Shown here: positions 1-64,000 of the stretch, piece by piece
Layout: each line of letters opens with the position of its first letter
How positions within the stretch are numbered: position 1 is the first letter of the stretch
Source of the DNA: Gracilinanus agilis
Taxonomy: Eukaryota
Assembly (NCBI RefSeq): GCF_016433145.1
Contig: NC_058136.1
Location: 59,665,716 to 59,729,715, forward strand
Reading direction: 5' to 3'
DNA length: 64,000 nt
Notes under the pieces: model-generated
What the model saw: only the letters and a program-made list of their open reading frames with translations
Database searches by the model: none
What the model was told of the DNA's origin: nothing
Made by a program: the position numbers and the translations under genes

Positions 1-3000
1 AAAGGAAGGAAACACACAGACAGATGGGGACACACTGACAAAGGGACACACAGAAATATGTGGGACACACAGACAGATGTGGGACACACAGACAGAAAGG
101 GAGGGGACACACAGATAGAAAGAAGGGGACATACAGACAGATGTGGGACACACAGACAGATGTGGGACACACAGACAGAAAGGAAGAAGACATACAGACA
201 GATGTGGGAAACACAGACAGAAAGAAAAGGCACACACAGACAGATGGGGACACACTAACAAAGGGACACACAGAAATATGTGGGACACACAGAGAGATGT
301 GGGACACACAGACAGAAAGAAAAGGCACACACAGACAGATGGGGACACACTAACAAAGGGACACACAGACAGATGTGGGACACACAGACAGAAAGAAAAG
401 GGACACACAGACAGATGTGGGACACACAGACAGAATGAAAAAGCACACACAGACAGAAAGGAAGGAAACACACAGACAGATGGGGACACACTGACAAAGG
501 GACACACAGAAATATGTGGGACACACAGACAGAAAGAAAAGGGACACACAGACAGAAACAGAGGGAACACACAGACAGATGGGGACACACAGACATATGG
601 GGACACACAGATAGAAAGAAGGGGACATACAGACAGATGTGGGACACACAGACATAAAGAAAAGGGATACACAGACAGGAAGGAAGGAAACACACACAAA
701 TGGGGACACACTGACAATGGGACACACAGCCAGGAAAAAGGGACACACAGACAGATGTGGGATACACAGACAGAAAGAAAAGGCACACACAGAAAGGAAG
801 GAAACACCCAGACAGATGGGGACACACTGACAAAGGGACACACAGAAATATGTGGGACACACAGACAGATGTGGGACACACAGACAGATGTGGGACACAC
901 AGACAGAAAGAAAAGGGACACACAGACAGAAAGAAAAGGGACACACAGACAGATGGGGACACACAGATAGAAAGAAGGGGACATACAGACAGATGTGGGA
1001 CACACAGACAGAAAGGAAGAAGACATACAGACAGATGTGGGAAACACAGACAGAAAGGAAGAAGACATAGTCAGATGTGGAACACACAGACAGAAAGAAA
1101 AGGCACACACAGACAGAAAGGAAGGAAACCCACAGACAGATGGGGACACACTGACAAAGGGACACACAGAAATATGTTGGACACACAGAGAGATGTGGGA
1201 CGCACAGACAGAAAGGGAGGGAACACACAGACAGAAGGGGACACACAGACAGATGTGGGACACACAGACAGAAAGGAAGAAGACATAGACAGATGTGGGA
1301 AACACAGACAGAAAGGAAGAAGACATACAGTCAGATGTGGGACACACAGACAGAAAGGAAGGAAACACACAGACAGATGGGGACACACTGACAAAGGGAC
1401 ACACAGAAATATGTGGGACACACAGACAGATGGGGACACACTGACAAAGGGACACACAGAAATATGTGGGACACACAGACAGATGTGGGACACACAGAGA
1501 GATGTGGGACACACAGACAGAAAGGGAGGGAACACACAGACAGATGGGGACACACAGATAGAAAGAAGGGGACACACAGACAGAAAGGGAGGGAACACAC
1601 AGACAGATGGGGACACACAGATATATGGGGACACACAGACAGAAAAAAGGGACACACAGACAGATGTGGGATACACAGACAGAATGAAAAGGCACACACA
1701 GACCAAAAGGAAGGAAACACACAGACAGATGGGGACACACTGACAAAGGGACACAGAGAAATATGTGGGACACACAGACCGATGTGGGACACACAGATAG
1801 AAAGAAGGGGACATACAGACAGATGTGGGACACACAGACATAAAGTAAAGGGATACACAGACAGGAAGGAAGGAACCACATACACAAATGGGGACACACA
1901 GACAGAAAAAAGGGACACACAGACAGATGTGGGATATACAGACAGAATGAAAAGGCACACACAGACAGAAAGGAAGGAAACACACAGACAGATGGAGACA
2001 CACTGACAAAGGGACACACAGAAATATGTGGGACACACAGACAGATGTGGGACACAGAGACAGAAAGAAAAGGGACACACAGAGAGATGTGGGACACACA
2101 GACAGGAGACACATGGACATATGTGGGACACAGAGACAGAATGGAAGGAGACATACAGACATATGTGGGACACAGACATAAAGGAAAGGTACACACAGAC
2201 AGATGTGGGACACACAGACAGAAAGGAAGGGGACATACAGACAGATGTGGGACACACAGACAGAAAGGAAGGGGACATACAGACAGATGTGGGACACACA
2301 GACAGAAAGGAAGGGGACATACAGACAGATGTGGGACACACAGACAGAAAGGAAGGGGACATACAGACAGATGTGGGACACACAGACAGAAAGGAAGGGG
2401 ACATACAGACAGATGTGGGACACACAGACAGAAAGGAAGGGGACATACAGACAGATGTGGGACACACAGACAGAAAGAAAAGGGACATACAGACAGAAAG
2501 GGAGGAAACACACAGGCAGATGGGGACACACAGGCAGATGGGGACACACAGACAAAAAGGTAGGGGACATTCAGACAGATGTGGGACACACAGACAAAAA
2601 GGTAGGGGACATCCAGACAGATGTGGGACACACAGACAGTAACGAAGGAGACATAGAGACAGATGTGGGACACAGAAAGGAAGGAGATATACACACAGAT
2701 GTAGGACACACAGAGAAAGAAAAGGGACACACAGACAGATGGGGAGATCAGACAGATTTAGGACACACACAGAAAGGAAAGAAAGATACAAAGAGAGATG
2801 TGGACACATAGAAAAGGGACACACAGACAGATGTGGGACAAACAGGCAGATGGGGACACACAGACAAGACACAGACAGACAGATGTGGAATGCACAGACA
2901 GTAAAGTATGATACAGAGAGATGGGGACACAGAGACAAGGGAAACACAGACAGATGCGGGACAGACAGAGATAAAGGAAACGGACAGACAGATGTGGGAC

Positions 3001-6000
3001 ACACGGACAGGTGGGACACACAGAGAGAAAGGAGTGGGACACACAGACAGATGGGGGACACACAGCCAGAAAGAAAAGGGACACAAGACCGAAAGGAAAG
3101 GTAATTACTGGGAGTTGTGGTACACAGAGGCAGAAAAGGTACACACAGACAGAATGAAAGAGACATACAGAGTGAAGTGGGACACACAGACAGATGTGGG
3201 ACAAACAGGCAGAAAGAAAAGGGACACACAGACAGAAATGGAGGAAACACACAGACAGATGGGGACACACAGAAAAGGGACATACAGACAGATGGGGACA
3301 CACAAAAAAGGGACACACAGACAGATGTGGGACCCACAGACAGATGGGGACACACAGAAAAGGGACACACAGACAGATGTGAGACACAGACAGTAAAGAA
3401 GGAGACATACAGACAGATGTGGGACACACAGACAGAAATGAAGGAGACAGATGTGAGACACACAAACAGAAAGAAAAGGGACACACAGACAGAAATGGAG
3501 GAAACACACAGACAGATGGGGACACACATAGCAGAAAGGTATGTGACACACAGACAGATGGGGAGATCAGACAGATTTAGGACACACACAGAAAGGAAAG
3601 AAAGATGCAAAGAGATGCGGACACATAGAAAAGGGACACAAAGACAGATGTGGGACCCACAGACAGAAATGGAAGGAAGATACAGAGATGTGGGACACAC
3701 AGACAGAAAGAAAAGGGACACACAGACCGAAAGGAAAGGTAATTACAGAGAGTCATGGTACACAGAGGCAGAAAGAAAAGGTACACACAGACATAATGAA
3801 AGAGACATACAGAGTGAAGTGGGACACACAGATAGAAAGAAAAGGGACACACAGACAGAAAGGTAAGGGACATACAGACAGATGTGGGACACACGGACAG
3901 ATGGGGGCACACAGAAAAGGGACACACAGACAGATGTGTGACATACAGACAGAAAGGAAAGGGACATACAGACAGATGTGGGACACACAGACAGAAAGAA
4001 TAGGGACACACAGACAAGGGACACACGGACAGGTGAGGTCACATGGAATCAGGAAACACAGATGTGAGACCCAGAGACAGAAATTAAAGGAACATACAGA
4101 CACGTGGGCCACAGAGACAGAAAGAAAAGGGACACACAGACATATGGGGACACACAGACAAGAAACAGAGACAGATATGGGACACACAGACAGAAAGGAA
4201 GAGGACACACAAAGAGATGTTGTACGCACAGACAGAAACTTAAGGGAATTACAAAGAGTTGTGGTACACAAATACAGAAAGAAAAGGGACACACAGACAA
4301 AGGAAAGTGACATACATACAGAAATGGAACACACAGACAGAAAAAAGAGAGACACAGTGATAGATGTGGAACACACAGACAGAAAAGAAGGGACACACAG
4401 ACAGATGTGGGACACAGACTGAAAGGAAAGGGACACGCACACAAATGGGGACACACAGATAAGGGACACACAGACAGATGTGGGACACAGAGAGAAAAGG
4501 GATACACAGACAGATGTCAGACATACAGAGAGAAAGGAAAGGGACACATAGGCAGATGTCAGGTTCACATAGACAGATGAGGACACACAGACAAGGGACA
4601 CAAAGACAGATGTGGGACACACAGACAGATGTGGGACAGACAGAGATGAAGGAAAGGGACATACAGACAGATGTGGGACACGCGGACATATGGGGACAAA
4701 CAGAAAAGGGACAGACAGAGATGAAGGAAAGGGACACATGGACAGATGTGGGACACACAGACAGAAAAAAGGGACACACAGACAGATGGGGACACGCTGA
4801 CAAGGGACATACAGACAGATGTGGGATGCACATACTGACATGTGGGACACACAGACAGAAAGAAAAGGGACACACAGAGAAGGGACACACAGACAGATAG
4901 GAAGGGGACACACAGAAGGAAAGAAAAGGGACCAACAGACAGATAGGAAAGGGACACACAGACAGATGGAGTACACACAGCCAGAAAGAAAAAGGGACAT
5001 ACAGATGTGGAACATAGACAGAAAGGAAAGGGACATACAAACAGATGTAGGGCACACATATCGGGACACACAGAAAGGGGACACACAGTCAGAAAGGAAA
5101 GGGAAACACAGATGTGTGATACACAGACAAAAAGAGAAGGGACACACAGGCAGAAAGGAAAGAAAAACACAGACAGATGAGGCCACAGACAGATGTGGGA
5201 CACACAGACAGATGTGGGATACACAGACAGAAAGAAAAGGCACACACAGACAGATGGCGACACACAGACAGATGTGGGACACACGGAGAGAAAATTGATA
5301 TATGAAAAGACAAAGGACACATAGACACATGGGTGCACATAGAGAGATGAAGACAGAGACGGCGGATACACAGAAAGAAACAGAAGGACAGATAGGGGAC
5401 ACACACAGACAGAAGGCAACAACGAGATGAGGGACACAGACAGGAGAATCACCGGCAGATTGGGGACACACGGACTGACAGACAAGGGACACAAGACCAA
5501 TGGGGACACAAAGACAAATTGGTGAAAACAACCAAGGGACACACAGACTAATGGGGACACAGAGACAATGAACATTTACACAGACAGGGACACAAAGGGA
5601 GACGGGGAGAAAGACAAGAGACGCAGAGACAGATGTGGGATACACAGATGGAAAAGGGACACAGGGACAGATAGACACACAGAGACAAGGGACACACATA
5701 GAGATGTGGGGCACACAGACAGGAAAGGGACACACAGAGATATGAGGAAACACAGACAAGGGACACAAAGATAGATGAAGACACACAGATGGATGTGGGA
5801 CACAGAAATGAAAGGAATACAGATAGATGGGCACACACAGACAGAAAGTAAAGTGACACACAGACATATGGGGACACACGGAGAGAAAATGACACATGGA
5901 CAGACAAAGGACACAGATAAATGGGCATACAAAGAGAGATGGAGACAGAGAGATGGGGGATACATAGAAAGAGACAGAAGGACACACAGGGGACACACAG

Positions 6001-9000
6001 ACAGAAGAGTACACAGAGATGGGGAGAAACAGACTGACAAGGAACACAGAGAAAGATCTCAACCTGCTGACAGATGGGGGACACATAGACAAAGGACACC
6101 TAGACAGGGACACACAGACAGAGGGGAAAGTGACACATGGACTGACAAGGGACACAAAGACAGAGATACACAGACAAGGGACAGACAGGTGTGTGACACA
6201 GAAACAGAAAAGAAAGTGACACATTGACAGACATACAGGGTACACATGGACAGATGGGGACACACAGACAGAAATAAAAAGGACACAGACAGAAAGAAAG
6301 GGGACACAGAGAGAGACAGAGGGAACAGATGGACAGACAGACAGGACACATAGAGAGATGGGGACACACAGACAGAGAGACACGTGACAGACACAGAAAG
6401 AAAAGGGACACACAGACAGATGGGGACACACAGACATGGTACACACAGATGTGGGACATACGGAGAGAAAAGTGACACATGGACAGACAAAGGACACATG
6501 GACAGATGGGCAGACACAGAGAGGTGGAGACGGACAGAGATGGGGGATACACAGAGACAGAAGGACACACAGGGGACACACAGACAGAAGAGTACAAAGA
6601 GATGGGGGAGAGACAGACTGACAGGGGACACACAGAAAGATGGCGACCCGCTGACAGATGGGGGACACATAGACGGGGACACACAGAGGGGAAAGTGACA
6701 CACAGAGACAGGGGACACACAGACAAGGGACAAACAGATATGGGACACAGAAACAGAAAGAAAAGGGACACACTGACAGACCGACAGACAGGGGGATACA
6801 TAGACAGATGAGGACACATAGAAATAAAAGGAACACAAGGACAGAGAGATATGGGACACACAGAAGGAAAATGGACACACGGACAGGCAGACAGGGGACA
6901 CAAAGACAGATGTGAATACACAAAGGACACACAAACAGAAAGGAAAGTGACACACAGACATATGGGGACAAACAAGGGATACACAGAGATGTGGCACACA
7001 TGGTGAGAAGAGTGACACATGGACAGACAAAGCACACACAGATGTGGGACAAACAAAGAAAAGGGAAACACAGACAGATGGGGACACACAAGGGACACAC
7101 AGACAGAAAGGAAAGGGACACACAGACAGATGAGGACACACAAACAAGGGACACAGAGAGATGTGGGACACATGGAGGAAAATTGACACATGGACAGACA
7201 AAGGACACATACACAGATGGTTGCACACGGAGAGATGGAGACAGAAAGAGATGGGAGATACACAGATAGAAAGAGACAGAAGGACAGAAAGGGTATAGAC
7301 AGATAAACAGAAGGTGACAAAGACATGAGGGACACAGAGACAGGAGAAATACAGGCAGATGGGGGACACACAGATTGGCAGACGAGGGACACATAGAACG
7401 ATGGGGACACAGACAGATTGGGGACACACAAACAAGGGACATATAGACAGATGTGGGACACAGACACGAAAAAAGAGACACAAAGACAGTCGGGACACAG
7501 AGAAGGAACACAAAGATAGACGACGGATACACTGATGGAAATGGGACACACAGACAGACAGACGGGATCAAAAGATAGACGAGGACACACAGACATGGGA
7601 CACACAGACGGATATAGGACAGAGAAAGGAAAGGGATACACATATGGGAACACACAGAGAAGGAACACACAGACAAAGAGATGTGGGACACACGGAGAGA
7701 AGAGTGACACGTGGACAGACAAAGGGCACACAGACAGAAAGGAAAGGGGCACACAGAAAAGGGACACACAGACAGATGTGTGGACACAGGGAAGGAAAAA
7801 TGACACATGGAAAGCAAAGGACACATAGATGGGCAGACACAGAGAGGTGGAGACAGAGATGGGGGACACACAGATAGAGACAGAAGGACAGATGGGGACA
7901 CACAGACAGACAGGGACAAAGAGACAGTGGATACAAAGACAGGAGACACACAGATAGACTGACCAATAGGGGACACACAGATAGATGGCGACCCACTGAC
8001 AGATGGGATAAACATAGACAAGGGATGAACAGCAGACAGGGACACACAGAGGGGAAAGTGACACATGGACATACAGGGGACACAAAGACAGACAGGGACA
8101 TACCAACAGGCGACAGACAGATGAGGGACACAGAAATGGAAAGGGACACATTGACAGTCAGAGAGGGGACGCATAGAGAGATGGGGACACACAGACGGAA
8201 ATAAAAGGGACACAAGGACAGAGAGATATGGTACACATAGACAGAGAGATGTGGGGCACAGAGACAGAAAGAAAAGGGACACAAAGAATGATAGGGACAC
8301 ACAGAGAGAACAGGGAAGGAAAATAGACACATGGACAGCAAAGGACACATAGACAGATGGGTGGACACAGAGAGGTGGAGATGGACAGAGATAGGGAATA
8401 CACAGATAGAGACAGAAGGACAAACGGGGGACACACAGACAGACAGAAGAGGACAAAGAGACAGGGGACAGCCAGCCAGCCAGCCAGGCTGACAGGAGAA
8501 ACACAGATGGAGATCCGCTGACAGATGGGGGACAAAGACAACGGACGCATAGAAAAACAGGAACACACAGACAGAGAGAAAAGTGACACACGGACAGAGG
8601 GGACACACAGACAAGGGACAAACATGTGGGACACAGAAACAGAAAGAAAGGGACACTCAGACAGATGGAAACACAAAGATAGATGAGGACACAGACAAGC
8701 GATACACAGAAGAATGTGGGACACAGAAATGAAAGGGACACAGACAGATGGGGACACAGACAAGGGACACACAGACAGAGATATGTGGGACACATGGAGA
8801 GAAAAGTGACACATGGACAGACAAAATACACATAGACACACAAAGAGAGTTGGAGACAGAGAGGTGGGGGATACATAGAAAGAGACAGAAGGACAGTCAG
8901 CAGACACACAGACAGGCAGAAGGCTACAAAGACATGAGGAACAAGGAGACAGGAGACAGACAGACAGATGGGGAACACACAGAAAGACCAACAGGGGACA

Positions 9001-12000
9001 CACAGACACATGGCAACCCACTGACCAATGGGGGACACAAAGACAAGGGATGCATAGACAGACAGGGACACACAGACAGAGGGGAAAGTGACACACACAG
9101 ACAGACAAGGGGCACAAAGACAGACAGGGATGCACAGATGTGGGACACAGAAACAGAAAGATAAGGGACACACTGACAGAAGGTAAAGGGACACACAAAG
9201 AGACAGAGAGGACAGATAGATGGGATACATAGACAGGGACACACAGAGAGATGTGGGACACACAGACAAAAAGAAAGGGGACACAATACAGATGGGGACA
9301 CAGATACAAGGGACACATAGACATATGGGTAGACAAAGACCGAGAGATGTGGGAAACACGGAGAGAAAAATGATACATGGACAAAGGACACATAGACAGA
9401 TGGGCGCACACAGAGAGGTGGTGACAGACAGAGATGGGGATATACAGATAGGAAGAGACAGAAGGACAGACAGGGGACACACAGGCCAATACGGGATATA
9501 CACAGCCACATGGCAACCCACTGACAGATGGGGGACACATAGACAAGGGACACACAGACAAGGACACACAGAGGGGAAAGTGACACACAGACAGGGGACA
9601 CAAAGACAGATGGGGACACACAGACAAGGGACAGTCAGATGTGGGCCACACGAACAGAAAGGAAAGGGACACATTGACAGACAAACAGTGGACACATAGA
9701 CAGATGGCAATACACAGACAGAAATAAAAGGGATACACGGGCAGAGAGATACGGGACAAACAGACCAAAGGAAAAGGGACACACAGAGGGGACAGACAGA
9801 CATATGGAACACATAGATAGATGGAGACACACAGGCAGAGAGATGTGGGACACAGAGAAAGAAAGAAAAGGGACACACAGACAGATAGATGGAACACATA
9901 GACGGAGACACAGACAGAGATGTGGGACACAGAGACAGAAAAAAGGGACACAGAGACAGATGTGGGACACAGAAAAGGGACACACAGAGAGATGTGGAGA
10001 CACGGAAGGAAAAATGACACATGGAAATCAAAGGACACATAGATGGGCAGACACGGAGGTGGAGACAGAGATGGGGGAATACACAGATAGAGAGAAGGAG
10101 AGACAGGGGACACACAGAAGAGGACAAAGAGACGGGGAACAGACAGACTGATGGGACATATAGTGAGACGGTGATAGATAGGGGATGCACAGACAAGGAA
10201 TGCATAGACAGGCAGAGACACTAGACAGAGGGGAAAGTGAAACGTGGACAGACAGGGCACACAAAGACAGAAGGGGACACATAGACAAGGGACAGATAGA
10301 TGTGGGACACAGAAACAGAAACGTGACACATTGACAGACATAGAGGGGACACATAGGCAAGTGGGGACAGATAGAAATTAAAGGGGCACACGGACAGAGA
10401 GATATGGGGCACACAGACAGAAGGAAAAAGGACACACGGATAGACAGACAGGGGACACAAAGACAGATGGGAATACACAGACAAGGGACACACAGAAAGG
10501 AAAGGGACACACAGAAAAGGGACACAGAGACAGAGAAATGTGGGATGCATGGAGAGAAGAGTGGCACATGGACAGAAAAATGACACACAGACAGATGTGG
10601 GACACAGAGAGAAATGATGTGGATACACAGACGTGAGACACAAAGAAGGGAAAGGGACACACAGAGAGATGTTGGACATGCAGAGAGAAGAGTGACACAT
10701 GGACAGAAAAATGACACACAGACAGATGTGGGACACAGACAGATGTGGATACACAGACGTGAGACACAAAGACAGAAGGGAAAGGGACACACAGAAAGTA
10801 AAGGAACACACAGACAGATGGGGACACATAGGCAGAGAGATGTGGGACACATGGAGATAAAAGTGACACATGGACAGACAAAGGACACATAGACAGATGG
10901 CCGCACACAGAGAGGTGGAGACAGACTGAGATGAGGGATACACCGAAAGAGACAGAAGGACAGAAAGGGGAGAGACAGAAAGAAGGGGACAGACAGGAGA
11001 AACACAGGCAGATGTGGGACACATAGACTGATGGGCACATACAGACAGATTGGGGACACACAAACAAGGGACACAGACAGAAAAAAGGGACACACAGACC
11101 AATGAAGACACAGAGACAATGAACACTTACACAGACAGGGACACAAAGATAGATAAGGACACACAGAGGGATGTGAGACACAGGAAGGAAAGGGGCACAA
11201 AGACAGATGGGGACACACAGAGAAGGGAAACACAGAGATGTGGGACACAAAGAGAGAAAACTGACACATGGACAAAGGACGCATAGACAGATGAGCGCAC
11301 ACAGAGAGATGGAGACAGACTGAGATGGGAGATACACAAATAAAAAAGAGAGAAGGACAGACAGAAAGAGACACAGAAACAGGAAGAAAAGGGACACATT
11401 GACAGACAGGGGACACATAGACAGATGGGATCACACAGACAGAAATAAAAGGGTCACAGAGTGATATGGGACACCCAGAAGGAATAGGGATACATAGACA
11501 GAGGGGACAGACAGAAAGATGGGACACATAGATGAGGACACACAGAGTTGGGACACAGAGATGGAAAGAAAAGAGAAACACAGATTGGGGAAACAAAGAA
11601 AAGGGACACAGATGGGGACACACAGACAAGAGACGCATAGACAGACAGGGACACAGATGGTGAGACAGACAAGGGACCCAAAGACAGATATGGGACACAC
11701 AGATGGATAAGAGACACATGGACAGACAGACTGGAGACACTAAGAAGGGGCACACAGACGTGGGACACATAGAAAGGAAGGGGACACAGACACATGGGGA
11801 CACAAATACAAGGGACACACAGAGACATGTGGCACACATGGTGAGAAAAGTGACTCATGGACAAAGGACACATAGACAGATGGGCGCACACAGAGAGTTG
11901 TTGACTGACAGAGATGGGGATACACATATAGAAAGAGAGAGAAGGACAGACAGGGGACACAGACAGAAGGGAACAATGAGATGGTCACAAAGACAGACAG

Positions 12001-15000
12001 ATGGGGACACACAGACAGATGGAAATCCACTGACAGATGGGGGACACATAGACAAGGGATATATAGACAGACAGGGATGCACAGACATAGAGGAAAGTGA
12101 CATGGAAACAGACAGGGGACACAAAGACAGATGGGTACACACAGACTGAAATAAAAGGAACACATGGACAGAGAGATATGGGAAACACAGACAGAAGGAA
12201 AAGGGACACACAGACATAGGGGACAAATGGACAGAGAGGACACATAGACGGGGATACACAGAGAGATGTGGGACACAGACAGAAAGAAAAAGGAAACAGA
12301 GATGTGGGGCACACGGAGAAAAAAGTTACACATGGACAAAGGCTCATGGGTGTACACAGAGAGGTGGAGACAAAGAGATGGGCGATACACAGAAAGAGAC
12401 AGAACAGACGGGATACACAGACAGAAGGTGACAAAGTCATGAGAGACACAGAGACAGCAGAAACATCAGTAGATGGGGACACATTGATAGACAAATAACA
12501 GAGACAAACGGGGACACAGACTAGGGGTACACAAACAAGGGACACATAGATGTGGGACACACAGACAGAAAAAAGGGACAGACAGATGGAAGGAGACAAA
12601 AAGACGGGGGACACAGAGACAGGAGACACAGATAGATGGGAGACATACAGACAGCAGACTGACAGGGGACACGCAAACAGATGGTGGACACAGACAAGGG
12701 ATGCATAGACGGAAACACAGAGGGAAAAGTGACACATGGACAGACAGAGGACACATAGACAGAGCTGTGAGACAGACACACAGACAAATAAAAGGGACAA
12801 ACAGACTGGGGACACCCACAATGAACACATACAAAGACAGGGACACAAAGGCAGACGGTGACAGACAAGGGACATAAAGACAGATGTGGGACACAGAAAG
12901 AAAAGGGACACACAGACAGATGGGGGCACACAGACAAAGGACACATAGAAAGAAAAGGGAGACAGGTTGGGACAGACAAAGGACACATAGATTGGCGCAC
13001 ACTGAGAGGTGGAGACAGAAGTGTGAGAAACAAGGATAGAAAGAGACAGGACAGATAGTGAACACACAGACAGGGACAACGAGACGGGGGACACACAGAA
13101 AAAGAGGGAACACCTAGACAGATGGAGACCCACAGACAGATGGGGGACACACAGACAAGGGAAACACAGATGACAGGGACACACAGACAGGGGATACAAA
13201 AACAGACAGGGACACACAGACAAGAGATACACAGACAGAAATAAAAGGGACACATGGACAGAGATATATAGGACACAGAGAGAAGGAAAAGGGACACACA
13301 CATAGACAGAGGGGTCAGACAGACGGGACACATAGACGGAGATAGAGAGATGTGGGACACAGACAGAAGGAAAAGAGAAACAGATTGGGGACACAGACGG
13401 AAAGGAAAGGGACACACGTACAGACAGAGGGGTCAGACTGACAGATGGGAACACAGACAGATGGGGACACACAGACAGGAAAGGGACACACAGATGGGGA
13501 CACAGAGACAAGGGACACAAGACAGATGTGGGACAGAGAGACAAAAAAGAAAGGGACACACAGATAAGGGACACAGAGAGATGCGGGACACAAGGAAGGA
13601 AAAGTGACACATTGACAATGGACTCAGACAGATGGGCTCACAGAGAAATGGAGACAGAGATGGGAGATACACAGATAAAAAGAGACAGAAGGACAGATAG
13701 GGGACACACAGACAGAAGGGGGCAAAGAGATGGGGGACACAAAGACAGACAAGGACACACAGACAAGGGACAGACAGATGTGGGACACAGAAACAGAAAG
13801 AAAAGAGACACATTGACAGACAAGGGACAGATAGATGGGGACACACAGACAAGGGACAGATAGATGGGGACACACAGACAAGGGATGCATAGACAGACAG
13901 GGATACACAGACATACAGGGGACACAAAGGCATACTGGGACACAGACAAGGGACAGAGTTGTGGGACACAGAAACAGAAAGAAAAGGGACACACAGACAG
14001 ATGACACACAATGAACACATACATAAACAGTGACACGAAGACAGACGGGGAGACAGACAGGGAACACAAAGACAGATGGGGACTCACAGAGAAGGGACAC
14101 AGAGACAGAAAGGAAAGAGACAAAAAGATGGGGACACACGGACAGAAATAAAAGGGACACAGAGAGATGTGGGACACATGGAGAGAAAAGTGATACATGG
14201 ACGAAGGACACATAGACAGATGGGCGCACACAGAGAGGTGGAGACAGAGATGGGGGATGCACAGATAGAGACAGGAGGACAGAAAGGGGACACACAGGAG
14301 ACAGACGGGGGACACAGACGGAAACACAAAGACAGATGTGGGACACATGGACAGAGAGACAGGAGACACATAGATGGGGATACACAAAGAGAAAAGTGAC
14401 GCATGCACAGACGGGGACATATAGACTGATGGGGACACAGAAGTGACACACGGACAGATGGGATACATAAACATGGAACAGAGAGATGTGGGACACACAG
14501 AACACATAGAGGAGGATACACAGACAGAAGGGGACACACAGATGGAAAGAGACAGGACAGACATGGGGACAGACAGGACATGTAGACAGATGGGGGACGT
14601 CCGGATGGAGACAGGACAGGGGACAGAGATGGGGACACATACAGAAAAGAGACACACAGCTGGAAAGAGTCAGAGACAGAGAAAAATGACAAACGGACAG
14701 ACGAGGACACACCGAGAGATGTGGAACACACGGACAGAGGACACATTGGCAGAGGGGGATACACAGACAGATGTGGCACGTGGATAGATAGGGGACACAT
14801 GAGAGGGAAACAGGACAGAGACGGGACACATGGATGGGCCGGAGGCAGGATGACAGACAAGGGACATAGACAGGACAGCCAGGCAGCACACAGAAACATG
14901 AGAGACATTCGGACATTGGACTCCAGGGCAGACGAGGATCGGAGGGATAGACAAAGGGCACAGAGACAGATGGGGACATATGGAGAGGCAACGGAAAGAC
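1..15000. repeat. Large complex tandem array (GACA/ACAC/GGGACAC-rich, T-poor on +), extends beyond window start
   Basis: Recurrent words acagacagatgtgggacacac and gaaaggaagggg throughout. A near-perfect 42-bp unit runs at ~2195-2490 (ORF track shows RQMWDTQTERKGTY about 7 times). A ~600-bp super-unit starts at ~5300. Confidence 0.97.
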
Positions 15001-15264
15001 TAGGGGACACACTGACAAGGGGCAGCCAGATCTGAGCCTGGGGATACATGGGAAGTAGACAAGGTTCCCACAGACGGGAGCCACAAGACCAGGGGCACAC
15101 AGAGACGGAAAAGGGGCCGGCTCAAGGGTTGGTATGCCCGAGGGCATCTCATGGAACAGGCCCTGCCAGTGGCAGTGGGTCTCTTCTTCAGCGTCACTCC
15201 GTGGATCCTTGAACGTCCCCAAGCTGTATCCTTTCCTGCCCTGCTCCCCTCCCGAGAGGGCTAG

Positions 15265-15764
15265 NNNNNNNNNNNNNNNNNNNNNNNNNNNNNNNNNNNN
15301 NNNNNNNNNNNNNNNNNNNNNNNNNNNNNNNNNNNNNNNNNNNNNNNNNNNNNNNNNNNNNNNNNNNNNNNNNNNNNNNNNNNNNNNNNNNNNNNNNNNN
15401 NNNNNNNNNNNNNNNNNNNNNNNNNNNNNNNNNNNNNNNNNNNNNNNNNNNNNNNNNNNNNNNNNNNNNNNNNNNNNNNNNNNNNNNNNNNNNNNNNNNN
15501 NNNNNNNNNNNNNNNNNNNNNNNNNNNNNNNNNNNNNNNNNNNNNNNNNNNNNNNNNNNNNNNNNNNNNNNNNNNNNNNNNNNNNNNNNNNNNNNNNNNN
15601 NNNNNNNNNNNNNNNNNNNNNNNNNNNNNNNNNNNNNNNNNNNNNNNNNNNNNNNNNNNNNNNNNNNNNNNNNNNNNNNNNNNNNNNNNNNNNNNNNNNN
15701 NNNNNNNNNNNNNNNNNNNNNNNNNNNNNNNNNNNNNNNNNNNNNNNNNNNNNNNNNNNNNNNN
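15265..15764. other. Assembly gap (500 N)
   Basis: Run of N. Confidence 1.
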
Positions 15765-15996
15765 AATTCCAGGGGGTACGCTCACCAAAAGGGATCCCCC
15801 AAACTCGGCGCAGACCTACTGGCCATTAGACAGCAACACCGGTGGCAGGTACCCCGGGCCGGCTGGCGCAGCGGTCCTGGTTCTCATCTCAGTGCTCACT
15901 GACACCAAGAGTTCAAGGTGCGGGGCTCCCCAAGGCAGCTGGCCGTTACCTTCCCTCTCGGGATCACGCAGAGTCCCGGTAACCCATCTGCCTTAC

Positions 15997-16100
15997 CTGT
16001 ACAAGGCTCTGGCTATCCGGCGCCGCAGTCTTCGGTGCTGGCACGGGCACTTGCCGCTCCGCTAGCCGGCTCGGAGCCCACACTAAGCAGAGCACGGCTA
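15997..16100 (-). ncRNA. Putative exon 1 of a divergent antisense transcript
   Basis: Near-consensus donor CAG|GTAAGG on - at 15997|15996, plus a second AAG|GTAACG near 15950. No ATG in the exon; lies inside the CpG island. Confidence 0.4.
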
Positions 16101-16379
16101 GCTCTCGGAAACCGATTTTGAAAACTGCCACCGGAGAAAGGGACCCGTCAGTGATTGGTCTTTGGCCAGCCAATCCCTGCGCCAGGCCTCCACAATTCTG
16201 TGACCTCGGTCCAGGCGGAGTCGCTGGGCTTTTTAAAATTGAGCTCAGCAGCCAATGGGAAAGAAGCTTGGACCGCAGGGGGCGTGTCCACGAAGTGTGC
16301 CGGTGTTCGTGACGTCAGGAGGAGGAGAGGCACGGGGGCAGGGGCGGGGGCGGGGGCGGGCGTTATTTAAATAACTCTC

Positions 16380-16482
16380 TCTAGGGCTAGCGCCGCAGTT
16401 CCCAGCTCTCCGGTTGTGTGAGTCCTTCCCTAGGCGTCCCGGCGGCCCTGGGCTACTTCGGCTCCGCGGTGACGTTTGTGCG
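16380..16482 (+). other. CCNB3: Putative non-coding exon 1 of CCNB3
   Basis: Lies downstream of the TATA/CHR-like motif and ends at donor GCG|GTAAGG (16482|16483); no ATG. The TSS position is approximate. Confidence 0.55.
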
Positions 16483-16799
16483 GTAAGGTATCTCAGAATC
16501 CGTTGCTTGCAACTCGCCTGCGGGCAGTTTCTGAGCGGTGGGGTTGGGATACCCCATTCTAAGCCTAGAACACTGCGCTCGCGGAAGGAGTCTGTCTCTT
16601 CCTGGCCTGCCCTTTAAGGTTTTGTATGGAAACCAAAATGTTCCACCCTGGTCCGTTTTAGTATTTGTCCTGGGCCGTCCTCAACTATTATGTGACAGGA
16701 CTCTGGTGCACTTGGCTCTATGTTGCCCATTCTCCATAACTTCGACAGTGAAGGGAGTGGAACATTTTTTATAGAGGTCTCATGTCTAAAATCTAGAGA

Positions 16800-17560
16800 A
16801 CGTCGTCCTATTTATGGGAATAGGAGCCATCCGCCAGTGGAGAAATGGGCAAAAGATAAGAAGAGTTTGGGGGTGAAGACGTCGTAGCCATCTACAGGTA
16901 TATTAACAAATGCTCTAGATTGCAATTAGGAAAATGCAAACCACAACAATTATGAGATAGCTCACAACCTTCAGATTGACTAAAATAATAAGTGGCGGGG
17001 CTGTGGGGAAATGGGGGAACTAAAAAACTCTTAGTGGAACTGTGAACAGATCCAACCATTTCGGAGAGCAATTTGGCATGACACCCCTCAGAGAGCTATA
17101 AAAGACCCAGTGATACTATCACCGCGTCTGTTTCCCTAGGAGATGAGGGGAAAAGGAAAAAGAACCCGGATGTTCTAAAACATTGAGAGTAGCTCTCTGT
17201 GGTGGCAAAGAACTGGAAATTGAAGGGATATCCATCAGTTGGGGAATGGCTGGACAAATGATAGTAGATGACTATGATAAAATGCGACTCATCTTATCTT
17301 GTGCGCATTAATTTTTTTTAAAAAACTCAAAAAGAACTAGGCAGGATAATGATCAGCAAAATGAGTAGAACCAAGATAACATTATATGCTGCTACAGATT
17401 TAATAATTGAAGAATAACTTGTGACTAGCACCTCCCTCCAGGTGATGAACTGCAAAAAGAAACTGGCAGAATTCATTTATATGAATCTGTTTACTAGAAG
17501 GTGGGGGGAGGGGAAGGAGGGGTTAAGACACTTGTAAATAAATTCTATTAATAAAAAAAT
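16800..17560 (+). mobile_element. L1 3' fragment (degraded ORF2 end/3'UTR)
   Basis: Marsupial L1 motifs (gtggaactgtgaacagatccaaccattt, gtggtggcaaagaactggaaattg) and an A-rich tail. Confidence 0.8.
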
Positions 17561-17599
17561 ATATTTTTTAAGGCAGCGAAAAGAGTGGAGGGGACACAG

Positions 17600-17810
17600 G
17601 CATTTATTAAGCACTCACTGTGTGCTAAGCACAATGCTAAGCCCTTTCCAAAAATCTCATTTGATAGTCATGGCAACCCTAGGAGGTTAGACAGTACATT
17701 ATCCCCATTTTATGGATGAAGAAACTGAGGTAGATAGGTTAAGTGACTTGCCCAGAGTCACCCAGTAAGAGTCTGAGATCAGAAGCCCAACAGTAGACTG
17801 TGCCACTAAT
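17600..17810 (-). mobile_element. CORE-SINE (MAR1/MIR type)
   Basis: Core gaaactgagg...aagtgacttgcccagagtcac with a catttattaagcac tail. Confidence 0.8.
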
Positions 17811-19534
17811 GCCCAGAGAGGATAATTGGATCAGGATCTGGTGTGGCCCTAAAATATCAAAAGGGAAATAACTTCAAGCAAGACCCTGATCTACTCTAGA
17901 TCTCAGTGCTCATTAGTAGAATTAGTGGGTCAGACTAGAAAACCTCTAAGGACTCTTCCCCAACTTTAGAATCCTATGAGTCTATGGATAGTGACCCACA
18001 ATCCTCTATTCTCTTCCCACATCCTTAATTCCCTCATTAGTCATTCCTTTGGGTTATAATTCACTTGTTGCCCCTGAGGAAAAAGAAAACAATCCCATGA
18101 TCAGACAGTCACTAGAACATGGCAGACCTATGGCCCAAAGAGCACTCTCTGTGGTCGCATGGCAGCCCTGCCCCCACTGAGTTCATGTTGATTACTAGAA
18201 AGGCTGAAGGACTCAGGCGGAGCATTTTACTGGGCTGGACTGAGACCCCCAAACTAGGGGCCTTATACCAAGATGCAGTGATAGAGGCTAAATAGAGGCA
18301 GACAAAGGGCTGTCAGGGGAACCTTGGCTAGGCGGGTGGGAGGTAGAAAGGAGAATCCTTTGAGTTAGAGGTATCAGAGAAAGCTGTATAATAGAAATGA
18401 GCCTGGAGGTCAGCCTGGAAGAAAAGGAGGAGGGAACACATCTCAGACATGGAGGCTGCTCTGAGCCAGTACATAAAGATGGAAGAAGTACCAGGCCCTG
18501 GTGTTGTGTCAGTTATCCCAGGCGTTAGAACAAGAGTGGCATGACCCCCCTGGGCTTCAGGAGTAGCGTTTCAGTCTCTGGGCATCTGGGAGAAAAGAGA
18601 GAGTGAGAGTGGAGGCAGAGACCAAGGAAGAAGCTGTTGAGTAGTCCAGGTGAGAGGTCATAGGGTCTGGCCTCACAGCAGAAAACTGGATTGTGAGTCT
18701 GCATCTGTCTCATTCTTTACCATTAAAAGATGCCCAGCAACTCGGAGAGCTAGACAATGAATTAATTTACAGCTAAAGCCATTAGACAGAATGAGAACAT
18801 AAGCGCACTGGCCTCTCTCTTTCTTGTTCTGCCCCCAGCTTCCCCCCCCCCCCAGAGATTCAGACCCAGATCTGCTGGAAACTAGGAGAATTCTGGGAGC
18901 TGGCAGATGGGACCTATGGGGAGAAACCCACACTGTCAGGCCTGCCATGGGCCTGGAAACAATGCCCTTCCTGGAACCTAGTACAAAGATAATTAGATAC
19001 AAGGGATTGTTCTGGTGAACAAAGAATAAAGGCTGGGAGTAGTACAAGCACTAGGGGAAATGCCTTTCACCGAAGGGTGAGCCTTTAAGCATTGAAGATA
19101 AGGGACCTGTGAGGTAAAGAGAGACCTGGGGGACAAAGCCACACCCCTCCCAGGCTCCGTTGGCTACAGAGAATTGTGAATTGGTACTGATGGGCAGTCC
19201 GGCTAGAAAACAGTCCTGGAAGCCAAACGGAGAAGGGCCTCAAAAGCTAGGCTAAGGGGTAGCCATGTTGTCTTGGAAGCAACAGGGAGCCCTTGAAGGT
19301 TGCTGAATACTGCTCTGCCATGGGAAAGCTCTCTCAGATACTATTAGATGCTTATTGGGCCTACATGTAACCAGGACCCCTAAACTGAGGGTGCCAAGGG
19401 CCAACAAATGATGCTCCTTTGGCAAAGCTTCATCAAAGGGTGTTTCCAGTCTTCAAATGAGCCCTACTCTACTCTGGGTGGTGTCACTTTAGGGGAGATG
19501 AAAAATGTCATAGGGCAGGAATGGCATTCCTATT

Positions 19535-19983
19535 GAGAGTTCTCGGGCCTCCCCTAGCCAATTCCCTTCTCCCCCACCAACACCCCATGTGCCCACACCT
19601 TTCCCACCCCTTGCCACCTGAGATCCTGGCTCCCAGCAATGAGGAGCCCTTGGGGTGGACCAGCACATCTGAAGCAGGAGCTTCCCTCTCTTCCTTGGNG
19701 CCAACCACTCACTGTCCCAGCCTAAGGGGCATTTGCCCTTGCCTTCACCTCTTCAGGAGGTCTAAAAGGGCATCAGTCACAGGAGAAGAGGTTGAGTTCC
19801 CTGAAATTGGTGGCTGAGAGTTCTCAGGCCTCCCCTAGCCAATTCCCTTCTCCCCCACCAACACCCCATCCCCATGTGCCCACACCTTCCCCCCCTTGCC
19901 ACCTGAGATCCTGGCTCCGAGCAATGAGGGGCCCTTGGGGTGGACCAGCACATCTGAAGCAGGAGCTTCCCTCTCTTCCTTGG
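19535..19983 (+). repeat. Direct duplication of ~165 bp (19535-19698 and 19816-19983)
   Basis: Near-identical copies gagagttctc...cttccctctcttccttgg; the first copy ends at a single N (19699). Confidence 0.9.
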
Positions 19984-20714
19984 GGAGCTCCCATCCAGAT
20001 GCCAACCTTTCTCTTATTGTTCTTCGGAATGACAGGATGGGTATCCAGGGTGACAGTCAAAACATAGCTCTCAGCCTCCTCACCTGGGCTGCTGATCTTC
20101 TGGACTGTGGCTGCCTATTTGGGGTACATGGTCTAATCTTTCCCAAGTTGGAACGTTGGGCGGCTCTGCTCAGAATGGAAAATCCCCAAACACCATTTCC
20201 CCTTCCTTGGCCCGTCTGCTCCCCCTGGGGATTCCCTGTCATGTGTGTCTGCTCTTTGCTTTCCTAGGCTGAGGCAGCTGGGATTGCTCTTTCAGGGACT
20301 ATTTCCAGGGGGCACAGAAGGGAGGAAGGTGCCAAATGAAGGAAGGCCCTATTTGTAGTTTCAAGTATCTCAAGTGGACCCTCCCCAAAGTGGCATCAGC
20401 CTTGGCATATCGCCCCACTCACCTCCACGGTTCACACTCTCCTACCACCTTCTTGCTCCCATGTGCCCTCTGTCTGAAAGTCCCTTTCCCTATTGCAGCA
20501 TCTTGAATTTAGCCCTGAACCATAAAGGTCTCCTCCCGATGCCAGGAATTGTGATGTAGCCCAGGGCGTCATGGATACCCTTTGTCCCTCACATGCCCTT
20601 GTTTCCTCATCAGAATGGCATCATCACCTACCTCCAGACATACACAAATGTGTGCAGATATGGTGATTGGCAAACCTTGTAGCTCTTTCCTTATATGGTA
20701 GGGAGGGGGACCAG

Positions 20715-20942
20715 CAGTTATTAAATGCCTTCTATATGCCAGGCACTGGGCTAAGTGCTTTTTTGCTTTTAAACCCTCCCCTTCTGTCTCGGAACCCCTA
20801 CAAGTATCAGTTCCAAGGCAGAAATACAGGAAGGGTCAGGCCACTGGGATGGAGTGGCTTGCCCAGGGTCACAACTAGGAAGTGTCTGAGGCCCCATTGG
20901 AGCCCTGGTCCTCCCGACTCCAAGCCTATTCACTGAGCCATT
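20715..20942 (-). mobile_element. CORE-SINE (opossum type)
   Basis: gcttgcccagggtcacaactaggaagtgtctgagg...cactgagcca. Confidence 0.75.
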
Positions 20943-21639
20943 CTGACCGATAGATCGATAGCTAGGTGGAAGCCAGCCATACTAGAGCTTGCTCCTCAGG
21001 CCAGGTAGAACTGGGCAGGGGTCCCTGGGGGCAGTTCTTCTCCCCTGGCTTTTCCAATGATAAAATCATACCTCTTTCTGCTGATGGGTCATTTGACAGT
21101 GCCAAGGTCACTGGCGAGGGAGCACTCTGTTAGATGGGCTGCTGAGGAGGTTTTGATTTCCAGGCCTGGAGCCCTTGAAAATGAGCATCTCCAAAGGGAT
21201 CCAGCCCCTCCTATGTGACGTTGGAGGCAAGGCTAGCTTTAGAGCCCATGATCTACGAAGAGAGCGCCCCCTGCTTTGCTCAAGCCCTCTTGTGACCAGG
21301 ATGATGCTAACTTGGAGTTTTAACTCTAAATCTGGGTTCCCGGCTTCCTGTGGAGTTAGGTGCCCAAGGGCAGATCTAGCCTGGAAGTTAGGGGAGAGGA
21401 CCTGACCTCTGGGGAGCTGGCCCAAAAGGGAGTGGGCCGACCCTAAGCTGCCTCAGTGTGGTGGTTTGGCCACATTTGGTATCCTAGAGCAGAGGCTGAA
21501 CAACCCCTTTGGGCGATACAGTGGTTGCAGATAGACATTCCCAGACAGCTTCAGGATGGATTAAAAGAAACAGTCCCGAGGGGCCCTGACCACCCAGAGA
21601 CTCTCACTCGGGACAGGCACCCAAACCCAGTAAGGGAAC

Positions 21640-21960
21640 AAAGGACGCGGCTGGCATGGGGCTGCTCAGGGCAGCTGTCTAACTTGAGTCTTTGTGGGGG
21701 CCCTGGGAAGCTGATCTATACACCACCGGGTTCAGAAACAGACCTGTGGAATTCAGGGGGGGGGGTTCCCAAGCTCAGGAGTTCAGCCAGTGCTTGTGCC
21801 TCTGACCCCTCAGGCCCCAGGCCGGAAGAAAAAGGTGAACACACAAAGGCAATGATGTCAGATAGTCCAGAGCAGAGCCCACTGGGCTTCCCCAAGTGAT
21901 GAGCATTTCAATTACTTTAATAATTACTCTAGCGCAGATTGAATTGGTTTGTTAGCAATC
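21640..21960 (+). repeat. Paralogous unit A
   Basis: Shares gggcagctgtctaacttg, acagacctgtggaattcag (21738-21756) and downstream blocks with units B-D. Confidence 0.8.
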
Positions 21961-22079
21961 AATAGAAAGACTCTTCCTAGGGGAAGGGGCCAAACTCTCT
22001 GAGGTTCCCTAATCCCAGCTGGTGCAGCCTGGGTCCCTCTACTCTAGCCCAGACAAAGTGCCAATCTGTGGCCAATATG

Positions 22080-23340
22080 GCAGCAAAGGAAAATAAATAA
22101 ATAATAATAATAAATGTTGGAGGGGATGTGGCAAAATTGGGACATTCATGCATTGCTGGTGGAGTTGTGAACTGATCCAACCATTCTGGATGGCAATTTG
22201 GGACTATGCCCAAAGCGCTCTAAAAGACTGCCTGCCCTTTGGTCCAGCCATACCATTGTTGGGTTTGTGCCCCAAAGAGATCATAAGGAAAAATACCTGT
22301 ACAAAAATATTTATAGCTGCTCTTTGTGGTGGCAAAAAATGGGAAAATGAGGGGGTGTCCCTCAATTGGGGAATGGCTGAAGAAACTGTGGTGTCTGCTG
22401 GTGAAGGAATACTATTGTGCTCAACGGAATGATGAACTGGAGGAATTCCATGTGACCTGGAAGAGTGAAAGGAGCAGAGCCAGAAGAACATCGTACACAG
22501 AGACGGATACACTGTGGCACAATTGAATGTGAGGGACTTCTCTACTAGCAGCAATGCAATGACCCGGGACAATTCTTGTGAGAAAGAACGCTATTCGCAC
22601 CCAGAGAAAGATCTGTGGGAGTGGAAACGAAGAAGAAAATGATGACTTTAAATGATGGCTCTAGTGCAAATATTAATAATACGGAAATAGGTTTTGAACA
22701 ATGATATGTGTAAAACCCAGTGGGATTGCTCATTGGCTGTGGAAAGAACATGAATCCTGGGTCAACTTGGAATCTAGAAACTCCACGTTTGTAGCCACAG
22801 ATCTGAAGACCCCCAGGTCTGACCTTGTCACATGAGAGTTTCTTCCAGACTCAGAGTTTCAGACTAACCGTAGACCTTAAAGTACTTGGCAGTCCCCTTA
22901 GGGTGGGGCTAACAACCTAACCATGGTAAATACCCTTTGGCCCATTGTGTCAAAGTCCTTTCTCAGGTAGCCCAGCCCTTGGCAGGATCTCTCCCTTCTG
23001 TGTCCATTGTAAAGATCAACCTCTTCCTGATAATCCTGTTTTGAACTTCTCTTTTCTTTGTAGCCATTGTAAAACCAATCCACCATCCTCCCCAGGCCTC
23101 AGTTCCCCAACAGGTATATAAACTCCCCCAATTCTCTGGCTCAATGATACCCCCAGGGATCCTGTGTGGTTTGGGGCCCATGACTCTGTGTGGAGGCCTA
23201 AATGTTGCACACTAACCCTCTCCTGATTAAAGACTTGGTTTTTCTAACTAATAATTCTGTGTTTTTTCCAAGTCAACACACATAACCATGGAAAAATATT
23301 CTAAATGAATTGAAGAAAAATTGAAAAGGAAAAAAAGTGC
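22080..23340 (+). mobile_element. L1 3' fragment interrupted by a solo LTR
   Basis: L1 ORF2-end motifs at 22130-22500. The L1 3'UTR sequence gaacatgaatc|cataaccatggaaaaatattc is split by an insertion at 22758-23278. Confidence 0.8.
22758..23278 (+). mobile_element. Solo ERV LTR (~520 bp)
   Basis: TG...CA ends with imperfect terminal IR (tgggtcaacttggaa / ttccaagtcaaca), TATA box tatataaa at ~23116 and ATTAAA at ~23227. Confidence 0.7.
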
Positions 23341-24463
23341 CCGCCTGGTGCCAGGCCCTGTCCCAAGTGCTAGGGACGCGTAGAGACAAACCCCCAAATA
23401 CCTGGTCTTTCCTGTGCTCAAAACTCCTCAGACTCTAGCGCAGTAGGCAGCAAATCAGTCTCGAAAGCTGAAGGTTCCGAGTTGGATCCCTGAAAGGGGG
23501 ATGTGGTTCACTGGGAGAAGCTTAAGGCAAAAAGAGTCACTTAGCCTTACCTTAGGGTCCATTATTCAGTCTGCAACTGCTAGCCTGAGATTCCCTTCAG
23601 GGTGGATTCTCAGGGGAACAGGAAACAAGGACAAGCTTTGGGGTCTCCCACTTACAAGCTAGTCCTGAAACTTGGGGTTCATCAGATCCCACCAGGCCAC
23701 AAGTTTGGGGTCTCTAGATTCCACGCCAACACCCCCCACCCCACACTCTTACACTCATAGCCCTCTCCAAGCACAGTATGTGTCAGTCATTGGGTTTTAC
23801 AGCCCAGTGGGTCCATGAAGGTGTGCTAAGTAAGATCAGTCTTCGGAATCACCCGACCTGGGTTCTCATTCCCAGCTCCGCCAGCTTCTACCTCTGTGGT
23901 TCTGTCTTGTCACTTCATCTCGGAGAGGAGTTTCTTGGTCTGTTGAAGGGATGAATGGAGGACAAAGCATTTATGAAGGGCTTTCTGTGTGCCAAGTACT
24001 GGGCTCTGCCCAAGGGAGTCCAAGTAGAAAAGCCAGCCAGTCTTTGCTCTTCAGGAGCTCCTACTCTGATAGGGGATGGTCTCAGCTCCAGGGCAGGTGG
24101 CAGTGGGCCAGGGCCAGGGGGCAGTTCCCAAGCAGATGGCATTTCCCGTGATAAAACCACAGCATCCCCCCCTTGGCGTCTCGATCCTTGAGAGAATCAG
24201 GAATTTTCTTGGTGAAATCTTTCTTAGGTAGGTTTTGAATGTCTGCTGGACACATAGGCCCCAGCTGCCATACCCTCAGGTAGAGTTGTTGGGTCAGCTC
24301 TCCTCAGGGTGGCAATGGGGGCCAATAGCCAGGAGTTTGGGGCCGGATGTCCACACAGGGGTCTGATAGGACATGGTGACGAGAGTGCTTTCTTTGGCCT
24401 GGAAACATACCCTCTTTCTCCCCTTAGAAAGCATCATGACTTGAGTTGGCTGTGTTTAGCTCC

Positions 24464-24479
24464 CCAGCAGATGGCAGCA
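24464..24479 (+). promoter_or_regulatory. CTCF-consensus motif
   Basis: CCAGCAGATGGCAGCA matches the CTCF core CCASYAGRKGGCRS; motif match only. Confidence 0.35.
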
Positions 24480-24979
24480 GTGGCCAGTTAGGGTAGATGG
24501 TAGTGGGGACGCCAGGCTCTTTCTCCACCGGAGTTAATCCTGTCTAAGAGGACAGCAGAGACTAGGCTGGAAGGGGCCCAGGGAGTGAGTAGCAGCAGCT
24601 GGCTTTCCCAAGGCTCTGGGGGTCAGGATGACCCTACACCTCCTTTTCTCTCTTCATCTGTACCTCCATCATTTTGTGAAGTGCCTTAGGGGCAAGAACT
24701 CTCTCAAGAGACCATGAGCGTCCCCTTGGACCAGTCCCTTTAATGAAGGCCAGATGATGACTTTGGGGCTGGGGGAAGGGAGAGAGGTTTCTCAGGTAGG
24801 TCCAAGATTGACTGATGTCCCCACAGGTCTCCTGCCATCCTGGGAATCTTTGATTCTGTGTTGGGCTAACGGGACAAAATAACTGACATTCTGCAGCCCG
24901 ACTTCCAAGGTGCTCAGGGGGACTGCCTAATCGGGGGCTTTGCCGGGGGACCCTAAGAAGGGCTCATTGACTGACTGAT

Positions 24980-25280
24980 TCTCTGGTCAGACCGTTTGGA
25001 CAGGAAGACAGAGACCTATCTGTGGAATTCGGTGGCCACACGTGCTTGGCCCAAATCAGAGGGGGTCACGGGTCTTATTTGTTCTCCTTCCCACTCAGTT
25101 CAATGGGCAGGAGACAGATGGTCAGTCGGGAACAACCCGTGATGCTCCCGCAAAGGCAGCGAGGTTAGGAGCCCTGGGCAGGGAGCAGGCCTCCCCAGAT
25201 CATAAACATCGAATCCATTTTCATTTCCCCAACCCAAGTTTCCAGTGGCCCTAGATTGAATGGCTGTATTAACTCAAAGA
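24980..25280 (+). repeat. Paralogous unit B
   Basis: cagaccgtttggacaggaagacagagacctatctgtggaattc and the downstream block align with unit C. Confidence 0.8.
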
Positions 25281-26089
25281 AGAGAATTTTCCAGGGGGAA
25301 ATGGCCAGGCATCTCTGGGGTCCCCCAAAGCTACAGTCCTGACAGTTCAGTTCATTTCAAGAAGCACCGTAATCTGATGCCAGGCATGGTCCTAGGTAGA
25401 AGGCGTACGTTCAGACAAGATCCGAAACAGGCAGCTTGAAACCCTCTAGGGACAGGGAGCTTCCCAGAAGCTCCCTCTTCCTCCAGGCACCAGCCCTCTT
25501 GGTTCTTAAAACCCAGGCCATAGGTGTCCTTCTCCAGCAAACGCTCTGGACCCCAGCGTTCTCCCTCTTCTACTTGCCGAGCCCTTCCAGGATGACAGTC
25601 CCTCACCCTGCCTCAGCCCAGGCCCAGAGGCTTAGAACTATGTCTCTTCCCTAACCTCACTCTATTCCCCTTCATGTACCCCCGGGTTATTGCCAGCTCA
25701 GCTCTGACTACAACATGTGGTTTCCTACCTCTGGGCCTTTGTCCATGCTGCCCAACCCTTCTGGAAACTTCACCACTTGGATTCAGTCCTATTTGTGTTT
25801 AAAGGCCACAGTCATGAGCCATCTCCTGTAGAAAACCTTTCGGGGGTTTCCTGACTAGTCTTTCCCTCTTCTCCCATTCTTTATAGCACTTTCTCATGCT
25901 GCTTGCTGGGCATTACCACCAGACCTGTGTGTGGGCTCTAAAACAATTACGGCCTTTGCCCCATCCCCAAGGGCCAGGACCCTGCCTCCTCTTCTCTCTC
26001 ACCCCTGCCTACAAGCTGTAGCTGGATGCCCAGAGGGTGGGTGATAGGGTGCTGGAGTCTTGGTAGAGCACAAAGAAGGTTAGGGATTG

Positions 26090-27130
26090 GGAGGCAGAAG
26101 ATGTACATTCAAATCCCATCTCCTTTTCTTTTAACAACTCTTGTGATTTCTGGAAAAGGTACAGAACTGTCTTGGGGCCTTAGTTTCTTTCTTTGAGAAA
26201 TAAAAGGCTCATACTAGAAGACCTCTGAGGTCCCCTCTTGCTCTAAATCCACAATTCAAGAGAACAGATTGCAAGTGTGTGGCCTGTTGGAAAGGGAATT
26301 CAACGTGTTGTCAGGGAGAACAGGAAATGAACTGAACATTTTGTCAAAAGATGGCTTAGTCCTGAGGAGAGGGGATTTTGACCAAAAAGGATGGGAGAGA
26401 GCCTCGCCGAAGCCTTATTTGGTGGTGTTGCCTTTACCTTGTGTGCTCTTAAAAAGCCTGCCAGCTGCAGCCCAGGCGCCTAAGTAATGACTCAAGTTAG
26501 TTGGATCTCGCTTTATAAACTCTCAACTCTCCAAGGTTTTTTCCTAACCGAGACCCTCCCCAGGTTTAAACCCCCTTCCTTGCCAAGAGAGCCTTAGTTC
26601 TCCCTTAGCCAAGTCTCCCCATGCCCATAGCTACTCCTTTGTCCCCTCAGATCCTAAGGGCCCTGTGGTAGACTACCACATCTGAACCAGAGCTGGCACT
26701 TTCCCACCCAGATGTTGACCTCTTCTTCTTTTCCCTGCCATCTCTCTCTAGAATGACAGGCTTGGGGTCCAGAGTTCTCCCACCTAGCTCTCTAGCAGCT
26801 CAGGGCAGCTGGCTAACTTGGAGCTTTGCTGGCAGCTGGGCACTGGGACCTTGTGTTTTCAGATGGTTTGGACAAGAGGACAGACACAGACCTGTGGAAT
26901 TCAGGGTCCATTGGTGCTGTTTCCCACTCAGGGGACTGAGATGTTCAGGGATTCAGTCCCTGCTTATTCTCTTCTCCCCTCAGTCACTGGGAAGGAAGCA
27001 AATGGTCACTAGGGAACAGCAGTGAGGCCGGGCAGCTCTGGGCCATGAGCGTGGGGCTCCCCCAAATGATATAAGCATTGAATTCACTTGAATCGCTCTA
27101 ATCAGAGTTACCAAAAGCCCTGTAACTATG
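26090..27130 (+). repeat. Paralogous unit C (includes MIR remnant)
   Basis: MIR plus flank at 26090-26300 matches 28050-28270; 26640-26790 matches 19900-20060; the core at 26860-26904 matches A, B and D. Confidence 0.8.
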
Positions 27131-27260
27131 GTAATCTTTCCCCCTGCTCATCCCCAACAACTGCACAAAGTGTGACCCAGTCCTCATCTCCCCCCATAAC
27201 TATCCACTATCACTTCATACGTTCCTCTAAGGCAGTGATGGCGAACCTATGGCACGGGTG

Positions 27261-27480
27261 TGTGTAGGTGGAAATTTGATGCCCCTGAGCTGCATTACCC
27301 AGAGTCCTTTTGAGTTGTATCCTCACCTGGCATCCTGCTCGCTTCAGCAGCACATGATACTAAAATTGGAATGATACAGAGAAGATTAGCATGGCCCCTG
27401 CGCAAGGATGCCAGGTGAGGACACAACTCAAAAGGACTCCGGGCAGTGCAGCTCAGGGGCATCAAATTTCCACCTACACA
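27261..27480. repeat. 75-bp inverted repeats (27261-27335 and 27406-27480) flanking the U6 fragment
   Basis: Manual alignment gives 71/75 identity, and all four differences are transitions. Confidence 0.95.
27336..27410 (+). pseudogene. RNU6: 3'-truncated U6 snRNA copy (about U6 nt 2-76)
   Basis: tgctcgcttcagcagcacatgatactaaaattggaatgatacagagaagattagcatggcccctgcgcaaggatg matches vertebrate U6 apart from 2 CpG-type transitions and a 1-nt insertion. It lacks the U6 3' end and upstream PSE/TATA. Confidence 0.95.
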
Positions 27481-28049
27481 TGTGCCAAAGATGGCATGCA
27501 GAACACTCTCTGTGGGCATGTGGCCACCCTCCCCCAGAGTTCATTACTAGAAAGACAGAGGGACTCGGGGTGAGCCACTCCCCTCCCCCTCTCCATGCAC
27601 CTGCGACATTTTTTTCACATCCTCTATCCAGCAGCCCAATGAGAGCACTTTCTCCCTCCTCCATGTTGATTAAGGAGGAATGGTGTGAGACACACTTGGC
27701 ACTTGGTGGGGGGGGGAGCGGCATGGCATGGCACATGGTCTGGGGAGGGAGTGGAGGCAGGCCCCGGCACTCCATCTCTAAAAGTTTCACCATCACTGCT
27801 AAGGTCTAGCCAGACTGCTCTCCCTACTGGTAGTTTCCTGACTGTACAATGTGGTTTTCCCATCTCTGGTTTTTTGTCTATGTTGCTCTTTCCATCAGGA
27901 GTTCCTGAACCTCCTGGGCAGCAAAACTCAATCCTAACCAGATTATAGTAGGCATTCTAGAGTCTGTTAATGACTGGCTGCCCACAGTATGACAGTTAGA
28001 GGCCCTAGAAACCTGACATTCTAGAGTGTTAAAGTACAAAGAGAGATGG

Positions 28050-28916
28050 GGGTTGGGAGTCAGAGGCTGGACATTCAAATCCTGTCTCCTTTTTCACAGT
28101 TCTTGTGATCTGGAGAAAGGCATGGATCCTCCCTTGGGCCTCAGTTTCCCCCTCTGTAAAATGAACCATTTGTGATAGAAAAACTCTGAGATTCCTTCTG
28201 ATCCTAAATCCATAATCCTAGAAAAGCCAGCTGGAAGTGCTTGGCCTTTTGAAAAAGGAATTCAGTGGGTTCTAACAACAGGAAGGAAAACGACCACTCT
28301 CTCAGAAGCAGGTCTAGTCCCTAGGAGAGAGGGCTTTAAGCACAAAAGAATAGGAGCCAGCCACTTAGTAGCTGGCTTTGGTCCACTACCTTTACCCTTC
28401 TGGCTCTGAAAAAGACACCAGCTTCTACTGTTCAGGCATAGGAAAGCACGTCCCCAGGACTTCCCTGCACAGAATTCACCCAGCTAGGCTTTTGTCCAGT
28501 GACCTGGAAAGACCCTGTACCCTCTGCCCTGCAGAGAGCCTCAGGCCCCACCTCAGCTGCCTCCCTTACCTTCCAGGCTCCACGCATGCCCCTTCCCCTT
28601 TGCCCTCACACCCCAGATCCCTAGAAGGAAGTGCCTCTGGACAGGCCGAAACAACACTGTCTCTCTCTTCCTTAGGGATCCCTCATGCTGTAGCTGACTT
28701 CCTTTGCCTGCCTGGCCTCCAGCAGGACAGTCTCTCCCCGCACCAGAGATAAAATCCTATTAAAGCCTCTCCTAACTTGACCCCTTTCTAGCCCCCCGAC
28801 TGCCTTCCACATACTCTGTGGTCCAGAAATCCTTCAGAGCAAAACCTTCACTCCCAGGCTCCAATGGAGTGTTATATGCAAATACTTGGCACACCTTCCT
28901 TCAACTTTTCCTTACA

Positions 28917-28968
<52 letters not shown>

Positions 28969-29870
28969 CACCAAGCACTGTGCTAAGACAGCCCCTTTTC
29001 TCAAGGAACCCCAATTCTGAGAGAGAGAGAGAGAGAGAGGCAGACAGAGACAACCTTTATAGCTTGTGTCAGCTGCCGAGAGCAGAAGGAAATAGGCAGG
29101 GATCCCTGGGGGTAGATGGTACAACATCTTCTTTCTTGGTATTTCCATTGACAAAGCCATATCCCTTTGTGATGGGGAATCACTTGGGTGGGAGAAACAA
29201 AGATTTGGGAGTGAGAGCTTTCTTCAGTGTGTCTTTAGTGGCTCCTGAGAGGATGGGGGACGACAGGTCACCTTTCCTCAGAGTTCCCTCCTCTATAAGC
29301 TGGTAGTGTAGTGTAATGAGGACTCGGGATGCCCAGAAGCTTCCTCTCAGCCATAAATCTGTGATCTTGGCATCTTGCGAGGTTGTCCAGGGGCAGACTT
29401 GGCCTGGATGTCAGAAGACAGGTTCTAATCAGGAGCTCTGCCCCCAAAAAGGGATAGGCTGCCTTAGGAGGTAGCGGCTTCCCCCTTATTTGAGGCCCTT
29501 GAGCAGAATCCGTGTGACCTCTTATAGGAGGAGCTTTCCAGGCAGATCCAGGGTGGACTAGAGGAGATGTCCCCCAGGAACCCTTTGCCACCCCGAGATT
29601 ATGTGATTGTATGACAGCCACATGAGCCCAGTTCAGAAACAAGCCAGGGACATGGCTGGCATTCTTCAGCCTGGCTGCCACGCTGCTTGAGGCAGCTGTC
29701 TGACATGAGGCTTTGTTGGGGCTCTGGGCAGCTAGACTGTGGAACTCTTTGTTTTCAGATGGTTTAGACAGGAGGACAGAAACAGACCTGTGGAATTCAG
29801 TGCCCGCTGGTACCAGCCTCCAGTCAGAGGGGGCTTCCAAGCTCAGGGATTCAGCTTCTGCTGGAGGCAA
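28050..29870 (+). repeat. Paralogous unit D (includes MIR remnant)
   Basis: ttgttttcagatggtttagacaggaggacagaaacagacctgtggaattcag (29750-29800) and ctcagggattcagc are shared with C and A. Confidence 0.75.
28918..29040. repeat. (TG)n and (GA)n microsatellites
   Basis: (TG)n at ~28918-28965 and (GA)n at ~29018-29040. Confidence 0.95.
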
Positions 29871-30149
29871 AATGAATCCCAGGACCTCTTCTAGGTACTA
29901 GTATCCCAGCCCTATGTATGTGCTCTAGAAAATGGTGGCCATCACCCCAAAAGCCAAGGCCTGAAGCTTCCCGGGTGCACCGCAGCAGCCCAGAGGAGGT
30001 GACCGATGGGAGGATGACAGTTAGTGTCCCGGGAAGCCAGGAATTCTAGGATGTGGGGGTCATGGTAGAGTACGAAGGGGGCTGGGGGAGCATATTTCTT
30101 TATTTGTTTGTTGGTTTACAACGAAACGACCCAATTGTTTTTTATTGCC

Positions 30150-30345
30150 AGCGGATCTCTCGTTTAAATATTTCTTTCTTTTTAAAATTAATTAGTTACT
30201 TGTGACTATTTTTCCATGGTTCCATGATTCATGTTCTCTCCCTCCCTACTTCCCTCCCCAACAAAGCCTCGTGTCAGACAGCTGCCTCAAGCAGCTGGCA
30301 GCCAATTCCACTGGGTTCTACATGTATTATTTGGGGGAGCACATT
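30150..30345 (-). mobile_element. L1 3'UTR fragment
   Basis: tttttccatggttccatgattcatgttctctccctccc...aattccactgggttt is the reverse of the L1 end seen at ~22700-23300. Confidence 0.75.
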
Positions 30346-33300
30346 TAAACCCTACTTCTGGCCTGTGCGGCCTATTTTGCCTTAGGCACACAAGTTTGGG
30401 TCTTCTTCTGTTTGGGTCTCAGTTTCTTCCTTTATAAAAGAAGACATTGAACCTTGTTGGGTTTCCAGTTCTAAATCTACAGTCTTGGGCAATCTGGGAA
30501 GTATTTGTCTTCTTATAAAGACACTTTCATCTGTAACACTTAGGGAGAACATGAACACAACCAGAAAGCGATAAATTGATGGGAGCCAGCCACTGAGCAG
30601 CCAAGCCAAGGGGCATAGCCTTCCACTTGGGGGGGTTCAAAAAGACGAGTAGCAACCCAGTTGCAGGACGGATAGCTTGATTGTCTTGGGTTTCCCTTTA
30701 TAGACTTTCAGCTGGCTGGGTTTATCACAGGACACCAAGGGTCCCTGGGTGGAGCCCATATCTTAAACCTCCCACCCAGCTGAAAGCCTCAGGTTGTTCT
30801 TGACCAACTCTCTGTGCCTTTCTCCTGGCAGACTGTTACAGCTCCCGATTGCAAAGCAGGATTCTCTCTCTCTCTCTTTTGGCCCTCTCTTACCCCAAAC
30901 CTATTCTCTTTTTCTGTGCTTGTCTGTTTCTCAGGAATGTCGGGACCAGGCCCAGTGGGCTGCGGCCTGCGACTACTAGAAGCCCTAACCCTTGTGGCTC
31001 ACTAGGAGATTGCCTCTGGGAAATAGTCGTCCCAGTCTGGGCTTCAAGGGTCTCCCTTTGACCTGGAAGCCTCCCTTCATGGGTCTCTGAGCACTTGTAT
31101 ACTCCACACGGCCATCGCCCGTGCCCCAGAACACATGCCCCTTGAGAGCCAGCGTCGTCGTCTGTGCTTCCCTAGCTCCCAGAGGGGTGCCTGGTCTGGC
31201 TAAGGCCCCCAATAAAAGCATGTCTGCTGGTGGATCGCTTCAGTCTGACACACCTGCTAGGGCCCATCCCTTCCTGGTTAGTGCCCCCAGGACAAGTGGG
31301 GAGCCCAGAGGAGGGAAGGGCCTACATAACCGGGCTCCTTAACCTGGAGCTGGGGAACTGGTTTGAACATGGGGCTGATGGCTGGTTTTCAGCATCATTG
31401 GTTGCCTTTGTAATCCACTGTGTTTGATGTATTACAAAACGTGATTCAGAGAAGGGGGTCACAGACTCCACCAAGCTCCTGCCCAAGGGGGCGAGAAGGG
31501 AACAAGGTGGGAAAGGCCTCCCGGGGTATGAATTTGGGCCTGTGGGAGGCAATGGCCCTAGGAAAGAAAGAGAGAACATGGAGACAGGTGGGGGCCTGGG
31601 GGCTGCTTCTGGGGTGGGGCTGGGAATCACTGAGGCCACTTTCTGTGGACTGCTCTCAGAGACATTGCCTTGGACAGAAAGAGTTCCCGGGAGCGACCGA
31701 GCCCCGTGGGAAGAGGGAAGGATAACAGATCTGGGATGGTTTCTCGACATGGGAAGGAAAAAATGGAGACATTTGAATGTGGGCTGAACATTGATTTAGA
31801 AATGTGCCTTCCCTTGGCTAGGAGGAGATGCCAGGGCTCCGAGAGCTTTCCTAGGCTCCTTTGAATGGAGGGGCCTAGGAAGCTCTCAGCAGGGACTAGC
31901 CCTCCTCACTGGCTCAACCTTGCCATGTTTTTTGATGATGACAACAACAACAACAATAGTAGAAAATAATAAATGCTCTCCATCAAAATCAATAATAATA
32001 AAAGTCTTCTCCATCTGTAGCGGCTGAGCTCTGTGACCTCATCAGGGTTCATTTGAAAGCCAACCACTCAAGGCAGCCAGAATGTTGAGGCCAACTCCCC
32101 TGCCTTGTGAGGTCACGAATCGCCGAGGAAACAAATGATGCCAGTCAGTTAAATTCCAGCCTGGGCTGACTGCTGAGGCATTCGGGGAGTATGGAGAGCT
32201 AAAGAAGGAAGCAACATCTCCTCAGTCTGGCAGGGTCATCTCATCGCCAAATCACCACTCACACCGAAAAGAAAAATTGTTCTCCAATCTGAAGCACTGT
32301 ACCACTCTGCTACTGCAAAGGTACAAAAGGCTCCCTTGAGCTGGTTTTTTCCCCCCTCTGTCAAGTTGCCCTTGGGGGGAGCAGTGCCCCATCTTAGTCA
32401 TTCTGTCTAGAAAGGGGGTTTCTCTTATTTCCACGGAAACTGGATCCAAAGTTCCTCACCCACCCCACTTTGACTTGTTCTAGTGAGCCCAGGGAGGGGC
32501 AAAGGAATTCAGATGTGGGAGAGGTGGCAGCTCACGTGGGGCTGACCCAGAAGGGAAAGAGTCGAATTCCTTTGAGGGAGCCCTTTGAGAAGATTGGTCA
32601 TTTTCCACGCGTCTCCTTATCCTCCCCCCAAACTGTTTAGTAGGGTAGGTAGCCGGGATTCAAATGGCTCTGAACTGGTGGCTCCGCTCGAGGTACCTCT
32701 GAGGGAGACAGAACCAAAGTAGTGGCTAAAAAGACTCTCTCAGAACCGGTCCAGAGCCCTGAAATTTGGTCTCTGCTCCTCCCCCAGAAGGGAGTGTGGG
32801 GAACAGTCTGGCCATTACCTGTTCTGTCTCCCTGTACAAAGTAACTCGGAGGGAAGCAGAACCAAAATGAATGGCTGAAAAGGCATCATCGACCTCTTTC
32901 TCTAGAGAACAGCCTACTAGAGCCCAGAAACTGGGCACCCACGGAGTGCGGGGAGCAGTTCAGCCATTCACTTTGCCTCTGGCTCCCTGTACAGTTGAAC
33001 AGCCAAAATCAATGGCTCCACAGAGTGGAGGAGTAAGGAAAACAACCAAAAAGAAAAGCCGTGTGTCTTGTCTTGGGGCTGATCACCAAAGCAGGCCCCA
33101 AATTCCCTTGATTGGATGAAGAGGTTATTTTAATATTAAAAAAGCAGCCAGAGCTAGGCATGCTGGCCCCACCCAGTTTTGAGCTCATCACAAGTCCATT
33201 GATGAGCGAGGCTGATGACCCCTTGGGGTCTCTGTGATGCAATAGAGGGTGATGACCAGCCTGGGGTAACAAGAGTAGTGAGGGGAGTCCCAGCTAGTCA

Positions 33301-33399
33301 GTTTGATTCAAACCGCCGGACGGGAGGGACATCCAGCTGTAAGGTGCCCAAGAACTCGGCACTGCCCACTACCATCTAAGGGGCCCAGCTTCCTTCCTG

Positions 33400-33899
33400 N
33401 NNNNNNNNNNNNNNNNNNNNNNNNNNNNNNNNNNNNNNNNNNNNNNNNNNNNNNNNNNNNNNNNNNNNNNNNNNNNNNNNNNNNNNNNNNNNNNNNNNNN
33501 NNNNNNNNNNNNNNNNNNNNNNNNNNNNNNNNNNNNNNNNNNNNNNNNNNNNNNNNNNNNNNNNNNNNNNNNNNNNNNNNNNNNNNNNNNNNNNNNNNNN
33601 NNNNNNNNNNNNNNNNNNNNNNNNNNNNNNNNNNNNNNNNNNNNNNNNNNNNNNNNNNNNNNNNNNNNNNNNNNNNNNNNNNNNNNNNNNNNNNNNNNNN
33701 NNNNNNNNNNNNNNNNNNNNNNNNNNNNNNNNNNNNNNNNNNNNNNNNNNNNNNNNNNNNNNNNNNNNNNNNNNNNNNNNNNNNNNNNNNNNNNNNNNNN
33801 NNNNNNNNNNNNNNNNNNNNNNNNNNNNNNNNNNNNNNNNNNNNNNNNNNNNNNNNNNNNNNNNNNNNNNNNNNNNNNNNNNNNNNNNNNNNNNNNNNN
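33400..33899. other. Assembly gap (500 N)
   Basis: Run of N. Confidence 1.
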
Positions 33900-35480
33900 C
33901 AGCTCCCCATCCCTTTTTACCCCAGCTTTCCTTCTGTTTTTCTCTCCATTTTACCTCAGTTTTCCTTCTTTCTCTACATTTTTGCCTCAGCTTTTCTTTT
34001 CCCAACTTTTACCTCAACTCCCTTTTTTGTCTCACTTTTATCTAGCTTTCTTTCTGTTGTTCTCTCCATTTTTACCTCAGCTTGTCTCCCTCCACTTTTA
34101 CCTCAGCTCCCCATCTTTTTTCACCCTACCTTTACCTTAACTTTCCTTTCCATTTTTACCTCAGCTTCTCTTCCCCTCACTTTTACCTCAGTTCCTCACC
34201 TTTTTGAATCCCACTTTTACCCTCAGCTTTCCTTCCATCTTTCCATTTTTGCCTTAGCTTCTTCCCAACCCCCAAAATATATCGATGTGAAAGATGACTC
34301 CAACAGTTCTTTCTCTGGAAGTGGATAGCATTCCCTGTCATAAGTTTCATCCCATTTTTTTAACCTCTACATTTTTCTCAGCTCTCTCTTTTCACCTCAG
34401 TTTTACCTCTGCTTCCCTTTTCACCCTAATTTTACCTCAGCTCCCCTTCTATCTTTCACTCCATTTTCACTTCATTTCCCCTTTTCTCCCCAATTTTACC
34501 TCAGCTCCCCTTTCCTTGATTCTCATTTTTTACCTGAGGTCTCTTTGTTTTCCCCTAATTTTTACCTCATCTCTCCTTCTTTTACTCCATTTTTACCTCA
34601 GCTTCTCTTCCTTCTAGTTTTACCTCAGAGCCCCTTCTTTTCTTATCCCACTTTTACCTCAGTCTCACTTCTATCTTTTCATTGTTTATGTCAGTTTTTC
34701 TTATTCTTTCCACCCTACTTTACCTCATCTTCCTTTTTCTTCACTCCATTTTCTCCTCAACTTCCCTTCTCCATACCCCATTCTTACCTCAGCTCCCATT
34801 TCACCCCACTTTTACCTCAACTTTCCTTCTATCTTTCACCCCATTTTACCTCAGCTCTCCCTTCTTTTTACCTTAACTCACATTTTCACCATATTTTTAC
34901 CTCATTTCCACTTCTTTTCTTTACCATACTTTTATAAAACTCAGTTTCTCTTCACCGCACTCTTACCTCTGCTCTCCTTTGTCTTGTCACCACACTTTTA
35001 TCTCAGCCCCTCTTCCTTCACTCCACTTTTACCTGATCTCTTCTCTTTATTTTACTTCAGTTCCTCTGCTTTTCTTCACTCCATTTTTTCCTGTTTCCCA
35101 TTCTTATTTCACCTTATTTTTATCTCAGCTTCCCTTTTATCTTTCCTCCCAATTTTAACCTCAGCCTTCCATCTTTTTATCTTTCTTTACCTCAGCTCTC
35201 CTTCTCTTCACCTCATTTTTACTTCACCTTGCTCTCTGTACCACATTTTTACCTGATCTCCCTTTCTTTTCTTCACCCTATGTTTACCTCAGTTCCCTTT
35301 TTTCCTCTTTATCCCCCTTTTACCTCAGTTTCTTTTTTCCTCACTCCATTTTAATCTCAACTCTCCTTCTGTTTGCCCTATTTTACCTCAACTCCCCTTC
35401 TTTACACCATTTTAAATTCAGCTCCTTTTTTCTTCTTCCCATTTTAAACCAAGATCACTTTCTTTTTACTTCAGATCCCC
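33900..35480. repeat. Pyrimidine-rich degenerate tandem array, motif TTTTACCTCAGCT every ~25-35 bp
   Basis: About 40 copies by eye. Starts at the gap edge and contains a short L1 3'UTR-like insert at ~34270-34345. Confidence 0.92.
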
Positions 35481-35885
35481 ATTCTCCCTTTGCTCCATTT
35501 TCTATGACTCGATCTGATAAAAAGGAGACAGTTCCTAGATAATATCAGTATGTATTGCTAATGTGAATATTCTTATCCAGTGTCTTCAGAATAATTAAAT
35601 CATCAATCCTGTTTCTGAGGCAGCTGGAAATCTATGCTAGAAAATTTTCCTGGGTTCAGTCTTGAAGACCGTAACTCTGTGTCCACAGGTATGGATTCCT
35701 GGTGTCCAGGGAACATACATTCTTAGGGAAGAGCTGCTGCCTGAGTTCAAGTGACAGACACTAAAAAGACTGATGTCTTTTAGCTCAATGATGACTGTTC
35801 CCAGGGGCCTCCAAAGCTTTTTTTTAAACTGTTTCTCTCTGATCACAACAGGACTGTGGATGAGCAACTGCTGAGTCTGGGGGAG

Positions 35886-36008
35886 ATGCCACTGCCTCGA
35901 AACTCCAAGTGTGCCAACGGGAAGGGGCTCCGATCCAGCAAAACTCAGCCGGTGGAGAATACTAGAGGCGAAATGATAGGTGCTATGGAAAGTCAGGAAG
36001 CAGATAAG
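35886..36008 (+). CDS. CCNB3: CCNB3 coding exon 1 (MPLPRNSK...EADK)
   Basis: Acceptor at 35851|35852, ATG at 35886, phase-0 donor AAG|GTTAGC. Confidence 0.8.
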
Positions 36009-36938
36009 GTTAGCTAGAGCAAGTTGTCTCTCTTACGGATGCTTATTTTACTCTTCTTTCCCTACCCTTGAGTCTATTCACTGGCACCCTTCCCTTTACA
36101 CCCCTAAGTATATCTGTATATGCTTTATTAAAAAACCAAACAGGTTTTATTGATGCTTTTTGCTTTTAACATCAGTCACTTTCTTTTACAAATGTTTTTT
36201 CCAAACTTAAACATCGACAAATATTATTTCACATTGTAAGGAAGGACAGAAATAGAAAATGATATATAAAACCATAAATCTACTGAAATATAGGGCAGCT
36301 AGATGAAACGATGGATGGAACACCACACTTGGAGTCAGGAAGACCTGAGTTCAAATTTGGTGTCAGATACTTCCTAGCTGTGTGACCTTAGGCAAGTTAC
36401 TTTACCCCATTGCCTCTGTTTCCTCATCTATAAAATGAGCTGGAGAAGGAATGGTAAACCACTCTAGTATCTTTGTCACAAAAACCTCAAAAGGGGTCAC
36501 AAAGAGGCAGACATGACTGAAAAGCCACTAAACAACAACATTGACATATAAATGTACAATACATTTAGCATGATAGTTCCAGAATTGTTGTCTGTATCCC
36601 TCTGAACCTCCTTCTCTCTTCTCTGTATTTTTAAATGTTTCATTGACTCAGCTTAGGTGGTTCAGTGGATAGTGTGCTGGACTCAGAGTCAGGAAAACCA
36701 GAATTTAAATCTAGCCCTGGACACTTACTAGCTATATGAGCCTGGGCAAGTCACTTAATATCTGCTTGCTTTACTTTTCTCATCTGTAAAATGTAGATGA
36801 TAATAGCACCTTCCTTTTAGGGTTGTAAGGATCAAATTGTTAAGTGTTTAGCACTATATTATATTCTTAATTTGGCAAACTTTTCACTACCCAGACCCTC
36901 TTTTCCCAAATAAATGCTCTCCTTTGTGTACTACTTGC

Positions 36939-36999
<61 letters not shown>

Positions 37000-39900
37000 G
37001 CTCTCTTATTACAAAAACAATTTAGCAAAAGCCAACACCAACCTAGTGACTGTGCCTGATGGCATATGGACCCATAGTCACCTTTGTGCTGGAAGGGAAG
37101 GAAGTGTTTAATTGTCAGCACCGTGGAATTAGGTATTCCTGGTAACCTGAATTCTGATCATGAAAACATCAATTGTTCTACCTTGGCTTTGTATCAGTCC
37201 ATACCAGTTTCCTCATGTTTCTCTGAATTCCTCTTATTTATCATTTCTGACACTGCAGTGACATTCATTACTTTTCACAGATCACAGTATATTTATCTAC
37301 CTCCCAATCAGTGGCCACTCACTTTTCCCTAAGTTCTTTGTTCTTTCTAAGAATATTCCTATAAATAGTTTGATATATACTAGACCTTTCTGCCATTGAT
37401 CTCCTTGGGGTATGTGGGATCTCTTCATTAAGGGGTTGGGTCTGGGTGTACTTTAATAATAACAATGATAGTAATAATAAAATAATGTTAATAGCTAGCA
37501 TTTATGTAATGCCTACTATGTGCCAGGCAGTGTGCTAAGGGCTCTTTACAAATTTTAGCCCAATATGCTTCACTCTCTGATATACTATTGAGCAACAGCA
37601 TCAAGCTTCATTTACATAGTATCTAGAGGTTTTGTAAAGTATTCTATGTTATCTTATTTGTTTCTTTCCCTGGAAGTGTTAGACCCATTACTTATGCTTT
37701 ACTTCGAATTCTTTCAATAAGATAAATATCCCTGTGGTAGAGCTGTGGGGGATGGGGTGGGGGGTGAATTGGGGAAGGCTCATTCTAGAGCATGGAGGAT
37801 AATCCTAGCACAGCATGTAAAAACTGGTACCAGGACGTTGGAAAAAGGTAAAGAAAACTTAAGTGTGAAACTGCCAAAGGCAATTTTCCCCCTACCCTGA
37901 GTAGGTTTGGAGTAGGTGTTGTCAGATAATGTTGTTAGAGTGCTCTGGGAAATCCTGTGGCCTCTTGGCCAATGACTACCTCCTTTGCAGGGGAGGGGGG
38001 AAGGGAGGAGCTATGCATATTCAGCCCCTTTGTGTCTTAGCATTGTGTTTCCTGTGCCTCTCCTGGGATCCTAAGTTGACCGTGGTTCTCTATAATAACT
38101 GGCCACAGATATTGTCATCCATCTCTTCTTTTCTAATAGGAGGAAAGTAGCCAGGCAAAGAGATCACCATCTTCACCTCAGGGAGCACCTAAAAAACGAT
38201 CAGCGTTTGGAGATCTCACCAATGTGAGTAGTCTGGTTTTGTGGTCAGTGTCTTCTTTCTTTCTTTTAAAAAAACCTGTGTATTGGTTCCAAGGCAGAAG
38301 AGCGGTAAGGGCTAGGCCAACGGTCGGCAACCTTTTTGGCCGTGAGAGCCATAAACGCCTGCGGAAGGAGGAGGATGGAAGGAGAGGATGGAGGGCGCTG
38401 GAATATGGGGTGGGGGTGGAGGGGTGGCTGAAGGGCCCCCTGGGGCACATCCTGGGGCTCTGCCCAGACTGGCCAGTGGGGAGGTGGAGCCAGACATGGC
38501 TCGAGAGCCATACATTGCTGACCCCTGGGCTAGGCAGTGGGGATTGACTGTCCCGGGTCACACTTCTAGGAAGAGTCCGAGATCAGATTTGAATCCAGGA
38601 CTTCCTTTCTCTGGGCCTGGTTCTCAGTCCACTGAGCCACCTAGCTGGTCAATGTCTTCTAACCAAGTGATGGTTGATTGACTCAGACGCCACAAAGCAG
38701 CTGGAATTCACTATCTTTGCAGTCCACCCTATTAGATAGGCCCTTCTCTTGACTACTGGACTTGAACTTTGTACCTAGGCCCTAAGGCTCCACTCCTGTT
38801 TTGAGCTCTGTTAATGGAGTCTTTGTATGTATATGGAGTCAAACTAGGCTAGTGGCTCTGGGTGACCTTTGCTTGGATTTAAGTTTACTGTGCTGTGGAG
38901 GAATGCTTTCCCTAGTGCGCTGACTTCTCGGGTAGAATAGGTAACTGCTGCCTGGATCTCCATCAACATGTCCCCCACTCAGGCCAGTTGATAGAAGTCT
39001 GTGGGTTCATCAGTTAGTGGAATTCCTGGACATCGAACAGCATGTCATCACGAGGCGAGGTTTGCCTGACCCATCTAAGGGCTCGTGAGTTAGGTAGAAC
39101 TACTAAGGTGATCCTGTAACATTTAACGTCTCCCTAGGGCAGGGGTTCTTAAGCTGTGGCTCCATGAAAATATTTGAAAGAAACACTCTGATAATTATAT
39201 TTTAGTAGAATTGAAATCCTTTGTAATCCTCTGAATTTTATGCATTTACAGTCTTTGCCAGACTATTGCCAAAGCAGCCTGTGACACAAACAAGGTGAAT
39301 TCGCCTTGCTTCCTTCAGGGAATGCTCAAAATATAGTTCTTAGGGTACTCGAGCACTCCATAGCTATTGTTGTGGGGGGCTGGAGATTAACCCTTGGTCC
39401 AGGGAGGGTGCCCTTTCTAGAATGACAGACTTGGGTGGAAACCTTTTAAAGACAGATTTATTTAGGTTGAATGGTTGGGAGGAAGCGAGCAGGACCAACT
39501 GCCTCTCTGAACAGAGAAAAGTTCAGGATTTTTATATCTTAAAGGGATGGGGTCTAAGTGACTTGGAAAGGAAAGACGGGGAGGGGGATGATCAATAGGA
39601 ACAAACAAGGAGGGGCAATCAAGGGAGAATAGGTAACAGAATATAGGTGTCTTTAGGTCTGGGGGTTTAAGCATAAGCATACATCCTTTATGACATCCTG
39701 TTCTTAAAGGTGGGGCTGGGGGCATGGGACAGGTATACATCCTTTATGACATCCTGATCATAAAGGTGGGTAAGTTATCCATCTTGAAAAACCTAGTAAT
39801 GTTTGAGGTCCTACGTGATGTTTGACATGTAGGGATCAAAAAGGCCTGGAGAAACCTAACGTGTTTGGGATGTTAACAAGAGGTATCTTCTCATGCTCAG

Positions 39901-42900
39901 ACCCTTATCTTAAGGTTAGTGCCAATACATCCAAAGCTTAGAGGTAGAGGATCCTATGTTTGTTCGACTACCAGCCCTGCAAAGTGAATTCTTCACGTAA
40001 TCTTTGACCCGAGGTCTCTCTAGGAATTTGGGGTGTGCCCACCACACTAGCACAGGAGTTCTTTCTAGACAGTCCTAGAAATCTCTGGTCCCTTTGTGAT
40101 ATCTGAACAGACATGTAGGGTAGGGGATTCTAAGGGCTCCCCAAACTTGGTAGCTAACCAGGCACCTTGACAGTTATTTGAATCAGACACGACAAAGATG
40201 TATTTTCCAGCTTGTGTTACTTGCACTTTCTTAATGAACCTCAAACTTTCCTGAGAGGAATGGTTTTCCGGGTAGAACTGCAGTGGTTCTGTTCACTTTC
40301 TTTTCCAGGCTCACCAGGCTCAGCCTACACAATTTAAGAAGGAGGTGGTCAAGGGGACTGCTAAGAAGGTACTTAGGAGCTCGGTGACTCATGATCTCTC
40401 CAAAAACAATGAGATAAACTCAAAAAAGTGAGTAAGAAAAGCCTTGCCATTTAGGGGATGACATCCTTCCTTCCTCTGAGAAGTGGGTTAGTAAGCCATG
40501 ATGGTGTCTGTCAGGTTAGCCTTAGGTGAAGCTCTAGCTGTGCCCCAGCTGATTCTGTTGGGTGGAGAAAGGACTTTGTAGACTTACTTCTTTGGAATTC
40601 ACTCACCTTTCTGGATAGTCTGTAGGGATTGTAGTCAATTTTAAATGTACAGAAAAAAAAATCAAAGGTTTACCACTCTTGCCCTCTGAAAAAGGTTGGA
40701 TTTTTGCCACTAGAAAGTAACTCTTCTGTCACTGGTTCTAATCATTCCCATTCATGGTTTATTTCTTGGTCTCTCCCTTTGCCAAAAATCCTGATGTATG
40801 AAGGGACTTAAAACTGTCCTGATGGCCACAGAACCCAATCAGATTAGTGATTTTTCTTCCTACCCACCACCCTTCCAGCCTATATTTAACTTGATCTCTG
40901 TTGCTTTATTCTTCTGACTTGGCCATTAACATTTCTCCTGAAGGGACCATATTGCTTTATATATCTTACACCCATAATTATTTCCTTGGCCTCTAGCACT
41001 TTGATCTGATCTCAATCTACTCTAGTCCATGTTTTCTACTGGGCAGTACAGGCCAAATTAGCTGTTCAGTTCCTCCAAATGGGTTGGTTGTCTAATAAAC
41101 TGATCTGACATTAGTCTCCTGTATAAGTATTTTACCTGGCATTTCAGCTCAGCAAATTGTTTGAGTGTCTACTATATGCAAAGTCCCTATTAGGGAGACT
41201 ATCTTTCTATCTGGCCTGGAAGGGCTTTCTCTTCATAGAGCAGCTCTAATCTCACAAAGGAAACAAGGTTCCTTAAATCTTTTTAGTATCTTCCTTCCTT
41301 TTCATTTACTATTTTTGTGTTGAGATTTCTAAACTTGGGCTCTCTTTGTTGCCAGCCCTAAATTCTGGCTTTGAAGATCATAATCAGAGAAGGCTTGACA
41401 TGTATCCCTTTTGGTCTGGATACCTATCATCCCCTTCCTTATCCCGTAGAACAAGAATTCTTACCTGGTCTAAGGCATTTGCTACTGCCTCTTACACCTT
41501 TCTCCCCACTCATTCCTTGGCCATAGATAATAATAAAATGTAGGGGAGAACAAAAATTACAAAAAAGTTAAAGGCCTCTGACACAGGCTGCTCATTCTGC
41601 TGCCTGGCCTATTTATTTAGCATGATGACTATTGATTGGTGACTTCTCCTAGTCAGGTTAAGAAACAGACTCTAAAATCCCCTTTCATGCTTTTCCGGAA
41701 TGAGACCAAGGCCAAGGCTCCTAGAACAGTTTGCCCTAGGTCTGGTTTCTCCCACAGATTTGGCTTCAAACCCCTTTCTGAGGAAGCCTCTGTCAGCTCT
41801 GAGCCCACTGTCAAGGAAAGGCTGATGTCTGTCCAGGAGAAGGAGCTCAAGCCTGTTCAGGAGGAGCCTATTCTGGTGAACGAAGAACCTAGTGTTGAAG
41901 GGGCCTCAGCTTCAGGAGAACCAGGACCAAGAGAGGTACTCTTCTTTCCCATTGTCCCCTTTTTTTCTTATTCCTTGACTAGTTGAAATGACCACTGGGG
42001 CATCTATGATATGTTTTCTAAAAGTGAGTTTTGCACTCTGGGAAATTTTCCTGTACTCAGCCACAGGATGATATTACTTGGGGTTGCTCCTGAATCTGTC
42101 CACAACCAGGTGGACCAAGTACTGATTTCTTTTGGGAGGGGCTACTGAAGATCTGGGTCCAATAGGCCATGTTATTTCGTTTTATGGTACAAATTTGCCT
42201 CCAAATCAGGTTGCCCTTAGGTCATTGATTATCATTATTTTTTTTAACCCTCACTTTCCATCTCAGAATCAATACTGTGTATTGGTTCTAAGGCAGAAGA
42301 ATGGTAAGGGCTAGGCAATGGGGGTCTAGTGATTTGCTCAGGGTCACACAGCTAGGAAGTGTCTGAGGTCAAATTTGAACCCAAGACTTCCTATTTCTGG
42401 GCCTGGCTCTCCATCCACTGAGCCACCCAGCTGCCCCCTAGGTCACTGATTATTGATAAGTATGTTCAATAAGAATTTAAGCCCATCCACTAAGTGATGT
42501 TAAGTAACTTAGGTTTGAGAGAAGAGAGTATGATTCTTTTCCCTAGGGGAATACTTAGCCTAATAAGATTTAAGCAACAATAGACAATCAATTAGCATAA
42601 GAGTCTAGGAGTATAGAGTAATATAGAGCCTATATTAGCCCTAGAACATTGGTGGAGGATGAAGGGGAAAGACTTAGAAGAGGTAGATCTTGAGCTATGA
42701 ATTTAGAGGGTTATGGTTTGGCAAGAAGGAGAAAGAGAAGTCAGTCATGTATGTAGGCCAGCCTCAGAGAAGACTCGGAAGGTGGAAGAAGACTTCAGTT
42801 GGGAGAGGGAAGAAGCTGGTTAGAAAATGCATTTGGATCCACCAAAAGGTAGAGACTAAACTCTAGCAAGCAACTTGGGGAGACAGATGGAGTTCCTAGG

Positions 42901-45900
42901 CCCAAAGTCCCCTGGCTAGAATGATCTAGCCATAAGGAGATTTGGCAGCACAAGAGAATCATTGTCCTGGTAGGCTTTCCCAGAAAGAGGTGCTTGTCTC
43001 CCGTGATACAGTAGGCATGCACAAGGAGGGAGTTCTTTCGGCAATTCAAATACTTAGACTTTGATGAAGTGTGCAGAGCAGTGGTTATTATGCAATATGG
43101 GAGTTCAGATTTGACCTTGCCTAGAGAGTTAGACTTTGAAGTACCTTAACAGAAGGAGCTGGGGGGAGGAAGAAAGAATCATCCTTAGTACATTTCTAAG
43201 TCTACCCTGAGAGCTGTCTCTTCCTGATGGAGCCTTCTGGTGACTCCAGCAGATGCCTGGGATGGAGGAGGATATTGAAAAAATTGAAGAGGATCCATAT
43301 GCCAATACAGAATATGCCAAGGAAATCTTCAAGTACATGAGAAAGAGAGAGGTATGTGGTATACAGGTGGCTCAAGAGCCTGGTGAGGTTATAGAATGTG
43401 AAATATTAGCTTTCTCTCTTTGTAAACGACTGTTTAAAAAACCCACTTCTTACTGTTTAAAACTACTTCTCTGAAAGCTTATTTAAGTCGAAGTCAGTGA
43501 AAATCTTGAGGACCCATAAAATCATTGTCTTTAGAACCAAGGAGGTAGAATGAGGAAGAGAAACTATCTGTATACCTTGAAGACCAAGTTCTAGGCCTCA
43601 CTGCTGGGATTGTAAGAAATCTATTCTTCTTTCTCTGCTGTGGACAAATGCCTCACATGTATGTAAAATAGTATCCTTTGATTTTAGCCTGATAACTAGG
43701 ATTTTTTTCCCTTCCTTTATTGTGTTCATGAATCTCCTCATTAACTGTGTAATTCCTTTATGTGATCATAATCTACTGATCACTCTACCTCTGCCTTGCA
43801 ACCCATAACTGTTCTCCATCTTCATTGTGACCTCCAATCCCTTGACTCCAAAGTCCTTTCTCAGGCTATCACTCCTGCCTTGGCTGTGCTCTGTTCCCCA
43901 GTCCTTCCCCAAATTGACCCCTTGGTGAACCAGTTCAGCCCTGCACCATCCTCTTCTCTTGAGGTTCTTGCTTCCTCACTCTGTCACTAGTGAGTCTTGT
44001 CCTGCCATACCTCAGCTCTGAAACATTCCCACTACTCGGAGCCTTTTCTCCTATTTGCATGCTGCTGAACAAAGCCCAAGAGAATTGTGAAACAGTGCTG
44101 GTGGGGTCCACCATGAATTTGTTTCATTATCTCAGCTAGGCCCTCCCTGTGGCAAGGGGAATCCTTTTATCCCATTCACCAGAGCTGTTTTTCTGAACCT
44201 CTTCATTCTTCCTCTAAACTCCCATGGCTCCCTCTCCTCTCATCTACTCAGCTGAGAATCTTGCCTCATACTTTACTGACAAAATTAAGGCTGTTGGTTG
44301 AGAGCTTCCTCCTCAGCTTCCATCTTCCCCCAATCTCTGCTTCTTCATCCTTGTCTCACATGAAGAAGTGACCCTTCTTCTTGCCAAGGAGATTCTCTCT
44401 ACATGCACAAGTGATCTGATTCTATCTCATCTTCTGAAGATTTCCGCTTCTATCATCTCCGCTCTCCTAATCTCCAATCTTTCTCTGCCTCCTGAACACC
44501 CTCAAAAAATTCACTCCATCCCTCCATTCCTACTGGCTGTCAATCACGGATTGTCAACCCTTTTGTCATTAAAGTCCTTCAACTGATGCCTCTACTTCCT
44601 TTCCTAAACACTCTTTTTACTCGCTGTAGCCTGGCTTCCTCATCATTCAACTGAAATGTCATTCTCCAGAGTTACCAGTGTTCTCTTCATTTTAAATATA
44701 ACGATAATGATAATGATCTCTATTCTCATCTCAGCCTCTCTGCAACCTTTGACACTATCAATCACCATCGCCTTCTTAATACTCTCTTCTCTTTAGAGTT
44801 AAATGATGCTCTTCTCTCCTGGTTCTCCTCCTACCTGTTTTGCCACTCCTCAGGCTCCTTTTTAAAAAGAAGATTTTCAAATGATTCATTAATTCATCTG
44901 AAATAACAGTTTTTTTAAAACCCATTATATGTTAACATGAATAATATTCCGTGAGGAAAAAAATGACTATTTCCAAAAGAAAAAAAATTAACAGGAAGAG
45001 TAGCATTGTTTTTCATTTCTACAAATCTGTCTAATGTCTGGATTAATAAAAGAGAGCTGGATTCTCACCTCTACTTTTGCGTTTGATCTGTTCCAATATG
45101 TTTTAGTTGGAGTATATGTAGAAAATTCCTTTGCTGGATCTTCATGCAGGTTGTATCCACTAACTGTGGGTATTCCCAAGGCCCTATTCTGGACCTTCTT
45201 CTCTTTTCCCTGTATACTATTTCATTTGGTGGTCTCATCAGCTCTTATCATGGTACAATGGATAGAGTGCTGGGCCTGCAGGCAAGAAGACCTGAGTTCA
45301 GATTTAGCCTCTTTACTAGCTCTGCGACTCTTGGCAAGTCACCTAACTTTTGTTTGCTTCCATTTTATCATCTGTAAAATGGGTATAACAACAGCACCTA
45401 CTTCCCAGGGTTGTTGTGAAGATCAAATAAGCTAAAAATTATAAAGTGCTTAACCCAGTGCCTGGTACATAGTAAGTACTATATAAATATTAGCTATTAT
45501 TATTGTTATCATCTGTACAGATGATTCACTGATGTATTTATCTAGCCCTTACTTCCTCTCCTGATCTCTAGTCTTACCAGCAACCTATTTGACATCTGGA
45601 ACTGGATGTTCCCTAGACATCTTAAATTCAGAATGTCCACAGCTGAACTCATTATCTTTCCCCTAAAACCCTCTTCTCTTCCCAACTTCCCTCTTTCTAT
45701 TAAGAGCACCATCATCCTCTCAGTCAGGCACACTGGAAACCTAGGTATCTTCCTTGATTCCTCACTATCCCCTGCCCAATATCCAGTCAATTGCCAAGTC
45801 TTTTGGTTCTATCTTTGTAACATAAAATCTCTTCCCACTCTAGTCCATCTTCCACTTAGCTGTCGAATAGATTTTCTTTTAGGACTGGGCAAGCCACTTC

Positions 45901-48900
45901 ATGTCTCTGTTCAAAAATGCAGAATCAAATAGAAAATCCTCTGTTTGGCCCCTTCTAGTCTTGCCAGTCTTCTCTTGCCATGTGCTCCCTTTCACATACT
46001 TTGTGACCTAGTCACACTGGCCTTCTAGATGGGCCTCCTCCAACTTGGAGCATTTTCTCTGCTTGTCTCACATGCTGAGATTTTTCTCCTTCTTCATCTT
46101 TGCCTCCTGGCTTCCTTCAACTCACAGCTGAAGTCCCACCTTCTGCAGGAAGCCTCCTCTTCTCCTTCTTGACCTTGGTGTCTTTCCTCTAAGAGCATCT
46201 CTAGTATCCCGTCTGATCTTGCTTTTTGTACACGGTTGTTTGCATGTTGTCTTCTCCATTAGAAGGTGGACTCTTCGAGAGCACTGACCATGTTTGTGCC
46301 TTTCTTCTTATCCCCATTCTTGGCATGGGAACTAGCACAAAGTATGTTCCTGAACATGTCAACTAACATTTATTATCAGCTCTGAGTTTTCTTTTTGTCT
46401 CTCCCACTGGAACAGATGGATCTTGGCTATGCCTCCAACTGTAGTTTTGGCAAAGAGGAGAGAATGATCTCTCAATCTTCTCTTTTCAGAAATAACTGAG
46501 GATAGCCCAGAGCCAAAGAGGCTGGTATGTGGAAGTTTCCATTGTTGGTCTACTTCAACCTAGCCTACACTGGCACAGTTGGGCAGGGGCTTGGGGCCTT
46601 GGGCTTCTTTGGTTTCACGGGTCCTTTAGTGGAGATATCTTGCCTTGGAAATTATATTTTCATAAAGTGTCATCCCCTGCTCTCCTACCATTTGATATTC
46701 TATACATACCATGTTCTAAATATAAAAGTGTCCCTTTCCCATGAAGACCTGGGCCAAAGATCCAAGGACCCTTTCAGGTCACCTGGATCCAGGAAGGAAG
46801 AGGGAGGAGGTGGTAGCTATGTGATGTGTCTGCTCTTTGGTCATGAAAGATCTATTCACCTTTGTTCTTCTTAATCATCAGGAGACCTTCCCAGTCTCAA
46901 ACTACATGGTCAAGCAGCATGATATCAGCAAGGATATGAGAGCCATCCTGGTGGACTGGATGGTGGAGGTGCAGGTGAGTCTGGCAGCTTCTGGCAGGGA
47001 TACTTGTGGTAAGATGAAGTTTCAAAGAGAGCAGCCACATGGAGAGTTGTTCCTCTGTGTCCATCTTAGGAGGAACAGGTGAGTAGCAGGACTGGCCCAT
47101 TCCTGTTATATCTATATTCTCTCCTATACCCTATAAAACCTATCCTCAGCAGCTTCCTTTAAAGGGTCCCTTCTTCACAAAAATGTCAGATTGGAGATTT
47201 ATGGGATGACTCCAAGAAGATTTACAGTTCAGTAGGAAAGGACGTTTGGGGGCCTGGGTCTTTCTCAAGCTCCTGAAATCTATCTCTTCCACTCAGTGAG
47301 CTTTGTGTAGGGAAGGTAGCATGGTGGTTTGATAGATTTAAAGAATAACCCATTATTTCAGTGAAAGTTTCTGCTTTCTCATAAATTCTCATTTGATCTT
47401 AGACAATTCTGAAGTAGAGAACATAGTAGTTATCGCCATTATGGATTACAAAATTAAGACTTAAAGACTGACTTGCCCAAGGTCATACAGAAAAAGACAG
47501 AACTGAGATTACCTGGGTCTTTTGATAACCACAGTGATATATGCTTCCTTGACTCTGTAAAATGTCTTCTTCAGATTATTCCTCTAGTGCTATCTTTCTC
47601 TGTTGCCTCATTGTGGCACAAAGATGACCCTGAGTTCTTAAGTCTATGGCAGATCTTCTCAAGCTGGGCCCATTGACAGACCATCCAGTTTCCCAAGAAC
47701 TAGCCTAAATTCAGAGAGGCTTATTACTAGATTGGTTGTAGGATAACAGGTTTTTGGCCATAGCAATTCTTTTGTGGTGTAGAGAACAAGTTCTACCTTT
47801 GGGGGACTTAAAATCTAATTAGAGATAAGTAAGGAACAGAAAAATTAAATAACAAGGCGACCTGAAATTGTGGAATTGGGGTGGGTATGTGTGTGGAGTC
47901 CTTGTGGCCTGGGGTGATTGGACAAGCTTTATTGAAGAGGCAAGACTGAAGGAGAAAGAACAGCCTCAATAGAAGTGTAATAATGTGGCCTGCCGGAATC
48001 CTGGCTGTAAACTTTGGTCATGGTCACGTTTCCATCCATGATGTAATTGCCTGGTCCAACCACAGAAGCTGGCAAGCTTCAGGGCGAAGGAATGGAAGTT
48101 GGACTGGGTCCCTGCAGGGAGCCTCCTGGGGAAAGGGCTGCCTGTTTCTGCTCATTTTCTCAGGTTTTGTCTCAATGCTTTTCTATTAAAGAACTGTAGG
48201 TCTGCCTTATTTCTAACTTGTAGCCCTGCCCTCTGGGTCTTCTCGGTCATATACCTCGAGTGTGTGTATGCCAACTGATAGCATAACCCTAAAGCCACTG
48301 GAAGCCAAGAGAAACGTTTTTTGGCTTTGATATGGGACGTTCTTTCTCTTTTCTCAGGAGAACTTTGAGTTGACCCACGAGACTCTGTATTTGGCAGTGA
48401 AGTTGGTGGATCACTACTTAATGCATGTGGTGTGCATGAGGGACAAGTTACAACTGATTGGATCCACTGCTATCCTGATTGCATCTAAATTTGAGGTGAG
48501 TCCCTGGGTCTGACCCTAGAACTTTGTGAGAAGCAATCATCTATCTGAACAGGAGGAGGGAGGCCTGAATGCCTTCTCTAACCCCACCAAACTTCGTATC
48601 CGCCTTGCCCAGGCAGAGAGCCTAATGCTGAACTGCTCTAACAGAGTAGAACACAATTGGGATTTTAGCCATTTCCTGGGCATCCCCAACATCCTCCCTT
48701 TAAAGCTCCCTTCTAGGGGGTGTTGTGGGGGTGGGGGCTTTGTATGAACAATAGGATGTTGTAGTAGCCAATGCAGGCTAGCTGCCATCTCATGTCTGTT
48801 CCCACATAGGACATCAGGGAGCTTTACTAGGATCAGGGGAAATACTCAAGACTTTTCTCTCTTTGCCTCTTGTTAACAGGGATTTGAAATAATATAGCAT

Positions 48901-51900
48901 ATTCCATTCCCTGCCAGGGATAGCTTTTCTTTTCCTTTAGTCCCTTCTTGACAACCAAAGGTCCCTTTTCCTGCTCCCTTGTGAGTTTTCTTCAGCTAGG
49001 CATAAGAAGTTAGAAATGATGCCTTATTCTAAGGCCCTCAAAAGCTAGTTGTTTCTAATGAGTCTTACAGGTCAATCAGTGGTTTTCAGAGCTGGCTGTG
49101 AAGACTCATACCAAAAATTATGGATTTCTTCTATCCTAGCCCCTTTCTCATTTCTTTCGAGTGCCCTAACCTAAGGGAATAGGTGCTTTCTTATTCCCAT
49201 ATAAGTCTTTTATCTTTGTCTTTAGGAACGTTGCCCACCCTGCATAGATGACTTCCTATATATTTGTGATGATGCTTATCAGCGAGAAGAGCTTCTTTCT
49301 ATGGAAATCAGTATCCTCCACACCCTCAACTTTGACATTAACATTCCTATTGCCTATCGGTTCCTGCGCAGATTTGCCAAGGTGAGAGGAACTCATCATA
49401 AGTCACATAGGGCCACTCTCTACCCTAGCTGGCTCTTCCAGCATGGAATGAAGGGCGATTCTAAGGTTAGGGGCAGATTCCCTAAGCCAGGACATGACAA
49501 CATTTAAGGAGGGCATCAGAGGGTGGGAGAGCTAGCTTTGATGCAGTGGATAGAGCACTGCACTGGGAACCAGGAAGACCCGAGTTCAAATCTAGCTTCA
49601 GGCACCTTATATGGCCCTGCTCAAGTCGCTTAAAATCTCTTATCTGCCTTAGTTTTCTCATCTGTTGTATGGAGATAATAATATCTATCTCACAGGGTTT
49701 CTCTAAAGATAAAATGAAATATTTCTAAAGCATATTGCAAGCCTTAAAAGTGCTACATAAATGCTAGCTATTATTCAGAAAGTTGTAAGAGTAAGAGGAG
49801 GCTGGTGAGAAGGGTGTGAGGTAGGAGCGTCTCTTGAGCAGTTTTGTCGAGGGTCATTGCTAATCTACAAAAGTCCTATACATTATGGACTACAGGGTAT
49901 CTTTGGGATGCCAAGGGCCAGTTCTAGGTTCTTGGGGCAAAGAGAAACCACAAGAAGGAAAGATTCTTCTGTTGGAATTGACTCAAGGGGACAGAGTCTC
50001 AGAGATGTCAGAGCTCTTGAAAACACTCTAGTCCAACCCTTATGAGCATGAATAGCCCTCTACAGTAGCCCTGCCCATTGGCTTTCCAACTGCTATTTGT
50101 AGACCTTTAGGGAGGGGGAACATTCCCCACTCCTGAGGCAGCTTAATCCACTTTGGGATATCTTGAATTGCTAGGAAACAGCTATTTATTATATTAGCTC
50201 TTTATTGAGCTAAAATCTTCCTCTCTGCAGTTTCTCTCTCTTGCTCTTAGTACTGCCCAACAATATGGATCCCTAGATCCCTCTTCCACGTGACAACCCT
50301 TCAGTTCTTAAGAACTCCAGTAATATATTAGTTTACCCTCTCAGCACCCCAGTTTAACCTTCTGCAGGCTAAACATCCTCAGTGTCATTAATCAATCTTC
50401 CTATGGCATGATTTTGAGTCACCTGTTCGCCCCTTTATTTTGGCTATACGCTCCCGCTAAATTTCCTGAAGTGTGATGCTTTTTTCAGGTTGCTGACTCT
50501 CTTTTTGGCCCCACCTCTAGTGTGCTCATGTCAGCATGGAGACCCTGACCTTAGCCAGGTTCATCTGTGAGCTGACCCTGCAGGACTATGACTATGTCCA
50601 AGAGAGTGCCTCGAAGCTGGCTGCTAGTTGTTTCTTCTTGGCCCTCAAGATGAGGAATCTTGGAAAATGGGTAAGCTTTTGGATGGGGGCACAGGGTGAG
50701 ATACCTTTCTGGGTCAGGCAGGAAATAGCAAAACACTAGAGGAAATGACATTTTGCAATATTTAGAGTCAAAGAATCCAACAAACCTTTCCAAGATAGGA
50801 GGCCGATGAAGTGGGAAACGACTCGGAAGAGTTTTAAAAGTGGTCTGTACTCATGCCCTTCCCTACAGGGGAGGCCTCTGGGGCCTACAGTAAGGGGTCT
50901 TGAATGGAGGACAGGCAGGATCCCTCAGAATCAGTGTCAGGTGTGGCTCAGGAAAGGTCACATTCACAATGACTGTATTTATTGCTTACTCTAGACTCCC
51001 ACCTTAGAACGTTACAGTGGATACCAGAGCTCAGATCTCTTCTCCCTGGTCAAAAGACTCAACTTCCTCCTGACTTACCAACGTCATGACAAACTCAAGG
51101 CTGTGCGTACCAAGTACTCTCACAAGTAAGAGGCTGGGCTCTCTGCTGAAAAGGATTGGCTTATGGCTTTGGGAACCCCACATGGTAACTTTTCTTGCTC
51201 ATATGAGGTGTACCAATAGCTTCTGGCTTCTAGACATTATTCCTTTTGAACCTTCTTTTCTGATTACTTATTAGTGGGATAGACAATGAAGGGACCTCAG
51301 GGTTATTATAGTCATAGTTACTACCCTCAAAGCCTGGCATATGGAGTTAAGTGACTCCTTAAAAAAGGAATATAGTAAAAGCCTTCCTTGATTGAGGTCT
51401 GCCCAGAAGGCAAGGCCCCTCCTTGGGAATTCTTTATTCTTTTTGTTAAACCCTCACCTTCTGTTTTAGAATCGATATTGAAATACATAGAAATAACAAT
51501 AGAGCATAGATACTAGTAATCTGTGGTTTTCTTTTTTTTTAAACCTTACCCTCTGTCATAGACGCAATACTAGGGATTGGTTCCGAGGGAGTATAATGGT
51601 AAGGGCTAGGCAATTGGGGTTAACTTGCCCAGGGACACATAGCTAGGATGTGTCTAAGGTTAGATTTGAACCCGGGACCTCCCATCTCCGGGCTTGACTC
51701 CAAATCCACTGTGCCACCCAGCTGCTTTCCCTTTAAAGGAAAATTTTCAACATTAATAATCATTGAATCCTCCAACCTAAACAAATGCAGCGAATTTTTG
51801 ATGAAATATTCTCTACCCTTAGTTCCTCACCTCTTTATGGAGAGGAAGGAGAGATATGTCTTTTTTTTCTGGGATCAAGACAGGTCATTTTAATTAATCT

Positions 51901-54260
51901 GTCTGGTAGTATCCCATTTTTTTCACTTACTACATTTTATTCTCTGTGTGTATGGGTGAGAGGCTTTTGGTTCAGCTATCTTCTCTTTGTGTCCGTTTAT
52001 GCAAGCTATCTCATGATTCTTTGACTTCCTCATTTGTGGCACAATAACATTCCATCACATTCACGGAGGTCTTTTGCTATTCCAAGATTAGTGGGCCCTG
52101 ACTTTGTTTCCAGCTTTTTTGATACCGCAGAGTTATCGCTATGAGTATAGGTATGGATGAAGCCTTCCTTCTTGTCAGTGGCTTCCTTTTGGTATATTCT
52201 TTGGGATCTAGAGAAGGGTCTTAATGATCACTGTAGTGACTCCTCTGGCTTCACCAACCATGTGCACACAGTTAGAATGCTCTCTTTTGCTGTCTTTCAT
52301 CACATTTGCCAGTTTGTTGGGCATAAGGTAAACCTGTTTTTCAATTTGCATTTTTCTCCCAACTAGTGGTTAAGAGCATCCTTTCATAGGGTAGTAGATA
52401 GTTTCTTTTGAGCTTTTTTTTTTCTGAGCTTTTGACTATTTGTGGGAAATGGCTCTTGGTCTTACGTATTTGTATAAATTGTGTGTGTGTGTGTGTGTGC
52501 GCGCACACGTGTGTGTATCTTATGCTTTTATCAAAGCTATTTGATACTAAGATTTTTTTCTGCAGTCAAGTTTCTCTTCTTCTTCTGGTTCCCTTGGTGT
52601 TTTTATTTCTTTCTATATCCCCAATGTTTACATGTTGTAGTGGTTCGTAGTAGTAATAAATAGCAGCTAACATATATAGCATTTAAGATTTTCAAAGCAC
52701 TCTTTTACAAATATTATAAACATTATTAACATTTATTAAGTGCCTACTATGTGCCAGGCACAGTGCCAAGTGCTTATTTCATTTGATGCTCACAATAGCC
52801 CTGGAAAATAGGTGCTCTTATCATCCTCATTGTACAGATGAGTTAAAAAAGATCTTCCTTCTATTCTTGAATTTTTAAATGATGGGACTTTTTGTACGTA
52901 GGTTGAATATCCCTTTGGGGCTTTTGGTGATGGGTGTATGGTGGTCTAAATTAATTCATTTTCCTTTAAAGAAAATGAGAAGGTTTTCTGGCAGTTCTGA
53001 TCAAATGAGATATTTCCCCCCATATACTTTGTGCTTTGGCATTTACTGAACACTGGGCTGCTGTGTTTGCGCCTCTGTCTTACCTAATCTGATCCCCAAT
53101 CTATTTTTCTTTCAAAACCACCCTCTTTTTTATGGATAATTTTGTTGTTATTTTTCTATAGTATAGTTTTTCCTCTTTTTTTATCTGATTATTTCTGTTG
53201 AGATTCCTCCTAGCGCTTCTGTCCTTTCAAATGAATTTTGCTCTTTTTGTCAAGTTTCCTACAGTACATTGATAGAGGACTAAGTCTTTAAATTCATTTA
53301 GCGTTTTGTACTCAGCTATGAATAGTGAATCTCTCTGATTTCTTATCTTCCTTTGTTTCTATAAAGAATTTTGTCATTTACATTTCTATATGTCATTTAA
53401 TAAACCCATGTTGGTCTTATGCAAATAACTCTTTTTGTCAGTTGGTTTTGGACTCTGCTATTTTAGTGATTATTTGTCCTGATTATTAATTTGTTTTCTG
53501 CTACCTTTGAATTTTCTAAGTATAAACACTGAGCCACTGTGCCATTTGCACATAGGAATGCTCCCCCCACCCTCTCTTTGTAAGTGATGCTACCTTGCAC
53601 CTCTCTTAGGCTATAGCCATAGTTAGCAGTTTTTGGACTATGTCACTTAATAGGGAGAAAGAAGCCTTCTTTATTCATATTTGTTGGAAAGTTGGTGTTT
53701 TCCCCATTGCCAAGCTCTTGCTTCTAGACAGACTTGGGATCATATTAAAGAAGGACCCTGTCATGTCTCTTCTTTTGAGAGTTTTTCATATAAATAAATT
53801 ATCCTCTTTATGGAATAATCTTGTTTCTGTGATTTATCCTTTGAGCAGAAGCCTCCATTTAGGCCCATATCTTGTATTTCTCTTTCCTTTATTGATTATT
53901 ATTTTTGTGTTATGGTCTGAAAGGATGTTTATTTCCTGCCATTGTACATTGGATTTCTTTCTGCCCTAGTCCATGATCCATTTTTGTAAAGGTACCATGT
54001 GCTGGTGAGAATTAGGTACATTTTAAAATATTCCCATATGCCTAAAGCCTTTCTTACTTGATTTGATTGGGGTAACTCTATTATCAATGGTAACAAGAAG
54101 GAAACAAAGCCTGATAAAATGCTAGAAAAATCAGATTTGAAATATCTTTGGTAATTTCTGAATTGTTTCCTCTGATCCTTACAGAATCTTCTTTGAAGTA
54201 GCTAAAACTCCTACCTTGGATATGTTGAAGCTGGAGGAGATTCTGAAGAACTCACCCTGA
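35886..54260 (+). CDS. CCNB3: Cyclin B3, 11 coding exons, ~484 aa
   Basis: Exons join in frame with canonical GT-AG sites (1455 nt in total). Contains the D-box KKRSAFGDLTN, cyclin box [31 protein letters not shown] and C-terminus IFFEVAKTPTLDMLKLEEILKNSP*, all characteristic of cyclin B3. Confidence 0.97.
36293..36870 (+). mobile_element. Two CORE-SINEs (MAR1-like with RTE-type tail at 36293-36540; second at 36650-36870) within L1 remnants
   Basis: gggcagctag...gagtcaggaagacctgagttcaaat...ggggtcacaaagag...gacatgactgaa. Confidence 0.85.
36940..36996. repeat. (AC)n microsatellite
   Basis: Direct reading of the sequence. Confidence 0.97.
38140..38223 (+). CDS. CCNB3: CCNB3 coding exon 2 (D-box)
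   Basis: EESSQAKRSPSSPQGAPKKRSAFGDLTN; tag| ... |gtgagt. Confidence 0.95.
38262..38650 (-). mobile_element. Opossum-type SINE (SINE1_Mdo-like) interrupted by a hAT MITE
   Basis: gtgtattggttccaaggcagaagagcggtaagggctaggc ... gggtcacac...ccactgagccacctagctg. Confidence 0.85.
38318..38527. mobile_element. 210-bp hAT MITE with perfect 8-bp TSD GGCTAGGC
   Basis: Ends caacggtcggcaac / attgctgacccctg; TSD at 38310-38317 and 38528-38535. Confidence 0.9.
39138..39310. mobile_element. Old marsupial DNA-transposon-like repeat (MdoRep1-like)
   Basis: caggggttcttaagctg...tttgtaatcct...ttttatgcattta...tgccaaag...tgacaca. Confidence 0.6.
39368..40110 (-). mobile_element. Probable solo LTR, antisense in a CCNB3 intron (right boundary uncertain)
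   Basis: On -: ends ...ccacaaca, with AATAAA at ~39460 and a TATA-like motif at ~39530; internal repeat catacatcctttatgacatcctg occurs twice. Confidence 0.5.
40309..40427 (+). CDS. CCNB3: CCNB3 coding exon 3
   Basis: AHQAQPTQFKKEVVKGTAKK...; cag| ... AA|gtgagt (phase 2). Confidence 0.88.
41653..41935 (+). CDS. CCNB3: CCNB3 coding exon 4 (Glu/Pro-rich linker)
   Basis: Phase-2 acceptor ctag|t, open frame QVKKQTLKSP...EPGPRE, phase-0 donor GAG|gtact. Confidence 0.8.
42240..42438 (-). mobile_element. Opossum-type SINE (SINE1_Mdo-like)
   Basis: Full-length: aaccctcac...agaatcaatactgtgtattggttctaaggcagaag...agccacccagctgccccc. Confidence 0.92.
43250..43351 (+). CDS. CCNB3: CCNB3 coding exon 5
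   Basis: (Q)MPGMEEDIEKIEEDPYANTEYAKEIFKYMRKRE; NAGNAG acceptor; |gtatgt. Confidence 0.92.
43780..46330 (+). mobile_element. Fragmented L2 with inserted L1 (-, ~44865-45130) and CORE-SINE (+, ~45250-45500)
   Basis: L2-type C/T-rich sequence (ctgaactcattatctttccccctaaa, ttagaa...actcttcgagagca), interrupted by recognisable L1 and SINE pieces. Confidence 0.75.
46882..46974 (+). CDS. CCNB3: CCNB3 coding exon 6
   Basis: [31 protein letters not shown]. Confidence 0.97.
48358..48495 (+). CDS. CCNB3: CCNB3 coding exon 7
   Basis: [21 protein letters not shown]...IASKFE. Confidence 0.97.
49226..49381 (+). CDS. CCNB3: CCNB3 coding exon 8
   Basis: ERCPPCIDDFLYICDDAYQREE...YRFLRRFAK. Confidence 0.97.
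49545..49775 (+). mobile_element. CORE-SINE (MIR/MAR1)
   Basis: gtggatagagcactg...gaagacccgagttcaaatctagc. Confidence 0.8.
50521..50670 (+). CDS. CCNB3: CCNB3 coding exon 9
   Basis: CAHVSMETLTLARFICELTLQDYDYVQESASKLAASCFFLALKMRNLGKW. Confidence 0.97.
50995..51125 (+). CDS. CCNB3: CCNB3 coding exon 10
   Basis: TPTLERYSGYQSSDLFSLVKRLNFLL...RTKYSH; phase-2 donor |gtaaga. Confidence 0.95.
51535..54010 (-). mobile_element. SINE1_Mdo-like (51535-51726) plus a long degraded L1 (~51750-54010) with an inserted SINE (~52660-52845)
   Basis: SINE motifs as at 42240; T-rich antisense L1 ORF2-type sequence. Confidence 0.7.
54185..54260 (+). CDS. CCNB3: CCNB3 terminal coding exon
   Basis: (K)IFFEVAKTPTLDMLKLEEILKNSP* with TGA at 54258-54260. 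Confidence 0.95.
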
Positions 54261-54322
54261 AGAGGAACAAAGCAAAGACTCATGTCAGGAGGCCCCAAGG
54301 CTAGCCCAAGTTGTAAATAGAC

Positions 54323-54328
54323 TATAAA
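54323..54328 (+). terminator. Candidate CCNB3 polyadenylation signal (variant TATAAA); alternative AATAAA at ~56013
   Basis: Followed by U/GU-rich ttttgtcctgtctttgtttttgtgtc. Confidence 0.3.
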
Positions 54329-57223
54329 TATTTTGTCCTGTCTTTGTTTTTGTGTCAGCACTTCTATTCCTTTCTTTCTGTCTGTATGAATTTGTTATTT
54401 CAAAGGAAAAAAACTTTTTAAGAAGAAATAGCTCTAATGTTTTGATTAGAAACTAAATACAATTTTGTTAAGTGCCTTCCCTCCCCTCTTTATCCTCTAA
54501 GAAGTAGATGAGGTATCAGAGGGTAGAAAACAACAGCCACCTCCTCCCTGGGGAAGATGCCGAGGGACTCTTGGCATGAGGCAGTTCCTTTCCTGCTGGT
54601 AATTGTCCCCATGGCCTGCCCTATTCTAGCTTCTCTTTTTCTACCTCTAGCTCTCCTCAAGGAGGGGAAACTATTGCTACTCAGATATCAAGTTCAAGGA
54701 GAGTGTCTTCTAGCTCCTCAGAGAGAGAGAGAGAGAGAAAGTGAGAGAGAGAGAGCGCAAGAGAGCACTTCCCATGCCCAGTAAATGGGCTTGAGGGTCA
54801 GAGCAGCCAGCAGTGCCCATGATACCTTGTGTTGTGTTTTACCTCACACTGTTCTGTTTGTAGAACAATCTTTAGTCGCTTATCGAATAGATAGAATTAA
54901 GGAGCTAGTCTCCTTTTCCTGTAGTTTTGCTTTTAGTAACTAGAAAGAATTCCTGTAGTTGGTAGTTAAGGAAACTGAGCAATGGAGGGTGGGGTGGGTG
55001 GGTAAAGTGCCTTTGCCCAGCCTGCCTGTGAATTGGCAATTTGTATTTGTTTTTTCCATTCCATTTTATATATGTTGTGTGCTGTGTGGTGTCGTCGTTA
55101 ATGTATTGGCCAGAGGTGCTTGTGAAGGCCTTTTAAGTTGTGGCAGGTGTTGGCTAACACTCTGAATTGATCTGTGCCTTTTGAATTTAACTTTAATGAC
55201 TGGGGGAAAAATATGCCCCAGGCCATCCTTTGGGACTCCCCCGGGTGTGCGTGGCGGGGAATAAGGATTGGAGACCCAAATTCAAATTGTGCCACTGCCA
55301 CAAGGTTGTAGTGGTAGATAGGGCTGGACACATCACTGTTCTATCTTTGAGAATGAGACAGCTTGGGAAGAGAAGCTTCAAAGTAATTGTGATTCTGTGC
55401 TAATAAGGAACAAATCTGGCTTCATTTTCCTTCTCTTTCCCTACCTCCCTCTGCTGGAGGTGTTAATGTGCGGTGAATGGCTGCAGCCTGTGGCCAGAAG
55501 TTTTGAAATGACAGTAAATAGTAAAGCCACTACTTGTTAAAGGAGGAAGTTCAAATAGTTTGACGGTAACCTCTCAGCTAAGCTCAGAGGCTATCATTTC
55601 CTCACAATCAAAGCACCTCCTTCCCAGGCCTTGCTCTGTTCTCTAGCCATGTGGAGGATGTGAGAAAAGCTGTGTTATGGAGGGGGGGTGCAGACCCTCA
55701 AAGGTGTTTCTGCCATCCCAAGTATCACTTCACACCCCCCCCCCCTCCCCTTATGAATCTTTGGGGGCTGAGGCCTCTATACTAACTTCTAATGGCAGCA
55801 TTTTTGTTTCTACTCACTTTTGTGCAATCCTGTAGATCTCACTCTCTGTGCCTTGCCTTTCACTGAGTCTTTTAATGCCCTGCAATGAGAGGCACCTGCC
55901 TTCACTGTGGCTTTTTTAGCAGTCCCCTTACACCTGGGCTCTCTACCCTGGCCTTTATTGTTACTATTTATGTTTCAATGTATGTTTCTGGCATAAAAAT
56001 TTATTTGCAATTTAATAAAGAAGTTCCCAAACCAGTGCCCTGGCTCTTTTTACAGTCTTGGGCCCAAACCCCATTAACTTCCGACTTACCTTTTAGTAGT
56101 GGGACTTGACTTAAAGCATCATTACTACTGCGGAATGTAAAGGAGAGCGGGAAGTAAGGATCCCAAAGAAACCTTTTGCATGCTGAGCTGGATTTTCAAC
56201 AAAAAAATCTAAGGGAGATGGACAAGAAAGCCTCTTCTTGAGAACTGTTTATTTACCAAAGTAACAAAATTAGTTCTCTCGCTCTTATAGGACGAGAGAA
56301 GGGATCTGGAGTTGTTTCCCAACCTGGCTTGGATATGGATGGAGAAGGAACAGAGAGATTCCTTTGGTCTCTTGAAGAGGCTGATCGGGCTCTGAGGAAG
56401 ATGAGGAAGAGCAGTAGAGGGATATGGAAGCCTGGTCTTGTTCTGTAGAAGGGAAAACAACGGAATGCCATTGTTTCTGGCATGGAGAAGCATGTTGCTG
56501 GGTAGGGAAAAGCCTCGTGACAAATTTCCTTGGCGGGGAAATGGGCACCTTGGGAGATGACCTCCAAGCAAGGGTCCTGTTTTCCAAGACTAGCCCAGCT
56601 CACACAAAAAAGGAGGAAGACACTCTAGGGGCATGTAGCTACAGAGACAGGATGATCGGACCTGCTAACTTAGGAAGGGGTCAGGAATGGTAAAGGGAGG
56701 TGGTAAAATGCTGGATTCGGTGACTTCTATGAAAAGAATGGCAAAACTCACCAATTCACCATGGATACGAAACCAAACCAAACATCTACAAACTAAAGAT
56801 GTGAAGGAAAAGAGTATGTATGACAAGGAAGCTGAAGTGAGTAAGTATGAACTCTGGCCCCTCTGAGCTTACAAAGACAAAAGAGAGAGGGAGGTGCAAG
56901 CTAATGGGGCAGTGCCCGTTGGGGCTCGGGGTGCAGAATGTAGTATATACACTAGCAGACATGCTCATTGTGTCAGGTGGTTTATATCCAGAGATGGCAG
57001 CAATCTGTAAATACTTTTTACAAAGCAGTCCCCAGTTACAGGGATTTTCACCAGAGCAGCCCTGGGAACAGCAGCACTGAGGAGCAACAGGCCTCATCAT
57101 ATTCAGTAGGCCAGGGTCTGGAGAGGGGACAGCCTGCCCCGCCTGCTCCTAGGGAGCTTGGAATCCACACCCCGTCACCCCTGAAATAACTCACACGGAG
57201 CCTGAGACTCTACGGTTCAACCA

Positions 57224-57229
57224 TTTATT
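57224..57229 (-). terminator. Candidate DGKK polyadenylation signal (AATAAA on -), implying a ~4-kb 3'UTR
   Basis: On -: ...ccactAATAAAtggttgaacc... followed by GU-rich gtgtgagttatttc. Confidence 0.45.
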
Positions 57230-60029
57230 AGTGGCCTGAAACACAAGCGCAACTTTGTTTAAACTCTGGACTGATGTTACATCGGGGAGGAGGGGCTGGT
57301 GAGGATTTGTGGACTTATTTTTATTTTGCTTTTGGTATTATTCTCTTTGCCACTTCACCATCCAGCTTCCTCCCTCCAGTCCGGGCTCTGCTGCTGAACA
57401 GGAGCCTTCGAAAAGAAACAAGCAAACGAACAAAAACCCCCCAAACACAACAGAAACCAACAGGAGATTACAATCAGCAGACAAATACAGAGGAACAATC
57501 GCAATTTCACCGAGTACATTAAGCACAGCAGATCTTGGGGAAGGACGCGGATCGGGGTAGGCAGGTGATCACAGTTCAGTTCCATTTCATCCCATATTTC
57601 TGCTCTTTATCTTTCCTAACTCAACTTTTCCTATATACTATGGAGTGGCCAATAGCACTCACTCCCCCAGGGCTGGCATATGTAGGCCTGGCCCTGCTAA
57701 GCTTACCGATGCAGAAAGCCAGCAGCTGCTCTATGGCTCCTCATCCTTGATCTGGGGATCCTGGTGCCCAGACAGAGGCAGCCAGAGACCCTTGGCAGAA
57801 GCTTTTCCTAGCCTTTCTCCTTAGCCTCTGCTCTCACCACCTGCTGACCCCACATCTAATGACAACTACCGGGAGGGAACATTATAGAAACCCTCGGCTC
57901 TTTAATCCCTGCCCAATCTCTATTTTTCCTCTAAACTTCGAGAAAAATTGGACCTTTGCAAGTTTCAGTCATCTGCAGATGACGTCCCACCCCCACCCCC
58001 AATTCCCATCAGGCTATCTGTCCTTCGACACTGATGAGAGCAGCTTCAAGACTACCCAGGAACAATCACCCAAAGAAGCAACCTACCCCTTATTTGCCTG
58101 AAATGATGTCTCTGAAGGTGATGGAGATGAATGGTAAGGGCCTGGTCCCGTTGCCCAAGCAACTATATTACAGCACTGCTTCAGCGAGGCCCCTGTGGGG
58201 CGAAATCACTCCTGGGGCCCAAGGGCAGCCCCTGTGAAGGAGGGAGCTGATCTTGCTTTGTTCCAAGCACTGGGCTGGTCCAGGCAGAGCAGGTGCTCAG
58301 CAGGTCCCTTTCCTTGGCACCCTGAGCTTGCCAGGAGGGCTGGCTGGGCATCAGGGCAGGAGGGAAACACAATGGAAACTGAGCTAGCAAGCAGCACCTG
58401 TTCAGGACCCTCCTTCCCCTTTTCCTCCCCACTGTAGCACGAGGCTCACTCTGGGCTTGGCCTGTAGCCAGGCCAGCTCCATTCTGATTCAGGGAAGGAA
58501 GAGATGGGGATTGGGGAGGGTCAAGGGTTTGGGGGTGTGGGCACTGGCCAGACCAACAACAGCACAGCACATAGCTAGCATCTATATTAGCAATCTTAAC
58601 AAAATGAAAAGGAGCCAACATTGGGGGGGAAGCAACGAAAGAATCCCAACCCTGCCTAGACTCCCAAGATCAACAGGTGTCCCCAGCCTATGCCCATGCA
58701 GGGGAACATGGGGCAGTGGGGCGTTGATGAAGGGAAAGGGCTTTTAGCCCCAGAGGAGCCTAGGAGAGAGGGGGGGGCAGTCAAAGCAAAAGTCTCCGAG
58801 ATGGCTCATCCCGGGGACAAATAAATTAATGCTGTAGGTGCTTAAATAAAATTTTAAATATTTTCTTTCATCTATTTACAATACTTTCTTCTTTAGATTT
58901 ATGGCTAGAGCTATTTTTTGGCATCACAATTAGACAAGACGGCATCAGGGGCTTTCCCCCCTCATTTGTGGTTTTGAGCTCCCCATTTTCAGATTGGAAA
59001 AGTGTCCAGGACTGGGATTCTGATCTGATGTACCCCAATGATCCAGCCACAGGAGAGACCCAGGGAAGAGCTCCGCTTTCGTCTTGCAGTGTGGAGAGGC
59101 CATCTTTCTAGCTCCCAGCCTAAGGGTTTGATTGGTTTTGGGGCAGAGGGGAAAGAAATTTGTAGACATTCAGGGGCTTGGCTCGTAGGGCCCTGGAGCA
59201 TCTCCCCTTTAGATGCTGGGCCCGGCCAGATTTGCCTGCATTTCCACAGGCCTTTCAAACAACAAAATCCCAAGCAAATTGAGGGTTGAGAACAAGTGGG
59301 ATTTGTGTTTTGTTTTTGTGCCCCACTCAAGGAAGCTTTGAGTCACCTGTTGTTGTGTGACCTCAAACTCCAAGGCAGTAGCCCCCTGGGTTGCAGGGGA
59401 GCTGCTCCAACAGCCTTTTCCCAGGAAGAGGGAAACAGCCTGGCAACTCTCAGTGGAGTCTGGGACCATCCAGTCAGCTAGTCCAGAAAATTCAGAACTG
59501 GTTGCCCTGGATGGTCCCTGGGCTATCAGCCTAACCTAGCCTTGAGGGTAGAGACCCCAGAGCTCCTGGATCCCAGACTTCAAGGCCTGTTGCTCGGAGA
59601 GGAGGGGAAAGGAGGGGAAGGGGAAGGGGAAGGGGAAGGGAGGAGGAGTGAAGGAGGTGGAGTAGAAGGAGAAGGAAGGCAGGGAGGAGGTGTGAGGAGG
59701 AAGCAGGTCCTAATGATGTACAGTCCAGAGCAAATAGCTTTGACCTTTCTGTTCCCCTGTCCAGGGCCTGGTTTAGGTTTAGCAGAGGAACAGAAGCAGC
59801 CTGGACATCAGTCTCAGCCTCAGCCTCAGCCTCAATGGCGGCTTTGAAGGCTCCACGAGGACGGATCAGACCCCGCAGCTATGTCAGAAGTAAGAACATG
59901 GGTGGAGATGCCCAGAAGTCTGAAAGTCCTGGGCATGGCAGTAAGTTACAGAAGAACTTTATCAGGAGCCTTAGATACCGAGTTGTATCTTCAGTTCTTA
60001 CAAAAATATATACATCTCTCCATTCGCTC

Positions 60030-60090
60030 GCTCACTCTCTTGCTCTCTCTCTCTCTCTCTCTCTCTCTCGCTCTCTTTCTCTCTCTCTGT
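60030..60090. repeat. (CT)n microsatellite in the putative DGKK 3'UTR
   Basis: Direct reading of the sequence. Confidence 0.9.
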
Positions 60091-61172
60091 CCATAATCTA
60101 TACAGCAGCACAAGGGTGAATGACTCTTTTGGCTCGAAAACCCAGCCAGAATGCAAGCAAAGCACTGGCGGACAGCATGCAAGCTTGGGTCAAGGCAGCG
60201 GGGGTTCTTAAAGTTTCTGGAGACTCCATCAAGTTACTAGTGGTGAGCAGCAGTGGGCAGAGTGGGCCATTCACCTGAAATCAGGACTGGACTCTAAGTG
60301 GCCCATTGGGTACCTGATTAAAGCTATTCACAAGCATGCACACAGACACAGACACACATACATATCCCCTTCCCATTTTCCCTCCCACCCATCCCACTCC
60401 TGGCCTAGTACACACGTGTGTGTGTACGTGTGCCCGTGTACACATGTGCACGCACACACACACACACAGAGGCGGCAGCATAGGCTACTTGCAGAGTCTA
60501 CAAGCCACATCTATAAGAAAAGCAGAGTTTTTAACATGCATGGTAAGTCTCCAGGGGGTCAAGGTAGCACACTTAAGCTTAGGCCACTGATGGGGGCTCA
60601 ACTCAAGGATATAAAGGATACAACTATGTAATTAAGGCTAGGAGAGAAGCCCCTAGGACCTAGTTCCCATCCTCCATGGCACAAAGCCTCTCCTCCCACC
60701 TTCTTCCAAAGGGCAACGCAAAGACAATCCCGAATCCCAAGTCACAAAATCAGTCAGGTGACTGACCCATCAGAGAAAACACCAGCTCCCAAGTCCCCAA
60801 AGAAGGCCATTCTTCTAGATCCCAGGCATATGCAGAAGCTTAACTCATTTAACAGAAGCCAATCAGGAAGCGCAGAGAGGGAGAACTGAAGAACAACTCT
60901 ATCCAACAATCTTTGGCCAATGTAGAAATGTAAACCTCTAAGGAAACCTGATAAAGTCAAAGTCGAGAAAGTCCGATTAGTGGAAAGCATTGTCTGACGG
61001 CCCTAACGAGCAAGGGTCCGTGTCTGTCCCGGAATAATTGAGTCTGCAATCAGTAGAGTTAGAGTCCTAGTCCTAGTCATCGTTGTCATATCCGGTGTTG
61101 TTATCGGTATTCCACCGTGAGGTGGCTTCTTGTCAGGAGTTTCAAGCTGTAGAGCTCTCCTCCTGCAGCATT

Positions 61173-61247
61173 TCAGAGATTGTGGTTGATGTCTTTAATT
61201 CCTTGAAGGATCTTCTTCACGTGGCCAACCTTTCTTATTCCTAAATC
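61173..61247 (-). CDS. DGKK: Type II DGK terminal exon (SAM helix 5)
   Basis: ataaag|DLGIRKVGHVKKILQGIKDINHNL*; similar to the DGKD/DGKH SAM end. The DGKK symbol comes from tail-to-tail synteny with CCNB3. Confidence 0.9.
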   Translation of the reverse strand, partial: DLGIRKVGHVKKILQGIKDINHNL

Positions 61248-62946
61248 CTTTATGGGGGAAAAGGGGAAGAAAAAAGTTAGCTTGTCTAATTAGACTTGGC
61301 CTAGAGGAGACACTGGTGAGCTTATGGCTTCCCCAACATGCTTCCCCTGGTTGGTAGTACCTGAGCCATCCAGAGGATGGTGATGGAAGCATCTGGGACA
61401 CAGCCTCTTCGGGCTGAGCTCTTGCATGTAGGCCACATGCTGGAAAGGGCTCCTTTTCCGCCTTTCCACAGGACACCCAGGGTGCACTCTCCCTAGGGTG
61501 CTAGCTCCCTTGAAAATCCCCACGCTGCTTTACAAATGGGCTCCCAAGACGAAGTCCTAAATAATGCTATTGGCACCTATTCTGGGCATCTTGCCTCAAT
61601 AGGGGTATGTGTGTGTGTGCGCGTGAATTCAGTGTCGATATTGCGGAAATGGATTCTGAGTGTAGTTCTGAAGTCAGCCTGCTTTGGGAAGGGCTGGTCC
61701 ACTGCCCGGCTCCTTTCCCCATGCTGACCACTGCTTCACCCATCACAGGAACCCACTTCTTGCTCTGAAGAACTAGTTCCAGGAAGGGTCTCCTATGTCA
61801 GCCCTCCCTGAAGCAAGCAAGAGGGATGGCCACAAGGCTGGCAGAAGAGATGATCTTCCACGGGGGAGATAAAGGGAAAGACTTCCAGTGCTTGACAGGA
61901 GAATAAGAGGCAGGTTTGTTATTTATAGCAGAGGGAAAGCTAGCTGTTGTCAGTTTGGGGCAGGGGGCAAGGTAGGGGGCTATGAGGAGTCCTTGGGTGG
62001 GGCGATGCTCTTTGGCTCGGTAGTCCTTGTCCTTCTTGTCTCTGGTACAATGTTTTTGTACTCTTCCGGAAGGGAAGCCTGACTCAACTCGGTCCCAGGC
62101 CCCTTGGCATTTTGGGCCTCGGGCAGGCCTCAGTTCTGCACAGTCATCCCCACTGGGCTACTTGTAAGAGCAGCAGCTTGGCTGCAGGGAGGCCCAGAGT
62201 GAGTCTGCCCTTCAAGCCCCACTTACTTCTGTTTGAGGCTCCACCTCACGTCTGAGTGTTTAGGGCAAAGGTTCCTACGTTCTCGTGCCTTTGACTCATG
62301 GGAGACAAGAGGAGAAGCCTGCATCCTAGAAAGGGCTCTAGCCTTGCTCACTGACTTGGGGGCTCCACCTGGTCCCTTAGTTTCCTCATCTGTATTAGCC
62401 ACTAGAAAGTATGTTTAATTAAGATCCTTGGTTTAAAGAAAAAGGTTTCCTAGGCAGAGCGAGGCCAAGAGTGGTAAAAGTGGAGCCAAGGATGGCCGCC
62501 CCTAGTGAGTGAGCCCACCTGGCAAATGCTTAAAGGGTAAAAACAGATGGAAATTCAAGAACAAGAAGATAAGATGCAAGGAGAGGAAAACTCCTTGGGC
62601 ATGAGGGAAGGCTGTTGATAATAAGAAGGGTAGAAGCCCCGCTTGCACCCCCCAACTCCAACCCCGTCCTAAGGTGTGGGAAGCGATTTCACCCAGAGAA
62701 CGGAGGCCTTTGCTTGCGATGATTCTCCGGGTCCCCAAGTCCTCTGTGCATCACTCTCCTCCTTGCATGACAGAGCCAAGGAAGGGGCCACTGCCAAGGA
62801 TTCTTGGTTCTTACCAAATCTCAGTGAGGAAAGGTAAAGCAAGGTAAGCCTGGCCAAAGGGTCATGCCAGGGCCATGGCATTTGTGGGCAGCATGGATGC
62901 CAACGGGGAAGCCACCATTTCTGGAAAACAGGGACATTTTGAATAC

Positions 62947-63077
62947 CTTCAAGTCTCGTCTCTCCAGCAGGATCAGTTCTGAGCCCTGGATTTCATGGCG
63001 GGTAAAAATGTCTTTGTACTCCCCTAAACCAAGTGCGTCCAGCCAAGAAGCCACTTCCTCAGGGCCCCATTTGTCCA
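62947..63077 (-). CDS. DGKK: Type II DGK SAM-domain exon
   Basis: tttttactag|(V)[43 protein letters not shown]|gtattc; joins in frame to the 61247 exon. Confidence 0.93.
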
Positions 63078-63232
63078 CTAGTAAAAAGGAAAATGACAGA
63101 TGACCAACTTACTGAGAATAGAGAGAATGGGCCAAGAGCAAACGTGCAGAGACAGAGAGAGAGAGATTCTAAGCGAAGCACAGGCAGATTCAAGGGAGGA
63201 ATGAGGGTGAGTTGGTAAGAGGTGCTGGTGGG

Positions 63233-63289
63233 CAGCAGTGGCAGTGGCAGTGGCAGTAGCAGCGGCAGCAGCAGCAGCAGCAGCAGCAG
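63233..63289. repeat. (GGCAGT)n/(GCA)n simple repeat in a DGKK intron
   Basis: Direct reading of the sequence. Confidence 0.9.
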
Positions 63290-63636
63290 TAAACCTACAG
63301 AGGTTTCCTGCATGAGAAACGAAGTCCTTGGGCCCCAAGACCCTAGAATGCCCCAATGGCCCGAACTTCACCTAGTAGAGGAGGGCATGTTCAAAATAAC
63401 CCCCTAAATGACTTGACTCTTCAAGGGAAAAATAAAAAGGCTCTTCTCTTTTATGCTTTGTGGTCCTCGGTATGGTGCTAGGTACACAGCAGAGGATCTC
63501 TAAATGCTGATGGAACCTGTCTCCTTCACAAGGCTGTCAGGGCTAAGAAGGTAAACAGCAAACAGGCTGGCTCAGGGACCTTGTCAGGGACAGAAGAGGC
63601 AGGCTAGAGGAGGGGTTACTGTTTGACCACTGCCAC

Positions 63637-63729
63637 CTTGCCTTGATGGGATGACAGGTAAACTCTTGGGATTTCGGGGCACGTAGTCCACTCGGTGTCT
63701 CCGCAGTCCTAGGCATCTGGAGATTAAGG
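63637..63729 (-). CDS. DGKK: Candidate upstream DGKK exon (phase 1-1)
   Basis: tttgctttgcgcccag|(A)LISRCLGLRRHRVDYVPRNPKSLPVIPSRQ|gtggca; phase-compatible with the SAM exon. The donor is weak. Confidence 0.45.
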
Positions 63730-64000
63730 CTGGGCGCAAAGCAAATGAGCTTCTTGTGTCCTGCTTCTCAGCAGACCTCTGCTCCAAATATGCTAGGGAG
63801 ATGGACTGGGCCAGGCTGTTCAGGGATTCTCCACAGCCTTATTCAAAGACACACTGCACTCCTTACTCCCTTCTCCAGACACAAGCCAGCAGCCTCCCCC
63901 CCCCCCAAATTAAGCAGCCTTACTCAGAGCTGGCCATATCTTGGAAGTCTCTGGGCAGCCTGAAAGTGGTGATCTGAGTATTTGTCTGTGGCTCTGCCAC

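What the first reader, a model, noticed from the sequence alone, without database searches (positions are those of the whole stretch)
1..16100. Candidate divergent, spliced, repeat-rich lncRNA: CpG promoter to a >15-kb UG/UC-rich exon
Seen: the CpG island has a near-consensus minus-strand donor (CAG|GTAAGG, 15997|15996). At the array edge there is a long pyrimidine tract ending in TATCCCCAG|G (15038|15037), after which the minus strand enters the array directly. That strand would be RNA made of UCUGUCUGUGUGUCCC units. Established: the marsupial X-inactivation RNA Rsx and eutherian Xist are large tandem-repeat lncRNAs, and UG- and UC-rich repeats bind TDP-43/CELF and PTBP1. Rsx lies near PHF6/HPRT1, so this locus is not Rsx. 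Inference: this may be a second, undescribed repeat-scaffold lncRNA on the marsupial X, co-regulated with CCNB3 through a shared promoter. Caveats: a 500-N gap lies in the proposed intron, and acceptor-like sites are common in pyrimidine-rich DNA.
Basis: partly seen in the sequence, partly recalled or inferred. Interest (0 to 1): 0.75.

Follow-up and report, generated by a model that had tools for sequence, protein, structure and literature searches.

The report
Repeat array beside cyclin B3 promoter
A real 15-kb-plus degenerate repeat array sits next to the CpG-island promoter of an opossum cyclin B3 gene, and a strong backward-pointing splice donor suggests a second transcript starts there. 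No test I could run shows the array is part of any RNA, so the proposed Rsx-like long non-coding RNA remains an untested idea.

Summary
A strand-asymmetric, degenerate minisatellite runs from the window start to about 15037. The minus-strand donor CAG|GTAAGG is at 15997|15996 and the AG at 15038 is present. The window's only CpG island follows a 500-N gap.

The donor is better than chance: about 0.02 sites this good are expected in the roughly 400 nt beside the island. The acceptor is not unusual, at 1.3 equally good sites per kb elsewhere. The lack of poly(A) signals, donors and stop codons on the minus strand follows from base composition.

The plus-strand gene is a cyclin with a destruction box and a Cyclin_N exon, consistent with cyclin B3.

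No RNA test was possible. Continuity across the gap is untested, although the array's GC/CpG-rich flank suggests the gap lies inside the island.

My best reading is a probable divergent non-coding first exon, with the array as intronic or intergenic DNA. I put the 15-kb repeat exon at about 8%. The scan noted a different repeat-rich lncRNA candidate on another piece of this genome (s1-184997), but not this array.

The parts
1..15037 (.). Degenerate, strand-asymmetric minisatellite. The + strand is purine-rich with 15/19/23-nt units of the GGGACACACAGACAGA(TGTGGG / AAGAAAA) type. It is cut by the window start and is more homogeneous toward position 1.
   Evidence: TRF; composition and k-mers; unit spacings and block similarity; CpG o/e 0.06-0.21, the same as bulk DNA.
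15030..15046 (-). Candidate acceptor TATCCCCAG|G (15038|15037). It is the first good AG after the gap on the minus strand.
   Evidence: Read. Score 5.2 in a rough matrix; 1.26 equally good sites per kb elsewhere.
15038..15264 (.). Unique GC/CpG-rich flank between the array and the gap. It looks like a CpG-island shore.
   Evidence: GC 0.60 with 8 CpG. Only 3 of 2252 windows of the same size in 17800-64000 are as rich.
15265..15764 (.). Assembly gap of exactly 500 N. It was neither filled nor looked up. Continuity is untested.
15765..16600 (.). CpG island and promoter region: CCAAT at 16170 and 16252, inverted CCAAT at 16154, TTTGAA at 16117, CRE TGACGTCA at 16310-16317, GC boxes, and the palindromic TATTTAAATA at 16364-16373.
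   Evidence: Sequence; CpG statistics.
15990..15999 (-). Near-consensus minus-strand donor CAG|GTAAGG (15997|15996). It probably ends a short non-coding first exon that starts somewhere in 16100-16300.
   Evidence: 11.5 bits; 0.056 per kb background. No ATG on the minus strand in 16300-15997.
16395..16482 (+). Probable non-coding first exon of the cyclin gene. The start is inferred from the TATA box. The donor is GCG|GTAAGG, with the exon ending at 16482.
   Evidence: 8.2 bits.
35852..36008 (+). Cyclin start-codon exon, with ATG at 35886 followed by 41 codons to the donor.
   Evidence: Read.
38113..38223 (+). Destruction-box exon (…KKRSAFGDLTN). The exon start is approximate.
46873..46974 (+). 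First cyclin-box exon (…DMRAILVDWMVEVQ).
   Evidence: Pfam Cyclin_N E 3.4e-7, 30.5 bits against a cut-off of 23; cyclin A2 and B1 chains.

Best explanation
The first 15 kb of the window is an old, decayed minisatellite. Inferred: it grew by slippage and unequal exchange from AC/AG/ACAG-type simple sequence. Its young, more regular core lies beyond the window start.

The array ends 227 nt before an assembly gap. That gap most likely lies inside the CpG island of a cyclin B3 gene.

The island probably fires in both directions. The near-consensus minus-strand donor at 15997|15996 most likely ends a short non-coding first exon of a divergent transcript. That transcript could be a promoter-associated lncRNA, or a 5' exon of the upstream minus-strand gene. 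In placentals the upstream neighbour is AKAP4.

The array is then most likely first-intron or intergenic DNA that this transcript reads through or skips, not a 15-kb exon.

Shown: the array, the signals, the cyclin gene, and the statistics of the signals. Inferred: the divergent transcript, its exon 1, adjacency across the gap, and the array's non-exonic status.
For: - The array is real and degenerate. Its CpG depletion matches bulk DNA.
- The donor is rare by chance: 7 sites as good in 126 kb.
- The flank at 15038-15264 is as GC/CpG-rich as an island shore, matched by 0.13% of background windows. The island therefore extends more than 1.3 kb upstream of the cyclin transcription start but only about 200 nt downstream of it. 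That asymmetry fits a second start on the other strand.
- The putative exon 1 has no ATG.
- CCAAT boxes occur in both orientations.
- No minus-strand donor of 7 bits or more and no AATAAA/ATTAAA lies in 1-15264. An acceptor at 15038 would therefore have no partner signal for exon definition within 15 kb (established knowledge of vertebrate exon definition).
- Long first introns are common; the mean intron in this genome's annotation is 8.4 kb (PMC8390783). Exons longer than 15 kb are extremely rare.
- No RNA run holds the array.
Against: - No RNA data of any kind were examined, so neither the divergent exon nor the array's intronic status is shown.
- The acceptor at 15038 is the first good AG after the gap and could be used.
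- Rsx shows that a 13-kb repeat domain can be exonic (PMC6633197).
- The gap could hide other exons or signals.
- If the two 500-N gaps are Hi-C joins, the 17.6-kb piece carrying the promoter could be misplaced or inverted.
- The placental neighbour AKAP4 and its orientation rest on a gene list in PMC11640446 and my memory. I saw nothing about this in the opossum.
Confidence: 0.5

Rival explanations
1. A divergent lncRNA starts in the island, splices from 15997 to 15037, and carries the array as a UG/UC-rich exon of more than 15 kb that scaffolds RNA-binding proteins.
For: - The donor is stronger than chance.
- The first good acceptor after the gap sits exactly at the array edge.
- There are no poly(A) hexamers and no good donors on the minus strand for 15 kb, so a polymerase that entered would meet no processing signal.
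- UGUGU occurs at 54 per kb and YUCUYY/YYUCUY at 31 per kb, against 1.6 and 10 per kb elsewhere.
- There is precedent for 13-kb exonic repeat domains in Rsx (PMC6633197).
- Another repeat-rich lncRNA candidate was noted in this genome (s1-184997; I did not check it).
Against: - There is no RNA evidence.
- The acceptor is ordinary at 1.26 per kb.
- The absence of poly(A) signals, donors and stops follows from 7.7% T on the + strand. From the base frequencies, about 0.02 TTTATT are expected.
- (UG) runs are at most 8 nt, below the (UG)6 usually cited for strong TDP-43 binding (the threshold is from my own knowledge).
- PTBP1 motif density is several-fold below PNCTR's 2,178 motifs in a transcript of more than 10 kb.
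- The array is decayed to about 65% unit identity and is CpG-depleted like bulk DNA.
- Absence of poly(A) signals does not by itself extend antisense transcription (PMC11230626).
Confidence: 0.08
2. Nothing stable is made on the minus strand. The donor is a chance match in GC-rich DNA, and the array is an inert intergenic minisatellite upstream of cyclin B3.
For: - Antisense transcription from most promoters terminates quickly (PMC11230626).
- No RNA holder was found.
- No paper mentions a transcript here or these repeat motifs.
- Rfam has no match in 1-17600.
Against: - Chance expectation for a donor this good is about 0.02.
- The island is skewed to the antisense side.
Confidence: 0.3
3. A scaffolding artefact. 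The array piece or the 17.6-kb promoter piece (15765-33399) is misplaced or inverted. If inverted, the strong donor would be the cyclin gene's own exon-1 donor, about 3 kb upstream of the start-codon exon, and the array would not touch the promoter.
For: - There are two gaps of exactly 500 N, 17.6 kb apart.
- The genome paper describes short-read stLFR contigs joined with 3D-DNA Hi-C scaffolding (PMC8390783). That 3D-DNA writes 500-N joins and that small pieces are often mis-oriented is from my own knowledge.
- The minus donor (11.5 bits) is stronger than the plus donor (8.2 bits).
- The TATA element is a perfect palindrome.
Against: - The array's flank is island-like and matches the island shore on the other side of the gap. 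The other end of the piece (GC 0.555, o/e 0.29) and the CT-rich array after gap 2 do not match it.
- In the present orientation the plus-strand exon 1 agrees with the downstream cyclin exons.
Confidence: 0.1

Closest known systems
Rsx (marsupial) and Xist (placental) X-inactivation lncRNAs
   Same: Both involve very long tandem-repeat domains. Rsx Repeat 1 is 13 kb, and nearly all of Rsx is repeat (PMC6633197). The transcript proposed here would also be long, nuclear and start at a CpG island.
   Different: - No expression, sex bias or chromosome coating is shown here.
- The unit here is UG/UC-rich with CCC ends, not the G/C-run-rich type described for Rsx Repeat 1.
- From my own knowledge, the huge repeat exon of Xist and Rsx is the first exon, whereas here it would follow an intron.
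- The locus lies beside a cyclin B3 gene, not at the Rsx site.
PNCTR and other short-tandem-repeat-enriched RNAs that sponge RNA-binding proteins
   Same: If transcribed, this would also be a pyrimidine-rich repeat RNA of more than 10 kb with many YUCUYY/YYUCUY motifs.
   Different: - PNCTR is a Pol I product of the rDNA spacer with 2,178 such motifs (PMC6224606).
- Here there are about 31 per kb, roughly 465 in 15 kb.
- The array sits next to a Pol II CpG island.
- No transcript is shown.
Divergent (bidirectional-promoter) lncRNAs and upstream antisense RNAs
   Same: There is a shared CpG island, a 5' splice site close to the presumed antisense start, and no poly(A) hexamer downstream. This layout is thought to favour a stable divergent transcript.
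   Different: The signals are only predicted. The lack of poly(A) signals is compositional, and Integrator can end antisense transcription without a poly(A) signal (PMC11230626).
Ordinary minisatellite or cryptically simple arrays
   Same: Head-to-tail units of 15-23 nt with about 65% identity, variable unit length, strand asymmetry, and a more regular core with decayed edges.
   Different: It is unusually long (more than 15 kb), and it abuts a promoter island with an antisense donor.

Membership tests
Xist/Rsx-type repeat-scaffold lncRNA | A long, spliced, polyadenylated nuclear transcript exists. | not testable with these tools
Xist/Rsx-type repeat-scaffold lncRNA | Tandem-repeat domains make up the exon body. 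| tested here: inconclusive
   The DNA array is real, but its exon status is unknown. The acceptor is ordinary, and no exon-defining signal follows it.
Xist/Rsx-type repeat-scaffold lncRNA | Expression from the inactive X in females, coating the chromosome. | not testable with these tools
   The only RNA-seq reported for the presumed species comes from male kidney, muscle and liver (PMC8390783).
PNCTR-type PTBP1 sponge RNA | Extreme density of YUCUYY/YYUCUY motifs (2,178 in a transcript of more than 10 kb). | tested here: not met
   31 per kb on the minus strand against 10 per kb background. This is several-fold below PNCTR.
PNCTR-type PTBP1 sponge RNA | Encoded in the rDNA intergenic spacer and made by Pol I. 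| tested here: not met
   No rRNA or any Rfam family in 1-17600. The neighbour is a Pol II cyclin gene.
TDP-43-binding (UG)n RNA | Uninterrupted UG runs of about 6 repeats or more. | tested here: not met
   The longest TG run is 8 nt, and none reaches 12 nt. The threshold is from my own knowledge.
Divergent promoter lncRNA or bidirectional gene pair | A shared CpG island with an antisense 5' splice site near the start and no early poly(A) signal. | tested here: met
   Donor at 11.5 bits with 0.056 per kb background. No AATAAA/ATTAAA on the minus strand of 1-16100. The island is skewed to the antisense side. This holds at sequence level only.
Divergent promoter lncRNA or bidirectional gene pair | The antisense transcript is observed. 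| not testable with these tools
Minisatellite array | Head-to-tail units of about 10-100 nt with unit variation. | tested here: met
   TRF periods of 15-42 at 60-69% match. Anchor spacings of 19, 23 and 15 nt.
Protein-coding gene on the minus strand of the array | An open frame with family membership or a periodic coding pattern. | tested here: not met
   ORFs of up to 2150 aa exist. They have no Pfam match and are absent from the protein collection. Unit lengths of 19 and 23 nt are not multiples of 3. The open frames follow from the scarcity of A on that strand.
Cyclin B3 (the plus-strand neighbour) | A destruction box plus a cyclin box. | tested here: met
   RSAFGDLTN at 38197. Cyclin_N E 3.4e-7. 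PDB cyclin A2 and B1 chains. The B3 subtype rests on my memory of the human protein and on gene order, not on a tool.

The most novel reading that the evidence does not exclude
The cyclin B3 CpG island drives a divergent, spliced transcript whose body is the pyrimidine-rich array of more than 15 kb. This would be a second giant repeat-scaffold nuclear RNA on the marsupial X, co-expressed with a meiotic cyclin, possibly binding CELF-, PTBP- or PCBP-type proteins in germ cells.
Probability: 0.08. Interest if true: 0.75.

Novelty: new member of a known kind. Interest (0 to 1): 0.3.

Why it matters
If the array were truly a 15-kb exon, marsupials would have a second giant repeat RNA besides Rsx, tied to a meiotic cyclin promoter. 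That would bear on how repeat-scaffold RNAs arise.

On present evidence it is a long minisatellite next to a probably bidirectional promoter, which is a common arrangement.

The useful results are:
- a specific junction to test (15997 to 15037);
- a likely divergent first exon;
- a warning that two scaffolding gaps flank the promoter piece.

Tried and rejected
- RNA evidence:
  - The look-up of sequencing runs on window:5300-15264 gave one holder of unknown kind and no RNA run.
The Rfam scan stopped at 17600, and my pattern counts skipped 17691-17800.
- Exact look-up of ten array ORFs in the protein collection found none.
- Rfam at gathering threshold on 1-17600 found nothing.
- Coding reading of the giant minus-strand ORFs: rejected.
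- Same repeat family elsewhere in the window: rejected. The CT-rich array at 33900-35460 is unrelated, and array motifs are almost absent elsewhere.
- Overlap of the contig ends across the gap: none found.
- Literature: no paper links CCNB3 with an opossum lncRNA, and none holds the repeat motifs.
- Earlier notes for the neighbouring DNA: none were reachable.
- I did not run the large protein search. The question is not about a protein, and the translated repeat is low-complexity.
Exons were searched singly, by reference.
- I did not fill or look up the N stretches.
Full report
**Observation**

- The reverse complement of 15990-15999 reads CAG|GTAAGG, with the exon ending at 15997.
- The reverse complement of 15037-15046 reads TATCCCCAG|G, with the AG ending at 15038.

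From position 1 to about 15037 the + strand is 44% A, 31% G, 17.5% C and only 7.7% T. Tandem Repeats Finder reports overlapping periods of 15, 19, 23 and 42 at 60-69% match. The spacing of the GGACA anchor peaks at 19, 23 and 15 nt. On the minus strand the commonest octamers are TGTGTCCC (311 times), TCTGTGTG and CTGTCTGT, so the proposed RNA unit is right.

The first two kilobases hold far fewer distinct 14-mers than the rest (392 and 480 per kb against about 900). They also share many 14-mers with each other. The young core of the array therefore lies at or beyond the window start, and the promoter-side edge is the decayed end. CpG depletion inside the array (o/e 0.06-0.21) matches bulk DNA.

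**The neighbourhood**

The window has one CpG island, at 16001-16500 (GC 0.62, o/e 0.84). It carries:
- CCAAT boxes in both orientations
- a TTTGAA element
- a CRE
- GC boxes
- a perfectly palindromic TATTTAAATA at 16364-16373
- a plus-strand donor GCG|GTAAGG with the exon ending at 16482

Downstream on the + strand are three exons:
- a start-codon exon at 35852-36008
- a destruction-box exon ending in KKRSAFGDLTN
- an exon at 46873-46974 that matches Pfam Cyclin_N above its cut-off (E 3.4e-7) and solved cyclin A2 and B1 chains

The gene is a cyclin with a D-box. Calling it B3 rests on my memory of the human protein and on the placental gene order AKAP4, CCNB3, DGKK, SHROOM4, as listed in PMC11640446.

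**Is it more than chance?**

I used rough donor and acceptor matrices built from textbook frequencies.
- **Donor:** it scores 11.5 bits, and only seven sites on both strands of the whole window score as high (0.056 per kb). About 0.02 are expected in the ~400 readable bases beside the island.
- **Acceptor:** it is the first good AG after the gap. But acceptors as good occur at 1.26 per kb on the rest of the minus strand, and 81 minus-strand AGs lie in 1-15264, most behind long pyrimidine tracts.
- **Processing signals in the array:** no minus-strand donor of 7 bits or more lies in 1-15264, and no AATAAA or ATTAAA lies on the minus strand of 1-16100, against 0.9 per kb elsewhere. This is a by-product of composition. 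With 7.7% T on the + strand, about 0.02 TTTATT are expected in 15 kb.
- **Giant minus-strand ORFs:** the same scarcity of A on the minus strand explains ORFs of up to 2150 codons. They have no Pfam match, are not in the protein collection, and sit on units whose lengths are not multiples of three.

**The gap**

The scan asked for this test first, and I could not do it directly. I neither filled nor looked up the Ns.

There is indirect evidence. The 227 bases between the array edge and the gap have GC 0.60 and 8 CpGs. Only 3 of 2252 equally long windows in 17800-64000 are as rich. The 227 bases on the far side of the gap have GC 0.62 and 13 CpGs. The simplest reading is that the gap lies inside one island spanning roughly 15040-16600.

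The contig ends do not overlap.

Earlier notes of this scan name the species as the agile gracile opossum (s1-153908, s1-153830); I did not verify this. Its genome paper (PMC8390783) describes:
- 100-base stLFR reads
- Supernova contigs with N50 of 57 kb
- 3D-DNA Hi-C scaffolding
- a male animal
- RNA-seq from kidney, muscle and liver of two males only

From my own knowledge, exact 500-N gaps are the 3D-DNA join convention. The promoter sits on a 17.6-kb piece between two such gaps, so misplacement or inversion is a real, if minority, possibility.

**RNA evidence**

There is none. The run search on 10 kb of the array returned one holder of unknown kind with 68% of the words, probably source DNA, and no RNA run. 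Given the tissues listed above, this says nothing about gonads or females. No paper links CCNB3 with an opossum lncRNA or prints these repeat motifs. Rfam has no match in 1-17600.

**What it most likely is**

Several features make a spliced divergent transcript about as likely as not (my estimate is 55-60%):
- The donor is too good and too well placed to dismiss.
- The island extends more than 1.3 kb upstream of the cyclin start but only about 200 nt downstream of it.
- CCAAT boxes face both ways.
- The 300 nt upstream of the donor hold no ATG.

Whether the array is its exon is a separate question, and there the odds are poor:
- Vertebrate exons are recognised through a downstream donor or poly(A) site, and none exists for 15 kb.
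- The acceptor is ordinary.
- First introns of this size are common, while exons of this size are a handful per genome.

The array is therefore most likely first-intron or intergenic DNA. The later exons, of a lncRNA or of the upstream minus-strand gene, would lie beyond the window. Lack of poly(A) signals does not by itself promise elongation, because Integrator ends most antisense transcription (PMC11230626).

**The proposed protein binding**

- UGUGU is very dense at 54 per kb, but UG runs never exceed 8 nt. That is below the roughly six repeats usually cited for strong TDP-43 binding (my own knowledge).
- YUCUYY/YYUCUY motifs reach 31 per kb, three times background. That is several-fold below PNCTR's 2,178 motifs in a transcript of more than 10 kb (PMC6224606).
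- CCC runs are twice background.

A multivalent RNA is conceivable, but its motif content is moderate.

**Comparison and novelty**

The closest functional analogues would be Rsx, whose Repeat 1 is 13 kb and which is nearly all repeat (PMC6633197), and PNCTR. Membership in either class cannot be claimed. The defining RNA-level features are untestable here, and the PNCTR and TDP-43 sequence criteria are not met.

What can be filed is a long minisatellite beside a probably bidirectional CpG-island promoter. The scan noted a different repeat-rich lncRNA candidate on another piece of this genome (s1-184997), but not this array.

**Verdict**

| Question | Verdict |
|---|---|
| Observation | confirmed |
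| Interpretation | cannot tell; about 8% for the full model |
| Interest | 0.3 |

I did not build a joined spliced model. Exons were handled singly, by reference.

Noticed in passing
window 35852-36008, ~38113-38223, 46873-46974: The cyclin B3 gene here is compact. The D-box exon and the first cyclin-box exon lie 8.7 kb apart, with no plus-strand ORF above 133 aa between them. The giant central exon known from placental cyclin B3 (my own knowledge) therefore seems absent in this marsupial.
   Followed up: partly
window 33900-35460: A second, unrelated CT-rich tandem array (units of about 29-85 nt of the CCATTTTTACCTCAGCT type) starts directly after the second 500-N gap, inside cyclin intron 1.
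   Followed up: partly
window 15265-15764 and 33400-33899: Two gaps of exactly 500 N bracket a 17.6-kb piece that carries the promoter. They are probably Hi-C scaffolding joins, so the order and orientation of this piece rest on weak evidence.
   Followed up: partly
window 16110-16375: The promoter grammar is typical of cell-cycle and germline genes: TTTGAA (CHR-like) at 16117, inverted CCAAT at 16154, CCAAT at 16170 and 16252, CRE TGACGTCA at 16310-16317, GC boxes, and a perfectly palindromic TATTTAAATA at 16364-16373 that could serve either strand.
   Followed up: no
window 35860-35874: A four-codon upstream ORF (ATGAGCAACTGCTGA) sits 12 nt before the cyclin start codon, in the same exon.
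   Followed up: no
I worked beside them and sent none of their letters to any search tool.
   Followed up: no
window 19699: A single isolated N.
   Followed up: no
window 28900-29000: A (TG)n microsatellite, seen as a VCVCVCVC run in an ORF translation.
   Followed up: no

What the first reader, a model, noticed from the sequence alone, without database searches (positions are those of the whole stretch)
27261..27480. U6 fragment enclosed by 75-bp inverted repeats, inserted into a hAT transposon
Seen: a 220-bp cassette, revcomp(X)-U6(2-76)-X, with 71/75 arm identity. The arms include the last 5 nt of the U6 piece (GGATG/CATCC). It splits the hAT 5' end (atggcacgggtg | tgtgccaaag, with an apparent 3-4-bp duplication). 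Established: U6 chimeric retrocopies form by L1 template switching, but normally as U6 fused to a downstream partner, not as a palindrome. Inference 1: the cDNA of a U6-X chimera snapped back and copied itself, giving a direct signature of fold-back synthesis. Inference 2: it is a MITE with long TIRs carrying U6 as cargo, which would be a new mobile family if multi-copy. If transcribed within the CCNB3 intron it would form a 75-bp dsRNA stem (Dicer/ADAR substrate) presenting the U6 ACAGAGA box in its loop.
Basis: partly seen in the sequence, partly recalled or inferred. Interest (0 to 1): 0.72.

Follow-up and report, generated by a model that had tools for sequence, protein, structure and literature searches.

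The report
Palindromic U6-containing insertion in opossum transposon
A 220-base patch inside an old opossum transposon relic carries a piece of U6 spliceosomal RNA between two mirror-image 76-base arms; it is most likely a one-off scar left when a polymerase folded back and copied its own product while a DNA break was patched, and I could not test whether other copies exist in the genome.

Summary
Arms 27261-27336 and 27405-27480 are 76 nt and 72/76 complementary. They enclose U6 nt 2-75 (Rfam U6, 64.7 bits). The cassette splits a roughly 350-bp hAT-like MITE at a small internal palindrome.

It has no poly(A), no T-rich L1 nick site and only 2-4 bp of ambiguous duplication, so it is not a canonical L1 insertion. 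The four arm mismatches are all transitions. The arms' per-lineage divergence (2.7%) equals the U6 piece's divergence from consensus (2.7%). That fits one event and argues against an assembly artefact.

The innermost 6 bp of the palindrome are native U6 nt 70-75 paired with their complement just before U6 nt 2. I read this as the snap-back priming site.

Best reading (about 0.5): a single fold-back synthesis event at a break. Whether the polymerase was a reverse transcriptase or a repair enzyme is unknown. Rivals are a later replication template switch, a multi-copy foldback element, and an artefact.

Arm X has no other copy in the window, the viral contigs or the metagenome contigs, and no Rfam identity. 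No function is shown.

The parts
27227..27232 (.). Left copy of the 6-bp direct repeat CTAAGG that abuts the host element
   Evidence: Read. The same hexamer follows the right terminus at 27799-27804. A hAT element would be expected to have 8 bp.
27233..27260 (+). Left end of the host hAT-like MITE: CAGTG terminus plus the left half of a small subterminal palindrome (GGCAC..GTGCC)
   Evidence: 17-nt terminal inverted repeat I3. A second diverged fragment of the same family lies at 18110-18225.
27261..27336 (+). Left arm: reverse complement of X, plus the complement of U6 nt 70-75 (CATCCT) at its inner end
   Evidence: It carries T, A, A, A at the four mismatch sites, one of them a decayed CpG.
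27336..27410 (+). U6 snRNA fragment, nt 2-75, sense on the + strand. It forms the loop and the innermost stem. It differs from the consensus by two CpG transitions and one inserted G.
   Evidence: Rfam RF00026, 64.7 bits
27405..27480 (+). Right arm: U6 nt 70-75 followed by X, about 70 nt of unknown origin beginning CCAG/GTGAGG
   Evidence: X has no Rfam family, no other copy in the window, and no match in viral or metagenome contigs.
27481..27798 (+). Remainder of the host hAT-like MITE, ending in the CACTG terminus
   Evidence: positions 20-95 of this part match 18139-18223 at 74%
27799..27804 (.). Right copy of the 6-bp direct repeat CTAAGG
   Evidence: Read

Best explanation
This is a single, non-canonical insertion made by fold-back (snap-back) synthesis while a break inside an old hAT-like MITE was being patched. 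A nascent strand contained a U6 copy joined to an unrelated ~70-nt sequence. It folded back on itself at a short complementarity: CATCCT at 27331-27336 pairs with AGGATG (U6 nt 70-75) at 27405-27410. A polymerase then copied the strand's own 5' part to its end, giving arm-U6-arm in one step. The product was joined to the broken ends through 2-4 bp of microhomology.

Two versions fit equally well. (a) A cDNA of a chimeric U6(1-75)-X RNA reached the U6 5' end and then copied itself. (b) A U6-sense strand carrying an upstream partner stalled at U6 nt 75 and self-primed on the 6-bp match.

Shown: the anatomy, the junctions, the absence of L1 hallmarks, and the equal divergence of the arms and the U6 piece. 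Inferred: the break, the snap-back, and which polymerase acted (LINE reverse transcriptase or a repair polymerase). No function is implied. If the + strand is transcribed with the cyclin gene, the RNA would form a very stable 76-bp stem.
For: The palindrome is real and far beyond chance. Its inner edge coincides with native U6 nt 70-75 paired to their complement directly 5' of U6 nt 2, as expected for a microhomology-primed fold-back.

There is no poly(A), no T-rich nick site, and only a TG/GTG/TGTG overlap at the outer junctions. This is the signature reported for break-repair patches: class 2 templated insertions (PMC5110952) and RT-product-mediated repair with 1-5 bp microhomologies (PMC4516963).

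The arm-arm distance is 0.055, or 0.027 per arm. The U6 piece is 0.027 from the consensus. That is consistent with the arms and the U6 copy being the same age.

The required enzymology exists. L1 ORF2p extends hairpins, copies DNA templates and jumps templates (PMC10830420). 3'-truncated U6 junctions with 1-3 nt microhomology are template-switch products (PMC6789731).

The arm sequence is not seen elsewhere in the 64-kb window.
Against: It is a single case with no pre-insertion allele, so a one-step origin cannot be separated from a two-step one. The source of X is unknown. Genome copy number was not measurable with the tools left. The equal-age argument rests on 4 and 2 substitutions only. 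Any junction will show 0-2 nt of microhomology by chance, and a 5-6 nt match is easy to find somewhere along a ~150-nt strand. Read-level support could not be obtained.
Confidence: 0.5

Rival explanations
1. Two steps. First an ordinary chimeric or 3'-truncated U6 insertion (U6-X) entered the MITE. Later a replication template-switch mutation copied 76 nt (X plus GGATG) in reverse complement to the other side of U6.
For: Template-switch mutations create perfect inverted repeats in one event, with lengths up to about 83 nt reported (PMC10710096). The anatomy is compatible with this.
Against: It needs two rare events at one spot. The arms and the U6 piece show the same divergence, so the second event would have had to follow quickly. 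The new arm would have to land exactly between the MITE flank and U6 nt 2 without disturbing either.
Confidence: 0.15
2. The cassette is one copy of a multi-copy foldback element: a MITE with 76-bp terminal inverted repeats that carries a U6 fragment as its loop.
For: It has long terminal inverted repeats and a compact 220-bp size. Earlier notes say this genome is rich in palindromic hAT MITEs (untested lead).
Against: The flanks show only TG, GTG or TGTG. There is no TA, TTAA, TWA or 8-bp duplication, and the termini (TGTGTAGG...) are not of the hAT YARNG type. No second copy or fragment of X occurs in the 64-kb window or in viral or metagenome contigs. The window search would detect only families of roughly 10^5 copies or more, so this is weak evidence.
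Confidence: 0.15
3. It is an assembly or library artefact: a chimeric read or clone that produced a false inversion.
For: Only one low-coverage run holds about half of the sampled words, and it may be the source sample.
Against: Artefactual inverted duplications have identical arms. Here the arms differ at 4 of 76 sites, all transitions, one at a CpG. The U6 piece shows matching CpG decay. The flanks continue the same MITE correctly on both sides.
Confidence: 0.05
4. It is a canonical L1-mediated (or RTE-mediated) U6 chimera rearranged by twin priming.
For: U6/LINE chimeras and inverted snRNA/L1 chimeras attributed to twin priming are known. Opossum has U6 copies next to RTE elements (PMC4476161).
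Against: There is no poly(A), no long target duplication and no TTTT/A site. Twin priming inverts a different part of the RNA and does not duplicate the same 76 nt in both orientations. X is not recognisable as a LINE tail in the window.
Confidence: 0.05

Closest known systems
U6/LINE-1 chimeric retropseudogenes (Group IV of Doucet et al. 2015, PMC4476161; RtcB ligation model, PMC6789731)
   Same: A 5'-complete U6 copy is fused at its 3' side to an unrelated sequence, and short microhomology is possible at the fusion point.
   Different: Here U6 stops at nt 75 instead of running to the U-tract. The partner is not an identifiable LINE. There is no poly(A), no 7-20 bp target duplication and no TTTT/A site. 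The partner is present twice, in inverted orientation.
Class 2 templated sequence insertions and RT-product-mediated break repair (PMC5110952; PMC4516963)
   Same: A short foreign patch, at least partly RNA-derived, sits at a site with no poly(A), no real target duplication and 1-5 bp junction microhomology.
   Different: No palindromic patch is mentioned in the passages of those two papers that I searched (word search for 'inverted': 0 hits). The break itself is inferred here, not observed.
Replication template-switch mutations that create hairpins (PMC5453318; PMC10710096)
   Same: They create a near-perfect inverted repeat of tens of bases around a spacer in one step.
   Different: Those events copy neighbouring resident sequence. 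Here both arms and the spacer are foreign to the site, so the fold-back more likely happened on the incoming strand.
L1 twin priming (5' inversions) and inverted snRNA/L1 chimeras (PMC4476161)
   Same: Two priming events give segments in opposite orientation within one insertion.
   Different: Twin priming inverts a different segment and keeps the poly(A) and target duplication. It does not give the same 76 nt in both orientations.
Foldback MITEs
   Same: Long terminal inverted repeats around a short loop, about 220 bp in all.
   Different: There is no canonical target duplication or terminal motif, no second copy was found, and the loop is a cellular snRNA fragment.

Membership tests
U6/LINE chimeric retropseudogene | U6 copy complete at its 5' end | tested here: met
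   The Rfam alignment starts at model position 1. U6 nt 2 is at 27336.
U6/LINE chimeric retropseudogene | U6 runs to its 3' U-tract and is joined to a 5'-truncated LINE or mRNA | tested here: not met
   U6 homology ends at model position 76 of 105, human nt 75-78. The partner X matches nothing in the window or in Rfam. No repeat library was on hand.
U6/LINE chimeric retropseudogene | 3' poly(A), 7-20 bp target-site duplication and a TTTT/A-type target | tested here: not met
   The flanks read ...CACGGGTG | cassette | TGTGCCAAAG. There is no A or T tract and only a 2-4 bp overlap.
Class 2 templated insertion / break-repair patch | No poly(A), no TSD of 5 bp or more, junctions with microhomology or small additions | tested here: met
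   Criteria taken from PMC5110952.
Class 2 templated insertion / break-repair patch | Donor sequence identifiable elsewhere, and an empty pre-insertion allele | not testable with these tools
   U6 is identified as one donor.
Foldback MITE (new mobile family) | Terminal inverted repeats | tested here: met
   76-nt arms, 95% complementary
Foldback MITE (new mobile family) | Target-site duplication of a length typical of a DNA-transposon superfamily | tested here: not met
   Only TG, GTG or TGTG, and this cannot be separated from the arm ends.
Foldback MITE (new mobile family) | Multiple dispersed copies with different flanks | not testable with these tools
   None in the 64-kb window, none in viral or metagenome contigs, and the host genome could not be searched.
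Replication template-switch mutation | The ancestral sequence at the same site lacks the inverted copy | not testable with these tools
   No orthologous sequences were available.
hAT MITE (the host element) | Short terminal inverted repeats beginning with YARNG | tested here: met
   CAGTG...CACTG termini within the 17-nt repeat I3
hAT MITE (the host element) | 8-bp target-site duplication | tested here: inconclusive
   Only a 6-bp repeat, CTAAGG, abuts both termini.
hAT MITE (the host element) | Repeated family | tested here: met
   A second diverged fragment lies at 18110-18225, 74% identity over 85 nt, E 2e-8.

The most novel reading that the evidence does not exclude
The cassette is a copy, or the founder, of an undescribed foldback element that carries a U6 fragment. 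Alternatively, as an intronic 76-bp hairpin of the cyclin B3-type gene, it is processed into small RNAs or heavily A-to-I edited, which would make it a newly born hairpin RNA locus made in one step from a snap-back insertion.
Probability: 0.1. Interest if true: 0.6.

Novelty: new variant of a known kind. Interest (0 to 1): 0.35.

Why it matters
If the one-step reading is right, this is a clean germline fossil of snap-back synthesis on an snRNA-containing strand. That activity has been shown for L1 ORF2p in vitro (hairpin priming, DNA-templated synthesis, template jumping) and inferred for repair polymerases, but it is rarely readable so plainly in a genome. It would also be another route by which a long perfect hairpin can appear at once inside a gene's intron. 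As it stands it is a single neutral-looking scar with no evidence of function.

Tried and rejected
- **Read evidence.** There is therefore no read support, no depth and no empty-site evidence. The whole-cassette fold was done locally in a script.
- **Source of arm X.** The window blastn at word size 7 found only the two arms. An Rfam E-value scan of 27414-27560 gave only chance hits, E 3.8 and 7.7. Exact-pattern scans of viral contigs and metagenome contigs gave nothing.
- **Earlier notes of this scan.** There was no look-alike by sequence and no other U6 palindrome noted.
- **Paralogous empty site.** The only other copy of the host MITE (18110-18225) is deleted across the insertion point.
- **A genuine U6 gene with its upstream flank as the source.** Rejected by eye: there is no TATA-like box near -30 and no convincing PSE near -55 in the left arm.
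- **A hairpin-opening (P-nucleotide-like) origin from hAT excision.** Rejected, because the palindrome has a 68-nt non-palindromic centre.
- **ADAR or deaminase editing as the cause of the arm mismatches.** Not supported. All four being transitions has P about 0.2. Three of the four falling within 7 nt has P about 0.056. The changes are of mixed strand sense.
- **The 5' splice-site-like CAG/GTGAGG at the start of X.** Noted, but it is a post-hoc pattern and nothing rests on it.

Full report
**What is there.** The sequence at 27261-27480 is as described. The repeat finder reports a single strong inverted repeat, arms 27261-27336 and 27405-27480, 76 nt, 95% complementary, with 68 nt between them. 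My position-by-position check gives 72/76. The mismatches are at 27295, 27297, 27301 and 27319, and the pairing stops abruptly at both the outer and the inner edges. Sub-patterns of the arms (28 and 32 nt, up to 3 mismatches allowed) occur only at the two arms, with none expected in shuffles.

Between the arms, and running into them, Rfam finds U6 snRNA at 27335-27413: 64.7 bits against a gathering score of 44, E 4.8e-14, model positions 1-76 of 105. In human U6 numbering (my own count of the textbook sequence) this is nt 2-75. It differs from the consensus by two CpG transitions and one inserted G. The last three aligned letters (CCA against ACA) may be 2 nt of junction microhomology.

The innermost 6 bp of the palindrome are CATCCT (27331-27336) paired with AGGATG (27405-27410). 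The second of these is native U6 nt 70-75. So the arms are X (about 70 nt of unknown origin) plus the end of the U6 piece.

**Host site.** The cassette sits in an element bounded by a 17-nt inverted repeat (27232-27248 and 27783-27799). That element has CAGTG...CACTG termini and a 6-bp direct repeat, CTAAGG, abutting both ends. A second, diverged fragment of the same family lies at 18110-18225, 74% identical over 85 nt. Calling it a hAT-type MITE is reasonable, but the expected 8-bp duplication is not intact.

The insertion point is inside a small subterminal palindrome (GGCAC..GTGCC). The flanks read ...CACGGGTG | cassette | TGTGCCAAAG. Only TG, GTG or TGTG can be read as a duplication or overlap, and this cannot be separated from the TGTG...CACA arm ends. 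There is no A or T tract and no TTTT/A-like site. The other family copy is deleted across this point, so it gives no paralogous 'empty site'.

The host family copies differ by about 26%, while the cassette's arms differ by 5%. The insertion therefore looks much younger than the MITE. This is an inference from small numbers.

**Setting.** Earlier notes of this scan call the genome an opossum and place a cyclin B3 promoter near 16-20 kb (a lead only). I confirmed a B-type cyclin box (MRAILVDW) on the + strand at about 46.9 kb, and Pfam Cyclin_N matches the 85-aa stretch translated from 46825-47079 at E 1e-7. The cassette is therefore probably intronic on the sense strand.

A local fold gives -153.4 kcal/mol for the + strand RNA and -167.1 for the - strand, against -57.7 +/- 4.7 for shuffles. 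The stem survives in 1 kb of context. No RNA run was listed for this stretch, so expression and processing are untested.

The internal evidence argues against an artefact. The arms differ at four sites, all transitions, one of them a CpG kept in the right arm and decayed in the left. The U6 piece has two CpG decays. The arm-arm distance is 0.055, or 0.027 per arm, and the U6 piece is 0.027 from the consensus. A false inversion made in a library or an assembler would have identical arms.

**Mechanism.** The insertion lacks every hallmark of canonical LINE-1 target-primed insertion. U6 is cut at nt 75, whereas standard U6/L1 chimeras contain full-length U6 joined through its 3' end (PMC4476161; PMC6789731). 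The features match break-repair patches instead. Class 2 templated insertions have no poly(A), no duplication of 5 bp or more, and junction microhomology (PMC5110952). Captured RT products at breaks show 1-5 bp microhomologies (PMC4516963).

The palindrome is most simply explained by a strand that folded back and served as its own template. The outer edge of the palindrome would be that strand's 5' end. The inner edge would be the priming site.

Two versions fit.
- (a) A cDNA of a chimeric U6(1-75)-X RNA ran to the U6 5' end and then jumped, with 1 nt of overlap, onto itself.
- (b) A U6-sense strand with an upstream partner stalled at nt 75 and self-primed on the 6-bp CATCCT/AGGATG match. This would explain both the 'truncation' point and the inclusion of the U6 end in the arms.

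The activities needed have been shown for L1 ORF2p: hairpin priming with 4-7 bp of pairing, DNA-templated synthesis and template jumping (PMC10830420). 3'-truncated U6 junctions with 1-3 nt microhomology are regarded as template-switch products (PMC6789731). A repair polymerase copying a U6 pseudogene locus would give the same product, and I cannot tell the two apart. The equal divergence of arms and U6 piece favours one event, but it rests on only 4 and 2 substitutions.

**Rivals.**
- A two-step origin: a U6-X insertion followed by a replication template switch, which can copy up to about 83 nt in inverted orientation (PMC10710096). It cannot be excluded without orthologues.
- A multi-copy foldback element. 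This is the reading that would make the finding important. The ends fit no known target-duplication pattern, and no second copy of X appears in the window, viral contigs, metagenome contigs or the scan's own notes. These searches have little power, because the window alone would reveal only families of the order of 10^5 copies. The host genome, Dfam and Repbase were not searchable here.
- Twin priming does not produce the same segment in both orientations.

**What X is.** X remains unidentified. It has no Rfam family. It does not look like a U6 gene upstream region. It begins with a splice-donor-like CAG/GTGAGG, which I record but do not lean on.

**Verdict.** It is best read as a one-off snap-back insertion scar containing a 3'-shortened U6 copy: an unusual variant of known U6 chimera and break-patch events, with no evidence of mobility or function.

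Noticed in passing
window 1-15000: A long stretch with extreme strand asymmetry (AT skew about 0.7, GC skew 0.2-0.3).
   Followed up: no
window 46825-47079 (+): A stop-free stretch containing a B-type cyclin box (MRAILVDW). Pfam Cyclin_N matches at E 1.1e-7, residues 10-52. This fixes the cyclin gene on the + strand, downstream of the cassette.
   Followed up: partly
window 18110-18225: A second, diverged and internally deleted fragment of the same hAT-like MITE family that hosts the cassette.
   Followed up: partly
window 33400-34400 (approx.): A block of 1001 N (assembly gap or masked stretch). It is flanked by low-complexity, pyrimidine-rich sequence at 34-36 kb with GC skew -0.52.
   Followed up: no
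window 27295-27301: Three of the four arm mismatches fall within 7 nt (P about 0.056 by simulation), and all four are GC-to-AT in the left arm relative to the right. This is suggestive of local deamination or editing but is not significant.
   Followed up: partly
Sequencing-run output: Ten runs of two other coded organisms hold about 4% of the sampled words of 26900-27900. That is more than the short part of the U6 piece identical to canonical U6 should give.
   Followed up: no
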